64,000 nucleotides of DNA, taken from positions 96,907-160,906 of the forward strand of contig CAWHWW010000021.1 of assembly GCA_963833135.1 (NCBI GenBank). The letters run 5' to 3'. The position numbers were made by a program, and so were the translations under genes. The DNA comes from an uncultured cyanobacterium. Its GTDB lineage: Bacteria > Acidobacteriota > Vicinamibacteria > Vicinamibacterales > UBA2999. The notes below the pieces were generated by a model that was not told the origin of the DNA, made no database searches, and was given only the letters and a program-made list of their open reading frames with translations. Positions 1 to 64,000 of this stretch are shown here, piece after piece (position 1 is the first letter of the stretch; every line of letters begins with the position of its first letter).

Positions 1-805
1 CCGGCAGCCGGCAAGTCTTGGCGCCAAGCTGGTGACCGTGTTCGGCGAGAATCACAAGCGGGACCTGCCGTCGCACCTTGCGACGATCGTGCTGCTCGAT
101 CCGGAAACCGGCGCGCTACAGGCAATCATGGACGGCCGCTACATCACCGAGGCCCGCACCGCGGCGGTTTCGGCCGTGTCGACGCGCTTCCTGGCCAGGC
201 CCGACGCATCGACGCTCGCGATCATCGGCAGCGGCGTGCAGGCGCGCAGCCACCTCGAGGCGTATCATCTGGTCAGGCAGTTGAAGCAGGTGCGGATCTG
301 GTCGCCGAAGCAGCGCAGCCGCGAGCAGTTTGTCGAGGACATGAGCGCACACGTCGCTGCCCCGATCGTAGCCGCGGACACAGCCGAAGCCGCGGTGCGC
401 GGCGCTGACCTGATCGTGCTGGTGACCTCGTCACCGACGCCGGTGATCGAGGATGCCTGGGTGTCGAAAGGCGCGCACGTCGTGTGCGTCGGCGCGTGCC
501 GTCCGAACCAGCAGGAGATGCCGCCGGGGCTCGTTGCACGCAGCCGGCTGTACGTGGACTCGAAGGCGGCAGCCGTCGTCGAAGCCGGCGACATTGTCAT
601 GAACATCGCCGCGAAGCTCTTCGACGAATCGCACATTCGCGGCGAGATCGGCGAGCTCGTGCTCGGCCGCGTCGCGGGACGCGGATCGGCGGACGACATC
701 ACGGTATTCAAATCGCTGGGCATGGCGGTCGAGGATGTGGTCGCCGCCGATCTCGTCTTCCGACGTGCCTCGGAATCCGGAGCAGGAACGGAGCTGACGT
801 TATGA
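1..805 (+). CDS. ornithine cyclodeaminase / mu-crystallin family protein (5' end outside window)
   Basis: Track ORF 32..805; frame stays open to base 1. Has an NAD-binding-like 'TLAIIGSGVQARSHLEA' and the family-typical 'ITEARTAAVSAV'. Confidence 0.8.
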   Translation, partial: RQPASLGAKLVTVFGENHKRDLPSHLATIVLLDPETGALQAIMDGRYITEARTAAVSAVSTRFLARPDASTLAIIGSGVQARSHLEAYHLVRQLKQVRIWSPKQRSREQFVEDMSAHVAAPIVAADTAEAAVRGADLIVLVTSSPTPVIEDAWVSKGAHVVCVGACRPNQQEMPPGLVARSRLYVDSKAAAVVEAGDIVMNIAAKLFDESHIRGEIGELVLGRVAGRGSADDITVFKSLGMAVEDVVAADLVFRRASESGAGTELTL

Positions 806-1317
806 ACGGCGATACTCCTCAGCCAAAGAAACGAAACTGGATCGCGATCGTCCTCGGAGTCTTGTTGCTCTTCGGCATCCTCGGTGTCGGCTGCGTCGTC
901 ATCACCGTGTCGTGGTTCCGGCAGAACCTCGCCGTGACGGGCACCAGCGAAGAGGCCGCGATGCAGCAAATGGACGAGGTGCGGGGCCGCTTCCCTGGTC
1001 AGCAACCGCTGATTCAACTGGTCGACGGCGAACCGCAGCTTGTCACCGAGCGCGCCAGCCAGTCGTCGACGCAAACGTCGCTCAGCACGCTGCACGTGAT
1101 CGCGTTCGACAGCGACGAAGGCAACCTCGTGAACTTTTCGCTGCCGTTCTGGTTGCTGAGGTTGAAGTCGGGACCGATCCGCCTCAGCGCATACCAGCAG
1201 GGCTGGGACGATCGCGGCGTGTCGTTCCGGGTCGAGGACATCGAAAAGCACGGCCCCGGCATCATCGTCGACACCACGCGGCCGGGCGAAGGCCGCGTCA
1301 TCGTCTGGGCCGAATAG
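802..1317 (+). CDS. hypothetical N-terminally membrane-anchored protein
   Basis: ATG at 802 overlaps the upstream stop (ATGA) and is in frame with track ORF 484..1317. Single TM 'WIAIVLGVLLLFGILGVGCVVITV'. No family recognised. Confidence 0.55.
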   Translation: MNGDTPQPKKRNWIAIVLGVLLLFGILGVGCVVITVSWFRQNLAVTGTSEEAAMQQMDEVRGRFPGQQPLIQLVDGEPQLVTERASQSSTQTSLSTLHVIAFDSDEGNLVNFSLPFWLLRLKSGPIRLSAYQQGWDDRGVSFRVEDIEKHGPGIIVDTTRPGEGRVIVWAE

Positions 1318-1320
1318 AGT

Positions 1321-2544
1321 TCAAATATTGAGGAACCGGCGCATGCGCGCCAGGAAGGTGTGCCTGGCTTCCGGCGCAACGACGGCGGCTGCTGTCGCCT
1401 TGGCGTCTTCGAGACCAGTGCGGCGCGCACTCACTGTGGTGGAGACGTGTTCGAGCAGATCCGGATGCGACAGCGCCAGCTCGCGGAAATCTGTCGCGGC
1501 GATCTCCAGCACCATCACGTCATCCACAGCCTTGACCGTGGCGGTACGGCGATCGCCGGTCAGCATCGACATCTCGCCAAAGAAACCGCCGGCGGGGATG
1601 ACGGCGACTTCCTGCCCGGATGGTTCGAGCGTCACGCGCGCCCGGCCCTTGACGAGCACGAACATCGAGTCGCCTTCGGCATCCTGCCGCACGATCGCTT
1701 CGCCTGCGCAGAAGAGGTGATGCCCGGCGGCGTTGGCCAGCGCGTGGCGCGCCTCGGCGTCCAGGGTCTTGAACAAGCTGATTGATGACAGCTGGTCCGC
1801 GGCGGCGGCAACGTGGCGCTCGGTCTTGATCGGTTCTTCGGTGCGGTCGTACTGGATCTGGATCGGCCAGGGAATCTCGATGTTGCGGCGGCGGAAGGTG
1901 TACCAGATATTCGTCCGCACCTCGTCGCGCGCCTCACGCTCGATGCCGTAGTTGTCGACCCAGAAATACGCGGTGTAGTTCACGGCGGAATCGCCGAACC
2001 CGTGCACAAGCACCCTCGGCGGCGGCTCCTGCATCGCCAGCGGCGCGTTGGCAATCGCCTCGAGGATCGCCGCCTTCACTTCGTTGGGCGGCGTGAGATA
2101 GCTCGCGCCGACCTCGATGCTGAGGCAATTGGCGATCGTCGGTTCCGAATAATTCAGGACCGGCTCTTTCGAGATGACGCTGTTCGGCACCACCAGGAAC
2201 TCGCCATCCTTGGTGCGAAGCTTCGTGGCGCGCCAGGTGATCTGCTGCACCTCGCCCTCGCGGCCGCTGATCTGAATCCACTGGCCGACCCGGAAGGGCT
2301 TCTCGATCTGGATAGCGAGGCCGGCAAACAGGTTGCCGAGCGTGTCCTGCAGCGCGAAGCCCACCACGACGGCGCCCACAGCTGACGTCGTCAGCAACTG
2401 CTCGCGCAGCAGCACGGTGCCGATCACGGTGAAGAGGACGAGGACGATGAAATCCTGGACGATCGCGGGGAAGCGATCGGAGGGACGGTCGAGCCGCCAC
2501 GGATTGGCGATCAGCGTGACCGCCGCATTGACGATCGCGAGCAC
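1321..2544 (-). CDS. MscS-family mechanosensitive channel fused to a C-terminal cyclic-nucleotide-binding domain
   Basis: Intact track ORF. MscS core 'GFALQDTLGNLFAGLAIQIEKPFRVGQWIQI'; cNMP-binding 'GGFFGEMSMLTGDRRTATVKA'. One more in-frame TM helix is encoded at 2545-2672 but has no ATG/GTG/TTG. Confidence 0.85.
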   Translation of the reverse strand: MLAIVNAAVTLIANPWRLDRPSDRFPAIVQDFIVLVLFTVIGTVLLREQLLTTSAVGAVVVGFALQDTLGNLFAGLAIQIEKPFRVGQWIQISGREGEVQQITWRATKLRTKDGEFLVVPNSVISKEPVLNYSEPTIANCLSIEVGASYLTPPNEVKAAILEAIANAPLAMQEPPPRVLVHGFGDSAVNYTAYFWVDNYGIEREARDEVRTNIWYTFRRRNIEIPWPIQIQYDRTEEPIKTERHVAAAADQLSSISLFKTLDAEARHALANAAGHHLFCAGEAIVRQDAEGDSMFVLVKGRARVTLEPSGQEVAVIPAGGFFGEMSMLTGDRRTATVKAVDDVMVLEIAATDFRELALSHPDLLEHVSTTVSARRTGLEDAKATAAAVVAPEARHTFLARMRRFLNI

Positions 2545-2672
2545 GATCGTCAGGCGCGCAAGCGCCGACAGGAGCTGGACATCGCCCAGCCCCTGCCGCG
2601 CGGCGACCTCGAGAACTACGAAGCCGAGGATCAGCCACGCCGAAAACAGCAGCCGGCCACGGACGAAACGGC

Positions 2673-3862
2673 TTACGGGAGGCCTCCCTCTTTCTTGAAC
2701 GCCGCGATGTCAGCCGCGGCGATCTTCACGACGACCGGCGCCGGGTTCGGGCCGCCCTTCGAGTCCTTCTCGGGATCGACTCCGCGCGCGCCGCCGGACG
2801 CGGTCACCTGCGCCTGCTTCTTCTCGCCACCGCTTGTCGGCACCAACTTGCCTAACCCGAAGCGGCCCTTCTTCGGCTCCTCGGCTTTCTTTTCTTCCGG
2901 CTTCTTCTCTTCAGCCGTCCCGCCGCCGGTCAATCCCGCTGCGCCCGCTTCGACAGTCGCGATCTTCGTCGGGTCTACCGGCGTGAAGCTGATGTTCTTC
3001 GCATACCGCGGTTGCAGCGTGGCAGTCGCGGTCAGCTTCTGTGCCGCGATCTGCTTCGTGATCCGATCGAGGCGCTCCTGCATCTCGGGATGCGACGCAA
3101 AGAGGCCGCGCTTCTCCGTCGCGCCCTTGTTCCGATCCTTCAACGTCGTCAGGAATGCGACCAGGCCGTTCGGCGCATAGCCGGTCTTGTTGGCGAGCGC
3201 GACGCCCTTCTCGTCGCTCTCGTTCTCATCGGCGCGGCCGAAGCCGCGGTCGACGATGTTGTCGTAGGTGGCGGTGACGGCCTGCTGCATCAGCGCGGAG
3301 TTACCCGAAAGCGTTTCGGCCGCGCCCATCTGGACCGCCTTGCTCTTCTGGATCGCGCGAATGGTGTGCTTCTCGGTGATGTGAATGATCTCGTGTCCGA
3401 GCACGCCGGCCAGCTCCGCTTCGTTCTTGATGAGCGCGAGCGAGCCGCGTGGTGACGTGCACGTAGCCGCCGGGCGCGGCAAACGCGTTGACGCCGTCGG
3501 TGTCGAGGACGATGAACGTCCACGGCAGGTTCGGGCGCGTGCTGCCCTGCGCCATCGCGAGGCCGACCAGGCTGACGTAGCGGTGCACGCCGGCGTCCTG
3601 GACCACGCCGTAGCGCGTGCGAATCCTGGTCGCTGACCTCGCTTGCCGAGCTCCTGCTCCTCGGCATCGGTCATCTGCAGCTCACGAACGTCGTTCGCCT
3701 TCTTGGCGATCGCCATCCCCTTGCCGATGCCGCCCGGCAGCTGTTCGCGCCTTCGCCTTCGGCGACGGCGAGACTCGACCCCGCCGCCTTCGCGGCATGG
3801 GCCTCGGCCCCGAACGCACACAGTCCGGCAATCGCAATGACAACCCGCAGGTTACGCATCAT
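2673..3862 (-). CDS. secreted M48-family zinc metallopeptidase (frameshifted as sequenced)
   Basis: Three colinear pieces lie in different frames, with at least 3 frame changes: signal peptide 'MMRNLRVVIAIAGLCAFGAEA' (ORF 3671..3862), 'PWTFIVLDTDGVNAFAAPGGYVHVTT' (ORF 3301..3606), and HExxH 'GVLGHEIIHITEKH' (ORF 2673..3821). Confidence 0.8.
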
Positions 3863-5767
3863 GTTGGTTTGACCTCAAATATCGCGACGGGCCGACTCTT
3901 GCCCTTCACGACGACGTCGCCGAGGGGATGGATATCATAACGCCCTTTGAGCCCGGCGCGGGTCGCCTCGCTGATGATGATCCGCGTTCCGTAGTCCTTG
4001 TTCAAGCGACTCCAGCCGGGCGCCGAGATTCACGGCATCGCCAATCACGGTGTAGCTCATGATCGTCTCCGAGCCGACGTTGCCGGCGATCATGTCGCCG
4101 GTATTGATGCCGATGCCGATGTCGAGCTGCGGCTTGCCTTCGCGCGCCCACTCCGCGTTCATCTCGTTCAGCGTCCCGATCATCGCCAGCGCCGTCTGCA
4201 CCGCATGCTCGGCATGATCCTCGTCGTCGAGCGGCGCCCCGTAGAGCGCCATGATCATGTCGCCGACGAACTTATCGACCGTGCCGCGATGCTGGAACAC
4301 GACCGCGACCATTCGCGTGAACAGCTGATTCAGCTGGGCCACCACGTCTTCAGGCGTGCCCTTCTCCGACATCGTCGTGAAGCCGCGAATGTCGGAGAAC
4401 AGCACCGTCATGTGGCGCCGCGCGCCGCCGAGGGCGGCAAGCGACGGATTGGCGACGAGCTGCTCGTAGACGTCCTTCGAGACGTAGCGGGAGAACAGCT
4501 TCTTGATCTGCCGCTTCTCGCGCCCCTCGACGAAGTACTTCCAGGCGAGGTCGCCGACGAAGGCAAAGACGAGCGCCAGCGCGGGAACGGTGAGCGGAAT
4601 CCAGGAGCCGCGCGCGAAGATTGCCAGCGACTGCCAGACGAGGATCGCCGCGGCAACGAGCGCGACCACACCGGTGAGCCACGCATTCAGGAACGCACCG
4701 GCCACGCCGACGACCGCGACCGCGCCGATCACGAGGCCGAGCGTCGTCCATCCGGGCGCGCGCGCGATCGATCGATTCGACAGGAACGCATCGACGAGAT
4801 TGGCGTGCACTTCCGGGCCGTTGATCTCGCCCTGCGGGAACGGCGTGGTGAACTCCTCGTTCAATCCTTCGGCGGTGCCGCCGACGATGACGATGCGATC
4901 CTTGAAGAGCGCGGGATCGATGCCAGGCTTCTGCCCTTCCAGGATCTGCTGCTGCGAATAGAAGACGTCGTAGAACGAGTACGACGTGAAGGTCGGCTGG
5001 CCGTTGCTGTTCTCGGCCGGACCCCGCCACGGAATCATGATCGTGCAGTTGCCGGCTTCGTCGATGCCGCGCGTTCAGCGCCGGCATGGTATTCGCCGCA
5101 GTCGCGGTCGCGACCGAAAACGACCGGATCGCGCGATCGCCGACCTGCACGATTGGCGACGAGGCGACGCACGGCGCCGTTCGAGTCGATGGTGAATAAC
5201 GAGTGTCCGATGCCGCGTGACACGCCGGCGAGCGCCGGAAAGGGCGGCGTCACGCGCGGGCGGGGCTCGACACAGCCGTCAGCCGGCAATGCGCAGGTTG
5301 AGCGCAGGCGCATCGAGGTCCTCCTTCAGCGCCCGCGACGGATCGGCCAGTTCGGCGCTCGAGGTTTCGGCGATGTGCACGACGTTGCCGGCCTTCTTCG
5401 TGGACTCAACGAGCGCCGCGTCCGACTCATCCCCGGTCCACTCGGTGTCGGCGACCATGAACTTGCGCATGTCGCGTTCGGCGAACAGCACGTCGTAGCC
5501 GATGACCTTCGCGCCGGCGGCCGACAGGTAATCGATCACGGTTGCGTGAATCAGCCGCGGCCACGGCCATCGCCCGACCAGCGGCTCCATCCGGCGCACG
5601 CTCTCGTTGTCGATGGCGACGAGGACGATGTTGGCTGCCGGAGCGGACGGGCGCGCCGTCGCGGCGACGCGAAGGTCGTAGGTCTGCAGCTCGATGTTCT
5701 GAATGAAGTCGAGGAGCCCGAGGGCGCCGGCCAGGACGGCTGCGGCGAGGGGAATGGCTCTCTGCAT
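3859..5767 (-). CDS. CHASE2-sensor class III adenylate/guanylate cyclase (frameshifted as sequenced)
   Basis: CHASE2-like N-terminus in ORF 5279..5767. TM block and cyclase core 'VLFSDIRGFTTMSE..FVGDMIMALYGAP..GINTGDMIAGNVGS' in ORF 3935..5038. The C-terminus '..VVVKGKSRPVAIFEVKPT*', read by hand in another frame, ends at 3859, and its TGA overlaps the M48 ATG. Confidence 0.85.
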
Positions 5768-5773
5768 CAGCCC

Positions 5774-8700
5774 TCAGAAACTGAGGCGAACGCCGAGCTG
5801 CATCTCGCGCGGATTCTTCGCGCTGAAAATGCGTCCGAAGTTGGCCGTGCCGAAAATGCGGTTGGGCAGGTCAAAATTGGTTCGGTTGAACAAGTTGAAA
5901 ACCTCCCACCGCAACTCGAGATCGGAGACCCCGCCAATGCGCCAGATCTTGGCGAGCGCGAAATCGACGTTGGCAAAACCAGGTCCGCGAACGCTGTTTC
6001 GTGGTGCGCTCCCGAAAGAAAACGCCGCCGGCAAGGCGAACGCCGCGGGATCGAACCAGCGGTCAGGCGTGCGTTCGGCGCCAGAAAGATTTGGATCACG
6101 AAGCTGATCCGGCCGCTGTGCGGGCCCCGCGCCTACGTTGGCGCGATCGACGCCCAGATTCACGGTAAAGGGGGCGCCGCTCTGGGCGACCAGAATTGCG
6201 TTCACGCGCCAGCCCCCGAAGATCGATTCGATCACGCCGCCAACATCGCTGAGGAGCGGGAACTGGTAGGCGGCGCCGGCAACGAATTGATGCCGGTGAT
6301 CGAAACTCGACCGCGCCCATTCACCGGTCGTGTCAAAGATGTTGCGCACGTTCTGCGGCACGTTCGCTTCCGATTCCGTCGGTCCGGGGCTTGACGCATC
6401 GTCTGTGGATTGCGAGAGCGTGTAGCTGACATTGAAGGCGTGGTTGCCGCTGAACCTGCGCTCGGCTTTGAGCGTCAGGCCGTGATAGATGGACTTGCCG
6501 TCGAAGCGGATGGCGTTGATGCGGCTCAATTGCGGAATCGGGCGCCGCGGCTGAATCGCGCCGGGGCCCGGCTCGGGCACATTGTGGATGGTCGCGTTGT
6601 CAGCGCCGAGCGTCCAGGTGCCCATGTAGACCGCCTCGATCATCGTTGATGGGCGGAGTTGATACTGCAGACCGCCGCTCCAGGTCTGGCTGTATTCAAC
6701 GTTGTATTCGTAATCCATGATGCTGCCACCGATGGTGCCGGTGGCCTGGCTGGTGAGGATGTCGCGCGTTTGCAGCTCTGGCGCGCGCTGCCCGGCCGGC
6801 ACATCCACCTGCCTGGTGAAAAAGAACGGCAGGTTGCGAGCAAACGCCGTTTGCACGCTGTAGGCCCACTGGTTGAGGAAAATGCCGTAGCCGCCGCGAA
6901 TCACCGCACGTGCGTCGTCGAGAGTCAGGGCAAAGCCGAGCCGCGGCGCCAGGCGGACGTTGCTGGGATCCAGCAAACCCCGGCCCCACCCGGCGTCCTT
7001 CGAGGTGACATATGGAATGGGTATCAGCGGCAGAAGCGCCTGCGCCTCGGCATGCATCTCGCCGTCGTCATCACTCGCAATGACGAACCGCCCACCCGCT
7101 GTGGCCAGATCAATCGACGACAGACGGTTGCCCGCATCGTACATGTGCTGATTGAGTTCGTATCGCAGGCCGATGTTGAAGGTGAGATTGCTGCGTGCCT
7201 GCCAATCATCCTGCGCGTAGAGGTGCAGCCAGTTCGTGCGGCCATCTTCGTCGCCGCGGCCGACTCCAGACGTTGCCGAGGTCGGATAGCCAAGAAGGAA
7301 GTCGGCAAAAGCATTGCCGGTGAACTGACCCGTGAAGGCGAAATTGCCGCGTGCGTTATCAGGTTGCTCGGGCCGCAACTTCAGATGAAAGAAGTAGCCG
7401 CCAAACTTGAGGCGGTGCGCGCCGCGATCGACGGTCAGGTTCTCGTACAACTCGAAGTGGTGATTGTTCCTCGTCGTGAACACGGTGGGATCGCCCATGG
7501 TCGAATACAGACCGGCGGTGGAAATCTGCGGATAGCCGACGTCGCGAGGATCGGTCGTGACGCCGAGCAACCCAACCGCGGCGGCGAAGTCGATGCCGCG
7601 GTTCAGGCTCAACTGGCCGCCCGACACACCCATCCAACCGAATCGCAGTTCGTTCAATACCGAATTGCCGATCACTCGGGTGTGGCTGGCGACGAGATTC
7701 CTGGTGCGAGTGGTCAGCTGCCGTCCAAAGCCCGGGACCAGAGACTCTTGCAGCACTCCAGTGCCGTAAGGCTGTAACTCGTCGGCGTCAAAGGTGCTGA
7801 ATCGCGCCAACAGGTTGTCGTTCTGCGCGAGCCGATGATCGAGGCGAACGCTGAATTGATCGAGATTGCGCGTCGTCTCTTCGACTGCCGACAGGTTCTG
7901 GGACGCCGTGGCTGCGGTCGGCAGCGGCACCTGCTGCAGAAATGCCGACGCGATCGGATCGATACGGCCGGACGGAATCTGGTTGTTGGCAAACGGAGTG
8001 CAGGTTCCCGTTGAAGAAATCGTCGACGGATCGCAGATGGCGCCCACGGTCGAGAAATCTCCGAGGCGCATCGCCGCCGGAGGGACGGTGAACGTGCGGG
8101 TCACCGAGCGGCGGAGCCGAGTGCCTTCGTAACTGCCGAAGAAGAACGCGCGGCTCTGCACGATCGGGCCGCCAAGAGCGCCACCGAACTGGTTCTGGCG
8201 AAGCGGCGGCTTTGGCTGGCCAGCCGGGTGGAAATAGTTCGCGGCATCGAAGGCGTCGTTGCGATGAAACTCGAACCCGCTGCCGTGAAACTGGTTCGCG
8301 CCCGCTCTGGTCGACACGTTGATAAGCGCCGACGCTTTCCCGCCAAATTCAGCCGGATACATCGACTTCTGGATCCTGAACTCCTCGATTGAGTCGATGC
8401 GAAGGATTGATGACCAGGTTGTTGAATAGTTCATCGGTCACCTTCGCGCCGTCGAGCAGGTAGATGTTGTGGCCCGAGCGCTGGCCGCCGATATTCGGCA
8501 ACGGCCCTGCCTGCTGGAGCGCTTCACCACGCGTGCCGCCAGGAGGAATAACCACGGAATCGCTCAGCTGTGCGAGCGCGAGGAAGTTGCGTCCGTTCAG
8601 CGGCAGTTGGATCACCTCCCGGTTCTCGATCACGTCGCTGATCTCGGCGCTGCTGGTCTGCAGCATCGGCACGCGAACTTCGACCGTGACTTGCTCGGCC

Positions 8701-9028
8701 AGCCCTGCAATCTTCAACGTGAAGTCCAAGGCGAGGCTGCGGCCGATTTCCGACGGTGACGGTTTGATTCTGCCGTGGTGAAACCGGCGAGGGCCACGGT
8801 GATCTCCCATTGACCGATACGAAGCGCAGGCAGGAAGAATCGTCCCTCGCCATCGGTCATGCGGCTGACAGTGATTCCACTCGCGGGATGATGTGCGGTC
8901 ACGCTGGCGCCGGGCAACACGCCGCCTGAGGCGTCTCGAACCACGCCGCCGATTTCGGCGGTATTGGTCTGGGCGCCTGCGCTGGAAGCCATGACGCCGA
9001 GCCAGACGGTGAGACAGAGCGTTCGCAT
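5774..9028 (-). CDS. TonB-dependent receptor with N-terminal carboxypeptidase-regulatory-like domain (frameshifted)
   Basis: Colinear pieces in three frames: ORF 8714..9028 (signal peptide plus CarboxypepD_reg-like domain), ORF 8349..8810 (plug), and ORF 5774..8434 (barrel ending '..GVRLSF'). Confidence 0.85.
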
Positions 9029-9060
9029 CGTTACAAGACTGCTCGATTCACGGCGCCGTC

Positions 9061-11313
9061 TTGCGAAATATACCCAAACTCCGCTCGCTGCTGAAATCGA
9101 CGTCCCAAGTAGATGTGATAAGTTTCGGCGACCCCGCAGCGTCTATTGGGGCGACACCGGGAGGAAACAGCACGGAACTCATCGATGCTCGCGAACAGTT
9201 GCTGAATCGCGAACTCGCGGCCCGGACAGACGCCAGACCACAGGGACGCTCCGCCGGGGCATTGCTTCGCACGGTGGGCTACGTCCTCGCGAGCACCGTC
9301 TGCTATTACGTCGCGACGCAGATCGCCTGGACGCTGACGTTTCCCGACAGCAAAGTCTCGCTGTTTTTCCCGCCGCACGCGATTCTGCTTTGCGTGCTGC
9401 TGATCGTCCCGACCCGGCACTGGTGGGCCTACGTGCTCGCTGCCGTCAGCGCTCATTGGCTGGCAACGCAGCAGGCGGGCTGGCCGCCGCTCTACGCATT
9501 GACCTGCGAGGCGTTCGACGCTTTGAAGTGCGTCTCGGCAGCGGCGGGAATTCGCTTTCTGATCAAGTCGCCGCTCAAGGCGATCACGCTTCGTGACGCG
9601 ATTCTCTTCGTCCTCATCACAGTGGTGCTCGTTCCATTCGGGACCGCCTTCTGGGGTGCTTCCTTTACGGTCTCCTGGGGTTTCAGCACTCGCTATTGGG
9701 TCGAATGGCGCAACCTGGGAGTCTCGAATGCGGTAACGGCCGTCGTCCTGGTGCCGGCACTTCTGCTGGGTGCGCACTATCTGTTCGTCAGACGCTCGAG
9801 GCCCCTGGCCACCCGGCGCGTGCTGGAAGCGGCTCTCCTCGGGGCGTGCACGGTGGCGCTGGGAATCTTCGTATTCGATACAACGCCCGCGGGTCCCAAC
9901 ACTTCGCCGGCTCTCTTATATGCGCCGATTCCCCTGCTCATCTGGGCGGCGCTCCGCTTCGGCCTTGGTGGAATCAGCGTCTCGATGCTGATCATTACGT
10001 TCCTGGCGATCTGGGGAACGATGCGCGGGCACGGCCCGTTCCTGACTCAAACCCCCGCCGAGAATGCGCTGGCACTACAGCTATTCCTCCTGGTGACCGC
10101 CACACCGCTGATGCTGCTCGCGGTTGTCATCGAAGAGGAACGACAGTCGAAAGAAGCGCTGCGCGAGAACGCGAACCTGATGGGTCTCGCCGCGGATGCA
10201 GGAAACCTGGCGATGTGGGTATGGGATGTTTCCGGCAACGATGTGTGGATGACCGAGCAGGGGCGCTTGCTGTTTGGCCTGAAGCCGGACGCGCGCCTCG
10301 ATCTGGTGGCAATTCTCGATCGCGTGCACCCAGAGGATCGCGCCGCGCGCGAAAGCGCGATCAAACAGGCGCTCCAGACGCGAGGCGAATACGAAATGGA
10401 GTATCGCCTGCAGCAAGCAGACGGCACGGCCCGCTGGATTCAGGGTCGCGGTCGTTGTGTCGTGCCTGACGACGGCACTGGCCCGAAGCTCTTCGGCGTG
10501 TCGATGGACGTCACGGCTCGCAAACAGGCGGAGGCGACAGCCGCGCAAAGGCGGGCGGAACTCGAGCACGTCTCACGCGTGGCCACACTCGGCGAGCTCA
10601 CCGCAACCCTGACGCACGAATTGAAGCAGCCGCTCGCCGTGATCCACATGAACTCCTACGTCGGCGTGCGGTTGCTCGACGCGCCAGAGCCCGATCTCCA
10701 GCAGGTGCGCAGCACGCTGGCCGAGATCTGCGAGGTCACCGAGAACGCCGGCGAAGTCCTTGGCGGGCTGCGCGCCATGCTCAAGCGCGACAGCGCGGGC
10801 CTGGCCAATGTCGATGTGAACGGCGTGATCCGCGCCGTCGAGCGCATCGTGCACGGAGATGCGAATCAGCACCAGGTCACGGTCCACCTCGACCTGCCGC
10901 CCGACCTTCGTCCGGTCAAGGGTGACAACGTCCAGCTTCAGCAGGTCATCTTGAACCTGGTGCTCAACGCGTTCAGCGCGATGGGCGGAACGGGATTCGA
11001 CGGCGCGCGTCGTCTGGTCGTGCGCACGAGCTCGATCGATGAATCGAACGTGCTGGTCGAAGTGCAGGACAGCGGCACTGGAATCGCCGCGGAAAAGCTC
11101 GAGTCGATTTTCGATCCCTTCGTCACCAGCAAGCCGGAAGGACTGGGAATGGGCCTGTCGATCTGTCGCTCCATCATCGAACGCCACGGCGGTACGATCT
11201 CGGCCGCGAACAATCCCGACCGCGGCGCGAAGTTCTCGATCACGCTGCCGGTCAGCCGCAGTGACGGTGGCGCAGGGATGACGCTTCACCGCGCTCTGAC
11301 AGACCGCTGGTGA
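9061..11313 (+). CDS. MASE1-PAS-HisKA-HATPase sensor histidine kinase
   Basis: Intact ORF. Polytopic MASE1-like N-terminus; PAS 'VHPEDRAARESAIKQAL..RWIQGRG'; H-box 'LTHELKQPLA'; ATPase 'DSGTGI..GLGMGLSICRSIIERHGG'. Exact start codon uncertain. Confidence 0.85.
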   Translation: MRNIPKLRSLLKSTSQVDVISFGDPAASIGATPGGNSTELIDAREQLLNRELAARTDARPQGRSAGALLRTVGYVLASTVCYYVATQIAWTLTFPDSKVSLFFPPHAILLCVLLIVPTRHWWAYVLAAVSAHWLATQQAGWPPLYALTCEAFDALKCVSAAAGIRFLIKSPLKAITLRDAILFVLITVVLVPFGTAFWGASFTVSWGFSTRYWVEWRNLGVSNAVTAVVLVPALLLGAHYLFVRRSRPLATRRVLEAALLGACTVALGIFVFDTTPAGPNTSPALLYAPIPLLIWAALRFGLGGISVSMLIITFLAIWGTMRGHGPFLTQTPAENALALQLFLLVTATPLMLLAVVIEEERQSKEALRENANLMGLAADAGNLAMWVWDVSGNDVWMTEQGRLLFGLKPDARLDLVAILDRVHPEDRAARESAIKQALQTRGEYEMEYRLQQADGTARWIQGRGRCVVPDDGTGPKLFGVSMDVTARKQAEATAAQRRAELEHVSRVATLGELTATLTHELKQPLAVIHMNSYVGVRLLDAPEPDLQQVRSTLAEICEVTENAGEVLGGLRAMLKRDSAGLANVDVNGVIRAVERIVHGDANQHQVTVHLDLPPDLRPVKGDNVQLQQVILNLVLNAFSAMGGTGFDGARRLVVRTSSIDESNVLVEVQDSGTGIAAEKLESIFDPFVTSKPEGLGMGLSICRSIIERHGGTISAANNPDRGAKFSITLPVSRSDGGAGMTLHRALTDRW

Positions 11314-11434
11314 TGGCTGCGGCGGTGGTGCTCGGTCTCGGTCGGAAGGGTTGGCTACGTAGGAGGCGACTCGCTCTCATCGCGCCTGCAATGTGGACGC
11401 GGCGTCTGGAAATGACGACGTATTTCGTCTCTTC

Positions 11435-11579
11435 CTCACTCCATCCGTCATCAATAAGCTCCTTGATGCGTGTTGCAATCGCCGCGCGATACTCAGCATG
11501 GGGACATCAGAGCCCTTGATGCTCACTCCACCGTCATCAAGAAGCTCCTTGATGCGTGTTGCAATCGCCGCGGATACTC
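11435..11579. repeat. tandem duplication of a ~60-nt unit (period 87 nt)
   Basis: 11435-11494 and 11522-11579 are identical except for one substitution and two 1-nt indels. Shared core: 'aagctccttgatgcgtgttgcaatcgccgcg'. Confidence 0.85.
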
Positions 11580-12023
11580 GACTTGGCGTCCACTGTGAAA
11601 CAGCTGGCTCACCAGCACCGATCCGTCCACGCAGATCAGGAATTCGATGGCGCGGAGTTGGGTCACGACGAGCTCACGGATTTCGGCGACGTGCCCGGCC
11701 TTCGTGAAGCGGTGCAGCACCCTCATGGGTGGTGACGGATTGATCGTGCGGCTCTTGAGGGGATTGACGGAAGGCATGGGTGGGATCACCGCATCGTCGC
11801 GCCGGGGATGCCGCCGGCCATCGAGAGGCCTATTCGCTGAGCCGCTGCCACCCCGATCAACGCACCGATTAATGCCCTTGCGATGAACATATCGACTCCG
11901 TTTCGGGACAGAATCGTATGTGGCCGTCGCACGCGAAAGCAAAATGAAAAAGTGACAGGTTTGCGGCCGCGACATTGCCAGATCAGCTTCGGGCTGCCGC
12001 AGGCAGGATGAAGGCGAATCGAG

Positions 12024-12098
12024 TGGTACCGCTACGGGGATTCGAACCCCGGTATCCTGACTGAGAATCAGGTGTCCTGACCCCTAGACGATAGCGGC
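12024..12098 (-). tRNA. tRNA-Glu (anticodon CUC)
   Basis: Hand-folded 75-nt cloverleaf on the minus strand: acceptor GCCGCUA/UAGCGGU, D-arm GUCUAGGGGUCAGGAC, anticodon stem CCUGA/UCAGG with loop UUCUCAG, T-arm CGGGG-UUCGAAU-CCCCG, encoded CCA. Confidence 0.9.
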
Positions 12099-12157
12099 AC
12101 TAGGGACTACGAACCGTGAATTATATCAAAGGTTCCAGAACCTGAAATAATAGCGGG

Positions 12158-12910
12158 ATGCGTTCGCTTGGATTTGTGGCTTCTACGGTGTTTCTGGCGA
12201 TTTCACTGGCATGCGGCAGTGAGGTCCCGCCGCCCGCGGCCCCGGCCGGACCGTCGGTCGATCCCGCCACCGCGGGAACTGTCACCGCTATCGTGAAGTT
12301 CGAAGGCCAGCCGCCCTCACCGGGGATGCTCACCTTGACCGGCGATCCGAAGTGCGTCAGCGAAAACGGCGGGCCCCGGCGCGCGGAAGAGCAGGTCGTG
12401 GTTGGCGAGAATCAGTCGCTGCAGAACGTCTTCGTCTACGTGAAGGATGGCCTGGGCAGTTTCGGATTTCCGATTCCGTCCGAGCCGGTCGTCCTCGATC
12501 AGGACAAGTGCCGCTACACGCCGCGCGTCCTCGGCGTGCGGGTCGGACAGGCGCTGCAGGTTCGCAACAGTGACCCGCTGCTTCACAACGTGCGATCGAA
12601 CGGCGTCATCAACCAGGCCTTCAACAAGTCGACGCCGATCGAAGGCGTGAGCTTCAATCACACGTTTGCGACCACGGAAGTCATGGTGCCCTTCAAGTGC
12701 GACGTCCATGGCTGGATGAGCGCCTACGTCGGCGTCCTCGATCATCCGTACTTCGGCACGACGGCGCCGGATGGAAAAGTTGTCCTCGGAAATCTTCCCC
12801 CTGGTACCTACGCCATCGAAGCCTGGCACGAAGCGCTCGGCACCCGGACCCAACAAGTGACAATTGCAGCGAAAGAATCCAAGGATGTCACCTTCTCGTT
12901 CGCACGCTGA
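12158..12910 (+). CDS. secreted cupredoxin-like copper-binding protein with carboxypeptidase-regulatory-like C-terminal domain
   Basis: Intact ORF. Signal peptide ending 'AISLAC'. Type-1-copper-like ligand pattern 'LLHNV ... FKCDVHGWM'. Lies directly upstream of the haem O synthase gene. Confidence 0.65.
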   Translation: MRSLGFVASTVFLAISLACGSEVPPPAAPAGPSVDPATAGTVTAIVKFEGQPPSPGMLTLTGDPKCVSENGGPRRAEEQVVVGENQSLQNVFVYVKDGLGSFGFPIPSEPVVLDQDKCRYTPRVLGVRVGQALQVRNSDPLLHNVRSNGVINQAFNKSTPIEGVSFNHTFATTEVMVPFKCDVHGWMSAYVGVLDHPYFGTTAPDGKVVLGNLPPGTYAIEAWHEALGTRTQQVTIAAKESKDVTFSFAR

Positions 12911-13799
12911 CGCCACTCCGGCCGTGACCGCGCGATCGTATTCGCGCGGTGGCGACTTCGTCACGCTGATGAAGCCGCGCCTCAACTTCCTCGTCCTGTT
13001 GACGACCGCGGCGGCGTATTCGCTGGGGGCCGGGCCCAATTCCACGCTCATCGATCTGGTACACACGCTGCTCGGCACGTTCCTCGTCGCCGGCGGCGCG
13101 GCCGCGCTCAACCAGGTGTGGGAGCGGCAGACGGATCGGCTGATGCGCCGCACCCGGACGCGCCCGCTGGCCGACATGCGCATGACGGCGGCGCAGGGCG
13201 CGATCTTCGGGCTCCTGCTGACAATGGCCGGCGCCGCTGAGCTCGCCTACTTCATCAATCCGCTCTCGGCGATCGTCGCGCTGCTGACGACGGCGAGTTA
13301 CCTTCTTTTCTACACGCCGCTGAAGCTGCGCACGTCGCTCTCGACGATCGCCGGCGCGTTGCCGGGTGCGCTGCCGGCGGTGATCGGTTGGGCGGCCGCC
13401 ACCAACACGCTGTCGCTCGAGGGCTGGGTGCTCTTCGGCATCGTCTTCATGTGGCAGATGCCGCACTTCCTTGCGATCGCGTGGATATATCGCGATGAGT
13501 ATGCGGGGGCCGGGATGCCGCTGCTGCCGGTGATCGAGCCGGATGGGCGATCGACCGGTCGCCAGGCCGTCCTCTACACGGCGGCCTTGATTCCGCTGAG
13601 CATGATGCCGACCGGGATCGGACTGGCCACGGCGCGATACCTCGTTGGCGCGATCGCGCTGGGCGCGGTGCTGATGTTTCTGAGCGTCGAGTTCTCCGCG
13701 AAGCGCGACCTGCCCACTGCCCGCCGGCTGTTCTTCGGGTCGATCGTGTATCTCCCGATCCTCTGGGCGCTGCTCGTGTTCGACCATCGCGCGCGATGA
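12864..13799 (+). CDS. ctaB: protohaem IX farnesyltransferase (haem O synthase)
   Basis: Intact ORF; UbiA-family motifs 'ALNQVWERQTDRLMRRTRTRPL' and 'MWQMPHFLAIAWIYRDEY'. The true start may be the internal ATG at 12885. Confidence 0.9.
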   Translation: MQRKNPRMSPSRSHADATPAVTARSYSRGGDFVTLMKPRLNFLVLLTTAAAYSLGAGPNSTLIDLVHTLLGTFLVAGGAAALNQVWERQTDRLMRRTRTRPLADMRMTAAQGAIFGLLLTMAGAAELAYFINPLSAIVALLTTASYLLFYTPLKLRTSLSTIAGALPGALPAVIGWAAATNTLSLEGWVLFGIVFMWQMPHFLAIAWIYRDEYAGAGMPLLPVIEPDGRSTGRQAVLYTAALIPLSMMPTGIGLATARYLVGAIALGAVLMFLSVEFSAKRDLPTARRLFFGSIVYLPILWALLVFDHRAR

Positions 13800-14209
13800 G
13801 CGTCACCGATCTCCCTGCGCTCAACGCGACGCTCAACGCTGTTTCGACCGCCCTCCTCATCACCGGCTACGCGTTCATCCGGCGGGGCGACCGCCGCAGA
13901 CACAAGGCGTGCATGATCGCGGCGCTGATCGTGTCGGCGCTGTTCCTGACGTCGTATGTGATCTATCACGCCCAGGTCGGCTCGGTGCCGTTCAAACGAA
14001 CCGGATGGATCCGGACGGCCTACTTCGCCGTCCTCATCCCGCACGTGATCCTCGCGGCCGCGATCGTCCCGCCGATCCTGATCACGGCGTCGCGCGGGCT
14101 GTCCGCGAAGTACGACAAGCACCGCCGCATCGCACGGTGGACGTTGCCTTTGTGGCTGTATGTGTCGGTCACGGGCGTCATCGTCTACTTGATGCTCTAT
14201 CAGATGTAG
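13796..14209 (+). CDS. DUF420-family membrane protein (cytochrome oxidase associated)
   Basis: Intact ORF of 137 aa with 4 TM helices; its start overlaps the ctaB stop (ATGA). Family assignment is from sequence recall. Confidence 0.75.
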   Translation: MSVTDLPALNATLNAVSTALLITGYAFIRRGDRRRHKACMIAALIVSALFLTSYVIYHAQVGSVPFKRTGWIRTAYFAVLIPHVILAAAIVPPILITASRGLSAKYDKHRRIARWTLPLWLYVSVTGVIVYLMLYQM

Positions 14210-14211
14210 AG

Positions 14212-14262
14212 GGGCTTACGGGCTTACGGGCTACGGGCTTGCGGGCTACGGGCTTGCGGGGG
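14212..14262. repeat. word-repeat array (GGGCTTACG / GGGCTACG / GGGCTTGCG)
   Basis: Six contiguous variant 8-9-mers fill the gap between the convergent stops at 14209 and 14265. The complementary words occur at 30060-30096. Confidence 0.9.
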
Positions 14263-14264
14263 CC

Positions 14265-16718
14265 TTACCTGTAGAGCAGATACTTCGCTCGCAGCCGGCG
14301 CCAGCGGGCTTCGTCCGCACTCCAACGCGCCGCCACCGCCGCGGGATCTTCCCCGCGCTTGACGCGTTCCAACGGATCCGCCGTCCCAAACAATCGCCAC
14401 GTCGTCGAGAAATCGTACTTCTCCCCGAACATCGACGAGAGCGCCGCCGCGATCTCGAGTCCGACGCGCACGGGCGGCAGCGAGGCTCGACTCGTGATCA
14501 CCATGAACACGCCCTGGCATTCTTCGTTCGCGTACTTGCTCGACTTCGGCGTGAAGGTGATCGGATAGAAGCGAATGCCCGGCAGCTTCCTCGCGTTGAG
14601 CGCAGCCGAGAGCCGCGGCCCGTCGATCCACGGCGCGCCGAAGTGTTCGAACGGCTGATCGGTGCCGCGGCCGACCGAGACGTTCGAGTACTCGATCGCG
14701 CCGATGCCCGGATAGAGCGTCGCCTGGTTGAGGTTGCGCATGTTCGGCGAGGGATTGATCCACGCCAGGCCGGTATCGTCGTACCAATAATCGCGCTTCC
14801 AGTTTTCCATGCCGATCACCGTCAAGTCCGCATTGATCTTCCGCTCGTCGTTGTACAACCTCGCCAGCTCGCCCATCGTCATACCGTGCCGGACCGGCAT
14901 CGGCATGTAGCCGATGAACGTGTTCGGCGATTCTCCCGGACCAGGCTCGCGCGACAGCGGCCCTTCGATCTGCCAGCCGTTAATCGGATTCGGACGATCG
15001 AGCACGACCACCGCGAGACGCCGCTTCGCGGCTTCTTCCATCGCGTAGCCCATCGCGAGCTGGTAGGTGTAGAAGCGGACGCCGACGTCCTGGAGGTCGA
15101 TTACCAGCGCGTCGATGCCGTCGAGAGAACCTTCACGCGGCCGGCCGGTGCCGCCCTTGTAGAACAGCGAGTGGATCGGCAGACCGGTACGGGCGTCCTT
15201 TTCGGCCGGGACATCCGCATCGAGCACGCCGCGGATCCCGTGCTCGGGACTGAAGAGCGACACGAGTGTCACGCCCGGCGCCGAGTGCAACAGATCGATC
15301 GTCGATTGTCCTTCTCTCGATCGGCCGGTATGGTTGGTGATCAATCCGATTTTTTTGCCGCGAAGCTGCTTGAATCCATCGCGCGCGAGGACATCGATTC
15401 CGGCAAGGACGGGTGGTGTCGGGCTTGAGCCGGATTGGAGCCTGGCAGCGGGATCAATCTGCCTAAAGGCAGACACCACCCGCGCGCCATCTGATGTCAA
15501 AGCCGCTGCCGCCACCGTCGCGATCCTGCTGCGTAACACCCCGACGTCGCCCGTGCCGTCTGGATGCAGGCGACTCGATAAGAAGATCACGTACGAGTTC
15601 GACGCCGGATCGATCCACAAGCTCGTTCCGGTGAATCCCGTATGGCCGTACGACGTCCCCGCCGGAAACAGGTCGCCGCGGTTGCTCGAATACGACGTGT
15701 CGATATCCCAGCCAAGACCACGAACGCTCGTCATGCCCGCGGGGGTTTGCGGCGACGTCATGGCCGTCACCGTTGCCGCCGACAGCACACGCAGTCCTCC
15801 TTCGCGCGATGCGCTTCGGAGGACAGGGGTTCCGAGCCGGCCTCTCCCCAGCAGCATTTGCGCGAATCGCTGGAGATCGCGCGCGGTGCTGAAGAGGCCT
15901 GCATGACCGGCGATGCCGCCCATTCGCCGCGCGGTTGGATCGTGAACGACGCCACGTAGCGGCATCGCATCGGGGCGCTTGCAGGGCCATGCGTCCTGCT
16001 CCGCGCATCGCTCGGTCGGCGCGATCCGCGGCAGCAAGGACTTCGGTGGCAGGAACCCGGTCTCCGTCATGCCGAGCGGCTCGAAGACGCGCGCTTTCAG
16101 ATACGCATCGAGCGTCTGGCCGGTGATGCGCTGGACGATGTCACCGAGCAGAAAGAAGTTGATGTCGCTGTAGACGAATGCCTCGCCGGGAGCGGATGCC
16201 GGCACTTCATCCTTCGCGAGCTCGATTGCCGCGTCGTAACCGGTCCACGGATGCAGATCGACATCGGGTCGTAACCCTGAGACATGGGTCAATAAATGGC
16301 GAACCTGGATGCCGCCTTTTCCGTAACGCTCGAACCCCGGGATGTGTGATGCGACCGCGTCGTTGAGACGCAGCCGCCCCTCCTCGACAAGCGTCATTAC
16401 TGCGGTGGTCGTCGCGACCACCTTGGTCAGCGAAGCGAGATCGAAGACCGTATCAAGAGTCATCGGCTCTTCCGCGGGCACCGTGGCGCGCAAGCCGAAC
16501 GCCTTCTCATAAACCGTTTGATCGCCGCGTCCGACGACGACAACCGCGCCGGGGGTGAGCCTGGCCGCCATCGCTTCCCGAACGAGCTCGTCGATTCGAT
16601 TGAACTGCGGGTTGGCTTGGCGCGCAATTGCGGGAATCTGGCCTGGAAGAGCGAAAACAAGAATTCCCCAAGCCGCAAGTCCCAAGCCCCAAGACCCTGG
16701 TTTTGGCGTCAATCGCAT
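14265..16718 (-). CDS. serine hydrolase (beta-lactamase family) fused to a DUF1343 / NamZ-like exo-muramidase domain
   Basis: Intact ORF 14265..16817. Likely start is the ATG at 16718 ('MRLTPKPGSWGLGLAAWGILVFAL', a signal-anchor). SxxK motif 'ASLTKVV'. C-terminal half is DUF1343-like: 'GLITNHTGR..SLFSPEHG..VIDLQDVGVRFYTY'. Confidence 0.8.
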   Translation of the reverse strand: MRLTPKPGSWGLGLAAWGILVFALPGQIPAIARQANPQFNRIDELVREAMAARLTPGAVVVVGRGDQTVYEKAFGLRATVPAEEPMTLDTVFDLASLTKVVATTTAVMTLVEEGRLRLNDAVASHIPGFERYGKGGIQVRHLLTHVSGLRPDVDLHPWTGYDAAIELAKDEVPASAPGEAFVYSDINFFLLGDIVQRITGQTLDAYLKARVFEPLGMTETGFLPPKSLLPRIAPTERCAEQDAWPCKRPDAMPLRGVVHDPTARRMGGIAGHAGLFSTARDLQRFAQMLLGRGRLGTPVLRSASREGGLRVLSAATVTAMTSPQTPAGMTSVRGLGWDIDTSYSSNRGDLFPAGTSYGHTGFTGTSLWIDPASNSYVIFLSSRLHPDGTGDVGVLRSRIATVAAAALTSDGARVVSAFRQIDPAARLQSGSSPTPPVLAGIDVLARDGFKQLRGKKIGLITNHTGRSREGQSTIDLLHSAPGVTLVSLFSPEHGIRGVLDADVPAEKDARTGLPIHSLFYKGGTGRPREGSLDGIDALVIDLQDVGVRFYTYQLAMGYAMEEAAKRRLAVVVLDRPNPINGWQIEGPLSREPGPGESPNTFIGYMPMPVRHGMTMGELARLYNDERKINADLTVIGMENWKRDYWYDDTGLAWINPSPNMRNLNQATLYPGIGAIEYSNVSVGRGTDQPFEHFGAPWIDGPRLSAALNARKLPGIRFYPITFTPKSSKYANEECQGVFMVITSRASLPPVRVGLEIAAALSSMFGEKYDFSTTWRLFGTADPLERVKRGEDPAAVAARWSADEARWRRLRAKYLLYR
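16667..16696. repeat. 30-nt word element (CCCCAAGCC type), left partner of an inverted pair
   Basis: Its reverse complement matches 19961-19990 at 29 of 30 positions. It lies inside codons ~8-17 of the hydrolase-NamZ gene. Confidence 0.9.
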
Positions 16719-16768
16719 GAGGCTAATATACTGAGTCGGTTGTGGTTCCATTAAGGGAGATACAGGCA

Positions 16769-17722
16769 ATGCGTGATTCGAAGACGTTCCTTTCGGCGGT
16801 GGCGCTCGTCGCCGCATTGGTCGTGTCGGCGCTGCCGGCGGCGGCCCAGACCGGCCGTATCGGCGGGCAGGTCAAGGACGCCCAGAGTGGCCAGCCGCTC
16901 AAGGGCGCCACGATTACGGCTGAAAACCCGCAGGCGTCGCCTTCGTCGTTTACCGCGACGACCGACGACAAGGGCCGTTACTCGATCATCGGCCTCAAGA
17001 CCGGCACGTGGAAGGTGACCGCGGTCGCCCCCGGCTTCCAGGCCTCGTCGGGCCAGGTGCCGGTCCGCAGCCTCGGCGCCCCGATGCCTCCGGTCGACTT
17101 CGCGCTGGCCGCCGGCGCTTCAGGTCCCACCGGCGCGCTTGCCGGTGTCAACACCAAGGAGCTCCAGGGCGAACTGCAGAAGGCCATCGACATGGCGAAC
17201 TCGGGCCAGCTCGATGCGGCGATCACGGCGTACGAAACGATCCTGGCCAAGACGCCGGCACTCACGATGATCCACGGGCAGATCGCCCAGGTGAAGCGCC
17301 TGAAGAAGGACTACGACGGCGCCATCGCTTCGTACCAGAAAGTGCTCGCCGCCGATCCGAACAACGACAAGGCGAAGATCGAAATCGGCATGACCTACCT
17401 CGAGAAAGGCGACTTCGCGAACGCCGAAAAGTCGCTGCTCGAAGTGGCGTCCTCGGTCAACGCGAGCCGCGAGGTGTTCTACAACCTCGGCGAAGTGAAG
17501 TTCGCGAAGGGCGAGACCGACGAGGCCGTGAAGTACTACGAGCGCGCCGCGCAGATGGACGCGGCGTGGGCCAAGCCGCTCTTCAAGCTCGGTCTCGCGA
17601 AGCTGCAGAAGGCCGACACCGCCGGCGCGATCGAATACATGAACAAGGTGATCGCCGCCGAACCGAACTCCGCTGAAGCCGCGCAGGCCAAGGCGTTGAT
17701 CGAGCAGCTGAAGAAAGGGTAG
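16769..17722 (+). CDS. secreted carboxypeptidase-regulatory-like plus TPR repeat protein
   Basis: Track ORF 16742..17722. ATG at 16769 is preceded by 'aagggaga'. Signal peptide 'ALVVSALPAAAQ'; the C-terminal half has TPR-like repeats. Confidence 0.75.
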   Translation: MRDSKTFLSAVALVAALVVSALPAAAQTGRIGGQVKDAQSGQPLKGATITAENPQASPSSFTATTDDKGRYSIIGLKTGTWKVTAVAPGFQASSGQVPVRSLGAPMPPVDFALAAGASGPTGALAGVNTKELQGELQKAIDMANSGQLDAAITAYETILAKTPALTMIHGQIAQVKRLKKDYDGAIASYQKVLAADPNNDKAKIEIGMTYLEKGDFANAEKSLLEVASSVNASREVFYNLGEVKFAKGETDEAVKYYERAAQMDAAWAKPLFKLGLAKLQKADTAGAIEYMNKVIAAEPNSAEAAQAKALIEQLKKG

Positions 17723-17798
17723 TAGCCAGATGCCAGTAGCCGGTAGCCAGAAAGACAAGAGCTCTTCTGGCTACTGGCTACTGGCTTCTGGCTACTGG
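17722..17798. repeat. word-repeat palindrome (GCCAGTAGC words); putative bidirectional terminator hairpin
   Basis: Left arm 17722-17752 and right arm 17765-17798 are complementary. Together they fill the whole gap between the convergent stops at 17722 and 17799. Confidence 0.85.
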
Positions 17799-20069
17799 TT
17801 ACTTCCGTTTTTCCGCCTCCGCAATGAGCTGATTGATGTTCGGGTAAGAAGGCTCGATCGATCGGGCCTTCTTCCACATCTCCAGCGCCTCGGGAAACTT
17901 TCCTTCCCTCGCCAGCAGCACGCCCTTCACGACCCACGGAAACGCGTAATTCGGCTCGACGGCGGTCGCCTTGTTCAAGGCATCGCGCGCGACGACGGTG
18001 TTGCCGCGCTCGGCTTCGAGCCAGCCCTTGGCGGCGTGATTCGAGGCCGCGTCCGGGAACATGTCGAGACTGACGATGTACTCGTCCTGCGCCTTCTTCA
18101 GCACCTCGCCTGCCTGTCCAGGCAATTCGACGATGCCGAAACTCACGAGCACCTCGGCTGCCTTGACGCGCACGACGCGGGCTTCGTCGCCGAGTCGCGC
18201 CACGATGGGCATGAGCGATCGTTCCCTGTCGCCGATCGATCCGAGAGACGCGATCGCGGAGGCGCGGACCGCGGGCTCGGGGTCAGACGCGGCGCCAATG
18301 AGAGCGTTCACGATGGCCGGGGTCACTTCTGGGGCCGTTCGACGGACGTTCTCCGATCGTTCTACGGTCGTTCTACGATCGTCGGTTCCAGGCGCAGTCG
18401 GCCGTAGAACGTTCGTAGAACCTGTCGTAGAACCATCGTCGAACGACGTCTGTGTTGGCGAACTGGCGCTCGTCGTGCCGCCAGAGCGCCATTCAGAAAC
18501 CAGCCGTCCAATGTAGTCAGCGGCGCTCGCGCGAACCAGGAAGCCCTGCGATCGATCGACCGCCAGCTTCGCCAGCGCCGGGCAGCGTCGTCGCATCGCC
18601 CGAACCGGCGCGATACATGGTGTCGGCGAGCGACACCGCCTGCGCGCGGCGTTCGCCGTCGCCCCACCACGCCGTCATCTGCTTCGCCGCCCACTCGGGC
18701 GTTCGATCGTCGTGACAGGTCGTGCACGCGTTCGGGATACCGAACTGCGCGGTGTTCTCCGGCACCGGCGGCTGGAACGTGTGATCGCGACGGCGAATCA
18801 GCAGCCGCCAGTTCACGTCGCTCATGTGGCAGCCGATGCAGCGCGATCCGGCAGAGTCGGGGGCATGAAACGTGTGGGCTTCCAAGCCGGCGCCAGTAAA
18901 CGACGGCTTGAGGTTCGCCGGGTTCCCGGTTCCCGGTTCCCGGCACGTCGGCGCCGAGTGGCATTGCGTGCAGAGCCCGTCGCCGTTGCGGCCCTGGTTG
19001 ATGTTCACCTTCAGCGAGAACTCGTTGCGCGATCCGTGAGCGACGTGGCAGTTCGTGCATGCGATCGCGCCGGCCTTGAAGCAGCCGCTGAGCGTCAACG
19101 CCTGCGGGCGGTTGAAGCGATTCGGGCGGCCGTCGGGCCAGAATTCGCCCTGCAGATCGTTCTCGGGAAGCGGATCGCTGATGAGGAACGGCGTCGCGTA
19201 ATCAGAATAGTGATCGCCGCCCTTGAAGCCGACGAAAACGTTGCGCTTGTTGCCGTGGCAGTAGGCGCAGGTGTCGTAGATCCGCCGCGGCTGCGAGCTC
19301 TTCACCGACAAGATCTTGAGGATGTCGCTCAGCTGGCGGTTCTTCGAGCTGTTGTCGTACTTCGGCTTCGATGCCGGATCCTTCTCCCACGCGTCCATCA
19401 ACGCAACATGCTGGCGGCCAGGCCCATGACACGCTTCGCAGCCGATGCCCATCTCGCGTCCACGTCGACTTGTACTTTCTCTCGGCGACGTCGTAGCCCT
19501 GGACGAGGTTGGTGCCGTGGCAGTTGAAACAGTTGGAATTCCAGATCTGACGGAACTGGTGCGCGCCTTCCGGTACCGACGTGATCTCCTTCCAGTCGAT
19601 CCAGCGCTTCGTGCCGACATGCCAGAACACCGGCAGCACGTAGATTCGTCCGTCGGGCAGCGTCGACAGATAGCCCTGATATCGCTTGGCACCGAGCGTG
19701 TAGTCGACGGTGAAGGTTTCCGGCGCGCGATCGCCGAAGGCAATCGACAACGGACGGCTTGCCGTCCTTCGTGCCGAACGTGTACGCGCGATCGTGATCG
19801 GCGAACTTCGTCCCTTCGCGGAAGTCACCAATCACGGTGGCTTCCGCGATCGGCTTGGTCATCTTGATGTGCAGCGAGTTCTTCCACTGCGTGTGCTCGA
19901 CGTCGTGACACTTCGCGCAGGCGGCGGATCCCAGATACTCGCTGTTAACCTGCGTGGGAAGGTCTTGGGGCTTGGGACTTGGGGCTTGGGACTGCTCGTT
20001 GGCGCGGACGGCCAGCGTCAGCAGCAAGAGCAAGAGCGCCGCGCTTACCAGGCTCGCACCGCGGGTCAT
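17799..20069 (-). CDS. octahaem c-type cytochrome fused to HEAT/TPR repeats (frameshifted as sequenced)
   Basis: Colinear pieces are ORFs 19398..20132, 19202..19831, 18517..19743 and 17799..18596. Eight CxxCH motifs: CAKCH, CFNCH, CEACH, CAYCH, CTNCH, CTQCH, CIGCH, CTTCH. Best start is the ATG at 20069 ('MTRGASLVSAALLLLLLTLAVRA'). Confidence 0.8.
18336..18448. repeat. word-repeat palindrome (CGTTCTACG words) inside a coding region
   Basis: Arms 18336-18385 and 18399-18448 are imperfectly complementary. The element is read in frame as the linker 'SSPTQTSFDDGSTTGSTNVLRPTAPGTDDRRTTVERSENVRR' of ORF 17799..18596. Confidence 0.85.
19961..19990. repeat. 30-nt word element (GGGGCTTGG type), right partner of an inverted pair
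   Basis: 'ggtcttggggcttgggacttggggcttggg'. Encodes 'SQAPSPKPQDLP' just after the cytochrome signal peptide. Confidence 0.9.
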
Positions 20070-20071
20070 CA

Positions 20072-20088
20072 GGTGGATATTATCCACC
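20072..20088. promoter_or_regulatory. perfect 8+1+8 palindrome GGTGGATA-T-TATCCACC, 2 nt upstream of the cytochrome ATG
   Basis: Seen directly in the sequence. The AT-rich centre is unusual in this GC-rich context. It could be an operator or a translation-masking hairpin. Confidence 0.3.
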
Positions 20089-20146
20089 TTCGCTCGCGTG
20101 CGTTCCTTCGAGCTTCGGTGGATTGCCCGCATGAGCCTTTCGCGGG

Positions 20147-20177
20147 CAAAAATAAAGGGGCCCTAATCCTGGGCCCC
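20147..20177 (-). terminator. rho-independent terminator (minus strand)
   Basis: Minus strand reads GGGGCCC-AGGATTA-GGGCCCC followed by TTTATTTTT. Confidence 0.7.
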
Positions 20178-20446
20178 TCGAGCCAGCGGCCTAGTCAGCC
20201 TGGCTCAAAACTTCCACCTTCGCCTAACGAGTGGGCTACGGTGGACAGGTAAGTTGACTCCTGTGGGGTCAGTCCCCCAACACCAATCGGCTTCGGCGGG
20301 ACAAGCCAACTTCTCGTCTCTCTACGAGCAAGCGACGTGCCGGAATTGCACAGGGAAATACGGCTGCGGTTTTGGCCCGTTTTCAATTGTCCGATCTCAC
20401 AGACGCTGGGAATCCAATCGGTTGAAAACGGGGACTTCGGATTCTT
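20178..20446 (-). ncRNA. candidate structured leader or ncRNA of unknown family
   Basis: ~270 nt with no credible ORF. Contains an 11-bp perfect stem (CCCGTTTTCAA...TTGAAAACGGG) and several further local hairpins. Ends at the 20147-20177 terminator. Confidence 0.25.
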
Positions 20447-21070
20447 GGTTCCACGGTTCCGCAGTTCCAGGGTTCCACGGTTAGGTTCTGTTGGGTTATG
20501 GGTTCTTCTTCGGACGCGGCGGATCGGGCGTTGATTCCAGATGCTGAATCAGACCAGCCGCGGCCTTAAGCGCCTCCGCGAATGTAGTGTTCCTCGAGAA
20601 GCAATTCGTCCTCAGTGAGCAGTCGTCGATCTCTTGCGTCGACGAGGTGATTCAACACCTCAGTGTTCGGAACCTCGCGCGATTCGAACAAAGCGCGCGA
20701 ATTCCTTGTTGCCGAAGCGGCCAAATCCCTCCGCGATGTTTGCCGGAGCAGACCGAGCCGCCTCGCGCAACTGCTCGCACAGTCTGAAGTCGCGTTTCAC
20801 GTTCGGCCGTTCCAGGAGCATATACACGCGCAGCTTCACCGATTCCGCGCGTTGCCCGCGACGATCTCCCGGAAGTCCTTCCATCCAGCCATGTCGTTGA
20901 ATGAAAGCAACAGCGAAGCCGCGAATAGACTCGCCAATTCCCGAGAGAAATGAGGGACCGATGATCTCGGTCGTTCAAAAATTGCGATGCAAGCTGCGTC
21001 ACTGGTGCGCACATCTTGCGAACATTGAACCCGGCAGAACCAAACCGTGGAACTGTGGAACCGTGGAACC
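20447..21070. mobile_element. rRNA-IVS-like cassette: four-helix-bundle gene bracketed by ~40-nt inverted word repeats (GGTTCCACG)
   Basis: The reverse complement of 20447-20490 aligns with 21035-21070: 'cagaacc[t/a]aaccgtggaac...ggaaccgtggaacc', with one word fewer on the right. Confidence 0.5.
20496..20892 (-). CDS. four-helix-bundle protein (23S rRNA intervening-sequence protein family; frameshifted)
   Basis: 'MAGWKDFREIVA..', then 'QRAESVKLRVYMLLE..LCEQLREAARSAPANIAEGFGRFGNKEFARFVRIARGS' (ORF 20660..20884), then 'EVLNHLVDARDRRLLTEDELLLEEHY' and '..LIQHLESTPDPPRPKKNP*' in other frames. Confidence 0.75.
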
Positions 21071-21077
21071 CGGCACC

Positions 21078-21821
21078 TTAGAGCCGTGACCTGATCTCCC
21101 ACAGATCCGGAAAAATCGGCGTCATCAGCGTCGTCGCCAGATACTGGGCGCCGGCGGAGCCGCCGGTCCCGGCTTTCGCGCCGATCGTGCGCTGCACCAT
21201 CTTGACGTGACGATAGCGCCACTCCTGCAGGCCTTCGTCGAGATCGACGAGGCGCTCGCACATTTCGGCGTGCTTGGGATCGCGGCGATACAGATCGATC
21301 AGCGTCGATTGCAAGTCCGCCGACGGCTCGATGCGCGCGGTGACGTCGCGCGACAGCGACGCCGCCGGAATCGCATAGCCTTCGCGCGACAGATACGTGA
21401 GGAACGCATCCCATAACGTCGCCGCTCCGTATCGCTGCTCGAGCGCCCGGCGCGCACGCGAGGCTGCGGGAAAGCGATCGATCGCGGCCTTGGACTTGTT
21501 GCCGAGCACGAACTCGAGCTGCCGGAATTGATCGGATTGAAATCCGCTCGCCGCCTCGAGCCGTGCCCGGAACGACTGGAACTCGAGCGGCGTCATCGTC
21601 TCGAGGATGTCGAGCTGCGCGACCAGCACTTTGAGGATGGTGAGGATCCGCTTCAACGAATGCTGCGCGCGATACGGATCGCGCGCCTCGAGCAGCGCGA
21701 TGACGTGATCGACTTCGTGCAGCACCTGCTTGAACCACAGCTCGTAGACCTGGTGAATGACGATGAAGAGCATCTCGTCGTGCTCGGGGCCTTCGGAGCG
21801 AGGGCGCTGGAGCGCGAGCAA
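21078..21821 (-). CDS. kynA: tryptophan 2,3-dioxygenase, apparently 5'-truncated
   Basis: Track ORF 21078..21821: 'HDEMLFIVIHQVYELWFKQ..RYRHVKMVQRTIGAKAGTGGSAG'. An in-frame stop lies only 9 codons upstream of the TTG start, so the conserved N-terminal segment is missing. Confidence 0.85.
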   Translation of the reverse strand: MLALQRPRSEGPEHDEMLFIVIHQVYELWFKQVLHEVDHVIALLEARDPYRAQHSLKRILTILKVLVAQLDILETMTPLEFQSFRARLEAASGFQSDQFRQLEFVLGNKSKAAIDRFPAASRARRALEQRYGAATLWDAFLTYLSREGYAIPAASLSRDVTARIEPSADLQSTLIDLYRRDPKHAEMCERLVDLDEGLQEWRYRHVKMVQRTIGAKAGTGGSAGAQYLATTLMTPIFPDLWEIRSRL

Positions 21822-21837
21822 TTCGTCGACGGCGGTA

Positions 21838-22051
21838 TGGAACGCTTATCTGAAATAACTGCGCGCCGAGGCTACGCGATTCCGCCGGGCTCGCTATCGC
21901 GTGACGTGACCGCGCGCATCGAGCCGTCGCGCGACGCTGCAGGCGATCCTGATGCGATCCTTCGCGAAGGGCTCCAAAGGACGCCGAGATGTGCGAGCGG
22001 CTCGTCGATCTCAACGAGGCAATCCAGGAGTGGCGCGACCGGCACGTCTAG
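21838..22051 (+). pseudogene. inverted, diverged internal fragment of a second kynA copy
   Basis: Plus strand encodes 'WNAYLK*LRAEGYAIPPGSLSRDVTARIEPSRD ... PKDAEMCERLVDLNEAIQEWRDRHV*' across shifted frames. This parallels residues '..REGYAIPAASLSRDVTARIEPSAD..PKHAEMCERLVDLDEGLQEWRYRHV' of the minus-strand gene at roughly 80% nucleotide identity by eye. Confidence 0.7.
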
Positions 22052-22084
22052 AGAATATCTCGATCGAACACCAGACCAGAACTA

Positions 22085-22149
22085 GCACCTGGCACCTGGC
22101 ACCGGCACCCCTGCACCCTTGCACCCCTGCACCCCTGCACCCCTGCACC
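22085..22149. repeat. word-repeat array (GGCACCT then CTGCACCC words)
   Basis: 'gcacctggcacctggcaccggcacccctgcacccttgcacccctgcacccctgcacccctgcacc'. Confidence 0.9.
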
Positions 22150-22188
22150 AAAAAAGGGAGAGAGATCGGCGCGGTTGATCTCTCTCCC
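22149..22188 (-). terminator. rho-independent terminator (minus strand)
   Basis: Minus strand reads GGGAGAGAGATC-AACCGCGCC-GATCTCTCTCCC followed by TTTTTTGG (12-bp perfect stem). Confidence 0.8.
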
Positions 22189-22270
22189 GTAAATGCATGA
22201 AGCCTCCGCCGCCCGCTTCCGCCTTCGGCGGGAGCGTTGGGAAGAACGCGAGGCTGAAGGAGGAATCGGT

Positions 22271-22477
22271 GTGTTACAGCTGCTGCTGTTGCTGGTGCTG
22301 CTGCTGGGACTGCTGCGAGAGACAGATAGACGGGCAGGTCGAGGTGCTGGGGAACAGCGTCCGCGTTTCCTTCAATGCGATGAGTGCGCCCGTCTTCATG
22401 CTGGAGCAGAAAGTATCAGGCGATTCGCCGCTAATGCAATAGATGAGCGACGAGCATTATCGGTAACCTGTTCTTGA
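22271..22477 (+). CDS. possible small single-pass membrane protein (68 aa), poly-Leu N-terminus encoded by an imperfect (CTG)n tract
   Basis: GTG at 22271 lies 7 nt after a perfect Shine-Dalgarno AAGGAGGA (22257-22264). Product: 'MLQLLLLLVLLLGLLRETDRR..QCDEC..'. A competing minus-strand 41-aa ORF (22274..22399, 'MKTGALIALKETRTLFPSTSTCPSICLSQQSQQQHQQQQQL') overlaps it. Confidence 0.3.
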   Translation: MLQLLLLLVLLLGLLRETDRRAGRGAGEQRPRFLQCDECARLHAGAESIRRFAANAIDERRALSVTCS

Positions 22478-22489
22478 GTTCCGTAACTT

Positions 22490-22530
22490 CAAAAAAAATG
22501 GGCGAGGACGCCGGCGTAGCGTCACCACCC
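22490..22530 (-). terminator. rho-independent terminator after TonB receptor 2 (minus strand)
   Basis: Minus strand reads GGGTGGTGACGC..GGCGTCCTCGCCC (12-bp stem with G-U pairs and one mismatch) followed by ATTTTTTTT. Confidence 0.7.
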
Positions 22531-22566
22531 TAACGACTCCCCCACAGGAGTCGAGCTCGGTCTTAC

Positions 22567-25457
22567 TTAGAAGAGGAAGCGGAATCCGACGCGCGCGGTG
22601 CGCGGCGCCAGGATCAGCGTCGGCTTCTGGTAGCTCAGACCCGTCGCGCGGCCGATCGTCTCGGACGCGTGGCTGTTGGTCAGGTTGAACGCGTCGAACA
22701 TCAGGCGCAGACGAACGCGCGGCGTGAAGGTCAACTGCTTCTCGGCGCGAATGTCGAAGACGTAGATGTTGTCTTCGCGGTTCGTCATCGGTCGCATCGG
22801 CATAGGCCGTGGTGGTGCGCGTGTCGCGCCCACCAGGCCGGCCGGCGCCGTGATGGTCAGCGTGCGCGCGTAGTTCGCGCCCGACTGGTGGCGGAACACC
22901 GGCGAGAGGCGGATGCCCCACGGCGCGTCGTACGACGCCGTCGCCTTGAAGCCCCAGCCCGTGCGATCGCCCACACCCGGGTTGTTCGGGGTGTATTGCG
23001 GCGCGCCGGCGAAGAAGTCGTGCAGCATCGTGTAAGCGCCGCCGAACGACGCCGACCACTTGTTCGCAGTAGCGGCGGTTCACCGACGCCTCGATCGTCT
23101 TGTAGCGTGCGAACTGATCGACGTTCTGCTGCCGGTTCGCGCGGTCGAGCGTGTTGAAGGTCGCCGTCGGGAACGCCGTAGAACGTCAGGGTGCGATCGT
23201 CCGCGGTGCCCGAGCGGCCGTCGACGCCGATGTCGAGGAACGGGTAGGGCGTGGTGAAGCGCTCGGGGCCCGCTCCGGGCTGGAACGTCCCGATCAGATC
23301 GTCCTCGGTCTTGTAGACGAAGCCGGCACGCACACCCATCGTGTCGCTCAGCTGCTGCTCGAACCACGCGCCGAATTCATGCGTGTAGGGATCCTTGATG
23401 TTCGGGTCAAGGCCGGTCGTGCCTTCGAGGTCGGCGGTGGCGAACGCCGCAGCCTGTTCACCCGGCTGCCAGCGGCGGTCGCCGTTGAGGTCCGTCCAGG
23501 TGTAGGTCGCCGACTTGTTGGCGGTGTTCGGGTTCGCGTTGCCGCTGATGCCGACACCCGGGTTGTGCCAGTAGAGGCCGTAGTTGGCCTTCACCACCGT
23601 CTTGCCGGTGCCCGACAGGTCATAGACGACGCCGATGCGCGGCGCGAACGAGTTCCACGTGTAGAGGTCGCGCTGTGCGAAGGTCTTCGCCTGCACCTGC
23701 GAGGCCAGAGCCGGGAAGCTCGCGGCCCAGCCGGCAGCGTTCCCGCCATCTGGTCCTGCTCCGGCAGCCAGCCCTTGTAGCGGTCATAGCGCACGCCGGC
23801 GTTCATCGACAGCTTGCCAACCGACCACGTGTCGGTCAGGAACAGTCCGATCGCATCGAGCGCCGCCTGCGCCTTCAGGCAGTCGTGCGCGGCGAGCGTG
23901 CCGACCGCGCAATCCGCCGTCGGGAAGCCGAAGATCACCTGCGTCGCGGCGCCGTTGTTGAAGCGGTGCTCGAGGTTGCTCGTAGCCGCCGCGGCGCGAT
24001 TCGAAGCCTTCCCACGAACGCTCCTTCAGGAGTTCCGCACCCATCTTGAAGGTGTGGCTGCCCTTCGACGTGTCCATGAAGTAGGTGCTCGCGAAGTTGT
24101 ACTGCTTGCGATCGCGATCGAGCTGCTGCTTCTGGTGCGCGCCTTCCATCACCAGTCGGCCGGTGTCCTGCGTGAAGAAGTTGTCGGGGCTGTTGGTGCT
24201 CAGCGGGAAGTAGTAGCCGAAGTCGCCGTAGCGCGCTTCGAGATAGAGCTTGTCGCTGATCGTGCCGTTCCACTCAGCCTTGTAGACCCAGCTGCCCGAG
24301 AGCTGCGCCAGGGTCTGTTCGGGCGAGGCGTAGGTGTAGGTCGCGTCCGGCAGGCGGTTCGGCTGTTCCTTCTGGCCCCACTGGTAGTAGCCGATCAGCT
24401 TGTTCTTCTGGTTCATCTGATAGCTGACCTTGCCGACCGCGTTCCACAGCAGCGTGTCGAAGGTCTTGTCGAACTGGAAGCTCGGCTGCGCCACCGCGTT
24501 GAACTGCTTGCGGTAGGTGCCGAAGAACCACAGCTTGTCTTTCGCGATCGGACCGCCGGCATTGATGTCGTGGTCGTAGTAGCGATCGATCTCGTTGCTG
24601 TGCTCGCGGATCGGCGAGTTGTTGAACGCGGTCGGCACGAGGTACTCGTCCGGCAGGTTCGAGCCCTGGAACGCGTTGTTGTACCAATCGAGGTGATATT
24701 CGCCCTGGAAGGTGTTCGAGCCCGAGCGCGCGATGAACTGCGACTGCACGCCGGGGTTCGGCATTTCCGCCGACTGGCCGCTCGTGCCGAGGAACGCTTC
24801 TTCGAGCGACGCGTAGTCGAAGTAGAAGCCGGCGCCGCCGGTGCCTTCGGTGGTGTTGATGCCTTCGATCAGCACGCGCACCTGGCCGGTCTGGCCGTAG
24901 GCGGCGTAGCCCTGCTGCGTGCCGGCGCGGTTGCCGCCGACGTCGACGCGGTTCATCGCCACGCCGGGCGTGACGGCGAGCAGCGCCCACATGTCGCGGC
25001 CGTTCGGGATCGACTGCAGCTGCTCCATCTTGAAGTTCTGCTGCACGCGCGACGAGGACGTGTCGATGACCGGCGAGGCGCCGCTGACGGTCACGGTTTC
25101 CTGCAGCGTGGCGAGCGCGAGCTCGACGTTGACGTTGGCCGTGAAGCCGAGGGAGATGGCGATGCCTTCGCGCTTCAGCGTGTTGAAGCCGGCAAGCTCG
25201 AATGTCATTTCATAGGTGCCCGGAGGCACTGCCGGGAAACGGTAGTTGCCCGTTTCCGACGTGACCGTCGTCTGCGCGCCAAGCGCCGACGGGCTGGTCG
25301 CGGTCACCGTGACGCCAGGCAGCACCGCACCCTGCGAGTCCGCCACGCGACCCTGAATCGTGCCCGTGCTGCTGGCGCCGCCACCCTGCGCAAACGCGTT
25401 GCCCGCGAATGCGATGGTGACGAGGAGGGCCAGCAGGCCCTTCGTCCAAAACTTCAT
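22567..25457 (-). CDS. TonB-dependent receptor 2 with carboxypeptidase-regulatory-like N-terminus (frameshifted)
   Basis: Colinear pieces are ORFs 23784..25523, 23591..23938, 22857..23696 and 22567..23028. Start is the ATG at 25457 after 'ggaggaagatcgc' ('MKFWTKGLLALLVTIAFAGNAFAQ'). Barrel terminus is '..RVGFRFLF'. Confidence 0.85.
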
Positions 25458-25659
25458 GCGATCTTCCTCCATTGGGGGCAACCCGCCCGTGATCTGCACC
25501 TGCGCAAACCACAAGCCGGTCACTCAAATCAAATCACCCGACCTGTCCGCCATACCTAGCGACGGCGAACCAACGACGACGAATCGATCAGCGACACTCG
25601 GCGGAAGACGGCCGAACCCGATGTGGGAGAGGCAGGAAACCCGACAAGACGCCGCAATC

Positions 25660-25688
25660 ATTACAACGACTTACAAATTAGCTGCGAA
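25660..25688 (-). promoter_or_regulatory. candidate sigma70-type promoter (TTCGCA-N17-TGTAAT) for TonB receptor 2
   Basis: Hexamers were read on the minus strand in the AT-richer gap. It would give a ~200-nt 5' UTR. Not validated for this phylum. Confidence 0.3.
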
Positions 25689-25773
25689 GAATACCTTACA
25701 GAGGGCCGAGAATGTCTACAAACGGGGTCGAACGATCGTTCAAAGTGGTGAGTGGCACTCACCACTCCATTCG

Positions 25774-26618
25774 TCAGTGGACGAACCGGGTAATCAAAAG
25801 CCCGGCCAGAATCGCCCCCGCGCCGGCAGTCTGATTGGCGGAAATCGGCTCGTCCAGCCAGACCGCCGCGACGGCCATGGCCACGACCGGCGTCAGGTAG
25901 CTGTAGACCGACGTGCGCGACCCGCCCAGCCGCTTCAGGCCCGTGTACCAGATCCAGTACGACAGGTTGAGCGCCAGGAGCGCCGACGTCAGCATCATCA
26001 GCCAGCTGAATCCGGAGATCGCGCGCCAGTCGACCGCGATCAGGAACGGAATCAACGCCAGCACGTACAGCGTCGCGCCAATCGAGAACGTGAGCGCGAT
26101 CACGAGCAGCGGCGAGTGCCGCTTGAGAATGCCCTGCGACGCCACCGAGTAGATCGACCAGCAGATCACGCCGCCCATCATCAGCAGATCGCCGCGCCAC
26201 GATTGCCCCGTCAGATCGACGCCGTGGCCGACGACGAGATAGAGGCCGAACATCGCGACCGCGATGCCAAGCCATCGCACCGGGCGAATGCGCTCGTGAC
26301 CGACCGACGGCCGACATCAGCGCGATCACGATCGGCGAGATGCCGATGATGAGCGAGCCGTTGCCGACGCTCGTGCGCTTCACCGCCGAGACGAAACAGA
26401 ACTGATACAGGAACGTGCCGACCAATCCGAGGAACAGCCAGCTCGATCCAGTCGCGCCGCGTCAGCGTGCGCAACTGCGATCGCGCCGGCGTGCCCATGA
26501 TGACGACGAGGTAGACCATCGTCGCGACGAGCAGCCGCATCGCGTTGAAGGCAATTTCCGGAAAGTCGCGGAGGGCGACCTTGACGATCGAAAAGTTGCT
26601 ACCCCAGATGAGAATCAT
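25774..26618 (-). CDS. EamA/DMT-family transporter (frameshifted)
   Basis: Colinear pieces: ORF 26211..26618 ('MILIWGSNFSIVKVAL..'), part of ORF 25661..26425 ('GTFLYQFCFVSAVKRTSVGNGSLIIGISPIVIALMSA'), and ORF 25774..26280. Confidence 0.8.
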
Positions 26619-26653
26619 CAGGAGCAGGAGGAAGTCGAGGGCGTCACTTGCGT

Positions 26654-26823
26654 CAGTCTACAGTCGAGAGTCGACAGTTAAGAGCTTTCAGTTGGCAGTC
26701 GCAGTTCAGTCAACAGTCTCACAAAATCAAAAGGCGGACCCGGGGGCCCGCCTTGTTGACTGCAGACTGAACTGCGACTGATGACTGAAAGCTCTTAACT
26801 GTCGACTCTCGACTGCCGACTCT
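26654..26823. repeat. ~170-bp word-repeat palindrome (CAGTCGA / CAGTTGA words)
   Basis: 'cagtcgagagtcgacagttaagagctttcagt' (left arm) is perfectly complementary to 'actgaaagctcttaactgtcgactctcgactg' (right arm). Flanking words pair imperfectly. Confidence 0.9.
26721..26752 (-). terminator. rho-independent terminator of atpE, nested at the centre of the palindrome
   Basis: Minus strand reads GGCGGGCCC-CCGG-GTCCGCC followed by TTTTGATTTTG. Confidence 0.7.
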
Positions 26824-26835
26824 CTCAGTTACCAG

Positions 26836-27195
26836 TTAGCCGCCAAACGGCTTAATGAAGAACAGGATCAGCGAAACGAGCAGCACGTAAATGACGAGCG
26901 ACTCGATCAGCACGAGACCGAGAATCAGCGCGCCACGGATTTCACCGGCGGCGCCGGGGTTGCGCGCGATCGCTTCCGCGGCCGACGCAACCGCCTTGCC
27001 CTGACCGAGCGCGGCGCCCGCGGCGGCAATCGCCAGCGCGAAGCCCGCGGTGATGATCGACCACTGGACCAGACCCGAGCCGGCCGCTTGCGCGGCAGCT
27101 TCCTGGGCATAGACCGGCGAGGCCAGACCGAGGACGAGGAACCCGAACATCACGGACAGCAGCAACCGACTTGTTCTCACAGAAAACGCCTCCAT
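26836..27195 (-). CDS. atpE: F-type ATP synthase subunit c with ~45-aa signal-peptide-like N-terminal extension
   Basis: C-terminal 119 aa of track ORF 26836..27582, from the ATG at 27195: 'MEAFSVRTSRLLLSVMFGFLVLGLASPVYAQE..' then the c-subunit hairpin 'GAALGQGKAVASAAEAIARNPGAAGEIRGALILGLVLIESLVIYVLLV'. Confidence 0.9.
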   Translation of the reverse strand: MEAFSVRTSRLLLSVMFGFLVLGLASPVYAQEAAAQAAGSGLVQWSIITAGFALAIAAAGAALGQGKAVASAAEAIARNPGAAGEIRGALILGLVLIESLVIYVLLVSLILFFIKPFGG

Positions 27196-27582
27196 CTCAA
27201 ATCCCTGAGCGCTTCGACCCCAACGGCGACGCCGAGCGACGACACACCCGCCAGCAAACCCATCGGGTCGAGGTGCAAACGCACCATCATACCGTAGGCC
27301 GCGAGAGCCACTATAGCATGCCTTGTGAAAAACTTCACTAGCAGGAAAACCGTGGAAATCCGGCCTGTCGCCCGCCTTCGCGGCTTCGTCGCTCGGGACG
27401 GCAGGCCCGGGCGAAGCGCAACGAACGCGTCGACCGTGCCCCGGATCGCCCAGAACGAGATGGCCGATCAGCAGGCCGCCGCCGAGCACGCCGAGCGGCG
27501 CCGCGAGGTTGCGTTTCCAGAGGAGAAAGAGCATCGCGATCGCGAAGCACGCGATCGCCGTGTCGCGCGCGATCGCGATCAT
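27177..27582 (-). CDS. atpI: ATP synthase subunit I-like small membrane protein (frameshifted)
   Basis: 'MIAIARDTAIACFAIAMLFLLWKRNLAAPLGVLGGGLLIG' continues in another frame as '..ISFWAIRGTVDAFV..VKFFTRHAIVALAAYGMMVRLHLDPMGLLAGVSSLGVAVGVEALRDLRWRRFL*'. Confidence 0.55.
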
Positions 27583-27948
27583 TCAAGCGTTCCAGGGTTC
27601 CAGGAGTTCCAGAAGTTCCACGGTTTGGTCCAGGAGTTCCAGACGTTCCAGATGTTCCACGGGTGGTTCAGAACACGGTACCTGACAGAACTCAACCCTT
27701 GGAACCCCTGGAACCACTGGAACCCTGGAACGATCTTTATCGGCGAGCTGCATGACCCGATAGACATTGAGGACACCGGCGGCAAGTCCGAGAAAAAACC
27801 CGACGAACGCGAGCCAGGGCTTCGTGCCGAGCGCCCCGTCCAGCCAATAACCCGCGGCAAAGCCGATCACCAGCGCAAACACGAACGACAAGCCGATCGT
27901 GCTGAGCTGCCCGATGAGCTGCAACGTCGTCGGGGATGTCCGCTCCAT
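27583..27948 (-). CDS. AtpZ/AtpI-family protein (3' end uncertain; the ORF tail runs through a repeat)
   Basis: 'LQLIGQLSTIGLSFVFALVIGFAAGYWLDGALGTKPWLAFVGFFLGLAAGVLNVYR'. The last ~50 codons are translation of the 27589-27731 word palindrome. Confidence 0.6.
   Translation of the reverse strand: MERTSPTTLQLIGQLSTIGLSFVFALVIGFAAGYWLDGALGTKPWLAFVGFFLGLAAGVLNVYRVMQLADKDRSRVPVVPGVPRVEFCQVPCSEPPVEHLERLELLDQTVELLELLEPWNA
27589..27731. repeat. word-repeat palindrome (GTTCCAGG words)
   Basis: The left arm (27589-27662) has 8 variant GTTCCAG/GTTCCAC words. The right arm (27697-27731) has complementary CTGGAAC words. Confidence 0.9.
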
Positions 27949-27981
27949 GGCTCAGTGTAACGACTTCCGGCCCCCGGACCT

Positions 27982-28010
27982 CTGATCCCTGGTCCCTGCT
28001 CCCTGATCCC
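27982..28010. repeat. word-repeat array (CTGATCCC / TGGTCCC / TGCTCCC)
   Basis: 'ctgatccctggtccctgctccctgatccc', in the divergent gap between atpZ and the VWA genes. Confidence 0.8.
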
Positions 28011-28072
28011 GGTTTCAAGGCGATATACTGCCGGTAAGGCTGCCGGACGCGCCCACGGCAGCGGGTGATTCC

Positions 28073-28954
28073 ATGAGTGTTCGTCTCTTTGCAGGAGGCG
28101 CGTTAGCCCTCCTCTTTTCGGTCGCTGTCCTCGCCCAGGCCAATGAGCGCGTGCTTTACGTCAACGCCTGGGATGAACAGACACGGGCGCCGCTGACCGG
28201 GCTCGGCGTCGATGCGTTCGCCGTGCGCGAAGACGACGCGGACGCGCGAAGTGCTCCGCGTCACGTCCGGCGACCTCGCCGATGGCGGTCGCGATCCTCG
28301 TCGACAACTCGCAGGCGGCGCGCAATCACATCACCGAGATCCGCCGCGCGCTGACGTCGTTCGTGCGCGCGATCGAGGGCCTCGGGCCGATCTCGATCAT
28401 CGGCATCGCCGATCGCCCGACGATCCTCACCGATTACACGACCGAGCTGAAGCTCGCTCGACGCCGGCATCGGCAAGGTGTTCGCGATGCCCGGTTCCGG
28501 CGCGACGCTGCTCGACGCGATCGTCGAGGTCAGCAAGGGTCTCGGCCGCCGCGAGGAGGATCGCGCGGCGATCGTCATGCTGACGACGGAGAACGTCGAG
28601 TTCAGCACTCGCCACTACCAGGACGTGCTCGAGGAGTTGAAGAAGGGCGGCGCGCAGATGCATGCCGTGATCCTGAACACGCCGGCGGGCGTGTCGCTGA
28701 GCGACGAGGCGCGCAACCGCGCGTCGGTGCTCGATCGCGGCCCGCGCGAAAGCGGCGGCACGCGGATCGACGTGCTCGCCAGCCAGGCGTTCCAGACGAA
28801 GATGCTGGAGCTGGCCGCGATCCTCAAGAGCCAGCATCGCGTCGTCTACGCGCGGCCCGAGTCGTTGATCCCGCCGGAGAAGATCGAGGTGTCGGCGACC
28901 AAGCCAGGCGTCGAAGCCAGCGGCGGCCCGGCGCGCGGACAGAAGGCGAAGTAG
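28073..28954 (+). CDS. secreted von Willebrand factor A domain protein 1 (frameshifted)
   Basis: Colinear pieces: ORF 28073..28354 (signal peptide), part of ORF 28282.. ('MAVAILVDNSQAARNHITEIRRALTSFV'), and ORF 28478..28954. Confidence 0.75.
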
Positions 28955-29935
28955 ATGAGACGCGCGCTCCGCCTCGCGTTCGGCTGCTGCCTCGCTCGGC
29001 AGCGACGGCAGTGGCGTCCACGTCCACGAAGGCATCGGCGGACAAGCCAGAGCAGCCGCCCGCCCTCAGGCACCCCAGGGAGAAGCCCCAGGTCTTTCGC
29101 GCCGGCATCGAGGTCGTGTCGCTCAACGTGACCGTCACCGATCCGCAGGGCCGCTACGTCACCGATCTCGGCGCAGGAGGAATTCTCGGTCTTCGAGGAC
29201 GGCGCCAAGCAGGAGCTCACGTACTTCAACCGCACCAACCTGCCGATCGCGCTGTCGCTGCTGATCGATTCGAGCGCGAGCATGGAACAGCGCATGGAGA
29301 ACGCGCAGGAGGCGGCGATCGGGTTCGCGAGGAAGCTGCGGCCGCAGGATCTGGCGCAGGTCGTCGACTTCGACAGCCGCGTCGAGATCAAGCTCGGGTT
29401 CACCAACAACGTCGAGCAACTGGAAACCGCGATTCACGCGACCTCGGCCGGCGGATCGACCGCGCTGCACAACGCGGTCTACATCGCGCTGAAGGAACTC
29501 GCGAAGATCAAGGCGAAGAACCCCGACGAAATCCGCCGCCAGGCGATCGTCGTCCTGTCGGACGGCGAGGACACGTCGAGCCTTGTGACTTTCGAAGAAG
29601 TGCTGGAGCTTGCGAAGCGATCGGAAACGGCGATCTACACGATTGGCCTGCAGCCGCGCGAGACGGGCGCGCTCAAGGGCTTCCGTGAAGCAGAGTTCGT
29701 GTTGCGACAGCTGGCGCAGGAGACCGGCGGCCGCGCGTTCTTCGCAAAGCAGATCGACGAGCTGAAGGACGTCTACGGCCAGATCGCCGATGAGCTTTCG
29801 AGCCAGTATTCGATGGGCTACGCCTCGAAGAATCCCCGCCGCGACGGCGCGTTCCGGCGCATCGTCGTACAGGTGGCGCGGCCCAACAGCATGGCGCGCA
29901 CCAAGCGCGGCTATTACGGACCGGTGTCACACTGA
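28955..29935 (+). CDS. VWFA-related acidobacterial-type VWA protein 2 (frameshifted)
   Basis: ATG directly follows the upstream TAG. 'VFRAGIEVVSLNVTVTDPQGRYVTDLG' (frame of ORF 28282..29688) joins ORF 29282..29935 ('..LSLLIDSSASMEQRM..SAGGSTALHNAV..VLSDGEDTSS'). Confidence 0.8.
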
Positions 29936-30096
29936 GGTCTTACGGGCTACGGGCTACGGGCTTGCGGAAGACAGGGTCTTGCGGGCTTGCACGGGCTTGC
30001 GGAAGACAGGGTCTTTGCGGGCTTGCGGGCGACGGGCTGCGGCAAATTCGTAGTGCGTGCCTCAAGCCCGTAGCCCGTTAGCCCGTTAGACCCGTG
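29936..30096. repeat. word-repeat palindrome (ACGGGCT / CTTGCGGGC words) containing a 35-nt tandem duplication
   Basis: Forward words at 29936-30045 include a direct repeat, 29956-29990 and 29991-30026. Complementary words 'aagcccgtagcccgttagcccgttagacccgt' lie at 30060-30096. Confidence 0.9.
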
Positions 30097-30108
30097 TAGT
30101 ATTCCCCC

Positions 30109-31218
30109 GTGCGAGCCACGGTCTATCTGATTGGCGCCGGTCCCGGCGCGCCCGACCTCATCACCTTGCGCGGCTACCGCTGCCTGCAGCAGGCCGACGT
30201 GGTGATCTTCGATCACCTCGTGAGCCCCGATCTGCTGTCGGTTGCGCCGAAACACGCCGAGCGGATCGACGTCGGCAGCGCCGCGCCCGAGCCGCGCGAT
30301 CAGGACGCCATCTGTTACCTGCTCGCCGAAAAGGCGCGCGAAGGCAAGACCGTGGCGCGACTGAAGTGGGGCGATCCGTTTCTGTTCGATCAAGGCGGAG
30401 AAGAGGCGCTCTTCCTCCACGAGCAGGGCGTGCGCTACGAAGTGGTGCCGGGCGTGCCGCATGCGATCGGCGCCACGGCGTATGCCGGCATTCCCATCAC
30501 CTATCCGGGGGGCGGCGACACCGTCACGTTCGTGCGCGGCCACGAAGACGAGGGCCGCGAGAGGGCCAGGATCGACTGGACGGCGCTGGCGACACTGGAC
30601 GGCACGATCGTGTCGTATGCCGGGCCGCAGCAGCTTCCGAAGATGCTGACCCAGCTCGTCGAGCACGGACGATCGCCTGACGAGCCGGCGGCCATCGTCC
30701 TGCGCGGCACGCTCTCGTCGCAGCGCACCATCACGGGCACGCTCAGCTCGCTCGTCGAGCAACTCGAGGAGACGCCGGTCGGCGCTGGCCTCCTCATTGT
30801 CGGCAAGGTCGTCAACTTCCGCGATCACCTGCGCTGGTTCGATTCGCGGCCGTTGTTCGGCCGGCTCGCCCTCGTGATGCACTCGAAGGAACAACCCGAC
30901 GATCTCGCGGATCTGCTCCGCTCGCAGGGCGCCGAGGTGATCCTCGACGGCGACGCGCACGTCGATGTCTACCGCTTGCTGCTCGATCACAAGATCGATC
31001 TCGTCACGTTCACGAGCGCATCGGCGGTGCTCAACTTCGCCGCAAACTTCGGCGCCGATCAGGCCGCCGACCTGCTCGCGCACACCGTGGTCGCGGTCCA
31101 GGGCGATGCCGCGGCCGATGCCGCCTCACGCGCCAGCATCGCGCCCGCCGTGCAACAGCCGGCCGGATCGCTGGCGGCGTTCGCAGAAGCGATCGTCAAC
31201 AAGTTCAAGGGGAATTGA
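30109..31218 (+). CDS. cobA: uroporphyrinogen-III C-methyltransferase with short HemD-like C-terminal extension
   Basis: Intact ORF: 'VYLIGAGPGAPDLITLRG..VARLKWGDPFLFDQGGEE..VVPGVPHAIGATAYAGIP'. Confidence 0.85.
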   Translation: MRATVYLIGAGPGAPDLITLRGYRCLQQADVVIFDHLVSPDLLSVAPKHAERIDVGSAAPEPRDQDAICYLLAEKAREGKTVARLKWGDPFLFDQGGEEALFLHEQGVRYEVVPGVPHAIGATAYAGIPITYPGGGDTVTFVRGHEDEGRERARIDWTALATLDGTIVSYAGPQQLPKMLTQLVEHGRSPDEPAAIVLRGTLSSQRTITGTLSSLVEQLEETPVGAGLLIVGKVVNFRDHLRWFDSRPLFGRLALVMHSKEQPDDLADLLRSQGAEVILDGDAHVDVYRLLLDHKIDLVTFTSASAVLNFAANFGADQAADLLAHTVVAVQGDAAADAASRASIAPAVQQPAGSLAAFAEAIVNKFKGN

Positions 31219-31248
31219 TGATTACGAACGGGCCACGGAGACATGCTA

Positions 31249-31339
31249 GGTGCGTACGGTGCGTACGTGCGTACGGTGCGTACCGTGCGTAGAGTGCCGC
31301 GCGCTTAGGCACATCACGCACAGTACGCACGGTACGCAC
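31249..31339. repeat. word-repeat palindrome (GTGCGTAC words)
   Basis: Left arm 31249-31298 and right arm 31306-31339 surround the loop 'gcgcgc'. The element abuts the ATG at 31341. Confidence 0.9.
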
Positions 31340-31340
31340 T

Positions 31341-33056
31341 ATGGAGCGTGCCTCCGTGGCCTGTTCGTGGCGATGCTTGCGATCTTTGCGGCTGCGTGTC
31401 AGAACGACGCCGCCGAGGGTGACGGCTCCGTCCTACGACGTGGTGATCACGAACGCGCAGATCGTCGACGGTAGCGGCGGGGCGCCGCGCACAGGATCGA
31501 TCGCGATCGCCGGCGGCAAGATCGCCGCGGTCGGCGAAGTCACCGGCTCCGGCGCGCGCACCATCGATGCCAAGGGCCGCACCGTTGCGCCGGGCTTCAT
31601 CGACCTGCACAGCCACTCCGACATGCCCCTCGTCACCGACGGCAACGGGCAGAGCAAGATCAGGCAGGGCGTGACCACGGAAGTGATCGGCGAGTCGGGA
31701 TCGATCGCACCGCGGAAGGCGGCGTCGGAAACGCAGCCCTGGACGGATTTCGACGGCTACTTCGCGGCACTGCAGAAGAACGGCATCTCGCCGAATCTGC
31801 TGTCGTACATCGGCACCGGCACCGTGCGGGAGATCGTCATCGGCGACGACGACAAGAAAGCTACCGCCAAGGACATTGCCGGCATGCAACAGATCGTGTC
31901 GTCGATGATGGGCCAGGGAGTCTTTGGCATCTCGTCAGGCTTGATCTATCCGCCTAACGCGTTCGCGACGGTCGCAGAGCTCGGTGAAGTCGCGAAGGCC
32001 GCTAAGGGCGGGTTGTACGCGTCGCACCTGCGCTACGACGGACTGAAGCTTCGCGACGGCATCGAGGAAGCGATCGCGATCGGCGAGCGCGGCGGCATAC
32101 CGGTCCACATCTTCCACATCAAGGTTACCGGGCAGAAAAATTTCGGCCGCATGAAGGAAGTGATCGAGATCGTCGAGGCGGCGAGGGCGCGCGGCATTCG
32201 TGTCACCGCCGATCAGTATCCCTACGTCGCCAGCAGCACCAGCCTGACCGCGACCATTCCGCCGTGGGCCCAGGACGGCGGCAACGCCAGGTTGATCGAG
32301 CGCCTGAAGAACAAGCCGGAGCGGGCCCGCATCCGCAAGGAGATGGAAAACACCAATCCGGCGTGGGAGAGCCGCTATCAGTCGGCCGGCACGTGGCAGA
32401 ACGTGCAGCTCGCCGCGATCGGGCGGACCCGCGGCGGCACCAACGACCGGGTGTCGCCGAACCGCAAGTACGAAGGGATGCGCGTTGCGGAGGCGGCGAA
32501 ACAGGCCGGCAAGGACCCGTTCGACTTCGTCTTCGATCTGCTGATCGAGGAGCGCGCGTCGGTGGGCTGCGTCTACTTCATCATCGATGAAGCGGACCTT
32601 GCGCTGGCGATGAAGCAGCCGTGGGTGGCCGTCGGCTCGGATGGATCGTCACTCGCGGTCGAGGGTCCGCTTCGCGCCGGCGTGCCCCACCCCCGCAACT
32701 TCGGCACGTTTCCGCGTGTGCTCGGCCGCTACGTGCGCGAGCTGAAAGTGATTCCACTCGAAGAGGCGATCCGCAAGATGACGTCGCTGCCGGCCAGCAT
32801 CCTCGGGCTGGCCGATCGCGGCGCGATCAAGGAAGGCCAGTGGGCTGATCTGGTGATCTTCGATCCGGCGACCGTGGCCGACAAGGCGACCTTCGAGGAT
32901 CCGTTTCAGTATCCGGTGGGAATCGACACCGTGCTCGTGAACGGCACGGTGGTGTTGGACGAAGGCAAGCACACCAACGCGCGCCCAGGGAAAGTGCTGA
33001 AGCGGCGCGCGGCACTTAGCACGCGCTTACGTGCGTACAGTGCGTACGTGCAGTGA
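31341..33056 (+). CDS. D-aminoacylase (N-acyl-D-amino-acid deacylase, amidohydrolase superfamily)
   Basis: Track ORF: 'YDVVITNAQIVDGSG..APGFIDLHSHSD'. A signal-peptide-like 'GLFVAMLAIFAAAC' lies in another frame at 31360-31410, so the N-terminus is uncertain. The last ~13 codons are repeat-encoded. Confidence 0.85.
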   Translation: MERASVACSWRCLRSLRLRVRTTPPRVTAPSYDVVITNAQIVDGSGGAPRTGSIAIAGGKIAAVGEVTGSGARTIDAKGRTVAPGFIDLHSHSDMPLVTDGNGQSKIRQGVTTEVIGESGSIAPRKAASETQPWTDFDGYFAALQKNGISPNLLSYIGTGTVREIVIGDDDKKATAKDIAGMQQIVSSMMGQGVFGISSGLIYPPNAFATVAELGEVAKAAKGGLYASHLRYDGLKLRDGIEEAIAIGERGGIPVHIFHIKVTGQKNFGRMKEVIEIVEAARARGIRVTADQYPYVASSTSLTATIPPWAQDGGNARLIERLKNKPERARIRKEMENTNPAWESRYQSAGTWQNVQLAAIGRTRGGTNDRVSPNRKYEGMRVAEAAKQAGKDPFDFVFDLLIEERASVGCVYFIIDEADLALAMKQPWVAVGSDGSSLAVEGPLRAGVPHPRNFGTFPRVLGRYVRELKVIPLEEAIRKMTSLPASILGLADRGAIKEGQWADLVIFDPATVADKATFEDPFQYPVGIDTVLVNGTVVLDEGKHTNARPGKVLKRRAALSTRLRAYSAYVQ

Positions 33057-33122
33057 GGACACGTGCCTTCGTGCCTGGAGTGCACCGTACGCGCATTACG
33101 CACTGTACGCACCGTACGCACT
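33026..33122. repeat. word-repeat palindrome (GTGCGTAC words), second locus
   Basis: Left arm 33026-33053 and right arm 33080-33122. It spans the gap between the stop at 33056 and the rseP stop at 33123. Confidence 0.9.
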
Positions 33123-34464
33123 TTATCGCCACGGCATCAAATTCTCGATCCACGTGATGCGCGTGAGGTCGTTGTAGATGACGGTCACCATCAGCGTCAT
33201 CAACAACACGAATCCGACAAACAGCATCTTTTCCTTCACCTGAAGGCTGAAGTCGCGGCGCGAGATCGTCTCGATGGCCATGATGAAGATATGGCCGCCG
33301 TCGAGCACGGGAATCGGCATCAGGTTCAACAATCCGAGGTTCAGGCTGATCGACGCCATCAGTCCGAGCAAGACGATCCAGCCGGCCTGCGCCGACTCAC
33401 CCGAGACCTGCGCGATGCCGATGGGCCCCATCAGCTGCTTCGGCGATGCTTCACCGGTCATCAGATCCTTCAGCGTGTTGAGGATCATCCCGGACATCTC
33501 GATGTTGCGCTCCACGCTCATGCCGATCGCCTCGATCGGCGTCGGCTTGTACGAGCGCGTCACCTCTTTCATGTACATGCCGACCTTCGCCGCGTCGCCT
33601 TCCATGTAAGGCGTCACCGGAATCGTCAGCTCAGTGCCGTCGCGGCGCACGCGGAACTCGATCGGCTTGTCGCCGGCCTTCTTCGAAATCGCCTCGATGA
33701 CCTGAAGTCGAAACACCATACGCTCGCCATCGACGGCAAGAATCAAGTCGTCTGGCTGCAGTCCGGATGACTCCGCCGGCTTGCCGGGAACAAACGACGC
33801 CACGGCCGGATAGACGTCCGGCAGGACGCCAATCGTGCCGATTTCGAAGCGCGCGTTGTTGCGCGTCTTGAGCTCGGTCAGATCGGGGCGCACCTTGAGG
33901 TGCTCTTCGCCGCCGCTGCGAATGATCGTGACGTCGACTTCGCGCTCCGGCCGCGCCGGCCACCGCCATCTCGAGGTGTTCCCACGTGCGCACTTCGGCG
34001 CTGCCGAACTGGGTGATTTGATCACCCGGCCGGAGGCCGGCTTGCTCCGCCGGTGAGCCCGGCTGCACCAGGCCGACCACGGCCGGCTGATCGAGATACG
34101 CGAGCACCTCGGCGCCGCGCATCAGTACGGCCGCCAGCAGGACGACGGCGAGGATGATGTTCATCGCCGGTCCCGCGATCAGGATCTGGAAGCGCTGCCA
34201 CTTCGACTTCGCCAGAAATTCGTCGTCGGCGCCGGTGTGGGGATCGTCGGGGTTTTCGCCGGCCATCTTCACGTAGCCGCCGAGCGGCACGGCGCTGATG
34301 CAGTATTCGGTGTCGCCCCGCCGCACCTTGAAGAGCTTCGGGCCGAAGCCAAGCGAGAATGTGATGACGCGGACGCCGTTCCATCGCGCGAGCAGGAAAT
34401 GGCCGAGCTCGTGGATGAAGACAAGAACGCCGAGTACAAAGAGAAACGAAAGCAGCGTGGTCAC
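33123..34464 (-). CDS. rseP: RIP site-2 metalloprotease RseP (M50; frameshifted once)
   Basis: GTG at 34464 overlaps the dxr stop (GTGA). 'FIHELGHFLLAR' (HExxH) lies in the frame of ORF 33631..35478; the PDZ domain and 'NLMPIPVLDGGH' lie in ORF 33123..34025. Confidence 0.9.
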
Positions 34465-35632
34465 TGTCTTGATTCTAACTCTTGAGCCAGCTCGGCCGCT
34501 TGCATCCTGGCCCAGGCGTCGACGCGGCGGACATCCGACAGGGTCACAGGCGGGCTCAGGCTCATGGGCATCCATCGTCTGCGCAATCACTTGCGGGATG
34601 TGCGTGAATCCAAGCCGGCCTTCCAGAAAAGACGACACCGCGACCTCGTTGGCCGCGTTCAACACGATCGGCAGGCTCCGCTCCGCTTCGAGGGCGCGGT
34701 AGGCCAGGCGCAGGCACGGAAAATCGTCCCACGCCGGCTCGTGAAACTCGAGGGCTTTCTGCTTCGTGAGATCGAGAAACGGCACCGGCGCGTCCCAGCG
34801 ATCGGGATACGCGAAGGCGTATTGAATCGGCAGGCGCATGTCGGTGATGCCCATCTGCGCGATGATCGATCCGTCCTTCAACTCGACCATCGAGTGCACG
34901 ATCGACTGCGGGTGAACAACGACGTCGATCTGCGAGGCGGGCACGCCAAACAGCCAATGCGCCTCGATCACCTCCAGCCCCTTGTTCATCAGTGTGGCCG
35001 AATCGATGGTGATCTTCGGGCCCATCTGCCAGGTCGGATGCTTCAACGCGTCGGCGGCGGTGACCCTGGCCAGCTCGCTCAGCGACCTGCCGCGAAACGG
35101 GCCGCCGGAGGCAGTGAGAATCAGCCGCCGCAGTTCCCCGCTGGCGCGGCCGTGCAGGCACTGATGGATCGCGTTGTGCTCGCTGTCGACCGGTAGCACC
35201 GCGACGCCTTTCTTGCGCGCGGCATCCATGACGAGGCCGCCCGCCATGACGAGCACTTCCTTGTTCGCGAGGGCGATGGTCTTGCCCGCATCGATCGCGC
35301 ACAGCACCGCGTCGAGCGCTGCCGTTCCTGACGACGCGCACAAGACGATGTCGACGTCGGGGTGCGAAGCGATCTCGCACAGGCCCTCGTTGCCGACACC
35401 GGAGATCTTCGCCCGGCGATCCACCGAGCGCGGCGCGCAGCTTGTCCATCGCCTCGCCGGTGGCCATCGCCACCGCACGCGGCCGGAACTCGAGGATCTG
35501 CTTCACCATCGCCGCGACGTTGGTCGCCGCGGCGATCGCGACGACCTCGACGCGATCGCGATGCGTCCGCGCCACATCGAGCGCGCTCGTACCGATCGAG
35601 CCCGTCGAGCCGAGAATGGCGATGCGCTTCAT
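34461..35632 (-). CDS. dxr: 1-deoxy-D-xylulose-5-phosphate reductoisomerase (frameshifted)
   Basis: 'MKRIAILGSTGSIGTSALDV' (ORF 34562..35647), then '..LANKEVLVMAG..DSEHNAIHQCL..HPTWQMGPKITIDSATLMNKGLEVIEAH' (ORF 33631..35478). The tail '..DAWARMQAAELAQELESRQ*' was read by hand. Confidence 0.9.
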
Positions 35633-35640
35633 GTCCAGAA

Positions 35641-35886
35641 GATCCACAGATTACACGGATTACACCGATGCGCAGTCGACCCGTCCGCCGGGCTTCGCCC
35701 GGCAACGGACAGGTCATGCGGTGGCGGATGAAAGACCACTGCAGCGATACGGCAGAACTCAGCTGTCTTTCATCCGCCGCCGCATGGCCTGTCCACGCCG
35801 ACCGAAGGTCGGCGCGGGTCGACTTGCAGCTCTGTACGCGCATCGCGTTCGTCGAATCCGTGTAATCCGTGTAATCCGTGGATGAC
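35641..35886. mobile_element. MITE-like structured element, copy 1 (TIRs ATCCACRGATTACACGGATTACAC; ~185-nt multi-hairpin core)
   Basis: The left end (35641-35667) matches the reverse complement of the right end (35853-35886) at ~27/30. In the core, 'tgcggtggcggatgaaagac' pairs with 'gtctttcatccgccgccgca', and there are local hairpins ccggg-cttcg-cccgg and cgccgacc-gaa-ggtcggcg. It fills the whole cdsA-dxr gap. Confidence 0.55.
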
Positions 35887-36668
35887 TAAACGTTGCGCAA
35901 GAAGAAGTAGAAGACAGGCGCGGCGAAGAGGAGCGCGTCGATGCGATCGAGGACGCCGCCGTGACCGGGAATTAGCGTGCCGCTGTCCTTCATGTCCGCA
36001 GCGCGCTTCAGCATCGACTCGAACAGGTCGCCGATGATGCCGGCGACGACGATGCCGAGCCCGAGGCTGGCGTGCCAATACCACGGGAAATCAGGCAGCC
36101 AGTAAGACCCGGCAAGCGCGAGGAAGAGCGGCGCGATGACGAATCCGCCGAGCGCACCTTCGCGCGTCTTCTTCGGGCTGCGTAGCGGCGCCAGCGGCGT
36201 GCGCCCCAGCGTGCGGCCGGTGTAGTACTGCGCCGTGTCGCTGACCGCGACCGTCGCAATCAGCAGCAACACGCCTTCCCTGCCGACAATCGCGTGGACG
36301 CCGACCAGGCAGCCGAGAGGGACGCCGATGTAGACCGGCGCCAGCACCGCCGCTGCCGTGTCCGCGAGGAGCGGCGTGCCGACGCGGGTCGACGCAAGAA
36401 CATTCAGCGCGATCAGAAGCAGCGCCGCGGCCAGCACCGATTCGAGATCGACCCACTGGAACGGCACCATCGAACAGACGAGCAGCGTCGCCAGCAGCGT
36501 CGTCCAATACGGGATCTTCGCGCCGATCCGATCGACGATGCGATCGTATTCGTGGAAGGCCATCGCCGCAACGACGAGCGCGACGCCAAGCAACGCAATC
36601 GAGCTGAGGAACCAGATCAGCGCGAACGCGCCGGCGGCGATGACGACGCCGCTAATCACTCGGGTCAT
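35886..36668 (-). CDS. cdsA: phosphatidate cytidylyltransferase
   Basis: Intact ORF: '..SPKKTREGALGG..GDLFESMLKRAADMKDSGTLIPGHGGVLDRIDALLF'. Confidence 0.9.
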   Translation of the reverse strand: MTRVISGVVIAAGAFALIWFLSSIALLGVALVVAAMAFHEYDRIVDRIGAKIPYWTTLLATLLVCSMVPFQWVDLESVLAAALLLIALNVLASTRVGTPLLADTAAAVLAPVYIGVPLGCLVGVHAIVGREGVLLLIATVAVSDTAQYYTGRTLGRTPLAPLRSPKKTREGALGGFVIAPLFLALAGSYWLPDFPWYWHASLGLGIVVAGIIGDLFESMLKRAADMKDSGTLIPGHGGVLDRIDALLFAAPVFYFFLRNV

Positions 36669-36669
36669 C

Positions 36670-36691
36670 GGGGGCTTGGGGCTTGGGGCTG
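36670..36691. repeat. word-repeat array (GGGGCTTGG)
   Basis: 'gggggcttggggcttggggctg', between the uppS stop and the cdsA start. Confidence 0.8.
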
Positions 36692-36698
36692 AACGATC

Positions 36699-37485
<787 letters not shown>

Positions 37486-37512
37486 GGAGTCGGTTTTCGA
37501 TTGTACGACGAA

Positions 37513-37543
37513 AGGGCCGACCCGGGGTTCCCAAGATCGGCCC
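37513..37543 (-). terminator. weak candidate terminator hairpin
   Basis: Minus strand reads GGGCCGA..16 nt..TCGGCCC followed by TTTCGTCG. The U-tract is poor. Confidence 0.3.
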
Positions 37544-37572
37544 GACTGTCGCGCTGAACTCTAGCTGTCGAG

Positions 37573-38835
37573 CTACTCGGCTGCTAGTTGCCCGAGCCCG
37601 GCCAGGCCGAACCTTGCCGCTCTTCGGCACCGCGCCCAGGCCCTTGCAGATGAACTTCTGCAGGCGCTTGCCGGTGTAGGTTTCCGTCGTGTAGATGTTG
37701 CCCTTCGAGTCGACGGCGATGCTGTGCACGCCGAGGAACATGCCCGGCTGGCGGCCGCCGTAGCCGAAGTTGTAGAGCTCTTCCATCGTCTTGCGGTTGA
37801 ACACGCGGACGTGCTCGTTGACGCCGTCGGCCATGTAGAGGAGGTCTGCTGCGGATCCTTCGAGAACGCGATGTCCCACACCGAGCCGTCGGCGCGGCTG
37901 TCGTTCGCGACGAACACTTCCTTCACGAACTTGCCCTCACTCGTGAAGATCTGGACGCGGTCGTTCGGACGGTCGCAGATGTAGACCATGCCGTCGTTCG
38001 ACATTTCGGCGCAGTGCATCGGGGTGCGGAACTGCTGTGGCGGCGGCGCGGTCGGATCGTACGGGCCGAGCGGCGCGTCGTCGGCGGCTCGCCGTAGGCG
38101 CCCCAGAAGCGCTTGATCTTGCCGCTGTCGAGATCGATGACGGCGACGCGCTTGTTGAAGTAACCGTCCGCGACGTAGCCTTCGTTCGCCTTCGGATCGA
38201 TGAAGATCTTGGCGACGCGGCCGAAGTTGTTCATGTCGAGGCTGTTCGCGCACGAAGTTCGGCTTGCGTCGGCGGCGCGGCGCCGCGGCCTTCCTTAGGC
38301 GCGCGTTCTTCTTGCCGTACTGCGCCACGAACTTGCCGTCGCGGGTGAACTTCAGGATGTGCGCGTCGGGCCGCCGTTGCCGCCGATCCACACGAAGCCC
38401 TTGTGGTCGACGACGATGCCGTGGTTGCTCTCCGGCCAGTCGTACGCGCCGTCCGGCGACGGACCGCCCCAGCTGCCGACGAGGTTGCCGGCCGCGTCGA
38501 ATTCCAGACCGGCGGCGCCGGCATGCAGCACTCGCCGACGCTTCGGGCCGTTCGCGTGTCGGCTGCGCCAACTCGGTGCGATCGAGGTTGCTGCCGGGTC
38601 GTTGCCGCGATGAATGACCCAGACGTGATCGTCGGACGAGATGCCGATACCGATCGTCATGCCCTGAACCCAGTTGTTCGGCATCGGCTTCGGCCAATAC
38701 GGATCGACTTCGAAGCGTGGAACCTGCTTTGCCTGCGCCGCGACCTTGTCGAGCATCGCCTGAACGACGCCCAGCGCAACCAGCACCGCGACAAACGCCG
38801 CGCCGGCATATAATTTGCGATTCTTGTACCTTCAC
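37573..38835 (-). CDS. secreted NHL-repeat beta-propeller protein (frameshifted several times)
   Basis: Colinear pieces: ORF 38352..38786 ('PRFEVDPYWPKPMPNNWVQGMTIGIGISSDDHVWVIHR'), segments of ORF 37573..39594 ('HILKFTRDGKFVAQYGKK', 'MVYICDRPNDRVQIFTSEGKFVKEVF'), ORF 37923..38234, and ORF 37211..37879 ('HSIAVDSKGNIYTTETYTGKRLQKF'). Both ends are approximate. Confidence 0.6.
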   Translation of the reverse strand: MKVQESQIICRRGVCRGAGCAGRRSGDARQGRGAGKAGSTLRSRSVLAEADAEQLGSGHDDRYRHLVRRSRLGHSSRQRPGSNLDRTELAQPTRERPEASASAACRRRRSGIRRGRQPRRQLGRSVAGRRVRLAGEQPRHRRRPQGLRVDRRQRRPDAHILKFTRDGKFVAQYGKKNARLRKAAAPRRRRKPNFVREQPRHEQLRPRRQDLHRSEGERRLRRGRLLQQARRRHRSRQRQDQALLGRLRRAADDAPLGPYDPTAPPPQQFRTPMHCAEMSNDGMVYICDRPNDRVQIFTSEGKFVKEVFVANDSRADGSVWDIAFSKDPQQTSSTWPTASTSTSACSTARRWKSSTTSATAAASRACSSACTASPSTRRATSTRRKPTPASACRSSSARAWARCRRAARFGLAGLGQLAAE

Positions 38836-38953
38836 TCTTGGCTCCCCTCGCCTGGCCCGGCCGGAGGCCGGGCCAAACGCAATGCTGCCTGCGAGGCGAC
38901 GCTCGCGTCGCCAGCCTCTTAAGCGGGCGCCAGTATACTTGGGACCGATAACC

Positions 38954-40351
38954 GTGTCGAGCGTCGTAACAACCAGCAAAGTATTGATTCGATTGACCGT
39001 GGTGGCGGTGGCCTGCTCGTCACCGCCCCCGGCATCACCGCCCACGAGGTCCCGAACGAGGTCACGTCGACGGGCTTTGTTCATCCCGAAGGCACGACGC
39101 TTACGCCTGCTGCTGCGGGTGCCCCTCAAGTCCATGCGGGACATCGACATACCGACTGTTGCACGAACGGTTTCCTCGATTTCTCGCACATGGACGCGGC
39201 GCTGAGCGACGCCGCGCAAGGTCTGGATCACGCGATTACATCGAGCTCTACGAGAACGGCAAGCCGCCTGGGGTCGCCGCGGATCGCAGGCGATCCGCGT
39301 CTCGCTGCCCGCGGATCGGTCGTTCGAGACGCTACGAAGCGGCGCTGGCCAACCTGACGACGGGGCCGCGACTCGGCCACGAGCACCGAGATCTACTGGG
39401 AGCAGGGCATGCTCGACGTCGGGCTCGAGTATCCGATCACATCGGATCAGTCGGACTTCGCGATCCGTCCGGGCCTGACGCGACTCGGCCTGCAGGTCAA
39501 CATCGTGCTGCGCTTCCTGCAGCCCGGCAAGGCCGAGCGCGCGTTCGACGTGCACGCCGACACCGGCATCGTCCATCTCGATCCGCGCTGGCACCAGGCG
39601 TTCTTACCTGTTCGCGCGCGAGGGCTTCTTCCACATCCTCGACGGCACCGATCACCTGCTGTTCCTGTTGTGCCTGGTCATCCCATTCCGCAAGTTCCGC
39701 CCGCTCGTGATCGTGATCACGGCCTTCACCGTCGCGCATTCGGTGACGCTCATCGCTTCCGCGTACGGCATGGCGCCGGACAGCCTGTGGTTCCCGCCGC
39801 TGATCGAAACGCTGATCGCTGTCTCGATCGTCTACATGGCCTTCGAGAACATCGTCGGCCCGAAGCTGCAGCGGCGATGGATCGTCACCTTCGGGTTCGG
39901 GTTGATCCACGGCTTCGGCTTCTCGTTCCTGCTGCGGGAACGGCTGCAGTTCGCGGGTGAGCATCTCGTCACGTCGCTGCTCGCGTTCAACGTCGGCGTC
40001 GAGATCGGGCAGCTGTTCGTGCTGCTCGTGACGATCCCGGCGCTCGTGCTGCTCTTCCGCTACGTTGTCGCCGAGCGCATCGGCACCATCCTGCTGTCGG
40101 CACTCGTCGCGCACACGGCGTGGCACTGGGCGATCGATCGCGGCACGACGCTGATGGGGTACCGATTTCCCGAGCTCACGCTGCAGGACATCGCGGCCGG
40201 CATTCGGCTGTTGATGGTGATCATCGCCGCGGCCGGTGCGGTGTGGCTGATCTCCGCATGGATGGGTCGCCCTAGTAGTGAACCTTCCAGAGCATTAGTC
40301 CCTGAGCCGGAGCGGTCTGGCCGGTCCGCGAACGATCCTTCGATTCGATAA
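38954..40351 (+). CDS. HupE/UreJ-family membrane protein with large N-terminal periplasmic domain (frameshifted several times)
   Basis: ORF 39668..40351 carries the HupE-like TM core ('TAFTVAHSVTLIAS..GFGLIHGFGFSF..VGVEIGQLFVL'). ORF 39409..39960 ('MLDVGLEYPITSDQSDFAIRPGLTRLGLQV') and hand-read pieces back to the GTG at 38954 form the N-terminal domain. The 3' end overlaps truA and is uncertain. Confidence 0.6.
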
Positions 40352-41073
40352 TCTCGCGCATGTCGTCGACGGCCATGTTGCCGCGCCCGATGTCGACGAG
40401 GGTTCCGGCGATCGTGCGCACCATGTGACGCAGGAACCCGCTGCCGCTCATCTCGAAGCGGAAAGACCGGCCGCCGGCGTCGACCCGCGTATCGAGCGGC
40501 GACAACGAGATCGGCTGATCGGTGTGGATGTTCGTCTCGACGAGCGCCGCGGACCACATCCGCCTGACGGTCGTCAGGACGTCGCTGCCGCGCCCCTTGA
40601 AGGCGACGAAATCATGCTCACCGATGAGGGCCTCGGCGGCGCGAGCCATCCGATCGGCATCGAGCGGCCTGCGGCACATGCCAAACGACGTGGCGCAGGA
40701 ACGGGCTTGGCGGCGTGCCGTTCCAAATCGCATAGCGGTAGGTCTTGCCTGTCGCAAAGATGCGCGCGTCCCATCGGCCGGGCATCTCCTCGATCGATCG
40801 GATGCGGATGTCGCCGGCCTTCAATCGCGCGTTGAGGGCGCGCAGCAACTCGTCGGCGGAAATTGGATGATCGATCGTGATGCTGGCCACTTGGGCCGCG
40901 GCGTGCACACCCGCGTCGGTGCGCCCGGCGGCGTTCAGCGCATTGTGGGCGCCGACGATCGCATCGATCTCCTCTTCGAGGACCTGCTGGATGCCAAGTG
41001 CGTTTGCCTGACGCTGCCACCCGGCGTAGTTGGTGCCGTCGTAGGCGATCGTCAGCTTGAGCGTGCGCGGCAT
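40272..41073 (-). CDS. truA: tRNA pseudouridine(38-40) synthase (frameshifted once)
   Basis: ORF 40618..41073 ('LTIAYDGTNYAGWQRQ..AGRTDAGVHA') joins ORF 40272..40757 ('LIGEHDFVAF..GFLRHMVRTIAGTL'). Confidence 0.9.
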
Positions 41074-41080
41074 CGACGTT

Positions 41081-41130
41081 CAGAACCTCAGAACCTCAAG
41101 ACCCCAGGACCTCAAGCCCTCAAGACCTCA
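41081..41130. repeat. word-repeat array (CAGAACCTCAAG variants)
   Basis: 'cagaacctcagaacctcaagaccccaggacctcaagccctcaagacctca', between the truA start and the pyrE stop. Confidence 0.85.
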
Positions 41131-41711
41131 GGGCTTCGCCGCCGTGCGCGAGCCGGGTTTGACGACTGGAATACCCTGCTGACACAGAGGACATGCGTCT
41201 GGCTGGTACGTCGTCACGTCCATGGGCAAGAGAGCGTGAAATGGCACGTCAAGCCCCTGCTTGCCGCCGCTGCGATCGACGATCGCGCACGCGCCGACGA
41301 CGATCGCGCCGGCGGCGCGCGCCACGTCCATCGTCTCGCGCGTCGATCCGCCGGTCGTGACCACGTCCTCGACGACGATCACTTTCTCGCCGGGATCGAG
41401 CGCGAAACCGCGCCGCAGCGTGAGCGCGCCGTCCTGGCGCTCCGCGAAGATCGCGCGCACACCGAGCGCGCGTCCGACTTCCTGGCCGATCACGATGCCG
41501 CCCATCGCCGGCGACAGCACGGTCTGCGGCGCCAAGGGGCCGCACGACGTCTGCCAAGCGCCGCGCCGAGCGCTTCTGCCTCGCGCGGGTGCTGAAGCAC
41601 CAACGCACACTGGAGATAGCCCGGGCTATGCAGTCCTGACGACAATCGAAAATGGCCCTCGAGCAGGGCGCCCGACCTGTGAAATGCGCTCAAAACCTCA
41701 TCTTTGGTCAT
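41128..41711 (-). CDS. pyrE: orotate phosphoribosyltransferase (frameshifted)
   Basis: ORF 41490..41798, from the internal ATG at 41711 ('MTKDEVLSAFHRSGALLEGHFRLSSGLHS'), joins ORF 41128..41610 ('KVIVVEDVVTTGGST'). Confidence 0.9.
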
Positions 41712-41933
41712 CGAATCGTAAGTATATCGGTCGGAAAACCTGCCGTGCCGGAGCAGCCAGCCACGCCGAAGCAACTCCAAGGCGGGCGTTTCAAACAAAC
41801 AGGCGCGAAAGCGGGCGAACCTGCCGAAGCTCCATCCCGTCTATCATGGTGGGCTGATGTCTCGGCCCGCGGCACCGCTTTTGCTGTTGCCCCGGTCTAA
41901 CATCCGAGATTTTCCTCTTCATGGAGTGGCAGT

Positions 41934-43527
41934 GTGATGCGTTTTGACCAGCGTTTTTGTGCCCGAACGGCGGTAACCGCCAGCCTGCTTGCCGCCGCGG
42001 TGTCCGTTTTTGGGCTGTCCCCTGTTCACGCGCAGACAACGCCGGCGGTGCCCGCGGCGGCCCAGCCCGCCGTCGTGCGCATGAACGCCGACGATGCGGT
42101 GGCCACCGCGCTCGAGCAGAACCTGGATCTGCAGGTGCAGCGCATCAACCCGCAGATCCGCGATCTGGACACGGCCGTGTTCAAGGCGAACTACACGCCG
42201 AACTTCACGACGAACATCGACTTCGTGGATCAGACACAGCCGCCATCAAGCTTGCTGTCCGGCAACACCAGCCAGATCACCAACGGCCGCAACGCCTACA
42301 ACTTCGGGATCCAGCAGGTGACGCCGTGGTACGGCGGGCAGTATCAGGTGCTGTTCAACAACGGCCGCACCACGACGAACAACATTTTCACGAGCTTCGA
42401 TCCGCAGCTGACGTCGAACATCAGCGCCACCTACACGCAGCCGCTGCTGCGCAACTTCAAGATCGACGGCACGCGCCAGCAGCTGCTGGTCAGCCAGAAG
42501 AACCTGGAGATCTCGCAGACGCAGCTGAAGCAGTCGATCACGCAGACGACCCGCACCGTCCGCAACGCGTTCTACGACCTGCAGTATGCGATCGGCAACC
42601 TCAACGTGCAGCGGCAGTCGCTGGAACTGTCGCAGCAGTCGCTCAAGGACAATCGCGCCCGCGTCGAGATCGGCACCATGGCGCCGCTCGACATCGTCCA
42701 GGCCGAGGCCGAAGTGGCGACGCGCGAGGAAGCGGTGATCGTCGCCGAGGCGGCGATCGAGCGGCAGCAGGATCTGCTCCGCGCGCTGATTTTCGGGCCC
42801 AAGGCGCCCGAAATGTGGAACACGCGCATCGAGCCGAGCGAAACGCTACGTGTTTGCGCCGACGCCGGTCGATACCGATGCCGCGGTGAGGAACGCGCTC
42901 AGCCAGCGCACCGACCTCGAGGCGGCACGCAAGAACCTCGAGTCGAACGACATCTCGATCAAGTACTTCAACAACCAGTCGCTGCCGGACCTGAACGCGT
43001 CGATTAATTACGCCCCCCAGGCGATCGGCGGCGTCGGATTCCTGCGCGGTGAAGGGTTCCCGGGCCCGATCATCGGCACGGCGGAGCGCAGCTACTGGAC
43101 GACGCTGGGCCAGGTGTTTGGCGGCGACTTCCCGGCGTGGACGTTCTCGATCGACCTGACCTATCCGCTCGGCCAGTCGACGAACGAGGCCAACCTCGCG
43201 CGCGCCAAGCTGCAGCACATGCAGCAGGAGCGCCAGATCTCGAGCCTCGAGCTGACCGTCGCCACCCAGGTGCGCGATGCCGCGCGCAACGTGACGACCA
43301 ACGCCAAGCGCGTCGAGGCGACGCGCTCGTCGCGCATCCTCGCCGAGCGCCGCCTCGAAGCGGAAGAGAAGAAGTACCAGGCCGGCATGACGCAGAACTT
43401 CTTCGTGCTGCAGGCGCAGCGCGACCTCAACATCGCGCGCAACAACGAGCTGCTCGCGCTCGTCGAGTACGCGAAGTCGGTCGTGAACTACTCGGCGGTC
43501 CAGCAGGTGCCGCTCGTCGGTCAATAG
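41934..43527 (+). CDS. TolC-family outer-membrane efflux protein (frameshifted once)
   Basis: ORF 41934..43007 (signal peptide plus first repeat) joins ORF 42850..43527 (second repeat). The two halves have parallel coiled-coil/barrel sequence. Confidence 0.85.
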
Positions 43528-43558
43528 GCACCTTAGCCTAGGCACCTAGGCACGCTAG
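43525..43558. repeat. word-repeat array (TAGGCACC)
   Basis: 'taggcaccttagcctaggcacctaggcacgctag', starting at the TolC stop codon. Confidence 0.85.
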
Positions 43559-43563
43559 ACTGG

Positions 43564-44364
43564 TGGCCGTGCCGGTCACGGCCACCGTCATCACCTTCAA
43601 CGAAGCGGCGAACATCGAGGCCGCTCTCGCAGTCCCTCTCCTGGGCCGACGAGATCATCGTCGTCGACAGCGAAAGCACCGATCGCACGACTGAGATTGC
43701 ACGGAAGTTCACCGACAAGGTGATCGTGCGGCCGTGGCCCGGCTACATCGCGCAGAAGAATTTCGCCGCCGAGCAGGCCAGCCACGACTGGATCTTCTCG
43801 CTCGATGCCGACGAGCGCGTGACGCCGGAGCTGGCCGCGGAGATCAGGACGCTCGTTGCCAACGGGCCGCGCGCCGCGGGCTATCGGGTGCCGCGCGTGA
43901 CCTTTCATCTCGGGCGCTGGATGCGATCGACCGACTGGTATCCGGACTACCAGCTGCGCTTGTACGATCGCCGACGCGCGCGCTGGACCGGCAAGTACGT
44001 GCACGAGTCGGTGAAGGCGGACGGCGCCGTCGACGATCTGCGATCCGAGCTGCAGCACTTCGCATATCGCGATCTCGCGCATCACCTCCAGACGATGGAT
44101 CGCTACACGACGCTGGCGGCGAGGCAGATGTTCGAGGAAGGGCGCCGGGCCGGATTTGTCGACCTGTTGATCCATCCGCCGGCGGCGTTTTTCCGCAATT
44201 ACGTGCTGCGCGGCGGGTTCCGCGACGGCGTGCCGGGGCTGATCGTCTCGGCGATGAACGCCCGCTATGTCGGGCTGAAGTTTGCGAAACTCTGGGAGCT
44301 GTGTTCGCCCTCCACATCGACACCGCGCGCACCTGGCGCGGGGGACAGCAACAGGTCCTCTTAA
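43564..44364 (+). CDS. family 2 glycosyltransferase (frameshifted once near 43630)
   Basis: Hand-read 'VAVPVTATVITFNEAANIEAALASLSWADEIIVVDSESTDRT' joins ORF 43720..44364 ('WIFSLDADERVTPEL'). Confidence 0.8.
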   Translation, partial: WPCRSRPPSSPSTKRRTSRPLSQSLSWADEIIVVDSESTDRTTEIARKFTDKVIVRPWPGYIAQKNFAAEQASHDWIFSLDADERVTPELAAEIRTLVANGPRAAGYRVPRVTFHLGRWMRSTDWYPDYQLRLYDRRRARWTGKYVHESVKADGAVDDLRSELQHFAYRDLAHHLQTMDRYTTLAARQMFEEGRRAGFVDLLIHPPAAFFRNYVLRGGFRDGVPGLIVSAMNARYVGLKFAKLWELCSPSTSTPRAPGAGDSNRSS

Positions 44365-45393
44365 CCGTTCTCGGCCTGCGGGCGCGCGGCCATCGCGCCG
44401 TGCTCGTCGCGCATCGCGAAGGCGAATTGTTCCGGCGCGCCTCCGAGGGGCCGGACCTGGTGCCGCTCGCCCCGATGAACGAGATCGATCTCGCCGCCGC
44501 GTGGAAGCTCTCGAAGATCATCAAGCAGTCGAAGCCGGCCATCGTTCACGCGCACGACCCGCACGCCGTGTCGATGGCGGCGCTGGCGCTGTCGTTCAGC
44601 GCGCCCGACCCGCGGCCGAAACTGATCGCGTCGCGACGCGTCGACTTCCATCTGCAGTCGCATGCCTTCTCGCAGTGGAAGCACCGGCAGATGGACGGGT
44701 TCATCGCCGCCTCGCACGCGATCAAGGACATCCTCGTGTCCGACGGCATCCCGGCCGCGCGCATCGAGGTCGTGCATGACGGCATCGATGTGGAAAAGAT
44801 CCGGCATCGGCCGGTGATCGACCTGCACACGGAATACTGGCTGCCCCACGGCGTGCCGGTCATCGTGAATGTCGGCGCGCTGGTCGGCCATAAGGGCCAG
44901 AAGTACTTGATCGATGCGATGCCGCTGGTGCTGCGCGAGGTGCCCGACGCGCACTTGATCATCTTCGGTGAAGGCGAACTGCGCGCGCCGCTCGAGAAGC
45001 AGGTCAAGCAGCTGTCGCTCGCCAAGCGCGTGCTGCTGCCGGGGTTTCGGGAAGATGTGATGTCGCTGATGAAGTCCGCGGATCTGTTCGTGATGAGCTC
45101 GGTGACCGAGGGCCTCGGATCCGCCGTGCTCGACGCGATGGCGATGGGCCACGCGGTGGTCGGCACGACGGCGGGCGGCATTCCTGAGGCGGTCGTCCAC
45201 GAGGAAACGGGGGTGCTGGTCGAGCCCGCGGATGCGAAGGCGCTCGCCGCCGCGATCGTGCGGTTGCTCAAGGACGGCGAGCTGCGGAAACAGTTCGGCG
45301 AGGCCGGCCGCGCGCGGGTCGACCGAGCACTTCGGCGTCGATCGACTGGTTGAGGGAACGCTCGAGGCTTATCGGAAGATCGCCTCGCGCTGA
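44301..45393 (+). CDS. family 4 (GT-B) glycosyltransferase (frameshifted near 45320)
   Basis: GTG at 44301, in the frame of ORF 43734..45353 ('MFALHIDTARTWRGGQQQVL..SSVTEGLGSAVLDAMAMGHAVVGTTAGGIPE'). The tail '..EHFGVDRLVEGTLEAYRKIASR*', read by hand, ends at 45393. Confidence 0.8.
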
Positions 45394-45399
45394 TCTTCT

Positions 45400-45600
45400 T
45401 CATCCACGGATTTCACGGATTTCACGGATAACGGCGCGGACGGTTGCTCGCGCGTCGCTCGCGACGCGTCAGCAACGAATACGGAAACGAGTCGTGTCTG
45501 GTGCGGACTCGTTCCGCGACTCGCTGCTGACGTGCGGCCGGCCGAAGGCCGGCCAGCGAGCAACCGGTGAATCCGTGAATCGGTGTAATCCGTGGATGAC
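45400..45600. mobile_element. MITE-like structured element, copy 2 (TIRs TCATCCACGGATT..; ~130-nt multi-hairpin core)
   Basis: The left end 'tcatccacggatttcacggatttcacgg' matches the reverse complement of the right end 'tcatccacggattacaccgattcacgg'. The core has an outer stem ggttgctcgc/gcgagcaacc and hairpins cggaaacgagtc..gactcgttccg and ggccggcc-gaa-ggccggcc. Confidence 0.55.
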
Positions 45601-45604
45601 TCGA

Positions 45605-46269
45605 TCAGGCGGGCCGCTGCGTCGCCAGCCAGTCGGCGAAGTCCGCGTGGCCCTTCTCGCGCGCGAGATCGATCGCGCTTCTTGCCGTCGTCGTTCGGCA
45701 GCGACGGATCAGCGCCATGCGCGATGCAGCAACTCGGCGAGCGCGCGATTCGCTTTCGTCGCCGGCTTCATGAATCGGCCCGGAAGCCTGCCTGCTGCTG
45801 CGCGTTCGGATCGGCGCCCGCTTCGAGCACAGCTTTCACGATTTCGAGTTTTCCGCCGGCGACGGCGGCGTGCAGCGCCGCGACCTTCAGCGCGTTCTTT
45901 GCGGCAGCGTTCACATCGGCGCCAGCCGCGATCAACGCCTTGACGGCGGCGGGCTGACCGAAGAATGCCGCGAGGGCGACGGGCGTGAATCCGTCGGGCG
46001 CGTGCTCAGAGACACGCGCGGGGCTGCTCTTCAGGATCTCCTCGATGCGATCGACCTTGCCGAGCACGCTGGCTTCGAAGATGTCGACCGGCGCGCCGAG
46101 CTCGACGAGCGCGTTCACCACATCCGGCTTCATGTTGTAGGCGGCCGACGAGGATCGCCGAGGCGCCGCTCGCATCGCGCGCCTGTTTCAGCGACGGGTT
46201 CTGTTGAACCAGCTGTCTGACCTCCTCGACACGGCCGGCTTTGATCGCATCGAATAGCTGCTGTTCCAT
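45605..46269 (-). CDS. ankyrin-repeat protein (frameshifted)
   Basis: ORF 46006..46269 ('MEQQLFDAIKAGRVEEVRQLV') joins ORF 45768..46175 ('GFTPVALAAFFGQPAAVKALIAAGADVNA..ALHAAVAGGKLEIVKAVLEAGADPN'). The hand-read tail is '..WLATQRPA*'. Confidence 0.8.
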
Positions 46270-46272
46270 GCG

Positions 46273-47265
46273 TCACCTCGCTCGATCGAACGCCAGCACG
46301 GCATCGAGGATCGTCTCGGCCACGTCGACGAAGAAGCCGCGGTTGATCTTGTCGGCGGTGTCGGTGGGCTTGTGGTAATCGGCGTGATCTTCGACGCCGA
46401 AATACACGAACGGAATCTTCGCGGCATGGAACGGGCCATGGTCCGACTGGTTGGTCCAGTCGGCGACGCCGCCGGCGACTGCCACCGGCTTGTCGTGCCC
46501 AAACAGCACCGTGATCGGCGCGCGCCTGGCGACCTCCTCGAGCGGCGCTTTCAAATCCGGAGAGTGATACGTGCCGGCGATGAAAATCTCCCGCTTGTCG
46601 CTGCGGCTCACCATGTCGAGGTTCACGTTGAGCGCGATGCGATCCTGCGGCACCGGCGGCTTGACGAGAAACGCCTTCGCGCCCTGCAGCCCGCGCTCCT
46701 CGGCATCGAACGCCGCAAACAGGATCGTGTGGCGAAACGGCGTCTTCTGACAGAACGCGGCCAGCTCGAGGACGACAGCGACGCCCGACGCATCGTCATC
46801 GGCACCGGGATAGATCTGGCCGTCGCGAATGCCGAGATGATCGTAATGCGCGGACACGACGAAGTACGGCAGCTTCGGGTCGGTGCCGAGACAGAGTCCA
46901 AGCACGTTCGCGCCTTCACCGTCCTGCCGCCCGTTCATCGTCATGCGCGTGTAGGTGAACGGATGCACGTAAGCGCCGGACACCGGCTGCAGGCCGATGG
47001 TCTTGAACTGATCGACGATCCAGGCGCGCGCCGCAAGCCCGCCGGGCGAGCCGGCCGCGCGACCCTCGAACTTCGGATCGGCGAGCGTGGTCACCGCGCT
47101 CATCAACCGCTCGCTGTCGATCCGCAGCCTGGACTGCTGCGACTGCGACACCGGGCGCGACTCGCGCTGCTGCTCGATGCGCCGCGCTTCGAAGCGGCCC
47201 GCGACCTGGAACCAGATGAAGCCGGTGGCGACGATGCTGAGCCCGATGATCCTGCGTGTCTTCAT
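46273..47265 (-). CDS. M28-family aminopeptidase
   Basis: Intact ORF: 'VVSAHYDHLG..GADDDASGVAVVLELA..FAAFDAEERGLQGAKAF'. Confidence 0.85.
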   Translation of the reverse strand: MKTRRIIGLSIVATGFIWFQVAGRFEARRIEQQRESRPVSQSQQSRLRIDSERLMSAVTTLADPKFEGRAAGSPGGLAARAWIVDQFKTIGLQPVSGAYVHPFTYTRMTMNGRQDGEGANVLGLCLGTDPKLPYFVVSAHYDHLGIRDGQIYPGADDDASGVAVVLELAAFCQKTPFRHTILFAAFDAEERGLQGAKAFLVKPPVPQDRIALNVNLDMVSRSDKREIFIAGTYHSPDLKAPLEEVARRAPITVLFGHDKPVAVAGGVADWTNQSDHGPFHAAKIPFVYFGVEDHADYHKPTDTADKINRGFFVDVAETILDAVLAFDRAR

Positions 47266-47268
47266 ATG

Positions 47269-47779
47269 TTAGAGAGCCGTGACCATCACCCGATCGGTCT
47301 GCGGATCGGTGCCGAACAAGAATATGTGTTCCCCGGCATCGGCGAAACCACATTTCGCATAGAAGGCGCGGGCGCGATCGTTTCGTTCCCAGACACCCAG
47401 CCACAGCGTTTTCGCGCCGCGCTCCCGGGCCGCGATCTTGACGCGCTCCATCAGCGCCGCGGCAACGCCGCGACCGTGCCACGCGCGGTCAACGTAAAAA
47501 CGCCACAACTCGATCGGGGTCGGGACCGGTCACGCATTCGGGAACGTGATCCGTGCGCAGCATGCGCGTAGGCGATCGCCGCTCCGGCCTCTTCGACCAG
47601 CAGCGTCGTGATGTCACGATCGTTCAGCTCGCGCGTTTGTTGTCGATGCTGTATGCGCCGGCGAGGTAGAGCGCCATGTCGGCGGCGTCGTTGGTCGCGG
47701 CGAAGGTGTCGTAGAAGGTTCGGCGCGCCAGTTCCGAGACGATGGCGGCATCGGCGCCCGTTGCCAGGCGAATGTTCAC
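47269..47779 (-). CDS. GNAT-family N-acetyltransferase (frameshifted)
   Basis: Hand-read N-terminus 'VNIRLATGADAAIVSELARRTFYDTFA' joins '..LLVEEAGAAIAYA' (ORF 47451..47813) and ORF 47269..47508 ('RFYVDRAWHGRGVAAALMERV..AFYAKCGF'). Confidence 0.8.
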
Positions 47780-47880
47780 CGGGTGATCGTAACCCTCGAT
47801 CGTTCAGGCGCATGGAACCTCGGGAACTTTCGGTCCGTAAGGGTATCTAAGTCCACACGCCTGCCTTCGAAGGGAATGCC

Positions 47881-50367
47881 ATGGGTCTTTGGGAAGATGT
47901 TCGATTCGCTGCTCGCCTGCTTCTGAAAGACAAGTGGTTCACGCTGGTCGCCGCGGTCGCGCTGGCGCTCGGCATCGGCGTCAACGCCACGGTGTTCACG
48001 TTCGTGAACGCGGTGCTGATCCGCGGCCTGCCGATCGCCGATCCGGATCGCGACGATGGCGATCGGCTCGTTCGATCGCGTGCGCACCCGCACGCATGGG
48101 CGTCTCGTACCTCGACTATCGCGGACTGGACGCGAGGCGACCCGGACGTTCGACGCCACTCGGCGCCTACACCGGCACGATCGCCGAACGTCAGCGACGA
48201 AGGCCAGCCGCCCGAGCGCTTCAACGGCATCGCCATCTCCGCCAACGGCGTTCAGCATCCTCGGCATGCGCGCCGGTGCTCGGCCGCGACTTCGTGCCGG
48301 ACGACGATCGGCCCGGCGCGCCGCCGGTCGTGCTGATCGGCCACGGCATGTGGCAGAACCGCTACGGCAGCGAACCCGTCGCGTCGATCGGCCGCACCGT
48401 CCGCATCAACGACGTGCCGGCCGTCGATCATCGGCGTGATGCCGGAGGGCTTCAAGTTCCCGCAGAACGCCGACCTCTGGCAGCCGCTCGCTGCACGATC
48501 GCCGAATCTCGAGACGCAGAAGCGCAATCACGCGGCCGCTGCAGGTGTTCGGCCACCTCGCGCCCGGCGTGACGCGCGAGCAGGCGCAGGGCGAGCTGAT
48601 CAGCATCCGCCAGCAGCTCGAACCGCAGAATCCCGACACCAACAAGGACATCCAGGCGCACGGTCCAGACGTTCAACGAACAGCATGAACGGCGGCCCGA
48701 TCCGCGACGGTGTTCCTGTCGCTGATGGGCGCGGTGGCGTTCGTGCTGCTGATCGCGTGCGCGAACGTCGCCAACCTGCTGCTGTCGCGCGCCGACCAAT
48801 CGCGCGCGCGAGATTTCCGTGCGCGTCTCGCTCGGCGCGTCGCGCTGGCGCGTGGTCCGGCAGCTGCTGATCGAAAGCGTGCTGCTCGCGGTCATCAGCG
48901 GCCTCGCCGGCCTCGGCATCGCCGCGATCGGCATCCGCCTGTTCGATCGCGCCACGCAGGATGTCGGCCGGCCGTACTGGATCCAGTTCACGATGGACGG
49001 CAACGTCTTCGCCTTCTTCGCCGCCGATCTGCCTCGGCACCGGCATCATCTTCGGCCTCGCGCCGGCGCTGCACGTGTCGAAGACCGACGTCAACGAAAT
49101 CCTGAAGGAAGGCGGCCGCAGCGGCTCGGCCGGCGTGCGCGCGCGCCGCTGGACCGGCGCGCTGATGGTCGCCGAGCTGACGCTCACCGTCGTGCTGCTC
49201 GCCGGCGCCGGCTTCATGATGCGCAACTTCCTGACGATGTATCGCCTCGATCTCGGCATCGACACGTCGCAAGCTGCTGACGATGGCGCTGGCGCTGCCG
49301 GAGCGGAAGTATCCAGCCGTCGAACAGCGGCTCGCGTTCTACGAGCGGCTCGAGGAGCGGCTGCAGGCCAACCCGCAGCATCGAGAGCGTCACCATCACC
49401 AGCAACGCGCCGATGCAGGGCGGCTTCCTGCGCCAGCTCGCCATCGACGGCAAGCCGCTCGACCAGGGCCAGCAGGCGCCGAACGTGACGATGCTGACGG
49501 TCGATCCGCGTTACTTCAAGACGATCGGCCTGCCGCTGCAGCGCGGCCGCGACCTGACCGACGAAGACGGCATGACCGGCCGCGAGAGCGCGATCATCAA
49601 CCAGCGCTTCGCGGCGCTGCACTTTCCCGAACGAGGATCCGATCGGCCGCCGCATCACGCTCAGCATCGACCTGCAGGGCGGCGCGCCGCCGGCAGGGCG
49701 GCATCCCGGTCTCGCTGACCGCCACCATCGTCGGCATCGTGCCGAACCTCCGGCAGCGTGATTTCCAGCTGCCGGATCCGGATCCGATCGCCTACCTGCC
49801 GTTCCGCACCGATCCGCGCGGCTTCATGAACCTGCTGGTGCGCAGCTCCGGCGATCCGAACGCGATGACGCCGATCCTGCGCGAGGAAGTGCGCGCGATC
49901 GATCCCGACCTGCCGCTCTTCGGCATCCGCACGATGGACGCGGCGCTGGCACAGGCGCGATGGCCGTTCCGCATCTTCGGGACGATGTTCGCGATCTTCG
50001 CGTTCATCGCGCTGGCGCTGTCGGCGGTCGGCCTCTACGCCGTGACGGCCTATGCGGTGTCGCAGCGCACGCAGGAGATCGGCGTGCGCATGGCGCTCGG
50101 CGCGCAGGGCAACGAGGTGGCGTGGCTGTTCCTGCGGCGGTCGTTCGTGCAGCTCGGCGATCGGCCTGACGCTCGGCGTCGCCGGCGCGTTCGGCGTCGG
50201 CACGTTGTTCTCGCAGACGCAGTTGCTGGTCCAGAACCGCGCGGGCGATCCGATCACGATCGGCGGCATCGCGCTGCTGCTTGCTGATCGTCGCCAGCAT
50301 CGCGTGCTTCCTGCCGGCGCGCCGCGCGACGCGGCTCGATCCGCTGATCGCGCTTCGGCGCGACTAG
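47881..50367 (+). CDS. ADOP-type duplicated FtsX-like ABC permease (heavily frameshifted)
   Basis: N-terminus '[51 protein letters not shown]'. Colinear pieces lie in ORFs 47881.., 47889.., 48710.., 48819.., 48961.., 49283.. and 49413... The hand-read tail '..[18 protein letters not shown]' ends at 50367. Confidence 0.85.
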
Positions 50368-50383
50368 GGCCGCAGACGTCAAT

Positions 50384-50414
50384 CCCAGGGCCACAGAAGG
50401 CACAGATTACATAG
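50384..50414. repeat. word element (GGCCACAGAAGGCACAG..), left bracket of the qhp operon
   Basis: The reverse complement of 50387-50401 is 'gccttctgtggccct', identical to 57658-57672. Confidence 0.9.
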
Positions 50415-50423
50415 ATGCTCTCC

Positions 50424-51110
50424 CTAGGAAGAGCGCTCGAACGCTCGCGCGACGGCCGCGACGGGATCGCCCGTCGGGTCGTCCGCGATGATCCTCGCCA
50501 CGGTCCCGGTCACGTTCGCGACCGCAAAGCTCAGTCCCTTCAGATTCCTCTCGGGCGGCACGCCCGGAATCGGCCGCGGGAAACCGGAGGCGCGGAACGA
50601 TGCGCCATTGCGATCCAGGCGATCCAGCCGGCAGCGTGTCGCGCGGCACCGACCAGTCGAGCGACACCGACCACACGCCGGCGAGCGATCCCGGCAGCCA
50701 GCGAACACCGGCCTGCTCGCCCGCCGCGATCACGATCGCGCCGCTGTCGCGAAGGCGCTCGACGACGTCGGTCAGCGCGGGTTCGTGATCGGCATTCTGC
50801 GTACCGAGGCTGAGGTTGACGATCTGCGCGTCGAGCGGTCAGCGCGTACTCACAGGCAGCCACCAGCGCCGTGCCGGTCGCGGCCAGCTCGCGATCGAAC
50901 ACCTTGATCGCGAAGATCTCCGCGTCGGGCGCCTTCTCGCGAATGGCCGCAGTCACCGCCGTGCCGTGACCGAGACGATCGACGTAATCGTCGTGCGGCG
51001 ACGCCGTGCTCGTCGATGCCGATGCCGCCGGCGACGCCGCCGACATGCGGATGGGTCGCGTGCACGCCGCTGTCGATCACGGCGACGCGAACCGGGCGAG
51101 GCGATGTCAT
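50424..51110 (-). CDS. qhpE: subtilisin-like serine protease QhpE (frameshifted)
   Basis: 'VAVIDSGVH' (Asp) in ORF 50850..51110, '[10 protein letters not shown]' (His) in ORF 50540..51046, and '[12 protein letters not shown]' (Ser) in ORF 50424..50708. The start ATG overlaps the qhpF stop (ATGA). Confidence 0.75.
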
Positions 51111-52884
51111 CCGCTGCGTTGCACGCGACCTTGCTGAGGCCCACCTCCGCGCTGCAGCGCGTCGGGGGACAGGTCGATCTCGAACAGCCGCGCGAACGCC
51201 GCCGAGCGTTCGGCCAGCTCCGCGGACCGCCCTGATCGACGACGCGCGCGCCGTCGAGCACGACGACGTGATCGGCGGCCATCGCCACCTCGCGCCGATG
51301 CGTGATCAGGATGGTCGTGCGGCCGCGCATCACCGCGCGCGAGCCTTCGATGACCTGGCGCTGCGCGATCGCATCGAGCGCCGCGGTCGGCTCGTCCATG
51401 ACGAGCACCGCCGGATCGGCCAGAAAGGCGCGCGCCAGCGCGATGCGCTGCCGCTCGCCGGCCGACACCGCCAGGCCGCGCTCGCCGACCATCGTCGCGT
51501 ATCCCTGCGGCAAGGCCCTGGATGAAATCGCGCGATGCCCGCCGCCTCGGCGGCTTTTCGCACGTCGTCGGTCGTCGCGCGCCGGCCGCACGTAGCGGAT
51601 GTTCTCCTCGATCGTCGCGTGCAGCAGCGTCGGCTCCTGCTCGACGAGGACGATGTGCCGGCGGACGCTCTCGAGCTGCAGCGTCGCGCAGATCGTGGCC
51701 GTCGAGGCGAACGACGCCGGCGTCCGGATCGAGCAACCGCGTCGCGAGATAGGCGATCGTCGACTTGCCGACGCCGCTGCCGCCGACGAGCGCCACGGTC
51801 TGTCCGGGCCGCGCCGTGAACGACACTTCGTCGAGCACGCGCGACTGGCGATCGGTCCCCAGCGACACCGCGTCGAAGCGTCAGCTCGCCGCTCGGCGTC
51901 GCGATCGCCTCGGCATCCGGCGCCTCGACGACGTCGATCGGGGCATCGAGAATCTCGAGCACCCGCGACCACGACACCTTGGCCGTCGCGAGGCTCGCGT
52001 AGAGGCCCATCAGCGCCTGCGCCGGCGCGAACACGCGCATCTGATAGGCGAGGAACGCGCCCATCGTGCCGAGCGTCAGCGAGCCGTCGATGACGCGCAT
52101 GCCGCCGTAGAAGAACGCGATCGCCGAGCCGATCGACAGCACGGTGCCCGGCAGGCCGCCGGCAAAATAGGTGACGCGCTGCATGCGCATCAGCGCCTCG
52201 ATGAACGCGCCGTTCAGACCGCGAAACCGATCCTGCTCGCGCTGCTGCGCGTTCGACGCGACGACGAGCGACGTCGCCTGCAGCGTCTCGATCAGGAAGC
52301 TGCCGATGTCGGCGCTGCGCTGCCGCAGATCGGCGACGCGGCTCTCGAGCCGCCGTCCGGTAGATAGGCCAGCGCGACGAGGCTGATCGGCAGCGGCGCC
52401 AGCGCGATGATCGCGAGCCGCCAGTCGAGCCACACCATCATCGACCAGGCTGCCGACCAGGAACAGCACGTTGCCGACCCAGGCGAGCGCGGCTTCCGCG
52501 GCGACCCGCTGGATCTCGCTGATGTCGTTGTTGAGCCGCGACGACGATGTCGCCCAGCCGGGTGCGCGCGTAGAAGCGCGGCGACAGCCGCTGCAGGTGC
52601 GCGTAGAGCGACAGGCGCATGTCGAACAGGATCTCCGCCGACACGCGCGTGTAGCGCAGGCCGCTCGTCACGTTGAGGATGAAGCCGAGGACGCCGAGCG
52701 CGACGAACCAGTAAACGATGCGCCGGAGCGCGTCGAGGTCGCGGCCGATCAGCGCGTGATCGATCAGATCTTTCGAGAGGTACGGAATGACCAGCGTGGT
52801 CGCGGTGCTGATCAGGCTGATCGCGAGAACGAGGACCAGGCGCCGCCAGTACGGGACCAGATAGGCGAACACTCGGCGATCCAT
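51107..52884 (-). CDS. qhpF: ABC exporter (permease-ATPase fusion) QhpF (heavily frameshifted)
   Basis: TMD in ORFs 52438..52884 and 51330..52469. Walker A 'GGSGVGKST' in ORF 51107..51868. Signature/Walker B '[32 protein letters not shown]' in ORF 50953..51972. Confidence 0.8.
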
Positions 52885-52887
52885 CTA

Positions 52888-54032
52888 TCACTTGCGCGGC
52901 AGGATGAACGAGCGTCGTCGTCTGATCCGCGTTCATCTCGATCGTGCGCAGCTTCTTGTACGACGCGGCGTCGTAGACATCGATGGTCGCGCCGGCCTGG
53001 TAGACGTAGAGCAGCCGGCCGTTCGACGACACGCGCAGCGCCATGCGCGGACGGCCGTCGAACGGCGTGCGGCCGAGCAGCTTCTTCTGCGCGACGTCGA
53101 ACGCCCAGAATTCGTAGCGGCCGATCTGCTGCATCAGGCCGTAGGCGCGCTTGCGATCGGCGCGTCATCGCGAAGCTGACGCCTTCGGCCGGACCAATCG
53201 GCGTGAGATCGATCGTCTTGGCGACGAGGTTGACGCGGCCGAGATTCATGATGCGGCGGTTCTGGATCGGATCCTGGGTCGTGAAGAGGCCCGTGAAGAA
53301 GCCGGGATCGTCGTTGAAGTCGTCGACCGAGCCGAAGTTGACGCGGCCGAGTCCCGGCTCGATCGGCCGGCTCAGCGGCCAGGTGTCGACTTCGGTGAAA
53401 TTCGTCGTCTCGAGGATCAACACGTCGTCGCCGAAGAAGTAGAGCAGCTTGCCGTCGGGCGAGAAGCGGATGTTGACGAACTCGCGCTCTTCGCCGCGCG
53501 GCCACGGAATGGTGCGCGTGATCTTCTTCTGCGCGAGATCGTAGAACTGCATCGCGATGTCGCCGATCTCCCAGCGATCGATCTGCTTGGTCGCGGATCG
53601 CGTCAGCAGGATCAGGAACCGCTCGAGCGGATCGACCTGCATGCCGCGGATGCGGACCTTCTTGTTGCCCTCGCTCAAGCGTGAACGTCGACAGCGAGGC
53701 GCGCGATCGGGATGTCGACGATCTCGATCTTCTCGAGCGTCGAATCGAGCACGTAGAACTTCGCGCGCGACTGCGACAGCGTCAGCGAGCGCGGAATGCC
53801 GGTCTGCAGCTTGATGTCGCCGATCTTCGTCTCGGTCGCCTCGTCGAAGATCTGGATCGTGCCGGCGTAGGTCCCGATGTACATCAGGTGGTCGCCGCCG
53901 TTGACGGCGAGCGGCGCGGCCGGCTTCTGTGCGCCGGCCTTCGCCGTCGGCTACCGGGCCGCCTACGCACAAGGCTACGGCGAGGCCGCCGACGCCAAAG
54001 GCTCCGGCGAGCCGGGCTCGGGTCTTGATCAT
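52888..54032 (-). CDS. qhpB: quinohemoprotein amine dehydrogenase beta subunit (beta-propeller; frameshifted)
   Basis: Colinear pieces are ORF 52812..54032 (signal peptide plus middle), ORF 53675..53884 and ORF 52292..53134. The hand-read end is '..TTTLVILPRK*'. The assignment rests on position after qhpC and on propeller-like repeats. Confidence 0.75.
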
Positions 54033-54396
54033 TTCTTCTTCTCGTCGGCGGGAAGATCAGATCGATCTTGCGCCAGTCCTTCTGCGCGGCCGCGCACTTC
54101 GCCGTCCAGTCGGGCGCGTGATTCAGCTGATCGGGCACCTGCGCCGGCCAGAAGCAGCCCATGTGGCAGTCGAACAGATCGCGCTCGACCGGCTGGCACA
54201 GGCCGGCGGTGCCGCCGTTGCGATCGGCTTCCCATCCCGGCGAGAAGACGAGCGAGCAGCCGTTGGGAATGTGCGGCGGCTCGGGCTGTTGCGGCGGGCC
54301 GCCCTGCTGCAGGGCCACGACGTCTCTTGTCGCTTCACGCGCGGTGACCGACTCGACACGAGCGGCCTTGCGATTCACCGGTGTCAGATGCTTCAT
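54029..54396 (-). CDS. qhpC: quinohemoprotein amine dehydrogenase gamma subunit precursor (CTQ / thioether cross-linked peptide)
   Basis: ORF 53884..54396: '..GCSLVFSPGWEADRNGGTAGLCQPVERDLFDCHMGCFWPAQVPD..'. Cys/Glu/Asp/Trp spacing is identical to characterised QhpC. The true stop is probably the TGA at 54029 ('..LPADEKKK*'), reached after a 1-nt frame correction near 54050. Confidence 0.85.
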
Positions 54397-55848
54397 GAGA
54401 CTTTCTCCGGAACCTCTTCGTCATCGAACTGCCGCAGGAACTCGGGATTCCTCTCCGCGATCTCACCGTAGATCTCGAGGCAGGTGTGCGTCCAGCCGCG
54501 AATCCATTCGCAGTAGTGCAGGTTGGGCCGGTTGGTCGATCCGTAGCGCGTGTGCGCTTCGTGATAACAGCCGCCGGCGCAAATCGGCCGCGCCCAGCAC
54601 GTCGCGCAGTCGGTCTTGCTCGCGATGTGATGCGTCTGCAGGAACTCCTGCTGCTTCTCCCACGACACGCCGTCGCTGCACGTTGCCGAGCGAATGATCC
54701 TCGGATCCGGCGAAGCGATGGCAGAGCGCGACCTCGCCGTCGGTGGACACGCCCATCAAGCCGATGCCCGCGCCGCACGGATACGCCTTCGCATGGCCGT
54801 GATGCAGTTCCTGCAGCGTCTCGCGGATGTTCGAGAAACCGTGATGGCGATTCTGCAGCGCGGCCTCGAGATAATCGCCGGCCAGATCGCGGAACTGCGC
54901 CAGCAGGTGATCGAAGCCGCCGTCCGAGATCGCATAGTCGCGTCCCGGCGCCGTCGTCACCGGCGCGAAGCCGACTTCCCAGAAGCCGAGCTCCTCGGTG
55001 AGGTGGCGATAGATCTTGCGGACGTCGAGCGTCTGCCGCGTCAGCGTGACGCGCGCGCCGATCGGACGCGAGCGATGCCGCGCCAGCAGCGCCTTGATCT
55101 TCGGCGCCGCCACCGCGTAGCTGCCGGCGCCGTTGTTGAAGACGCGGAACTTGTCCTGCATCTCCTCCGGGCCGTCGATCGAGATGGTCACGCCGACGCG
55201 CTCGTCGGCGAGGAACTCGATCACGTCCGGCCGCAGCAACGTCGCGTTGGTGGTCAGGCTGAAGTCGATGTCCTTCCCGACTTCCGCGGCCCGCCGACGC
55301 GCGTAGGCAATCGTCGACTTCAAGCACGTGGAAGTTCATCAACGTCTCGCCGCCGAAGAACGTGATGTGCGCGTGCGGGTTGTCGCGCGACTCGCGCAGC
55401 GCGAACTCGACCGCTCTCGCGCGCCGTCGCCTCGCTCATGAACTTCGGCTGCTTGCCGTTCTCGGTATCGACGATCTTGTCCTCGCCGTACTCGTAGCAA
55501 TAGGTGCAGGCCAGGTTGCACTGGTTGGTGACGTTGACGACCAGCGTCTGCAGCGGCACCGGCTTCAGCGGAATGATCTTCGGCGATCGGAGCCGGCCGC
55601 ACCGATGATTCGCCGAGCGCGCGGACGCGCTACAGCTCGGCGATCGTGTCGCCGACCTCCGCGGCATCGAACCGCGACGCCAGCTCGCGAGTCAAGTCGT
55701 CGACCGGGCGCGGACCGTCGGCCAGCGAATCGAGCATCGCCGACGAACAGTCGTCGAGCGCGAAGACCGCCGCGCTCGGCACCAGGTAGAGGAACCGGCG
55801 GCCGGCCGCCTCGAACGGATGAAACTCGCGCAGCGCGATACTGGTCAT
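54393..55848 (-). CDS. qhpD: radical SAM / SPASM peptide maturase QhpD (frameshifted)
   Basis: ATG at 55848 overlaps the qhpA stop. 'NVTNQCNLACTYCYEYGE' (CxxxCxxC) in ORF 55320..55667, middle in ORF 54463..55323, SPASM Cys cluster 'CATCWARPICAGGCYHE' in ORF 54393..54668. Confidence 0.85.
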
Positions 55849-57580
55849 TGGCCTACCGTCGGATCGAAGCGCATGTAGAGCGGCACGGTGACGAGCAGGT
55901 GCGCGCGGGCGCGCAGCGTCGACGCCGGCTTGCCCGCCGACCGCGTCGCCGGCCACTTTCGCGACGACCCACACATCGCCGATGTTGTTGCGGCTGCCGG
56001 AGCGCGCCGGATTCGGCCCGTCGACATTCGGCGTGAAGCGGCCCGTCGCTTCGTTCAACGTGCCGACGAACTTGATGTCGTCGTCGTTGTAGGTCGCGGC
56101 GTACTCCTCCATGCTCCACGCCGCGTCGACGAGGCCCAGCTCGATGTCGTCGGGCGAATCCGGCTTGCCGTCGGCGCCGTTGCTGTATCCCCACGCTTCG
56201 AACTGCGCGAGCATCTTCGGGAACGTGTTGCCGCCGACGCGCGCCATCGCCCAGTCGGGCTTCACCTTGATCGTGTCGATCTTGTCGTAGACGGCCAGCG
56301 CCTTCGGACGCGACGCGCCGGCCACGAACAGATCGCGCGCTCCGGCGGCGGCGGTCGCGGTGACGTCCACGGCGACCGTCGCGAGGTCTGGCGTCGCGCT
56401 CACGACGCGCGTCACGGTGATGCCGGGACCGAGATCGATGTCCGACGGTTCGAAGCGACGTGCCGAGGTTGGTCGCCGTAGATCTTCAGCTCCTGCGCCG
56501 ACGCGCCCTGGCGCAAGCGCCGTGCGATCGGTGCCGAGCACGCGCGTCTCGGCGCCGACGCGTTCGAGCTTCACGTCGATGCCGATCTCGTCGTAGCCAC
56601 CCGCAAACCAGCGGCCCTCCATCGACCGCCAGTTGCGATCGACCATCATCACTTCGCGCATCGCCGAGTCCGCGGCCTGGGTCGACGAGCTGCCGCGCCA
56701 CTGGTAGCCGGTGTAGACGATGGCGCGTCCGGTGCGCGTGATGGTTTCGCCCGTGCGCGCGACCCGATACGTCGCCGACGTCGTGAACTCTTCCGGCGAC
56801 GACGGGCTCGCGGTGATCGTGACGCGGCCGTAGATCGCGCCCTTGCCGAGCTCCCATCCGGTCATCGCCCACGTGCCGTCGAGCCGGGCCGGCCGCATGT
56901 TCGCCGACCATGCCGTCCACTCCGGCGTCTTCAGCGGGAAGGTCTTGGCCAGATGGTCGAGCGTTTTCTCGATCGGATGCCGATTGTCCGGCGGGCGTCC
57001 GTCGCTTGGTGCGTCACGCGGCGGCGGCGGGCCCGAGCGCCGGAACGCCTGGTTGTCGACCAGCGGATAGCAGTCCGCGATGCATCGCGATCAGCAGATC
57101 CCACTCGGTCTTCGTGCGCCGCTGCGAGATCACGCGGCCAAGCGAGTGGCACTTGTTGCACGTCGATTCCGCGTCGGCGTTCGCCGTGTACTTGAAATCG
57201 ATCAACCGCCGCTCGGCTTCCCACGCGGCCGGCTTCGCTTCTTCCGGCGCGAGGCCAAGATTCGTTCGACGAGGTACTTGACGACCTGTCGCGCTGTCGC
57301 CGGCTCGATGTTCAAGCCGTTGAGCGCCGCCATACGCTGGATGATCGTCTGCCATCCTTCCGGCGTGTTGCGGACTGAACGAGATACGCGACATCTGGCC
57401 CTTGTCGTCGGGCCGATGACAGGATCCGCACGCCTTCTGCACGGTCGCATCGGTGACCGGGATGCCTTCTTCCGGCTTGGCGGTCGGCGCGGCCGTCGGC
57501 TGCGGCGCCTGCGCGCGCAACGCAACCACGAGCGTCGCGGCAAGAACAAAAGTGGTGGCGGCAAGAGCTCGATTCCGCAT
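55845..57580 (-). CDS. qhpA: quinohemoprotein amine dehydrogenase alpha subunit, dihaem cytochrome c (frameshifted)
   Basis: ORF 57014..57580 carries the signal peptide and the CGSCH and CNKCH motifs. ORF 55630..56898 carries the following domains. The tail '..LLVTVPLYMRFDPTVGQ*' is in ORF 55845..56027. Confidence 0.85.
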
Positions 57581-57587
57581 GTGATTC

Positions 57588-57688
57588 TGAGCCTTCTGTG
57601 CCTTCCGCCTTCGCGCTTCGCGCTATGGCGGCAGTCTGCGGCCCTGGTGTCTTCCGCGCCTTCTGTGGCCCTCAGCTTTCTGTGGCCG
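57588..57688. repeat. word-repeat array (GCCTTCTGTGSC words), right bracket of the qhp operon
   Basis: 'gccttctgtgccttcc' (57591), 'gccttctgtggccct' (57658) and 'ctttctgtggcc' (57676). It fills the qhpG-qhpA gap. Confidence 0.9.
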
Positions 57689-59068
57689 TCATTCTGACAC
57701 AAGCCACCCGCGCGCAATCGCGGTCGCCACCGCGAACAGGAAGTCGGGTAATGGCGCGGATCCGGCCTTGCGAACGTAGGCGTCATACAAATCTGGCACG
57801 TGACTCGTCCCCGGCGCCAGCTCGACCAATGCGACGAGGTCGATGTTCCGCACGTAGCGGATTCCGCCGGGGTGCCGTGACGACACGAGGTGAGGCTCGA
57901 AGACAATCTCGCGGCCTCGAATGCAGGGTTTCGGCTGCACGCTCGCCGCCGATCCGATTCGGTGACGAAACGAATCGCGTGCCTTCAACTCATCGAAGGC
58001 CCGGCGAATCTCATCCTGGTCAGCCGCGTCCTCTGCCTCGCCATCGTCCGATCGCTCGTCCCAGAACGGGTGGTGATGGCCGGTCGCGGCGCCGGCAAGG
58101 AAGCGACGGCTCTCGCGCGACAGGTGCTGCTCGATCTCGTGTTCGCGCGCCGAAAAGAACTCGAAGGCGTGTACCCGCATCGACGGATTCGCAATCGCGG
58201 TGTGGACGGCGATCGCCGCGAGCCAGCCGGAGGCCAACGCCTTCTTCACTCCCGCGGAAGACAGCGGATCGATGAACGAGCCGGCGTCGCCCACGAGCAG
58301 CCATCGCTCTCCGGCGTAGGCGCTGGCGCGATACGGCGACGCATCGAACCCGCGAGGACCATCGGCGAGCCTGGCGTTGACGACCAGCTCCCTGAAGACG
58401 CGGGTCTTGTTGATCTCGGCGAGATAAACATCCGCAGCCGATCCGCCGCGCGCCAGTTCCGATCGCTGCGGATCGATCATCGCCGCGATGTGACGAACAC
58501 CGTCGGCGATTGGCAGCGACCACATCCAGCCGTCCTCGTACGATTCGATCAGCGTGTGCGAGTCGTCCGGCACCGGCCAGCGTTCAGCCCGCCACTCGCC
58601 GACCAGGGCAATCGTTCGCGGGCTGTCGTCGAATTGGCGCACGCCCGTGCGCCGCGCGATCACGCCGGCGCGGCCCGTGCAGTCGAGAACGAAATCTCCG
58701 GAGTACCCGGACACATCGAGTTCGGCGATCGTGGTTCGTTCGACGTGAACACCCGCCGCCAGAGCACGACCGAGCATCACCTCGGAGAGCAGTTCGACAT
58801 CGAGCTGCCACCCTCTCGCGCCCTCGGCGAACGGCTCGACGCGCGCGGCGGCTCCGCCCCACCACACCGTGTTGCCGGTGGAGCGAACGAAGCCGGCGCG
58901 CTCGATCGCATCGCTGACGCCGATCGTTTCGAACAGCTTGGCGCAGCTGGGGGGAATCGACACCGCGAGCCCGCGGCCCGGTGGCGGCCGCGTGATCAGG
59001 CGGACCGGGTGACCCCAGGCGGCGAGAAGGATCGACGCGGCTGCGCCCGCAGGCCCGCCGCCGAGCAC
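57689..59068 (-). CDS. qhpG: FAD-dependent monooxygenase QhpG-like
   Basis: Intact ORF with dinucleotide fold 'LGGGPAGAAASILLA'. The assignment rests on flavoprotein-monooxygenase-like sequence plus adjacency to qhpA. Confidence 0.7.
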   Translation of the reverse strand: MLGGGPAGAAASILLAAWGHPVRLITRPPPGRGLAVSIPPSCAKLFETIGVSDAIERAGFVRSTGNTVWWGGAAARVEPFAEGARGWQLDVELLSEVMLGRALAAGVHVERTTIAELDVSGYSGDFVLDCTGRAGVIARRTGVRQFDDSPRTIALVGEWRAERWPVPDDSHTLIESYEDGWMWSLPIADGVRHIAAMIDPQRSELARGGSAADVYLAEINKTRVFRELVVNARLADGPRGFDASPYRASAYAGERWLLVGDAGSFIDPLSSAGVKKALASGWLAAIAVHTAIANPSMRVHAFEFFSAREHEIEQHLSRESRRFLAGAATGHHHPFWDERSDDGEAEDAADQDEIRRAFDELKARDSFRHRIGSAASVQPKPCIRGREIVFEPHLVSSRHPGGIRYVRNIDLVALVELAPGTSHVPDLYDAYVRKAGSAPLPDFLFAVATAIARGWLVSE

Positions 59069-59073
59069 GATGA

Positions 59074-59928
59074 CTATTTCTTCTGCTCCACTTCGGCAAT
59101 GAAGGCGCGCGCCTCGCGGATCACGTCATCGGTGATTCCCATGTGGCCCTTGTCGGTGTAGTGCACGTAGCGATGCTGCACGCCCGCGGCCTTCAACTTC
59201 TCGACCATGTCGGCCGCCTGCTGCACCGGCACCGACTTGTCATCATCCGAATGAATCACCAGCAGCGGCTTCATCGACGGGCTCACGTGATTGATCGGCG
59301 ATGCATGGCGGCGCGCCTCTTCGACACCAGCCACCGGCTTGCCCTGAGCGGAGTCGAAGGGCGTCCACAGATTGCCCCACGACAGCGAATTCAATTCGTA
59401 GGTGGCGGCCACGCTGATCACTGCCTTGACGTCGGAGCGCGCCTTCTCCCAGCCGCCGACTCTCGGAAAGCCGGCTTCGCCGGCGGTCGCGAAGAGCGAG
59501 ACCATCTGGCCGCCGGCCGACTGGCCGATCAGATACACACGTTCCGGATCGATCCGGTACTCCTCGGCATGCGCGTGAAGCCAGCGAATCGCGCACAACA
59601 TGTCGAGATAGGGAGCAGGGGCGGGCGAACCGCCGACCAGCCGGTAGTCGATCGACATGGCGAAATAGCCGAACTCGGCCCACTGCGTCACCTTGATGCT
59701 GCTGGCGTCGGCGCGGTTGCCGGCGCGCCAGCGGCCGCCATGCACCGAGATGATGGCGGGCTTCAGCGATGGCCCGTCCGGATAGGCGATGTTCGCAAGA
59801 AGCGCGGCGCCTTCGACCCGCCCGTAGATGACGTCGGTCTTCGTGACGACCGGTGCGCTCGGTTGCGCGACGGCAAGCACGGGCGTCAGCGCGAGAAAAA
59901 TGGTGGCGACGAACACGTTACGCATCAA
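59074..59928 (-). CDS. secreted alpha/beta hydrolase (esterase/lipase type)
   Basis: Intact ORF: oxyanion 'SVHGGRW', nucleophile elbow 'GQSAGG', C-terminal 'DKGHMG'. Confidence 0.8.
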   Translation of the reverse strand: MMRNVFVATIFLALTPVLAVAQPSAPVVTKTDVIYGRVEGAALLANIAYPDGPSLKPAIISVHGGRWRAGNRADASSIKVTQWAEFGYFAMSIDYRLVGGSPAPAPYLDMLCAIRWLHAHAEEYRIDPERVYLIGQSAGGQMVSLFATAGEAGFPRVGGWEKARSDVKAVISVAATYELNSLSWGNLWTPFDSAQGKPVAGVEEARRHASPINHVSPSMKPLLVIHSDDDKSVPVQQAADMVEKLKAAGVQHRYVHYTDKGHMGITDDVIREARAFIAEVEQKK

Positions 59929-59952
59929 GCCTCCTCGTCGTGTGAACCGGCG

Positions 59953-61396
59953 TTACTTGACGTCGGCATCGAACGCACCGGTCACGATCGTTCCGGCGCG
60001 TTTCATCTGCACGAAAATCCGATATTGCCCGGGCTCAGGAAAGCCATATGGAAAGCTCACCGTCGCGGGCGGGGTCGTCACGTGCTGCGCGTGTCCAGTG
60101 TTCGACGGCATTGCCAGATCCAGCGCGGCCATCGGCGCCGATCCCGACGGATGCACGTGCGCAAACACCTTCAGATCCTTGCGGACGAAAATGGCGTGGC
60201 CCGGCATCCCCATGTAGAGCTCGAGATCCTTGACCGGCTCGCCATGTTCATCGTCCGCGCGGAAGGTGAACGTCGTCAGCCGTTTCGGCACGAGCGGCGT
60301 GTTGTCGCGCAGCCAGCTGATCTTGGTCCCGCCTTCGCTCTCCGCCGGACCAGAGCTGCGGCGCGGCAGGGTCTCGTCGCTTGCGGACCACGCGCTGTCG
60401 TCGCCCGACAACGGCACGCCTTGAATGCCCGCGGTCTCGATCTGCCCGGTGACCGTTTCTGATACGCCGGTCGCGTGCACCAGATCCGCGAACAGCTCGT
60501 AGTTGCCGGCCGGGATCGGCGGCAGGCGGTGCTCGAACGTTCCGGGCCCCGCTTCACGCGGATGCAGGTGCCACAAGCGATCCAGGGCCGGCGACATCAC
60601 GAACAGGTGCATCGGGTGGCCGTGATCGGGAACGAAATCGTCGAGGCGGCGGGAGCCGATCCATCCAGGGTCGGTCAGCGACAACGAGAGGGTCGAGTCG
60701 GGCATGACCCGCGGCGAGCCAATCAACGGCTTGTAGACGTAGCGATCGTACGCCGTCGCTTCAACGCTCCACCACATGCTGCCGAGATATGCGATGCCGA
60801 TGACGACGATCGTGGCGATCGCCCCGGCGATGCGACCGCGCCGCTTCGCGCGCGGATCGAGCGTCTCGCCCGCGCCGAGCTTCGCCTCTCTCGCCATCGC
60901 CGAGACGATGCCGACAAGTCCGCCGCCGAGCAGCAGCATGAACACGAAGAGGATGGCGCGCAGGCCCGGGCTCATCGCGAGCGTCGATTGCGGCAACGTC
61001 GGAACCGGCACCGACATCGTGCCCTCACCGCGATCGCCTTTGACGGTGATGCGCACCTGCCAGGCGCCGGCGCCCATCAGCCACAAGTGGCCGGTGAATA
61101 GTCTGGGATCGTCGTCGGAGCGGACCGCGCGATCCGGAACGGGCGCGAACTTCGCGCCGTCGCCGGTCAGCGGCAACGGGACGATGTGCACGTCACGGAC
61201 ATCGTCGCCGGTCGTCAGCACATCGACGTCGGCGACACCGGGAATCGCGATGCGGCGGCCTGACCGTGACCAGCAATCGATATGGGCCGGCGTGGGCCTC
61301 GAGAAACACGTCGGGGCTGCCGACGTGCGCGCGCGCCGGACATTGCAGCACTGTCGCGACGAACAGCGCTGCAACGAGAGCTGTGCGCGTCGTCAC
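59953..61396 (-). CDS. His/Met-rich secreted/membrane protein, possible metal (copper?) handling (frameshifted once)
   Basis: GTG at 61396 overlaps the upstream stop (GTGA). Signal peptide '..VLQCPARA' is followed by 'HVGSPDVFLEAHAGPY' (ORF 61193..61453). ORF 59953..61374 has two TM helices and the motifs 'HGHPMHLFVMS..WHLHP' and 'MGMPGHAIF..FAHVHPSG'. Confidence 0.5.
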
Positions 61397-62522
61397 CGAC
61401 GGACCTTCTGCATCGCGCGGCCGAGATGCATGCCGATCCATGCCATGAACCACGCGAGCACCGCCGCGATGGCCATGTTGCGCCAGAACAGCGCGGCGGT
61501 CGGCTCCCGATAGAAGAATTCATAGCGCGCGAGCGCCGAGCGCTGGCGGCGTCGCGAAGTCGACGTAGCCGCCGCCGAAGAACCAGTTGCGCGCGGCGGG
61601 CGTCATCATGAAATCGGCGAAGGGCCACTGCACCGCAATAAACGCCGCGAAGAATGCGACGCCGACAACGAGCGCGCGGACGAGCGGACGCCACGAGACC
61701 GTGCGCTGCATGATCAAGTCCATCACGAACGCCGGGACGATCAGCAGCAGCGGAAATTCCCACGGTATGAAATGGGTGACTTCGCGAAACACCGGACCGA
61801 GTTTCGGCTCGGCCGGAAAAAGCGGCAGCATCCAGAGGAACGCCAGCGCGAACACGCTGTAGACGGCGGTGATGATGGTGCTTGCCCACTTGCGCTCGGA
61901 TGCGATCGACAGGGCCGCGAGAATCGCCGGCGTGCCGATGAAGACGACGATGTAGAAGCGCGCGTTGTGTTGATCGGCACGGCTGATCGATTCAAGCTTG
62001 ATGAGCAGCGACTCGCAGAGCACGGTGCCGCCGACATAGAGAAAGAGGCGTTCGAGCGCCGGGCCGCATCGCCGCGCTCGCGCGATTCATGAACGCGAGC
62101 ATCAGCATCACCGTGCCGAACTCGATGCCGAAGAATCCTGCCGCCAGCACCATGTGCGGCGGGCTGATGATGCGCACGTCGAGGCCGTAGGCGTTGTGCC
62201 ACCAGTCGTCGAACGGCGCCGACGCGAGCATCGCGACGCCGCCCCACGCGCAGATGAACGCGCCGAGCGGGCCGCGCAGTCCCCAGATGCGGACGCTGAC
62301 GTCCTTGTGCTCGGCGTTCCTGCCGAAGGTCGTGCTGAAGATCAGGTAACCGGCGGCGATCCCGGCGAGGATGCCGCACGCGTAGATCGCCATGTGCGGC
62401 GCCGACCAGAACGTGTCACGCCCGATCGATCGATGCCAGGAAATATCCCAGTAGCCGCCGACGTACGCTGAAGTGACGGCGAGCGCCGCGCACCACAGAT
62501 ACCAGGGAATTCTTTCCTTCAC
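61393..62522 (-). CDS. polytopic membrane protein of unknown function (frameshifted)
   Basis: GTG at 62522 overlaps the upstream stop. ORF 61992..62573 ('GGYWDISWHRSIGRDTFWSAPHMAIY') joins ORF 61520..62023. The hand-read tail is '..FWRNMAIAAVLAWFMAWIGMHLGRAMQKVRR*'. Confidence 0.5.
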
Positions 62523-63154
62523 TCGTAGCTCACGCCGAGTTTCTTCAACGCTTCCGGCGGACACCCGTTCCATCGCGCCACGGATCGATTGCCCATGTAT
62601 TGCAGATCATCGATGCCCATTCGCGTCGTCCAGAAACCGCTCGCGGTGAGATCGCGGAAGTTGCTGAAGAACGCGACGCCGTGCGCAAATTCCGGCTTCG
62701 CCTTCGACGGCCACGCGATGTCGTCGAGCACGGCGGTCCGTTCGGCCTCGGCGCAATTGAGAAACGTCTTGTCGAAGCGCTTCTGGCACTCGACGTCGAG
62801 CCACGCCAGCCCGCCGCGCATCGCGACCTGCCGCGCCGGCTGGTCGATCATCATGAAGTCCATGAACTCCGGCACGCCGGCATCGGTGGCGCTGCCCGAT
62901 CGTTCGTCCTTTGGAATGACGATGTCGGCGAGCACGCTGCACGAGCTTGAATTCGGTGGCGGTGAAGAACTTCGGCACGAACGGTTTCGCCGTCGTCGCC
63001 GCGCGCGCGGCCTGCGCCGATGCGGCAGCCTGCGCCGCTTCGGCGTCCGTCCACGCAAAGGTCGCGGCCGGCGCGGCGAGCAGGATCTTGAGCACGTCGA
63101 CGTGCGGCCTGTCCGCCGTAGCTTGGCGGAGGGGAAGCTCGCGAGACGATTCAT
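62519..63154 (-). CDS. gluconate 2-dehydrogenase subunit 3-family protein (frameshifted)
   Basis: ATG at 63154 overlaps the GMC stop (ATGA). 'LADIVIPKDERSGSATDAGVPEFMDFMMIDQP..' lies in ORF 62519..63436; the N-terminal 'LKILLAAPAATFAWTDAEAAQ' lies in ORF 62607..63095. Confidence 0.75.
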   Translation of the reverse strand: MNRLASFPSAKLRRTGRTSTCSRSCSPRRPRPLRGRTPKRRRLPHRRRPRARRRRRNRSCRSSSPPPNSSSCSVLADIVIPKDERSGSATDAGVPEFMDFMMIDQPARQVAMRGGLAWLDVECQKRFDKTFLNCAEAERTAVLDDIAWPSKAKPEFAHGVAFFSNFRDLTASGFWTTRMGIDDLQYMGNRSVARWNGCPPEALKKLGVSYE

Positions 63155-64000
63155 ATGCTGCCCGCCTTCCTCTGATTGGCGATGTATTCGCTCGTGCGCA
63201 TGGCCAGCGCGAGGATGGTCCAGGTCACGTTCTTGTCCGGGTTGGTCACGAACGGCCCGCCGTCGGTGACGAAACAGGTTGCGGCAATCGTGCGCCTGGC
63301 AGTTGCTGTTCAGCACGGACGTCTTCGGATCGTGGCCCATGCGGACGCAACCGACCTCGTGGATGATGCGGCCTCCCGGCTCGATGCCGTAGCCTTGCGC
63401 GGCCGTCGGCATCGGCGTCATCGGCGTCCCGCCCATCTCGATCGATGATGGCGCGGAAGGTTTCCTGCATGTGCTTGACCTGCTTGAGCTCGTGGTCCGA
63501 CCACTGTCCAGTGGAAGCGCAGCACCGGAATGCCCCAGCGATCCACCACCGCCGGATCGATCTCGCAGTACGAGTTTTCATTGGGGATCATCTCGCCGCG
63601 TCCTGCGAAGCCCACCGTGGCGCCGTAGAAGCGACGGTAGTCGTCCTTCAATTGCTTGCCGTAGCCGCCGCTCGACACCAGGCCTCCGTCTCCAGCGGTG
63701 GTGTGATAGAGATGGACACCGCCCAGCGTGCCGAAGCCGGGCATCCGCCGGCCGCCGCCGAGCTCGATGTGGTAGCCGCGCGGGAAATCGAGTTTCTTGT
63801 TGTCGCCCCACCACGGCATGTAGAGATGCGATCCACTGGCGCCGTCTTCGTTGTGCGGCACGCTGTTCATCATCTTCGGGATGAAGCCGCGAACGCTGGT
63901 GCCGGTCGTGTCGGTGAGGTACTTGCCGACGACGCCGCTCGAGTTGCCGAGGCCCTGCGGAAAGCGAGACGACTTCGAGTTGAGCAACAGCCGCGCGGAT
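63151..64000 (-). CDS. GMC-family FAD oxidoreductase, C-terminal part (5' end outside window; frameshifted)
   Basis: ORF 63418..63987 joins pieces of ORFs 63246..63581 and 62519..63436 ('GGRIIHEVGCVRMGHDPKTSVLNSNCQAHDCRNLF'). The hand-read end is '..ANQRKAGSI*'. Confidence 0.8.

Follow-up and report, generated by a model that had tools for sequence, protein, structure and literature searches.

To our knowledge, no function is known for PF05635, a very large protein family whose members go by the names '23S rRNA intervening sequence protein', 'S23 ribosomal protein' and 'four helix bundle protein'. We know only of piecemeal discussions of the family, in which its members figure as passengers of rRNA intervening sequences (IVSs), as Avd, a DGR factor, or as putative CRISPR-associated genes, and we are aware of no description of Avd genes as stem-flanked. 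The 23S rRNA IVSs that carry an ORF occur in Coxiella burnetii and in Leptospira. Two kinds of mobile DNA also resemble the locus described here. In foldback elements, the terminal inverted repeats consist of tandem sub-repeats. A REPtron is a small gene (RAYT, a Y1-transposase) enclosed by a repeat in inverted orientation, and further copies of this repeat are scattered through the genome without a gene.

The 23S IVS of Coxiella is 428-444 nt long and has a 28-bp terminal stem with an S23p (PF05635) ORF in its loop. Its 5′ arm carries 2-4 tandem GACAGAT heptamers, whose number varies among strains, and RNase III cuts the IVS at the start of the first of these heptamers (PMC4990558). PF05635 is homologous to the DGR protein Avd (PMC10053308), and 23S_rRNA_IVP appears among the cas-associated genes of two studies (PMC3936711, PMC10910872). 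Tandem heptamers have also been described in intergenic DNA. The STRR sequences of cyanobacteria are tandem heptamer arrays that form hairpins of unknown function (PMC2670836), and each Xanthomonas genome carries 70-75 convergent inverted pairs of GGGAATC arrays (PMC4692102). The supplement of the latter study records an array located 6 nt from bccP that overlaps the start of XCC0516, which was scored as having no inverted partner, and the authors draw no connection between this array and the gene family. In the literature on STRR and heptamer repeats, we found no link to PF05635.

The locus downstream of kynA

The window, which here means the whole 64-kb stretch of DNA that was analysed, contains only one four-helix-bundle (4HB) gene. 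This gene lies on the minus strand (20496-20892, with the ATG at 20892-20890 and the stop at 20498-20496) and matches PF05635 with an E-value of 1.8e-20 (73.6 bits, against a Pfam cut-off of 33.8). It also matches TIGR02436 (E = 2e-19), for which the orthologue P0002 scores 69.8 against an NCBIfam cut-off of 24. Directly upstream and in the same orientation is kynA (21078-21821, minus strand), which codes for tryptophan 2,3-dioxygenase (PF03301, E = 3e-60), and the window neighbours further include a cytochrome gene and a TonB-type receptor gene. As a first-pass annotation of this DNA had noted, the unit abuts kynA. The gap between the stop codon (21078-21080) and the end of the first arm (21070-21072) is 5-7 nt, against 8 nt in that annotation. 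The same annotation had set the gene outside rRNA, and no rRNA was found in the window with Rfam. The flanks are kynA on one side and a conserved non-rRNA element on the other, rather than the two strands of an rRNA helix.

The conserved RNA-like element (20150-20440, minus strand) ends in an intrinsic terminator at 20179-20155. In relatives that lack the cassette, this element follows directly after the kynA stop codon, and it therefore marks the insertion site. The terminator is the only one found on the minus strand downstream of kynA, and it is located beyond the cassette. We searched positions 20100-21200, including the cassette interior, for a sigma-70-like promoter and found none. With the sole terminator lying beyond the cassette and no promoter inside it, read-through from kynA is plausible. 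At gathering and E-value thresholds, no Rfam family was found to match the arms or the downstream element.

The 4HB gene is bracketed by two arms that carry tandem copies of an 8-nt word, GGTTCCAC(G), which is read on the plus strand at 20447-20482 and as its reverse complement at 21043-21070. In the sense of the gene, the 5′ arm (21028-21072, minus strand) consists of 3.5 tandem GGTTCCAC(G/A) words (21043-21070) and an inner complementary segment, GGTTTGGTTCTGCCGGGTT (21028-21042). The 3′ arm (20447-20497, minus strand) has 4.5 tandem word copies (20447-20482) and an inner segment (20483-20497) that overlaps the last ORF codons and the stop. A long pairing joins 20455-20497 with 21028-21070 (43 nt, 84% complementary, 530 nt apart), and a short pairing joins 20447-20474 with 21043-21070 (28 nt, 93% complementary). 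These coordinates bear out the earlier description of inverted arms around the gene, with one word missing from one of them. Terminal inverted repeats thus enclose the whole element, as they do in an IVS. The arms also have the features of STRR-type repeats, in that they form a convergent inverted pair of tandem words, here of 8 nt, in intergenic DNA.

Pairing of the arms is far better than that of shuffled controls. The arm alignment scores 51, whereas the maximum among shuffles is 26, and the 14-mer GGTTCCACGGTTCC occurs nine times in the window with at most two mismatches, compared to an expectation of 0.4. In the predicted fold of a 661-nt minus-strand RNA, the arms are paired in both the MFE and the centroid structures (z = -4.75), which would place the whole unit in the loop of a long stem, as had been proposed. 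The predicted energy of the arm duplex is -66 kcal/mol for the sense strand and -76 kcal/mol for the antisense strand. Between the 5′ arm and the ATG lies a spacer of 135 nt (20893-21027, minus strand), in which only short blocks are conserved among orthologous cassettes (TTCTGA, and GGTTGCTT about 10 nt before the ATG). In order, the parts are a G-rich array of an 8-nt word specific to the locus, a short spacer, the PF05635 ORF, and the complementary word array. We consider it probable that this region of ~0.63 kb represents a self-contained stem-loop gene cassette, of the IVS type and situated at a protein-coding locus, whose RNA would pair through its arms and be released by RNase III.

The observations of the first-pass annotation on the 4HB gene, its arms, kynA and the non-rRNA setting stand, but the gene that it described is not intact. 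An alignment with intact orthologues reveals that the ORF is split over three frames by three 1-nt indels inside 283 nt (a missing T at ~20857/20856, an additional C at ~20665 and an additional G at ~20574). Intact orthologues of 136 amino acids are present in metagenomes and share 81-84% identity with the window copy. This subfamily is tightly conserved, with dN/dS values of 0.11-0.14 among orthologues, which indicates that the protein is functional in relatives. The substitution pattern in the aligned sequences shows that it is under purifying selection there.

The broken frame might mean that the window cassette is a decaying relic, in which the ORF is a pseudogene and the stem alone, if anything, still matters, as has been proposed for Coxiella. 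Three indels within 283 nt next to an unbroken kynA ORF of 744 nt would fit such decay, as would the loss by rearrangement of an adjoining B-type cassette in the window (described below) and the reported decay of the Coxiella S23p ORF (PMC4990558). However, a multihaem cytochrome gene (17799-20132) and the TonB-type receptor gene (22457-25523) in the window are likewise frame-split, and the syntenic contig L001 has frameshifts elsewhere, so an assembly indel error is an equally good explanation. The intact state of the orthologues and the selection acting on them also speak against decay. We regard a relic as a serious possibility whose chances fall a little short of even.

Word repeats are abundant in the rest of the window, where 22 arrays with a period of 7-11 were counted against 0-1 in simulated sequence, along with many gene-less inverted pairs. 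Ordinary genes, namely an amidohydrolase gene and a cytochrome gene, likewise lie between matched arrays, so that word arms also occur away from 4HB genes. The dispersed hairpins mostly use other words, and only one of them (27588-27732, unstranded), which has GTTCCAGG words and a 65-nt loop, matches the cassette arms. It aligns with the joined arms, including their inner non-word segments, with a score of 63 against a shuffle maximum of 26, and on this alignment it is a gene-less relative of the cassette. In addition, a remnant of a B-type 4HB cassette is located at 22052-22149 on the plus strand. Its last 10 codons (EYLDRTPDQN, followed by the stop) and its distal TGCACCC-type word arm are retained, and the rest has been replaced by an inverted kynA fragment (21826-22052).

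Cassettes across the PF05635 family

The layout seen in the window recurs at ~45 of the 46 non-redundant 4HB genes sampled, which come from five phyla and are bracketed by inverted arrays of a locus-specific word of 7-10 nt. The sample comprises Vicinamibacterales-like metagenome loci, plasmids (from cyanobacteria, Bacteroidota and Gemmatimonadota), IMG/VR contigs, and XCC0516 of Xanthomonas. The control set, which consists of the flanks of 56 kynA genes in genomes of this kind, scores 14-32, compared to 38-93 for nearly all cassettes. The window layout is therefore no local accident, and the first-pass reading, which had looked to other 4HB paralogues for flanking inverted repeats, gains from this result. 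No rRNA was found in 20 other cassette loci.

Orthologous cassettes that follow kynA (L001-L006 and L023) have the same GGTTCCACG-type arm word in differing copy numbers. In L001-L006, where the gene order is kynA and then the 4HB gene, the arms are 38-60 nt long and the loops 510-601 nt. A second, B-type 4HB gene is found upstream of kynA on the opposite strand in L001 and L003. This gene is 44% identical to the first, and another word, GGTGCAGGG, makes up the arms on either side of it (59 nt and 92% complementary in L003). The A-type paralogues (L007-L012) derive from MAG contigs assigned mostly to Vicinamibacterales/Acidobacteriota, and carry arms of GGTTCCAAGG or GGTGCCAGG words in three other gene contexts. 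A scan of genome contigs for 4HB peptides, with highly specific peptide patterns, yielded seven loci.

More distant homologues have the same organization. In PLSDB plasmids, each of the eight that were found (26-40% identity) lies between inverted arrays whose word is 7-8 nt long. Their hosts are Gemmatirosa, Calothrix, Nostoc, Geminocystis, Riemerella, Picosynechococcus, Pseudanabaena and Anabaena, and the words listed are GGGCAGGA, GGGTGTA, GGGAACA, GGGAAAA, GGTTCAA, AGGAGATA, GCTTTTA and AGGTGAC. Three Nostoc operon copies of the 4HB cassette use the word CAGGAGT. Word-type arms are also present at 20 of 20 IMG/VR loci, with loops of 374-509 nt, and loops across the entire survey span 374-616 nt. 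XCC0516 is the crystal-structure archetype of the family (PDB 2GSC, the sole PDB sequence match). Its Xanthomonas orthologues are located between accB and accC, and inverted GGGAATC heptamer arrays fill the stop-to-ATG gaps.

The 4HB gene shares its orientation with every annotated neighbour of the plasmid and Xanthomonas cassettes. The sites occupied in annotated records are cas10/cmr3, cas6/cas4, parA/parB, traM/next gene and accB/accC, and the 5′ arm in such records usually starts 0-8 nt beyond the upstream stop codon. On the other side, 0-10 nt usually separate the 3′ arm from the next ATG, and overlap between this arm and the end of the 4HB ORF is common. As far as sequence can tell, the survey shows that the cassette architecture is a family-wide trait of PF05635 genes, and the region downstream of kynA looks like one example of a widespread self-contained gene cassette. 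The main addition made here is that the word-arm architecture is general for these genes and links them to tandem-word hairpins. Among open full-text papers, we found none that presents inverted repeats of tandem words around PF05635 genes as characteristic of the family.

The word varies between loci, and the two arms of one locus share the same word. Comparison of the loci shows that the arms evolve in concert, and the shared word could reflect either covariation or concerted evolution. Among cassettes with dissimilar outer flanks, protein similarity predicts arm-word similarity (Spearman rho 0.28, p = 1e-14), where the flank filter uses DNA similarity and misses some diverged orthologous contexts. 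The median arm similarity is 0.33 for protein pairs with at least 55% identity and 0.15 for pairs with less than 40%. For example, the cassette next to traM in Nostoc and that at parA/parB in Geminocystis (L096 versus L097) are 72% identical and have the words GGGAACA and GGGAAAA, respectively. By these measures, the comparison shows that arms and gene are inherited and relocated together.

The kynA loci also provide a record of gain and loss. Among 80 such loci that are 72-91% identical to that of the window, only a few carry a 4HB gene. Within the range of 86-91% identity, the cassette is present in L023 and L001-L006 and absent from L015 (91%) and L017 (88%), where the kynA stop runs directly into the equivalent of window positions 20150-20440. 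The cassette is thus sporadic among close relatives, as is typical of an IVS. All that L020 and L025 have kept is a solo 3′ arm and the coding segment for the C-terminal tail of the protein, which points to the loss of an earlier cassette. The aligned loci show that the cassette is gained or lost as a unit, with solo arms and gene-less hairpins as the leftovers.

RNA-level and DNA-level roles of the arms

In the mechanism that we favour, the cassette would be transcribed as part of a kynA read-through transcript. Its arms would then pair into a duplex of 28-43 bp and bring the flanking host RNA together. This duplex would be an RNase III substrate, and its cleavage would free the 4HB message in the manner of an rRNA IVS. 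A stem of this kind could explain why operons, 3′ UTRs and rRNA helices tolerate the insertion. We infer RNase III processing of the window cassette by analogy with the IVSs. The B-type cassettes and those of L020 and L026 are divergent from kynA and therefore cannot be kynA read-through passengers.

Two tests looked for a signature of pairing in RNA. Arm duplexes are as stable on the antisense strand as on the sense strand (sense is favoured in 13 of 23, p = 0.84), and arm mismatches on the sense strand have no G:U bias (42, compared to 53 of the A:C type and 94 transversions, p = 0.30). In the absence of both strand asymmetry and G:U bias, these tests cannot support RNA-level selection. Arm complementarity may be kept by a DNA-level process, for example gene conversion or templated copying between arms.

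The same two null results would be expected if the cassette were a DNA-level mobile element of the foldback type. The word arrays would then be terminal repeats that form DNA hairpins or cruciforms for movement or copying, the Avd-like protein would possibly be an accessory, and RNA pairing would be a by-product. This account has much in common with our best explanation, and the level at which the arms act is the sole difference. It would also accommodate arms that evolve in concert at a locus while the word drifts between loci, arms that travel with the gene into new contexts (L096 versus L097), array copy numbers that vary, and the mixture of variable presence, solo-arm remnants and gene-less derivatives. 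However, no target-site duplication or direct repeat was seen at 31 cassette junction pairs, and no recombinase was found to accompany the cassettes, whose only ORF is the 4HB gene. The neighbours in L001 have no Pfam match to a transposase, integrase or reverse transcriptase, and PADLOC and PHROG returned no match to a defence or phage family. Identical cassettes were not seen at two sites of one genome either; the duplicated plasmid copies in Calothrix and Nostoc lie in duplicated operons and are therefore uninformative on within-genome transposition. The words differ between copies, which makes a sequence-specific enzyme improbable. We give an element that acts through its DNA hairpins a lower but still appreciable probability.

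It is very improbable that the 4HB gene merely happens to lie within, or was inserted into, a pre-existing word hairpin (terminator- or REP-like) downstream of kynA: the many arrays and gene-less inverted pairs in the window, the matched arrays around the amidohydrolase and cytochrome genes, and the few arm-like bases that cassette-less relatives retain past the kynA stop would allow for it, but arms of this and other words are found at ~45 of 46 4HB genes in five phyla and at no control gene out of 56, the words of related proteins are related even where their contexts differ, and the empty sites of L015 and L017 have no hairpin. Explanations by chance or by a terminator hairpin were rejected on the basis of the survey and the kynA controls. 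An IVS-type cassette with release from RNA is the reading that we prefer, and the first-pass interpretation as a whole is partly supported.

Comparison with known systems

We tentatively suggest, with rather less than even confidence, that PF05635 word-array cassettes form a single, previously unrecognised class of selfish stem-loop gene cassette that spans phyla. Its members would be the ORF-bearing rRNA IVSs, the reportedly CRISPR-associated '23S_rRNA_IVP' genes, XCC0516 in the accBC operon and the kynA insert. Gene-less heptamer and octamer hairpins (cyanobacterial STRR, the GGGAATC pairs of Xanthomonas and the word hairpins of the source genome) would be derivatives or trans-products, comparable to REPs and RAYTs, and the arms of a cassette would be the target of its own Avd-like protein, for instance during templated copying or retro-mobility.

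If every free-standing member rides the same stem-loop cassette, the presence of an ORF inside rRNA helices would be explained. If this holds for all members, so would the unbroken state of the accB-accC, cas6-cas4 and cmr2-cmr3 operons despite insertion, as well as the origin of tandem heptamer hairpins (STRR, GGGAATC). It would also be a warning against reading 4HB genes as functional partners of their neighbours. The accB-XCC0516-accC arrangement of Xanthomonas would be a tractable test system for RNase III-dependent insulation of an inserted gene.

The DGR accessory protein Avd has a homologous four-helix-bundle fold and belongs to the same family (PMC10053308), and the Avd-like 4HB protein presumably binds nucleic acid. 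Unlike in a DGR, where Avd is accompanied by an adjacent reverse transcriptase and a pair of template and variable repeats, no reverse transcriptase Pfam match is present within 6 kb on either side in the syntenic L001, and no template/variable repeats are nearby.

Terminal inverted repeats made of tandem sub-units are a feature shared with foldback elements, and a small gene between inverted repeats is shared with REPtrons. Unlike foldback elements, MITEs and REPtrons, the cassette combines its inverted repeats with neither a transposase (tyrosine or DDE) nor a target-site duplication, and its word differs per locus. The flanked gene belongs to PF05635 and is not a RAYT.

The resemblance to STRR and heptamer hairpins, including the GGGGATT repeats of Nostoc, lies in the tandem short words that are often arranged as convergent inverted intergenic pairs (PMC4692102, PMC2670836). 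In Xanthomonas, the word of the 4HB cassette is identical to the GGGAATC that occurs across the genome. Those repeats have been described as gene-less, whereas the cassette pair encloses a gene and has a coding loop of 530 nt rather than a short one. The source genome of the window also differs in having its own word at each locus.

The closest counterpart is the ORF-bearing rRNA IVS. The window cassette is located between a protein-coding gene and an RNA-like element, and others are located between operon cistrons, unlike the IVSs in rRNA. The cassette arms are longer and consist almost wholly of tandem words. In contrast to the Coxiella ORF, the cassette protein is under purifying selection in relatives, and excision by RNase III is proposed for the window cassette by analogy with Coxiella. 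In both kinds of element, a long terminal stem carries a PF05635 ORF in its loop, and the sizes are similar (428-444 nt compared to ~0.63 kb). Both are sporadic among close relatives, and the Coxiella IVS likewise carries tandem short words of variable copy number in its 5′ arm. The earlier proposal of an IVS-type element outside rRNA therefore agrees with an anatomy that matches the ORF-bearing 23S IVS of Coxiella and with a layout that is general in the survey.

Conserved and rearranged sequence around kynA

Downstream of kynA lies a conserved, RNA-like element roughly 290 nucleotides long (20150-20440, minus strand), with an intrinsic terminator at its end (20179-20155). The blocks TTTTCAA-N4-TTGGATT, CCGGCACGTCGCTTGCTC, CCCCCACAGGAGTC and TTTGAGCCAGGCTGACTAGGCCGCTGGCTC are invariant in it, and an Rfam search with the element matched no family. 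Relatives that lack the cassette, the four-helix-bundle (4HB) gene between inverted arms of tandem words, have kynA followed directly by this element, and at one compared locus (L021) it lies in the inverted orientation.

Upstream of kynA, positions 21826-22052 hold an inverted, diverged copy of the 3' part of kynA that is 77-87% identical. At the corresponding position, the syntenic contig L001 has a second 4HB cassette with its own word (B-type), together with the first 11 codons of kynA. In the window, all that is left of the B-type cassette within 21826-22149 is the last 10 codons of its 4HB gene (22052-22085, plus strand) and its distal arm of TGCACCC-type words (22085-22149). Several long ORFs in the window are split across frames, including those for a cytochrome (17799-20132) and a TonB-type receptor (22457-25523), which suggests that the assembly carries indel errors here. 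The divergence of the kynA copy speaks against a chimeric assembly at 21826-22149.

Word arrays beyond the 4HB genes

The 64-kb window contains 22 tandem arrays with a period of 7-11 nucleotides, compared with 0-1 in Markov-1 simulated sequence. The majority form inverted pairs, each with a word specific to that pair. Two mutually related nested hairpins of about 240 nucleotides (35642-35883 and 45405-45594) enclose no gene; their outer ends are arrays of CACGGATT-type words and their interiors are composed of further long, imperfect hairpins.

Matched arrays also enclose ordinary genes. Two GTGCGTAC hairpins (31249-31339 and 33028-33121) lie on either side of an intact amidohydrolase ORF of 571 amino acids (31341-33056). 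Similarly, a gene for a multihaem cytochrome/TPR protein is enclosed by CCCCAAG and CTTGGGG arrays (16667-16696 and 19961-19990) that are 97% complementary and 3264 nucleotides apart. The right-hand array falls within the coding sequence, just past the signal peptide, and at the same site L001 carries another word, CACCTCAGG (6863-6952).

Unusual arm arrangements

Some loci have three arrays rather than two: a word array is followed by its complement, the gene and then a second complementary array (L001 4057-4174 plus 4501-5010; L011 2146-2966; L094 845-1406; L100 760-1453). Two pairings are thus open to the first array, one with the nearer partner, giving a short hairpin, and one with the more distant partner, enclosing the gene, and such loci could function as an alternative-pairing switch.

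In low-GC hosts, the upstream words that make up the 5' arms of many cassettes are purine-rich and resemble Shine-Dalgarno (SD) sequences (AGGAG, GGAGG, GAAGG), as at L099, L105, L106, L110 and L123-L125. The downstream arm is then an anti-SD-like complement, and the following host gene often begins right behind it, leaving no space for an SD of its own.

Cassettes in known operons

In two Xanthomonas loci, the XCC0516-type 4HB gene (PDB 2GSC) lies between accB and accC (L126 2430-2872; L129 2487-2926), and inverted GGGAATC heptamer arrays extend from 6 nucleotides past the accB stop codon up to the accC ATG. This is the heptamer that Xanthomonas carries throughout its genome (PMC4692102), and the array adjoining XCC0516 is tabulated in the supplement of that study, where the gene family is unremarked.

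On three cyanobacterial plasmids (L099, L100 and L101), 4HB cassettes reside within cas operons, at the cas10|cmr3 and cas6|cas4 junctions. They have the look of insertions and not of parts of the Cas machinery. Their presence there may be the reason that two surveys counted '23S_rRNA_IVP' among CRISPR-associated genes (PMC3936711, PMC10910872).

Follow-up and report, generated by a model that had tools for sequence, protein, structure and literature searches.

Among the described bacterial repeats that come closest to the element reported here are REPINs, short non-coding intergenic hairpins that occur in many copies and consist of two inverted repeats around a short spacer. They are mobilised in trans by a RAYT, a Y1/HUH transposase, and make no target-site duplication. 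REPIN families are lineage-specific, and small palindromic repeats in general are usually lineage-specific and tied to one transposase. REPs are single imperfect palindromes of 20-40 nt with a GTAG or CGTC head. Bacterial MITEs such as the Correia/NEMIS elements of Neisseria are small inverted-repeat elements that lie in transcription units, form a long hairpin in the mRNA and show filled and empty sites among relatives. The mRNA hairpins of Correia elements are cut by RNase III, and so are phage intergenic hairpins. Integron attC sites are imperfect palindromes with conserved 7-nt boxes and a variable centre, and act as folded single-stranded DNA. Our search for literature on bacterial foldback-type repeats turned up eukaryotic work only. 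The eukaryotic Foldback and Galileo transposons have terminal inverted repeats built of short tandem subrepeats around a variable middle; they are of kilobase scale, with a transposase of the P or MULE superfamily and target duplications. Tandem words form another set of relevant repeats. TAACTGA repeats are found just upstream of start codons in Beggiatoaceae, Cyanobacteria and Bacteroidetes, the same word recurring in distant phyla without a known transfer mechanism or function (PMC4679880). Often the start codons that they precede have no Shine-Dalgarno sequence. A passage of the same paper that cites Mrazek 2007 mentions long simple-sequence repeats, with units of 5-11 nt, in some bacterial genomes (PMC4679880).

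Here we describe a 242-nt palindromic element at positions 35642-35883 of the window, that is, of the whole 64,000-nt stretch of DNA analysed. It lies within the 246-base gap between cdsA and dxr. We assign a probability of about 0.55 to the reading that it is a non-coding foldback or REPIN-like palindromic repeat, a member of a previously undescribed family that is defined by its arms and crosses phyla. The element is probably selfish or neutral DNA and not a regulator of dxr.

The left arm (35642-35672, 31 nt) opens with a 3-nt stem extension, ATC, followed by the heptamers CACAGAT at 35645, CACGGAT at 35654 and CACCGAT at 35663. The right arm (35853-35883) carries ATCCGTG at 35856, 35865 and 35874, then GAT. 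The arm word has eight matches in the window against 0.17 expected. The core (35674-35824) consists of an outer stem (35674-35683/35815-35824, AGTCGACCCG/CGGGTCGACT, 10/10 paired), a first small hairpin with a CTTCG loop (35686-35704, GCCGGGC-TTC-GCCCGGC), a long stem of 35 nt that is 89% paired and closes an 18-nt loop (35707-35741/35760-35794), and a last small hairpin with a CGAAG loop (35796-35814, GCCGACC-GAA-GGTCGGC). It is pseudo-twofold symmetric, so that either strand reads the CTTCG-loop hairpin first and the CGAAG-loop hairpin last. Between the outer stem and the right arm lies an asymmetric segment (35825-35852), in which GCGCATCG pairs with CGATGCGC at 35666-35673. For the whole element the folding energy is -165 kcal/mol whichever strand is folded, with z = -14 relative to 200 dinucleotide shuffles.

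Each feature that a preliminary description had given for a non-coding, inverted-repeat structured element at 35641-35886 is present, with some corrections of measure. The inverted arms, described as about 30 nt long and matching at 27/30, are real, and measure 31 nt with 28/31 positions complementary (90%). Their repeated units have a start-to-start period of 9 nt, the CACGGAT heptamer plus two variable bases, and are not 10-nt words. The element indeed contains no ORF, since the listed ORFs that overlap it arise where high-GC dxr and cdsA sequence is read out of frame. As described, the ATG of dxr (34464-35632, minus strand; ATG 35630-35632) stands 9 nt from the left arm, but the right arm does not reach the stop codon of cdsA: it ends 2 nt short of the TAG at 35886-35888. 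The gene cdsA itself (35886-36668, minus strand) encodes phosphatidate cytidylyltransferase. Pfam and tblastn with orthologues confirm the identities of the genes in the row uppS-cdsA-dxr-rseP, with uppS upstream and rseP downstream, and the position of the element inside it. Gene order suggests that the element is co-transcribed with cdsA and dxr. Promoter-like and terminator-like sites were looked for and not found. In the window, dxr, rseP and uppS carry frameshifts relative to intact orthologues; dxr is read in three frames because of two frameshifts, probably assembly indels. In view of these indel errors, single-base spacing in the window copies should not be over-read.

Homologues of CdsA put the window within Acidobacteriota, near MAGs that bear the name Vicinamibacterales. 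The cdsA-dxr junction was compared across 84 related Vicinamibacterales-like loci, from each of which we extracted the gap between the cdsA stop and the dxr start. The gap is empty, at 1-9 nt, in about 20 of the 84 (for example TAATTGatg, TGACACatg, or overlapping codons), and the ancestral junction thus appears to have been tight, without a Shine-Dalgarno sequence and probably translationally coupled. A CACGGAT-armed element fills it in 15 loci; these gaps measure 248-286 nt or, in forms without the long stem, 162-180 nt, and their arms drift from CACGGAT to CACAGAT to CGCAGAT. An unrelated hairpin of about 150 nt with GGTTCCA/TGGAAC arms occupies the gap in at least nine loci, and a hairpin with GGGCNGGT arms in four. 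Remnants consisting of the right arm alone stand just upstream of the dxr start in several others (L123, L147 and L158). The states are interleaved on the CdsA tree: the empty L132 and L133 are sister to the filled L134 and L141, and the window and L121 have the GGTTCCA-type L129-L131 as sisters. The junction has been repeatedly occupied, emptied or re-occupied, by CACGGAT-armed and by differently armed hairpins. Presence and absence at orthologous sites could alternatively be produced by deletion of an unstable palindrome together with allele shuffling by homologous recombination.

A second copy had been placed at 45400-45600 in the preliminary description. This copy, at 45402-45597, matches copy 1 in its arms and architecture but not in core sequence. 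It sits between convergent stop codons, those of a GT4 glycosyltransferase gene (TGA, 45391-45393) and an ankyrin gene (TCA, 45605-45607). The arms (45402-45429 and 45570-45597), in which the exact unit spacing is uncertain because of assembly indels, enclose an outer stem (45441-45451/45556-45566), a hairpin (45452-45467), a long stem (45467-45493/45506-45532) and a GAA-loop hairpin (45535-45553). Copies 1 and 2 therefore share their arms and the order of their parts, which is outer stem, hairpin, long stem, GAA-loop hairpin. Their cores are barely alignable (z 1.8 to 3.5), and the marginal similarity is driven by the GAA hairpin. In L121 the two genes that flank copy 2 directly adjoin each other, and each window copy therefore has an empty counterpart among the relatives. 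L123 carries a different 44-nt tandem hairpin repeat at the site of copy 2, and L125, L140 and L181 have orthologues of copy 2 with compensatory changes. At one orthologous site the units have changed together (CACGGAA versus CACGGAG).

Thirteen orthologous copies were aligned. The consensus structure that RNAalifold derives from them contains the arms, both small hairpins and the outer stem; of the long stem it retains the inner 12 base pairs. Standard pairs make up 95.7% of the cells among the 13 orthologues, compared with 87.7% in shuffled and 29-40% in slid controls, and 22 of 65 pairs are changed on both sides (11.5 shuffled, 4-8 slid). Between relatives with approximately 90% identical CdsA the long stem is almost wholly rewritten and its pairing is kept. 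Sense and antisense strands have about equal minimum free energy (25 elements, three arm types), and the 15 CACGGAT-armed elements contain 69 G-U pairs on one strand versus 69 on the other. Because folding and G-U content are equal on both strands, we read the covariation as upkeep of a palindrome in DNA and not as proof of a functional RNA. The multi-branch core, previously folded by eye, is thus conserved with compensatory changes, but a functional RNA is not what these counts show. More generally, strong covariation in an intergenic hairpin whose strands fold equally well is no evidence of functional RNA. Some details lean towards the sense strand. The GCCGGGCGAAGCCCGGC hairpin hardly varies among the orthologues and lies on the sense strand in all of them, its exact form being found only inside CACGGAT-armed copies at the cdsA-dxr junction. 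The outermost unit also has a G-U pair that 8 of 13 orthologues retain.

The arms are not confined to this lineage, a point absent from the preliminary description. Scanning one genome per species with the 16-mer word CACGGATTWCACGGAT gave at least 120 loci. We calculate that 596 Gb should contain a few hundred chance matches to a 16-mer. Of the 120 matches listed, however, 82 have three or more units, the third standing in register, and in most the left flank is T-rich and ends in RAC, AGC or AGG, which chance would not produce. Among the matches listed are 55 inverted pairs of 56-352 nt, with 65-80 nt the commonest length, from at least ten phyla. The carriers are Verrucomicrobiota, Bacteroidota, Ignavibacteria, Acidobacteriota, Chloroflexota, Planctomycetota, Poribacteria, Kiritimatiellota, Leptospirales, Thermodesulfobacteriota, delta-proteobacterial MAGs, Azospirillum and a Nealsonbacteria MAG. 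A dispersed element in many copies, as had been proposed, is borne out by these loci and by the phage contig described below.

Throughout the family an arm comprises three or four CACGGAT heptamers in a row, set 9-10 nt apart, about one helical turn, and on either strand the layout is 5'-(CACGGATnn)n ... (nnATCCGTG)n-3' around a variable cargo. Arms that lack the search word keep the heptamer but not the 2-3 nt spacers, which vary freely. The stem extends 2-3 bp past the units in a lineage-specific way (AC/GT, AAC/GTT, GC/GC, GGA/TCC; in the window ATC/GAT). Polarity is fixed, with 93 plus-then-minus neighbours versus 15 minus-then-plus among the matches listed, the latter being mostly junctions of adjacent elements. 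Outside the elements, the single CACGGAT heptamer shows no enrichment. Cargo ranges from a 3-nt loop to multi-hairpin cores like that of copy 1; three internal hairpins are likewise present in L035, a copy from Opitutaceae. L021 and L053 have whole elements arrayed in tandem. About half of the matches listed from the viral collection are true arrays. One tailed-phage contig has at least seven near-identical copies along its tail-gene row. Each occupies a junction of its own, where it separates a stop codon from the Shine-Dalgarno sequence of the next gene, and some contain a further inner hairpin, again with compensatory differences. Copies in Bacteroides finegoldii are flanked by convergent or co-directional genes, in intergenic DNA that carries no annotation.

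The element had been called MITE-like, and it is indeed small (242 nt), bounded by inverted repeats, free of ORFs, dispersed, and found at filled and empty sites, but the target-site duplications expected of a MITE are missing. None was present at 85 of 92 distinct elements, the remainder being at the level of a shuffled-flank control, and none was seen at copies 1 and 2 of the window; a 5-nt TTTGA repeat around the L134 copy, considered as a target duplication, is within chance. A classical MITE is rejected on this count. No transposase or autonomous partner was found in or next to any copy in approximately 2.5 Mb of loci. Clustering of ORFs from 124 loci identified no ORF family enriched near copies. 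All arm pairs 0.4-3.6 kb apart were inspected, and they enclose ordinary genes only (MurB, PlsX, a glycosidase), so that no copy enclosing a gene of its own was found.

No Rfam family matches the element, as the preliminary description required. At the gathering threshold, covariance-model searches with Rfam returned nothing but a tRNA in the window and, in 18 other loci, nothing but tRNA or TPP matches; at an E-value threshold, the best sub-threshold matches on the element were chance matches to miRNA models. A BLAST of the whole element against plasmids gave no match, and a literal search for the arm sequence in a library of papers returned nothing. CsrA, TwoAYGGAY, DnaA-box, parS, ECF -35 and attC sites each account for part of the unit only, and none accounts for both arms; these resemblances serve as leads only.

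Five relatives (L121, L125, L162, L165 and L172) have a syntenic gene with Y1_Tnp and HTH domains approximately 10 kb upstream of cdsA, which in L121 adjoins the ankyrin gene. This gene has the appearance of a domesticated RAYT. It is flanked by GGGGTCAGACCCC hairpins and by no CACGGAT arrays, and no Y1_Tnp homologue occurs in the window or near other copies. On these grounds, and given that the arms are heptamer arrays starting C-CACGG, the element is not considered a REPIN of this local gene. The C-terminal HTH of the Y1_Tnp protein has only generic Pfam matches and no DnaA_C, and a DnaA-like HTH reading 9-mers was likewise rejected.

The CACGGAT hairpin is one of many kinds of tandem-unit hairpin in this genome, which the preliminary description did not mention. 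The window is rich in other 7-9 nt tandem arrays of a dozen other unit types, often as inverted pairs and many of them solitary, such as those of GTTCCAG (27594-27726), GTGCGTAC (31265-31342 and 33094-33125), GCCAGTA (17730-17803) and ACGGGCT (29937-30100). Many short intergenic regions carry such arrays in L121, L123 and L124, the relatives for which gene calls were at hand, and loci from other phyla are likewise rich in them.

This abundance bears on an explanation in which the elements were born in place and are immobile. A 7-9 nt repeat would arise by slippage and be inverted by intramolecular template switching, quasipalindrome correction would then keep the palindrome, and dispersed copies would be independent births. 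Solitary and inverted arrays throughout the window, its relatives and other phyla fit such an origin, and so do the simple-sequence repeats mentioned in the Mrazek passage, the strand symmetry of the conservation, the missing target duplications and transposase, and the concerted change between CACGGAA and CACGGAG. We nonetheless regard it as unlikely. The same heptamer, polarity and three-unit arm recur in at least ten phyla and in phages with varying spacers, whereas slippage would copy the spacers too; the window copies, at unrelated sites, have a common four-part core architecture; and the near-identical phage copies, which include the core and stand at different junctions, point to copying of whole elements and not to independent births. 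About equally doubtful, in our judgement, is a host-selected RNA signal that punctuates the operon as an RNase III site, a 3'-end stabiliser or a device coupling cdsA to dxr, comparable to the intergenic RNase III sites of phage T7 and to the Correia elements of Neisseria. Many close relatives do without the element, having gaps of 1-9 nt, and in others unrelated hairpins take its place. Copy 2 is flanked by convergent genes, members of the family differ greatly in cargo, and neither stability nor G-U content shows an overall strand asymmetry. What speaks for a signal is the in-operon position flush with stop and start codons, the perfect duplex of 27-30 bp and the conserved fold, the placement of phage copies between stop codon and Shine-Dalgarno sequence along a tail-gene row, the sense-strand constancy of the GCCGGGCGAAGCCCGGC hairpin, the outermost-unit G-U pair, and the persistence of right-arm-only arrays directly upstream of the dxr start.

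Arms that serve as binding-site arrays for a chromosomal DNA-binding protein (a nucleoid, replication or partition factor), with the heptamers recurring once per helical turn along a single face of the duplex, would explain the conserved heptamer with its free 2-3 nt spacers, the 9-10 bp period and the fixed head-to-head orientation. TTATCCGTG and TTAACCACG also loosely resemble the DnaA box, TTATCCACA, and TTTCACG a parS half-site, although these resemblances cover only 6-7 of 9 positions. With an arm-to-arm distance that varies from 3 to more than 300 bp, no enrichment of the single heptamer outside elements and many other unit types in the same genome, we think this very improbable. Even harder to sustain is a cis-regulator specific to dxr, a riboswitch, attenuator or terminator that tunes isoprenoid precursor synthesis, to which we give hardly any credence: the element is strongly folded and stands immediately upstream of dxr, but it is missing from many close relatives, has a second copy at unrelated genes and the same arms in phage tail-gene rows, and lacks a terminator-like or promoter-like site, an Rfam match and a strand-asymmetric fold.

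On the preferred reading of a foldback or REPIN-like repeat, a trans-acting factor would read the arms and spread or maintain the element without target duplication. That such a factor would be sequence-specific is suggested by the conservation of the heptamers and not of the spacers. A candidate agent is an enzyme of the HUH or recombinase type acting on folded single-stranded DNA, and template-switch copying is an alternative candidate. Correction at the DNA level, one arm templating the other, would keep the palindrome perfect, as opposed to selection for one RNA. Within the transcript of cdsA and dxr, the predicted fold of the element is a closed four-way junction. It would bring the stop and start codons, which are separated by 256 nt of sequence, to within about 11 nt of each other at the base of a 30-bp stem, and would leave no unstructured RNA for Rho loading. 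Insertion into a translationally coupled junction of 1-9 nt may be tolerated because the transcript folds compactly, and on this model the case shows how a 250-nt insertion can be accommodated in a translationally coupled essential operon. The perfect duplex of 27-30 bp would also be a plausible substrate for RNase III.

Several observations weigh against the foldback reading. No mobilising enzyme and no copy enclosing its own gene was found; target-site duplications are lacking, so that transposition is putative; and the window copies share almost no core sequence, unlike young MITE copies. Its main weakness is the diversity of unit types, which favours a generic, possibly mutational process: with a dozen other unit types in the same genome, a dedicated factor for each is hard to credit.

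A broader proposal is more tentative, and we would not yet rely on it: that CACGGAT-armed hairpins form a new class of bacterial and phage element, read by a sequence-specific factor that is widely conserved or itself horizontally mobile, possibly phage-carried. The factor would copy or insert the hairpin, without target-site duplication, in the few bases that separate genes, or else use it as a common signal for punctuation or processing of mRNA. If that were true, GGTTCCA, GTGCGTA, GGGCNGGT and other unit types would be sister families of one general foldback system at work in shaping the intergenic regions of Acidobacteriota, Verrucomicrobiota, Bacteroidota, Chloroflexota and their phages. 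CACGGAT arms keep one heptamer, one design and one polarity from Acidobacteriota to Bacteroides and a tailed phage. Arms that cross phyla in this way, with no target duplication and no enzyme found alongside, point to an undescribed mechanism of spreading or maintenance.

Compared with the systems described at the outset, the element resembles REPINs as a short, non-coding, intergenic hairpin in many copies without target-site duplication. It differs from REPs in that its arms are heptamer arrays, and from REPIN families in that the CACGGAT heptamer crosses phyla. With bacterial MITEs it has in common the small inverted-repeat form, the location in a transcription unit, the long mRNA hairpin predicted there and the filled and empty sites among relatives; unlike them, it has no target-site duplication, no related insertion sequence was found, its arms are internally repetitive, and the cores of its copies are unrelated in sequence. 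The likeness to attC extends to element flanks of several phyla, ..TTAAC / GTTAA.., which resemble the R''/R' boxes (RYYYAAC, GTTRRRY). There are three boxes per arm here, however, versus two in attC, and the window flanks are ATC/GAT. An integron attC was rejected, no integrase and no array of ORFs plus sites being seen and the flanks changing by lineage (ATC/GAT, GC/GC, GGA/TCC, AAC/GTT). The subrepeat-built inverted repeats and variable middle of Foldback and Galileo transposons provide an analogy of form only. As in the TAACTGA repeats, the cyanobacterial STRRs and long simple-sequence repeats, the arms are tandem 7-nt words in intergenic DNA, with three head-to-tail units per arm at a 9-nt period. 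The arrays of TAACTGA and STRR are direct and their units exact, whereas the CACGGAT units are not identical and not in direct orientation only, but form inverted pairs of fixed polarity with variable spacers and a cargo. The element would thus extend the cross-phylum puzzle posed by the TAACTGA heptamer, and is an inverted, cargo-bearing version of the tandem-heptamer theme.

A second type of tandem-unit hairpin is found at window positions 27594-27726, where GTTCCAG units, forming two arrays on the left, stand opposite CTGGAAC units. This same arm type is the occupant of the cdsA-dxr gap in seven relatives (L124, L129-L131, L136, L143 and L148). Another hairpin (31250-31345) has arms built from four or five 9-nt units per side, of the GTGCGTAC type, around a short loop, and a lone half-array of such units lies 1.8 kb from it, at 33094-33125. 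The GTGCGTAC-type hairpin also occurs in a relative (L121, 13550-13650), with convergent genes on either side.

Many more tandem arrays of 7-8 nt units were identified in intergenic DNA of the window at 14212, 16669, 17730-17803, 18916, 19961, 21042, 22079-22152, 26654, 27980, 29937-30100 and 41080. Their units include ACGGGCT, CCCAAG/CTTGGG, GCCAGTA, GGTTCCC, GTGGAAC, GCACCYN and CAGAACCT. Several of these arrays form inverted pairs, and several are runs of G that could form quadruplexes. In the relatives, many short intergenic regions likewise carry tandem 7-8 nt arrays.

Complete CACGGAT-armed elements are themselves arranged head to tail in two compared loci, six times with a period of ~130 nt in L021 (1013-1768) and three times with a period of 159 nt in L053 (3853-4294). 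Small hairpins occupy one orthologous site in four relatives (L122, 6926-6994; L124, 15100-15172; L134, 11194-11295; L180, 4864-4950), with 8-nt units based on CACGGAA in two and on CACGGAG in the other two. Because all six units are altered in concert and the loops are unrelated, the switch indicates either concerted change or replacement. The phage contig L220, which is rich in CACGGAT hairpins, also encodes a reverse transcriptase (11844-13064) adjoining a protein with an Lcl_C/C-type-lectin fold (10439-11344); together, over 10439-13064, they resemble a diversity-generating retroelement.

Where the window has copy 2, the relative L123 instead carries a 44-nt unit repeated ~2.5 times in tandem (1014-1126), and each unit is a GCTAAG...CTTAGC hairpin. 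The small hairpins at window positions 35687-35703 (minus strand) and 45537-45553 have a C-GAA-G loop, as in GCGAAGC, an unusually stable mini-hairpin in DNA. Such stability would fit folding as single-stranded DNA.

Reading-frame changes affect dxr (twice), rseP, uppS and the GT4 glycosyltransferase gene (window ~35408, 34553, 33957, 36978 and near 45353). Despite these changes, the genes are 90-99% identical to intact orthologues, and the changes are probably assembly indel errors rather than marks of pseudogenes.

A syntenic, single-copy gene for a Y1_Tnp (HUH) protein is present in five relatives (L121, 1-334; L125, 1-327; L162, 709-1233; L165, 821-1345; L172, 659-1183), ~10 kb upstream of cdsA, and is missing at the corresponding position of the window. 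The protein has ~285-310 aa and a C-terminal helix-turn-helix. Both flanks of the gene carry hairpins of the GGGGTCAGACCCC type with AATCATCC tails, and it looks like a domesticated RAYT, a transposase that mobilises REP/REPIN repeats, with a REP of its own.

Follow-up and report, generated by a model that had tools for sequence, protein, structure and literature searches.

What is the 200-bp palindrome that separates a glycosyltransferase gene from an ankyrin-repeat gene at positions 45400-45599 of the window (the whole 64,000-nt stretch of DNA analyzed here), and how did it come to lie there? A first-pass annotation had read it as the second copy of a MITE-like element with conserved ends and a different, equally structured core, and we followed up this reading by comparing the element with its relatives in the window, in genome collections and in metagenomes. 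Both ends of the element consist of three tandem 9-mers (CACGGATTN) and are mutually inverted. The left terminal array (45400-45429, + strand) reads TCAT-CCACGGATT-TCACGGATT-TCACGGAT, three 9-nt words repeated with a period of 9 (2.8 copies, 100% matches). The right terminal array (45570-45599), at once an inverted and a tandem repeat, reads TCAT-CCACGGATT-ACACCGATT-CACGGATT on the - strand and is irregular in that its spacing is 8/9 nt and one word reads CACCGAT. The terminal inverted repeat spans 22 nt and is 91% complementary. As annotated, a single 13-mer, TCATCCACGGATT, is shared by both ends of this copy and the right end of copy 1; its matches in the window (45400-45412 on the + strand, 45587-45599 and 35873-35885 on the - strand) number 3 against 0.07 expected. 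The word CACGGATT occurs 11 times against 2.1 expected, with 8 of the 11 occurrences falling within the four arrays of copies 1 and 2. General abundance of the word is refuted as the cause of the similar termini, and many further family members exist.

Only spurious high-GC ORFs overlap the 200-bp element. It folds, from the outside inward, into an array stem of about 27 pairs, an inner stem (P1), a small hairpin (P2), a long hairpin (P3) and a GAA hairpin (P4), with the core predicted to form a four-way junction in RNA and in DNA alike, whichever strand is folded. The RNA of the + strand has a folding energy of -122.5 kcal/mol (z -9.5); z is -12.1 for the RNA of the - strand and -9.3 for DNA. 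All of the stems picked out by eye in the annotation were recovered (coordinates on the + strand). P1 joins cggttgctcgc (45441-45451) to gcgagcaaccg (45556-45566) in an inverted repeat of 11 nt at 100%, which contains the annotated pair ggttgctcgc/gcgagcaacc and is invariant in seven homologues. P2, gcgtcgc-tc-gcgacgc (45452-45467), appears in both RNA and DNA folds, and in 3 of the 7 sequences one of its pairs shows a compensatory change from U-A to G-C. P3 occupies 45467-45532; the stems listed separately as cgtcagca/tgctgacg and cggaaacgagtc/gactcgttccg together make up its one 27-nt arm pair (arms 45467-45493 and 45506-45532; 78%, with a bulge), and 9 of its 29 pairs show compensatory changes. 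This hairpin is shorter in copy 2 than in the homologues, which have a AAATGAGTC..GACTCATTT tip. P4 (45536-45554) is the inverted repeat ggccggcc-gaa-ggccggcc, with a GAA triloop closed by C-G; among the seven homologues its stem is invariant and its loop variable.

The convergent gene setting proposed for the element is correct as to position, but the stops at 45393 and 45605 that were taken as gene ends close frameshifted short ORFs. On the left, the stop of a frameshifted GT4 glycosyltransferase gene (45391-45393, + strand) lies 6 nt before copy 2. The GT4 frame is broken near 45320-45330, and this stop closes an ORF of 53 aa only; in GT4 orthologues the stop codon directly adjoins TCATCC. 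On the right, the stop of a frameshifted ankyrin-repeat gene (45605-45607, - strand) lies 5 nt past copy 2, the identity of the gene being taken from Ank Pfam matches in an orthologue on contig L227. The dxr and S23p-type genes of the window are frameshifted as well, and this set of four broken genes suggests that the assembly is indel-prone. In the interval 45250-45750 we found neither a terminator-like site (no hairpin plus U tract) nor a promoter on either strand. An Rfam search of the window and 18 further loci at gathering level returned only tRNA and TPP matches elsewhere and left the element unmatched, and no rRNA was found by Rfam search in the 64-kb window. A resemblance of the words to DnaA boxes was rejected by inspection, with TCATCCACG agreeing with TTATCCACA at 7 of 9 positions and the repeated 9-mers not matching.

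Copy 1 (35642-35883) lies between the stop of cdsA and the start of dxr, both genes being on the - strand. It has the termini and the architecture of copy 2 and a core of another subfamily (fold z -15); by BLAST the two cores have no similarity, in agreement with the annotated picture of a different and nonetheless structured core. A longer sister element is located at 20447-21070, where tandem and inverted arrays of other words (GGTTCCAC, 4.5 copies, and GTGGAACC, 3.5 copies) surround a gene. This gene is a frameshifted member of the four-helix-bundle family known as 23S rRNA IVS protein (ORF 20660-20884, - strand; TIGR02436, E 5e-16). At least five more foldbacks of other words were observed in the window (17720-17800, 18336-18444, 27589-27731, 29941-30095 and 31249-31339), as were several solo word arrays.

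Family extent, exchange of termini and dispersal

A scan of contigs from one genome per species (596 Gb) with CACGGATTNCACGGATT gave at least 120 loci. By our arithmetic a 16-mer should match about 277 times by chance in 596 Gb, so single matches mean little, and we relied on paired arrays, in which a forward CACGGAT array is followed within 800 nt by an inverted one. Such pairs were present at 27 (strict) to 56 (relaxed) of the 120 listed loci, and the stretch between them folds as a hairpin. Paired-array loci were distributed among Verrucomicrobiota, Planctomycetota, Acidobacteriota, Bacteroidota, Ignavibacteria, Chloroflexota and Spirochaetota, and were also found in the alphaproteobacterial genera Azospirillum and Phenylobacterium. 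A metagenome scan with the 22-nt terminus of copy 2 matched 98 contigs, most of them of soil or rhizosphere origin, which provided 64 complete elements; most of these measure 210-260 nt and nearly all have the array plus P1-P4 design.

The words of the arrays vary between elements. In the orthologous spacer between cdsA and dxr, CACGGAT words are found in the window and on three other contigs (L203, L227 and L228). At the same site, contig L230 has CNCAGAGA words throughout, placed around a core that has the same architecture and can be aligned with the others, L231 and L232 have GGTTCCA/TGGAAC words, and L229 has a lone TGGAAC array. At a further locus (L233), 6 of 6 words are CGCGGAT. Words are thus homogenized inside one element and differ from element to element, and termini can be replaced at the orthologous cdsA-dxr site, which argues against a single conserved recognition sequence.

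We then compared the site of copy 2 among relatives. The window belongs to a genome of the Vicinamibacterales (Acidobacteriota), and its CdsA protein is 85-95% identical to Vicinamibacterales proteins. In the closest long contig (L227, CdsA 93% identical) the site is empty and the stops of the ankyrin and GT4 genes overlap (gtcgaTTAAccg), and in L229 it is occupied by three palindromic repeats of 40 nt that are of another kind. The element is present in the orthologous contigs L203, L177 and L159, with flanks of 80-87% nucleotide identity, while cores 77-82% identical to that of copy 2 are also found between unrelated flanks (L158/L204, L141, L186 and L140). The core of the copy-2 subfamily is accordingly 77-82% identical at orthologous and unrelated loci and is not free to diverge. 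Empty and filled sites, taken together with homologous cores at unrelated loci, indicate that the element is gained or lost between close lineages and that the core subfamily is dispersed. No target-site duplication was found flanking seven copies (the window, L203, L177, L158, L141, L186 and L140), and no exact excision footprint was found in an empty-site comparison that spans about 15% nucleotide divergence. At every filled site the stop of the upstream gene lies 0-6 nt from the TCATCC end. These comparisons show that one Vicinamibacterales lineage acquired the element in its GT4/ankyrin spacer, immediately after the GT4 stop.

The gene enclosed by the long forms

All ORFs of the 120 listed loci were clustered blind, without prior assumptions. 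One small family emerged directly at the arrays, PF13366 PDDEXK_3 (E 1e-36, 123 bits against a cut-off of 22), also recognized as TIGR04256 GxxExxY (E 1e-39, 135 bits against a cut-off of 35). Among 218 motif-selected loci, 8 of 8 inter-array intervals of 380-800 nt contain a GxxExxY gene and nothing else. Arrays as in copy 2 surround such a gene at seven loci (L143, L145, L157, L183, L201, L214 and L233). The layouts differ in detail. For example, L112 and L093 have array, gene and array in succession, L067 has a small element on either side of the gene, and L233, a 358-kb Vicinamibacterales contig, has array, module, gene, second module copy and array. In a member of Verrucomicrobiota (L234) the order of array, gene and array is found between cysH and cysD, and on plasmids GxxExxY cassettes lie between fabD and fabG and after radA, among other sites. 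Elements that share the terminus of copy 2 encode GxxExxY proteins that are likewise named as Vicinamibacterales, and close relatives in that order have such genes. A transposase or a TnpA(REP)/RAYT protein, the partner anticipated by the first-pass annotation, was not what the arrays bracket; the enclosed gene is that of the GxxExxY protein.

We also approached the association from the protein side, with a tblastn search against plasmids that provided 8 records from 8 taxa. Strong flanking inverted arrays of the word CACAGAG were present in 2 of the 8 (Bacteroides finegoldii and Bernardetia), weak arrays in another 2, including single CACGGAT/ATCCGTG words in Treponema, and a CGCGGAT mini-element just downstream in 1 (Gemmatirosa). 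The remaining 3 of 8 plasmid GxxExxY genes had no arrays. The association of gene and array is therefore frequent and not universal, at about half in this protein-first sample. In the 64-kb window itself, tblastn gave no GxxExxY gene. A match at 4835-5032 (E 0.002) was taken as chance, since it falls inside a long unrelated ORF of 367 aa, which by eye we take to encode a cyclase-type signalling protein.

An AlphaFold (AF2) model of the GxxExxY protein (pLDDT 87, pTM 0.80) gave as its best PDB structure matches Cas4 SSO0001, the lambda and LHK exonucleases, MGME1, AdnAB and RecE nuclease domains. In 33 sequences drawn from two phyla there is no variation at E36 (the glutamate of GxxExxY), E86-x-K88 or Q100xxxY104, and at least 90% of them retain D76. 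We take E36, D76, E86-x-K88 and QxxxY to be the motif set of RecB/Cas4-type enzymes, and the protein is predicted from model and motifs to be a RecB/Cas4-like PD-(D/E)XK nuclease. A search of the PDB by sequence found no relative, and PADLOC and PHROGs left the protein unmatched, so it is absent from these catalogues of defence and phage proteins. The literature we found on GxxExxY/PDDEXK_3 consists only of 'function unknown' listings, one of them a survey entry that reads 'function unknown, multiple transfers' (PMC3424549).

On this evidence we consider that the segment 45400-45599 is probably a non-autonomous, ORF-less member of a selfish foldback family whose full members carry a nuclease gene and whose mobility would be nuclease-driven. 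A full-length member has about three tandem 9-mers (CACGGATTN), a four-way-junction module, a GxxExxY/PDDEXK_3 gene of about 125-140 aa and the inverted array, and a second copy of the module is often present. The short form may have arisen by loss of the gene, for instance by recombination between two direct modules, leaving array, module and array; in L233 the module stands on both sides of the gene, and deletion of the gene there would give the short form. As for movement, a GxxExxY nuclease supplied by a full-length copy could target, in trans, the word arrays or an extruded hairpin or cruciform, and host repair would then copy or re-join the element, in a homing-like or hairpin-mediated manner and without target-site duplication. 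By analogy with the intervening sequences (IVSs) of 23S rRNA, the paired arrays might form in a transcript a duplex of about 27 bp that is cut by RNase III, and such cutting would make insertions in operons and between genes tolerable. Against a nuclease that acts on the arrays stands the reading that it could be mere cargo.

A wider and decidedly more tentative proposal is that the word arrays serve as address labels for the small oligomeric protein of the long form, a Cas4-like GxxExxY nuclease in this family and an S23p ring protein in sister families. The elements would then make up one hitherto unrecognized, phylum-spanning class of nuclease-driven foldbacks, of which the 23S IVS would be a special case and copy 2 the MITE form.

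Stem maintenance and alternative explanations

In an alignment of the copy-2 set (7 homologues), paired cells make up 98% of the total, and both partners have changed in 11 pairs (18 cells). This level was reached in none of 500 shuffles, and slid controls gave at most 1 such pair. One-sided changes to G-U numbered only two in this set. In the copy-1 set (5 orthologous elements), 25 of 82 pairs are compensatory. Counted over 43 distinct elements, G-U pairs account for 4.1% when one strand is read and 4.3% when the other is. With nearly all changes Watson-Crick and G-U use strand-symmetric, a constraint or a mutational process acts on the Watson-Crick self-complementarity of both strands. This points to a DNA palindrome, hairpin or cruciform, or to hairpins of either strand, as a better fit than one strand-specific RNA fold. 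The comparisons also show that the element evolved in place after its entry and that its arms stayed complementary in the Watson-Crick sense. The annotated idea of selection on termini and fold thus holds for the stems, which are kept by compensatory changes; the termini, however, are replaceable, the core subfamily is conserved in primary sequence, and a DNA palindrome is favored. Template-switch correction of quasi-palindromes can yield compensatory changes without selection.

Among explanations that do without a mobile element, the one that survives best is a host-selected RNA acting in cis, as an RNase III site, an mRNA 3'-end stabilizer or a bidirectional transcription barrier, for which the gene-bearing relatives would be incidental. 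The location of copy 2 between convergent genes and of copy 1 inside a cdsA-dxr operon would suit such a role, as would the retention of copy 1, with its compensatory pairs, in the window, L203, L227 and L228. The folds are very stable on both strands, and RNase III cleavage of the analogous IVS stems was shown experimentally (PMC4990558). Yet copy 2 has no U-tract terminator, promoter or Rfam match, and the low G-U use of the elements, equal on both strands, favors no transcribed strand. Moreover, a host function in this spacer is at odds with the empty site of the close relative L227 and the unrelated repeat in L229, and it leaves homologous cores at unrelated loci, and a nuclease gene enclosed by the same ends, without a place. 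We regard a cis-acting RNA as unlikely.

It appears less probable still that the palindrome arose where it stands, with replication slippage producing the words and template switching copying one arm to the other, so that neither mobility nor a dedicated protein would be involved. The per-element homogenization of words (CGCGGAT in L233, CNCAGAGA in L230) and the Watson-Crick, strand-symmetric character of the changes are what such processes would leave behind. The absence of target-site duplications is equally in keeping with them, as is the company of other foldbacks and solo arrays, at least five of the former, made of quite different words in the same window. A purely local origin is contradicted by the recurrence of the 7-mer word and the extended terminus across phyla, by the presence of the 22-mer in 98 contigs, by cores 77-82% identical to copy 2 at unrelated loci and by the gene-bearing forms with the same ends.

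We hold it very improbable that copy 2 is a REP/REPIN-type element mobilized by a RAYT, a transposase of the Y1 HUH type. It is a palindromic extragenic repeat in many copies, and GNA triloops closed by C-G, such as that of P4, are unusually stable in single-stranded DNA. A Y1_Tnp plus HTH gene even adjoins the ankyrin gene in L227, but that gene has no CACGGAT arrays (the spacer on the ankyrin side was covered), and the gene that arrays do bracket is PDDEXK_3. The dimensions do not agree either, the element having 200-260 nt and tandem-word termini, as against REPs of 20-40 nt with a conserved 5' tetranucleotide.

Scarcely credible, finally, is a trans-acting sRNA such as a CsrA-type sponge, for which the several GGA motifs per element, the resemblance of CACGGAU (A/C-N-GGA) to the CsrA SELEX consensus ACARGGAUGU and the best match of copy 2 in a permissive Rfam search (BTH_s1, 17.9 bits, E 0.039) could be cited, and which we rejected on the ground that the GGA words take part in the pairing of the array stem and are not exposed in loops, the more so as the words of the sister elements have no GGA, promoter and terminator are absent and the BTH_s1 score is far under the gathering score of 74. 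None of these alternatives explains gene-bearing forms with identical ends and the conservation of words across phyla together.

Relation to known elements

The selfish foldback that we favor resembles several described systems. Freestanding or intron-borne PD-(D/E)XK homing endonucleases are known, of the type of I-Ssp6803I. The resemblance lies in a small PD-(D/E)XK gene that sits as a selfish insert in conserved loci (fabD|fabG, cysH|cysD, radA), whereas the GxxExxY gene has no intron or intein context and no known homing site and is bracketed by inverted word arrays. The Foldback (FB) transposons of eukaryotes have long inverted termini composed of short repeats in tandem, a middle that varies and numerous non-coding copies. 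This likeness is one of architecture only, FB elements being eukaryotic, of kilobase scale and associated with other proteins. REP/REPIN-RAYT systems share the extragenic palindromes in intergenic spacers and the flanking of one small, domesticated-looking nuclease-type gene; they differ in that the fold here is PD-(D/E)XK and not Y1 HUH and in that units of at least 200 nt have word-array termini and no GTAG-type head. The initial label of MITE-like is apt insofar as the elements are short, non-coding and present in multiple copies, with terminal inverted repeats and with longer gene-carrying relatives that have the same ends. It fails on the target-site duplication, which is missing, and on the gene of the long form, which is not a known transposase. 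The termini, moreover, are arrays of tandem words, and self-complementarity extends over the whole element and not the ends alone.

The closest likeness is to the 23S IVSs of Coxiella, Leptospira and Salmonella, selfish inserts of 100-750 nt whose inverted repeats form a long stem. The Coxiella IVS is a selfish element of 428-444 nt with a 28-bp terminal stem, within which RNase III cleaves, and an S23p ORF, and it contains three tandem GACAGAT heptamers in variable number; its origin is given as unknown (PMC4990558). Short tandem words of variable copy number in the terminus are thus common to both, as are an optional small ORF, ORF-less versions and a patchy spread across phyla, and the sister element at 20447-21070 carries the IVS protein family itself (TIGR02436). 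Two further TIGR02436 genes, in Bacteroidales and Neomarinimicrobiota (L109 and L033), are bracketed by inverted arrays of other words, one of them AACAGAT. In contrast to 23S IVSs, which occupy helix 9, 25 or 45 of the 23S rRNA, both copies are flanked by protein-coding genes, GT4 and ankyrin for copy 2, cdsA and dxr for copy 1. The CACGGAT-type long forms carry GxxExxY instead of S23p, and copy 2 has an internal four-way-junction module; cleavage by RNase III would apply here by analogy. Given the architecture shared with the Coxiella IVS, we read the elements of the window as an IVS-like class in intergenic spacers, in which GxxExxY and S23p would be alternative genes.

Such a link would connect two very large families of no known function, GxxExxY/PDDEXK_3 (nearly 8,000 clusters in one profile search) and the four-helix-bundle '23S rRNA IVS protein', with the origin and mobility of rRNA IVSs, a question standing since about 1990 (PMC4990558). 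Our observations support placing both gene families in one architectural class of inverted tandem-word foldbacks. They likewise support the view that these foldbacks also lie between ordinary genes and inside operons, where they shed the gene and shrink to 200-bp palindromes, and that they come and go between close lineages. The repeat strings were not found in any paper, and nothing relevant was found on dispersed IVS-like or PDDEXK selfish elements. No description of a link between GxxExxY, word-array foldbacks and IVSs was found in the searchable literature, to which older subscription papers and database comments do not belong. The arrays, hairpins and four-way junctions, together with the proteins, offer concrete material for biochemistry. 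Elements of this type fill intergenic spacers of soil Acidobacteria and can be mistaken for structured RNAs or terminators.

A minor observation concerns the outermost triplet of the ends. An outward-reading, in-frame stop is formed by the terminal triplet at 45 of 184 ends, against 8-10 of 184 for the other frames. We rejected the idea that this triplet is an obligatory stop codon, as it is enriched yet not universal. Among unbiased metagenome ends the in-frame stop is present in 18 of 34.

Word arrays across the window

The two CACGGAT copies are accompanied by many further foldbacks whose arms are tandem arrays of other words, located at 17720-17800, 18336-18444, 27589-27731, 29941-30095 and 31249-31339. 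The arm words of these elements are 7-11 nt long and include GTAGCCA, CGTTCTACG, GTTCCAG, TACGGGC and GTGCGTAC, among others. Solo word arrays were found at 14212-14260, 22085-22149, 33082-33121, 36671-36690 and 41080-41130, as well as at 16666-16697 and 19964-19993, which are listed as a pair. With the CACGGAT copies counted in, element density is approximately one per 8 kb. The window also holds a tandem repeat of an 86-nt unit (11435-11612; 2.1 copies, 79% matches), about 400 nt from which lies a tRNA gene (12027-12098, minus strand).

Genes inside the arrays and frameshifts in the window

A long-form element at 20447-21070 consists of GGTTCCAC / GTGGAACC arrays surrounding a frameshifted gene for a four-helix-bundle protein of the 23S rRNA intervening sequence (IVS) family (TIGR02436), with an open reading frame at 20660-20884 on the minus strand. 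Four-helix-bundle genes likewise lie between inverted arrays in MAGs of Bacteroidales and Neomarinimicrobiota (L109, 3778-3948; L033, 2363-2482 and 5741-5815), where the words are different ones (CAGGGT, GTCGAG/GTCTAG and AACAGAT). Frameshifts in the window affect the GT4 (45320-45330), ankyrin (45605-46269), dxr (34562-35647) and S23p-type (20560-20960) genes, and these are probably assembly indels and not signs of pseudogenes. Unlike their counterparts in the window, the GT4, ankyrin and dxr orthologues on two related contigs, L227 and L229, are intact.

Word turnover and relatives in other genomes

The cdsA-dxr spacers of related contigs L227-L232, orthologous to window positions 35633-35885, carry three types of array word that differ by lineage, and within any one element the words all change together. 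The L229 spacer retains only a remnant with a lone array. At the site of copy 2, the ankyrin-GT4 spacer, L229 has three palindromic repeats of 40 nt each (GCTAAG...CTTAGC; 1013-1127), and in L227 a RAYT-like gene (Y1_Tnp and HTH; 1-334) adjoins the ankyrin gene; these may represent a separate REP/RAYT system within the same clade.

Further afield, an array-GxxExxY-array cassette sits within a sulfate-assimilation operon, in the cysH-cysD spacer of L234 (2440-2940). Across the collection, 110 indexed blocks contain the identical protein, and 23 of the 24 contigs read share the L234 neighborhood, the remaining one being L235, in which the cassette is arranged in the same way. In a deltaproteobacterial MAG (L015, 1013-1768), a CACGGAT foldback about 130 nt long is repeated six times head-to-tail, with two core variants alternating.

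Stop codons at element tips

Among element tips in L001-L218, 45 of 184 unbiased ends have a stop as the next codon when read outward with ATC CGT GNN as the frame, versus 8-10 in the other frames; for metagenome ends the figure is 18 of 34. Since TAA or TGA often occurs within the arrays in the remaining two outward frames (as judged by eye), all three reading frames may be closed on exit in many elements.

Follow-up and report, generated by a model that had tools for sequence, protein, structure and literature searches.

The closest described systems to the locus analysed here are the quinohemoprotein amine dehydrogenases (QHNDHs) of Paracoccus denitrificans (qhpADCBEFGR; PDB 1JJU for the enzyme and 7CTQ for QhpG) and Pseudomonas putida (PDB 1JMX). 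The qhp operon is present in more than 1300 species, and the arrangement, order, and strands of its genes are variable (PMC7876137). QHNDH has also been reported in Acidobacteria in the literature. The MADH/mau (TTQ) and LodA/GoxA (CTQ; flavoproteins LodB and GoxB) systems share with QHNDH a protein-derived tryptophylquinone whose formation depends on a dedicated flavoprotein or maturation enzyme, but they lack thioether crosslinks made by a radical SAM enzyme and a dihaem alpha subunit and have a different subunit architecture; neither is the family of the cluster described below.

The window (the whole stretch of 64,000 nucleotides that was analysed) contains, judged by sequence similarity and gene position, the same seven functional components as the P. 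denitrificans operon, encoded by seven genes on the minus strand from 59068 to 50424 in the order qhpG-A-D-C-B-F-E. The genes and the two repeat-bearing elements associated with them are as follows:

57692..59068, minus strand: qhpG, FAD-dependent peptidyl-tryptophan dihydroxylase, one open reading frame of 459 amino acids
57581..57691, minus strand: qhpG-qhpA spacer, 111 nt, in which a GGCCACAGAAGGC-type unit occurs three times
55845..57580, minus strand: qhpA, dihaem c-type cytochrome alpha subunit, 7 frameshifts
54393..55848, minus strand: qhpD, radical SAM/SPASM maturase, 4 frameshifts and one in-frame TAG
54029..54396, minus strand: qhpC, precursor of the gamma subunit, comprising an approximately 40-residue leader and an approximately 80-residue core, one frameshift
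52888..54032, minus strand: qhpB, beta-propeller beta subunit, about 5 frameshifts
51107..52884, minus strand: qhpF, ABC exporter with transmembrane and nucleotide-binding domains, about 9 frameshifts
50424..51110, minus strand: qhpE, small subtilisin-like leader protease, 3-4 frameshifts
50387..50401, plus strand: AGGGCCACAGAAGGC, exact inverted copy of a qhpG-qhpA spacer unit (57658-57672)

An earlier note on this DNA had recognized all seven QHNDH components, and the reconstructed proteins indeed match qhp families, with QhpF being a generic ABC exporter placed by type and position. The same note called the system complete, which holds for the gene content after reconstruction but not for the record itself, in which qhpA-E are not open reading frames. 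We consider it very probable that this is a genuine qhpGADCBFE operon of a Vicinamibacterales-like Acidobacteriota genome, encoding QHNDH and its maturation machinery, and that the disruptions of qhpA-E are assembly errors and not decay.

Frameshift-aware reconstructed proteins were scored against the NCBIfam models with their curated cut-offs; raw frame fragments gave family hits as well. QhpA (TIGR03908, QH_alpha; 497.5 bits against a cut-off of 274.35), QhpD (TIGR03906; 582 bits against 453), and QhpC (NF037958, QH_gamma; 126-128 bits against 50) all scored above them. For the other three proteins the best matches were likewise qhp families, with scores below the cut-off: QhpB with TIGR03907 (QH_beta; E=1.8e-20, 73.4 bits against 223.2, covering model positions 32-330 of 338), QhpE with NF049966 (150.5 bits against 165), and QhpG with NF049967 (199 bits against 240). 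These scores are similar to those of the intact orthologues in the short-read-assembled relative L001 (a SPAdes-named contig; 67.6, 160.9, and 194.9 bits, respectively), and we suspect that the NCBIfam cut-offs for G, E, and B were tuned on proteobacterial sequences.

The individual proteins carry the expected motifs. QhpA has a signal-peptide-like N-terminus and two haem motifs, CGSCH (57430-57416) and CNKCH (57160-57146), and it matches 1JMX_A (E=6.7e-72) and 1JJU_A (E=2.1e-55). The P. putida enzyme is thus the best structural-sequence match for alpha and also for gamma (E=5.9e-22), although sequence identity is moderate and it differs from the window in the same respects as that of Paracoccus. 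The radical SAM motif of QhpD (CX3CX2C) is present as CNLACTYC at 55520-55497. QhpE matches Pfam Peptidase_S8 and has its Asp, His, and Ser in the motifs VIDSGV, HGTAV, and GLSFA. QhpF is devoid of a peptidase domain and gives full-length matches to MsbA/HlyB-type exporter models; the model library held no QhpF-specific model, so the protein was assigned by its type and by its place between B and E, which all 32 loci share, and export of the gamma peptide is its predicted role. Pairwise phmmer searches of the PDB with QhpB returned only a generic propeller, the protein being too divergent from the Paracoccus beta subunit for pairwise detection. A profile built from 12 clade B proteins was therefore used in place of the pairwise search, and it matched 1JMX_B end to end (E=5.2e-8), the only PDB beta subunit that it matched. 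By these sequence comparisons, QhpB is a homologue of QH_beta, a family of seven-bladed propellers, that lies outside the curated equivalog and appears divergent from the proteobacterial beta subunits.

In pairwise sequence comparison the QhpG protein resembles halogenases, being closer to CmlS (E=3e-27) than to QhpG 7CTQ (E=1.5e-12); it also matches the GoxB and LodB maturase models weakly. Together with the QhpB score (73 bits against 223), this closeness could be read to mean that the locus is a qhp-like RiPP or cofactor cluster with another product or substrate instead of an amine dehydrogenase. That reading is very improbable. At the profile level the order is reversed, with 199 bits for the QhpG model against 112 bits for the CmlS model. 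In addition, the CmlS motif YVKKPS, whose KK presumably holds the catalytic lysine, aligns with FVRSTG in the window protein, in which Arg-Ser replaces KK. CmlS is moreover the closest structural neighbour of genuine QhpG (PMC7876137), and alpha, gamma, and D all score above equivalog cut-offs, with a gamma core that is 50-60% identical to the solved gamma subunits and keeps the functional residues.

The gamma subunit itself aligns with 1JJU_C and 1JMX_G without gaps, and all eight crosslink and CTQ residues are conserved (Cys7, Glu16, Cys27, Asp33, Cys37, Cys41, Trp43, and Asp49); the crosslinks themselves (three thioethers plus CTQ) are predicted from this alignment. The leader, at about 40 residues, is longer than the 28 residues of P. 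denitrificans. The single frameshift in qhpC lies 5 codons 5' of the stop and extends the recorded frame to 53887, and the C-terminus of the relatives reads ...IFP(A)DEKKK followed by the stop. QhpC is identical to one intact orthologue at 115 of 116 positions, and its identity to Vicinamibacterales/Acidobacteriota relatives is 88-94%. Two long proteins with 25 and 5 apparent matches to the QhpC core (P0126 and P0270, respectively) were set aside as unrelated repetitive sequences.

A fifth conserved cysteine was observed in QhpC, Cys101, whose counterpart in the Paracoccus peptide is Ala at position 61. This cysteine is conserved in the gamma subunits of the acidobacterial clade and in a wider subset of QhpC families. 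It precedes the conserved Asp of the KDWRK motif by exactly six residues. Since this C-x5-D spacing is identical to that of the known Cys27-Asp33 thioether, this large, unstudied branch of QHNDH enzymes could conceivably have an additional crosslink, which would be either a fourth one within the peptide, installed by QhpD, or a novel link between subunits. We regard such a crosslink as very unlikely; if true, it would widen the chemistry of QhpD.

Judging from the homologous systems of Paracoccus and Pseudomonas, the product of the operon would be an amine dehydrogenase with CTQ, and its maturation may be outlined as follows. QhpC would be synthesized with its leader of about 40 residues, the tryptophan precursor of CTQ would be dihydroxylated by QhpG, the leader would be cut off by QhpE, and the crosslinked peptide would be moved to the periplasm by QhpF. 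There, the gamma peptide would join QhpA, the secreted dihaem subunit, and QhpB, the beta-propeller, in an enzyme that oxidizes primary amines. The sequence of these steps is likewise proposed from the same homology.

The mapped gene coordinates bear out the order G-A-D-C-B-F-E on the minus strand, and ATGA overlaps were found where they had been noticed, at 55845-55848, 54393-54396 (qhpD into qhpC), 54029-54032, and 51107-51110. At the B/F junction the sequence is TGA-TAG-ATG, leaving a 3-nt gap. The four overlaps, this gap, the short G-A distance in three relatives (7-19 nt in L001, L002, and L005), and the preserved gene order suggest that the qhp genes are co-transcribed as an operon. The start of qhpG is uncertain: the first in-frame ATG, GTG, or TTG is the GTG at 59068, and a start there would eliminate the first beta-strand before GGGPAG.

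Compared with P. denitrificans, the central A-D-C-B block is ordered in the same way, whereas qhpG is located 5' of A and does not follow F, and F comes before E. The earlier note had taken this order as non-canonical and rearranged, but the same order GADCBFE is found in all 32 complete related loci, which are mostly from Vicinamibacterales metagenome-assembled genomes (MAGs). Given these loci and the already published variability of the operon (PMC7876137), an order peculiar to this genome is not supported; qhpGADCBFE is the standard, fixed arrangement of this lineage. A further difference from P. denitrificans is the lack of an AraC-type qhpR nearby, as had been claimed: a Pfam scan of the coding-like segments of the window found no HTH_AraC or HTH_18 domain at E<=1e-5 (for the qhp genes and the ADOP permease flank, identification came from searches other than this segment scan). 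The AraC-type QhpR belongs to the model operon and does not define the enzyme family.

The suggested Acidobacteria-like origin of the DNA agrees with its relatives. Most of the closest loci come from Vicinamibacterales/Acidobacteriota MAGs; their nucleotide identities reach about 83%, a value not exceeded by any locus of the GTDB species set, and protein identities to the relatives range from 59 to 99%. The clusters of these MAGs (L001, CAZVLS010000001.1; L003; L004; L035) are identical to that of the window in gene content and GADCBFE order, and their flanks are syntenic with it (ADOP permease, GNAT, and M28 peptidase); the ADOP permease that adjoins the cluster in the window was identified through its intact L001 orthologue. 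The window differs from them in its longer, repeat-bearing G-A spacer, in an additional repeat-bearing stretch of 42 nt after qhpE, and in the state of its genes, which are intact in the short-read relatives L001 and L004 but full of single-base insertions in the window record. The interest that the earlier note saw in the phylogenetic placement is not supported, since QHNDH in Acidobacteria is already in the literature and NCBI already names proteins of these relatives as QHNDH subunits, among them Vicinamibacterales proteins called 'quinohemoprotein amine dehydrogenase subunit gamma' that are 88% identical to the QhpC of the window.

About 30 frameshifts, nearly all of them single-base insertions, interrupt qhpA-E, leaving none of these genes intact as recorded, and qhpD has in addition a TAG at 55632-55630 where the relatives carry CAG. 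These frameshifts and the nonsense codon, which leave none of A to E untouched but spare qhpG, could be taken to indicate a recently inactivated pseudogene array, in which QHNDH has been lost and the frameshifts and the stop are true mutations. This reading is very improbable on several grounds. Single-base insertions are at least as dense in the unrelated ADOP permease/GNAT flank (5.5 per kb) as in qhpA-E (3.6 per kb), and dxr, uppS, and rseP, located elsewhere in the window, are each divided between frames and cannot all be dead; dxr and uppS are essential genes. Decay confined to the cluster was accordingly rejected, as flanks and housekeeping genes have the same defects. Across 45.6-59.1 kb, the single-base changes unique to the window comprise 53 insertions and about 5 deletions, and this excess of about 10:1 is opposite to the deletion bias that would be expected of bacterial pseudogene decay. 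After removal of the insertions, dN/dS relative to the relatives is 0.09-0.17 (A, D, and F), within the 0.07-0.22 of intact relatives among themselves and without a sign of relaxed constraint. The near-identity of QhpC to its intact orthologue also argues against decay.

The insertions in the ADOP flank, the divided housekeeping genes, the insertion excess, and the dN/dS values therefore lead us to conclude that the frameshifts and the TAG most likely arose as errors in an assembly prone to insertions and corrected in patches. A Viterbi frame tracker based on codon usage gave about one segment per gene in L001 and L004 and many frame switches in the window and in L035 (an MFD-named MAG). Three features of the record weigh against the error reading. 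qhpG, whose frame alone in the cluster is unbroken, has no insertions in 1.4 kb where about 5-7 would be expected at the neighbouring rate, so the error density is patchy. The insertions avoid homopolymers, with 26% beside an identical base against an expected 50%; homopolymer error is the usual nanopore signature, and the pattern seen here is not that signature. The CAG-to-TAG change in qhpD is of a kind that indel polishing does not remove.

Short inverted repeats bracket qhpA-E, with an exact 15-nt match between 50387-50401 and 57658-57672. The downstream copy, AGGGCCACAGAAGGC, lies 23 nt 3' of the qhpE stop within the 42-nt stretch missing from the relatives, and the 13-mer core of the repeat occurs at only these two sites in the window. 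These observations would fit a horizontally acquired mobile cassette, bounded by inverted GGCCACAGAAGGC repeats and recently received from Proteobacteria. Such an origin is extremely improbable, however, as the synteny of the whole cluster and its flanks extends to loci, mostly of Vicinamibacterales, in which the downstream copy is missing, the GC content is just mildly above the window average, the proteins resemble those of the relatives (at the identities given above) and are distant from the proteobacterial structures, and no transposase or integrase is adjacent. Comparable short repeats are moreover found between genes at many other places in the window, and the repeats thus look like a genome-wide REP-like phenomenon. 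The list of exact repeats (11-14 nt or more) consists mostly of GC-rich coding background, and the informative pairs are those with both arms in non-coding sequence. GGCCACAGAAGGC-like units are also present in the same G-A spacer of L003, L004, L029, and L037; the long spacer is absent from L001, L002, and L005. Rfam searches of the G-A spacer and the post-E region at a permissive E-value gave chance-level matches only, and the two intergenic stretches with repeats showed no significant RNA fold (z = -1.9 and +0.1). A candidate sigma-54 site at GGCACAGAAGGCTC was rejected by eye, its GG-to-GC spacing being 2 nt too short.

The contig carries patchy single-base insertion errors at a rate of 3-5 per kb, and any gene call, pseudogene count, or "unusual" feature in the window is to be relied on only after polishing. 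The cluster, which belongs to a soil Acidobacteriota genome, is an ordinary operon of seven genes for a known amine-oxidizing enzyme. It extends the many Vicinamibacterales genomes with QHNDH by one, which carries little weight outside annotation, and it fits soil Acidobacteriota using primary amines as a carbon, nitrogen, or energy source.

Six-frame inspection of 50300-59200 placed the coding strand of the quinohemoprotein amine dehydrogenase (qhp) cluster on the minus strand and revealed a sole clean ORF, qhpG (59068-57692, 459 aa); from 57580 down to 50424 the genes are legible only by hopping between frames. The raw frame fragments already match the NCBIfam families QH_alpha, quino_hemo_SAM, QH_gamma, and QhpG, and the earlier note's identification of the genes as qhp components was therefore right from the outset. 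An intact QhpD fragment, back-translated and used as a query, found 37 related loci among GTDB species representatives, the closest with ~83% DNA identity to the window and most labelled as Vicinamibacterales or Acidobacteriota MAGs. Among these, L001 (contig CAZVLS010000001.1, whose name marks a SPAdes short-read assembly) carries seven clean, tightly packed qhp genes. A frameshift-aware dynamic programme, used to align the L001 proteins with the window, reconstructed full-length proteins, and nearly all of the frameshifts required were of the "+1 base" type.

Components of the qhp cluster: L001 coordinates; residues identical to L001 and frameshifts needed in the window; NCBIfam score of the window protein
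G, flavin monooxygenase: 6357-7742; 276/460, 0 frameshifts; QhpG, 199 bits (cut-off 240)
A, dihaem alpha subunit: 7749-9461; 471/569, 7 frameshifts; QH_alpha, 497.5 bits (cut-off 274)
D, radical SAM/SPASM maturase: 9458-10918; 424/484, 4 frameshifts; QhpD, 582 bits (cut-off 453)
C, gamma subunit precursor: 11034-11381; 115/116, 1 frameshift; QH_gamma, 127.7 bits (cut-off 50)
B, beta propeller: 11381-12520; 310/377, 5 frameshifts; QH_beta, 73.4 bits (cut-off 223), spanning model positions 32-330 of 338
F, ABC exporter: 12527-14248; 491/572, 9 frameshifts
E, subtilisin-like leader protease: 14248-14937; 173/228, 4 frameshifts; QhpE, 150.5 bits (cut-off 165)

Against the family models, A, D, and C thus score above the NCBIfam cut-offs and B, E, and G below them. 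The lower scores reflect divergence of the lineage, not damage, as the intact L001 orthologues score alike (B 67.6, E 160.9, and G 194.9 bits). A profile built from twelve B proteins of the clade matched the beta subunit of Pseudomonas putida (1JMX_B) over its entire length (E=5.2e-8), and QhpA matched 1JMX_A with E=6.7e-72. The two haem motifs, CX3CX2C, the subtilase Asp/His/Ser motifs, and a Walker A motif were located in the sequence. F, by sequence a generic full-length ABC exporter, was assigned as the putative QhpF from its type and conserved position.

The ATGA overlaps were found at all four positions named in the earlier note, and the B/F junction reads TGA-TAG-ATG. When the insertion at 52914 is corrected, the C-terminus of B, as we read the sequence, becomes ...ADQTTSSFILPRK*, which agrees with the clade consensus and stops at the TGA of this junction. 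Between G and A lie 111 nt in the window and 7-19 nt in L001, L002, and L005, a closeness that suggests that all seven genes may be carried on one transcript. The order GADCBFE recurs in 32 of 32 related loci of sufficient length, among which QhpD identity falls as low as ~67%, and the genes left in five truncated loci fit it. QHNDH in Acidobacteria was already in a 2021 preprint, and the top matches among 2559 homologues from a QhpC database search already bear the name [quoted passage not shown]. The gene order and phylogenetic placement, in which the earlier note saw much of the interest, are therefore neither new nor surprising. Four loci labelled Cyanobacteriota, Bifidobacteriaceae, or Acidimicrobiia (L003, L031, L035, and L037) have the same cluster and flanks with ~73-83% nucleotide identity to the window; as MAG contigs they were probably mis-binned or mislabelled.

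The broken frames could reflect decay of the cluster or errors in its sequence. When 45.6-59.1 kb was aligned by MAFFT with nine contigs, eight of which have names given by short-read assemblers, 53 single-base insertions and about five single-base deletions were unique to the window. The insertions are not restricted to the qhp cluster: the unrelated flank 45600-50366 contains 26 of them (5.5 per kb), qhpE-A contains another 26 (3.6 per kb), and qhpG is free of them. Bacterial gene decay is expected to show a deletion bias, and the 10:1 insertion bias, being the opposite, is wrong for decay. A codon-usage Viterbi tracker divided L001 and L004 into roughly one segment per gene, and on both the window and L035, an MFD-named MAG, it produced dozens of same-strand frame switches. 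Pfam searches of the tracked segments found dxr, uppS, and rseP each divided between two frames, with the N-terminus of dxr at 35426-35645 in one frame and its remainder in another, and uppS split at ~36988; dxr and uppS are essential genes. Once the insertions are taken out, A, D, and F have dN/dS values of 0.09-0.17 against relatives, indistinguishable from the 0.07-0.22 among intact relatives. We consider it very probable that the frameshifts arose through errors of assembly or sequencing. This reading leaves unexplained the patchiness of the errors, their avoidance of homopolymers (26% of insertions adjoin an identical base versus 50% expected), and an in-frame TAG in qhpD (55632-55630, minus strand) where relatives L001-L004 have CAG (…AEL*RVRALG versus …AELQRVRALG). 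As the last is a substitution and not an indel, indel polishing alone would leave qhpD broken. Conjecturally, such patches would arise if a hybrid assembly had used long-read sequence to bridge the gaps between its short-read contigs.

Frameshift-type breaks also occur in many genes outside the cluster (2674-5738, 18581-20121, 22568-23978, 26306-29915, 33133-37520, 37521-39229, 47270-50331, and 61260-63500), and clean blocks lie at 5781-8405, 9032-11257, 14269-16626, 23979-25521, and 57693-59074 (qhpG). The window looks like an insertion-prone assembly that was corrected in patches.

The alignment of QhpC to the two solved gamma subunits (1JJU_C and 1JMX_G) is ungapped, and QhpC retains Cys7, Glu16, Cys27, Asp33, Cys37, Cys41, Trp43, and Asp49. 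The offset of 40 in this alignment implies a leader of ~40 residues, whereas that of the model organisms has 28 (PMC7876137). The core contains a fifth Cys (Cys101, window 54094-54096; equivalent to Paracoccus position 61), six residues upstream of the conserved Asp in KDWRK (C-x5-D spacing). It is present in all ~30 QhpC recovered from related loci and in many more distant cluster representatives, and is lacking in the solved Paracoccus and Pseudomonas enzymes. Judged from sequence, Cys101 could form an extra crosslink or could be a free or inter-subunit Cys. Covariation gives no support for a fourth crosslink, because the KDWRK Asp is kept with or without the Cys in the QhpC sequences compared, and the literature searched makes no mention of one.

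Aligned to the halogenase CmlS, G has Arg-Ser opposite the Lys-Lys pair of the CmlS motif YVKKPS, which we take to hold the catalytic lysine. The halogenase resemblance of G is expected, since PMC7876137 reports that genuine QhpG has CmlS as its closest neighbour in structure. No in-frame ATG, GTG, or TTG lies upstream of the beta1 strand of G (…AEEIVIVLGGGPAG; window 59062-59095). The first candidate start is the GTG at 59068, from which the product would begin MLGGGPAG; another GTG at ~59091 is one base off the qhpG frame and in the same frame as the stop of the upstream hydrolase. The A-run 59075-59080 may contain a small indel error.

The region upstream of G contains an alpha/beta hydrolase gene (59077-59928), unknown ORFs of membrane-like type, and genes for a GMC oxidoreductase and a partner that resembles gluconate-2-dehydrogenase subunit 3. 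Downstream is a convergent, frameshifted gene for an ADOP-family duplicated permease (47927-50331), identified via its intact L001 orthologue (855.7 bits), and beyond it GNAT, M28 peptidase, and ankyrin genes. In agreement with the earlier note, the Pfam-scanned segments of the window yielded no AraC-type regulator. Coding signal is absent from a 1-kb stretch at 11258-12287, within which 2.1 copies of an 86-nt unit lie at 11435-11612.

Short inverted repeats do bracket qhpA-E. The 13-mer GGCCACAGAAGGC occurs, with at most two mismatches, at only four sites in the window: the G-A spacer has three of them, and the fourth, which is exact and inverted, follows qhpE.

AGGGCCACAGAAGGC-type units flanking qhpA-E
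57591-57603, minus strand, qhpG-qhpA spacer
57658-57672, minus strand, qhpG-qhpA spacer
57675-57687, minus strand, qhpG-qhpA spacer
50387-50401, plus strand, exact inverted copy 23 nt past the qhpE stop

The exact inverted match extends over at most 15 nt. The downstream copy, found in none of the relatives, lies within a 42-nt stretch (50368-50409) that they lack. The G-A spacers of L003, L004, L029, and L037 contain units related to GGCCACAGAAGGC, and other relatives have different octamer arrays or no spacer. In L006, L008, L010, L017, and L022 the tandem octamers differ, with GGTGATTT up to ~10 times, and L022 has arrays of the GGAGGCTT type with their inverted complement behind them. Arrays of short repeats that are unrelated in sequence have the spacer as a hot spot. 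Searches of the bracket repeat regions identified no Rfam family, and neither a significant fold nor a promoter or terminator.

Tandem Repeats Finder and a repeat list showed 7-9-nt tandem arrays in many intergenic regions of the window, often with a reverse-complement array nearby, as a hairpin, or several kb off in another intergenic region, bracketing one or more genes.

Intergenic tandem arrays
14212-14260 and 29941-30095
16666-16697 and 19961-19993
20447-20482 and 21043-21070
26661-26815
27589-27659 and 27694-27731
31249-31339 and 33031-33121
35649-35887 and 45405-45601

GGTGCGTAC arrays flank an amidohydrolase gene (31432-32982) on both sides, CCCCAAG/CTTGGGG arrays lie around 16767-19742, and exact inverted pairs with both arms non-coding look strongly over-represented in the window. 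The intergenic arrays look REP-like and, given their inverted partners in many intergenic regions, the bracket seems to be less a feature of the qhp system than one case of a REP-like phenomenon that is genome-wide. The cluster itself is an ordinary qhp operon, correctly recognised and arranged as is typical of its clade, recorded in error-rich sequence.
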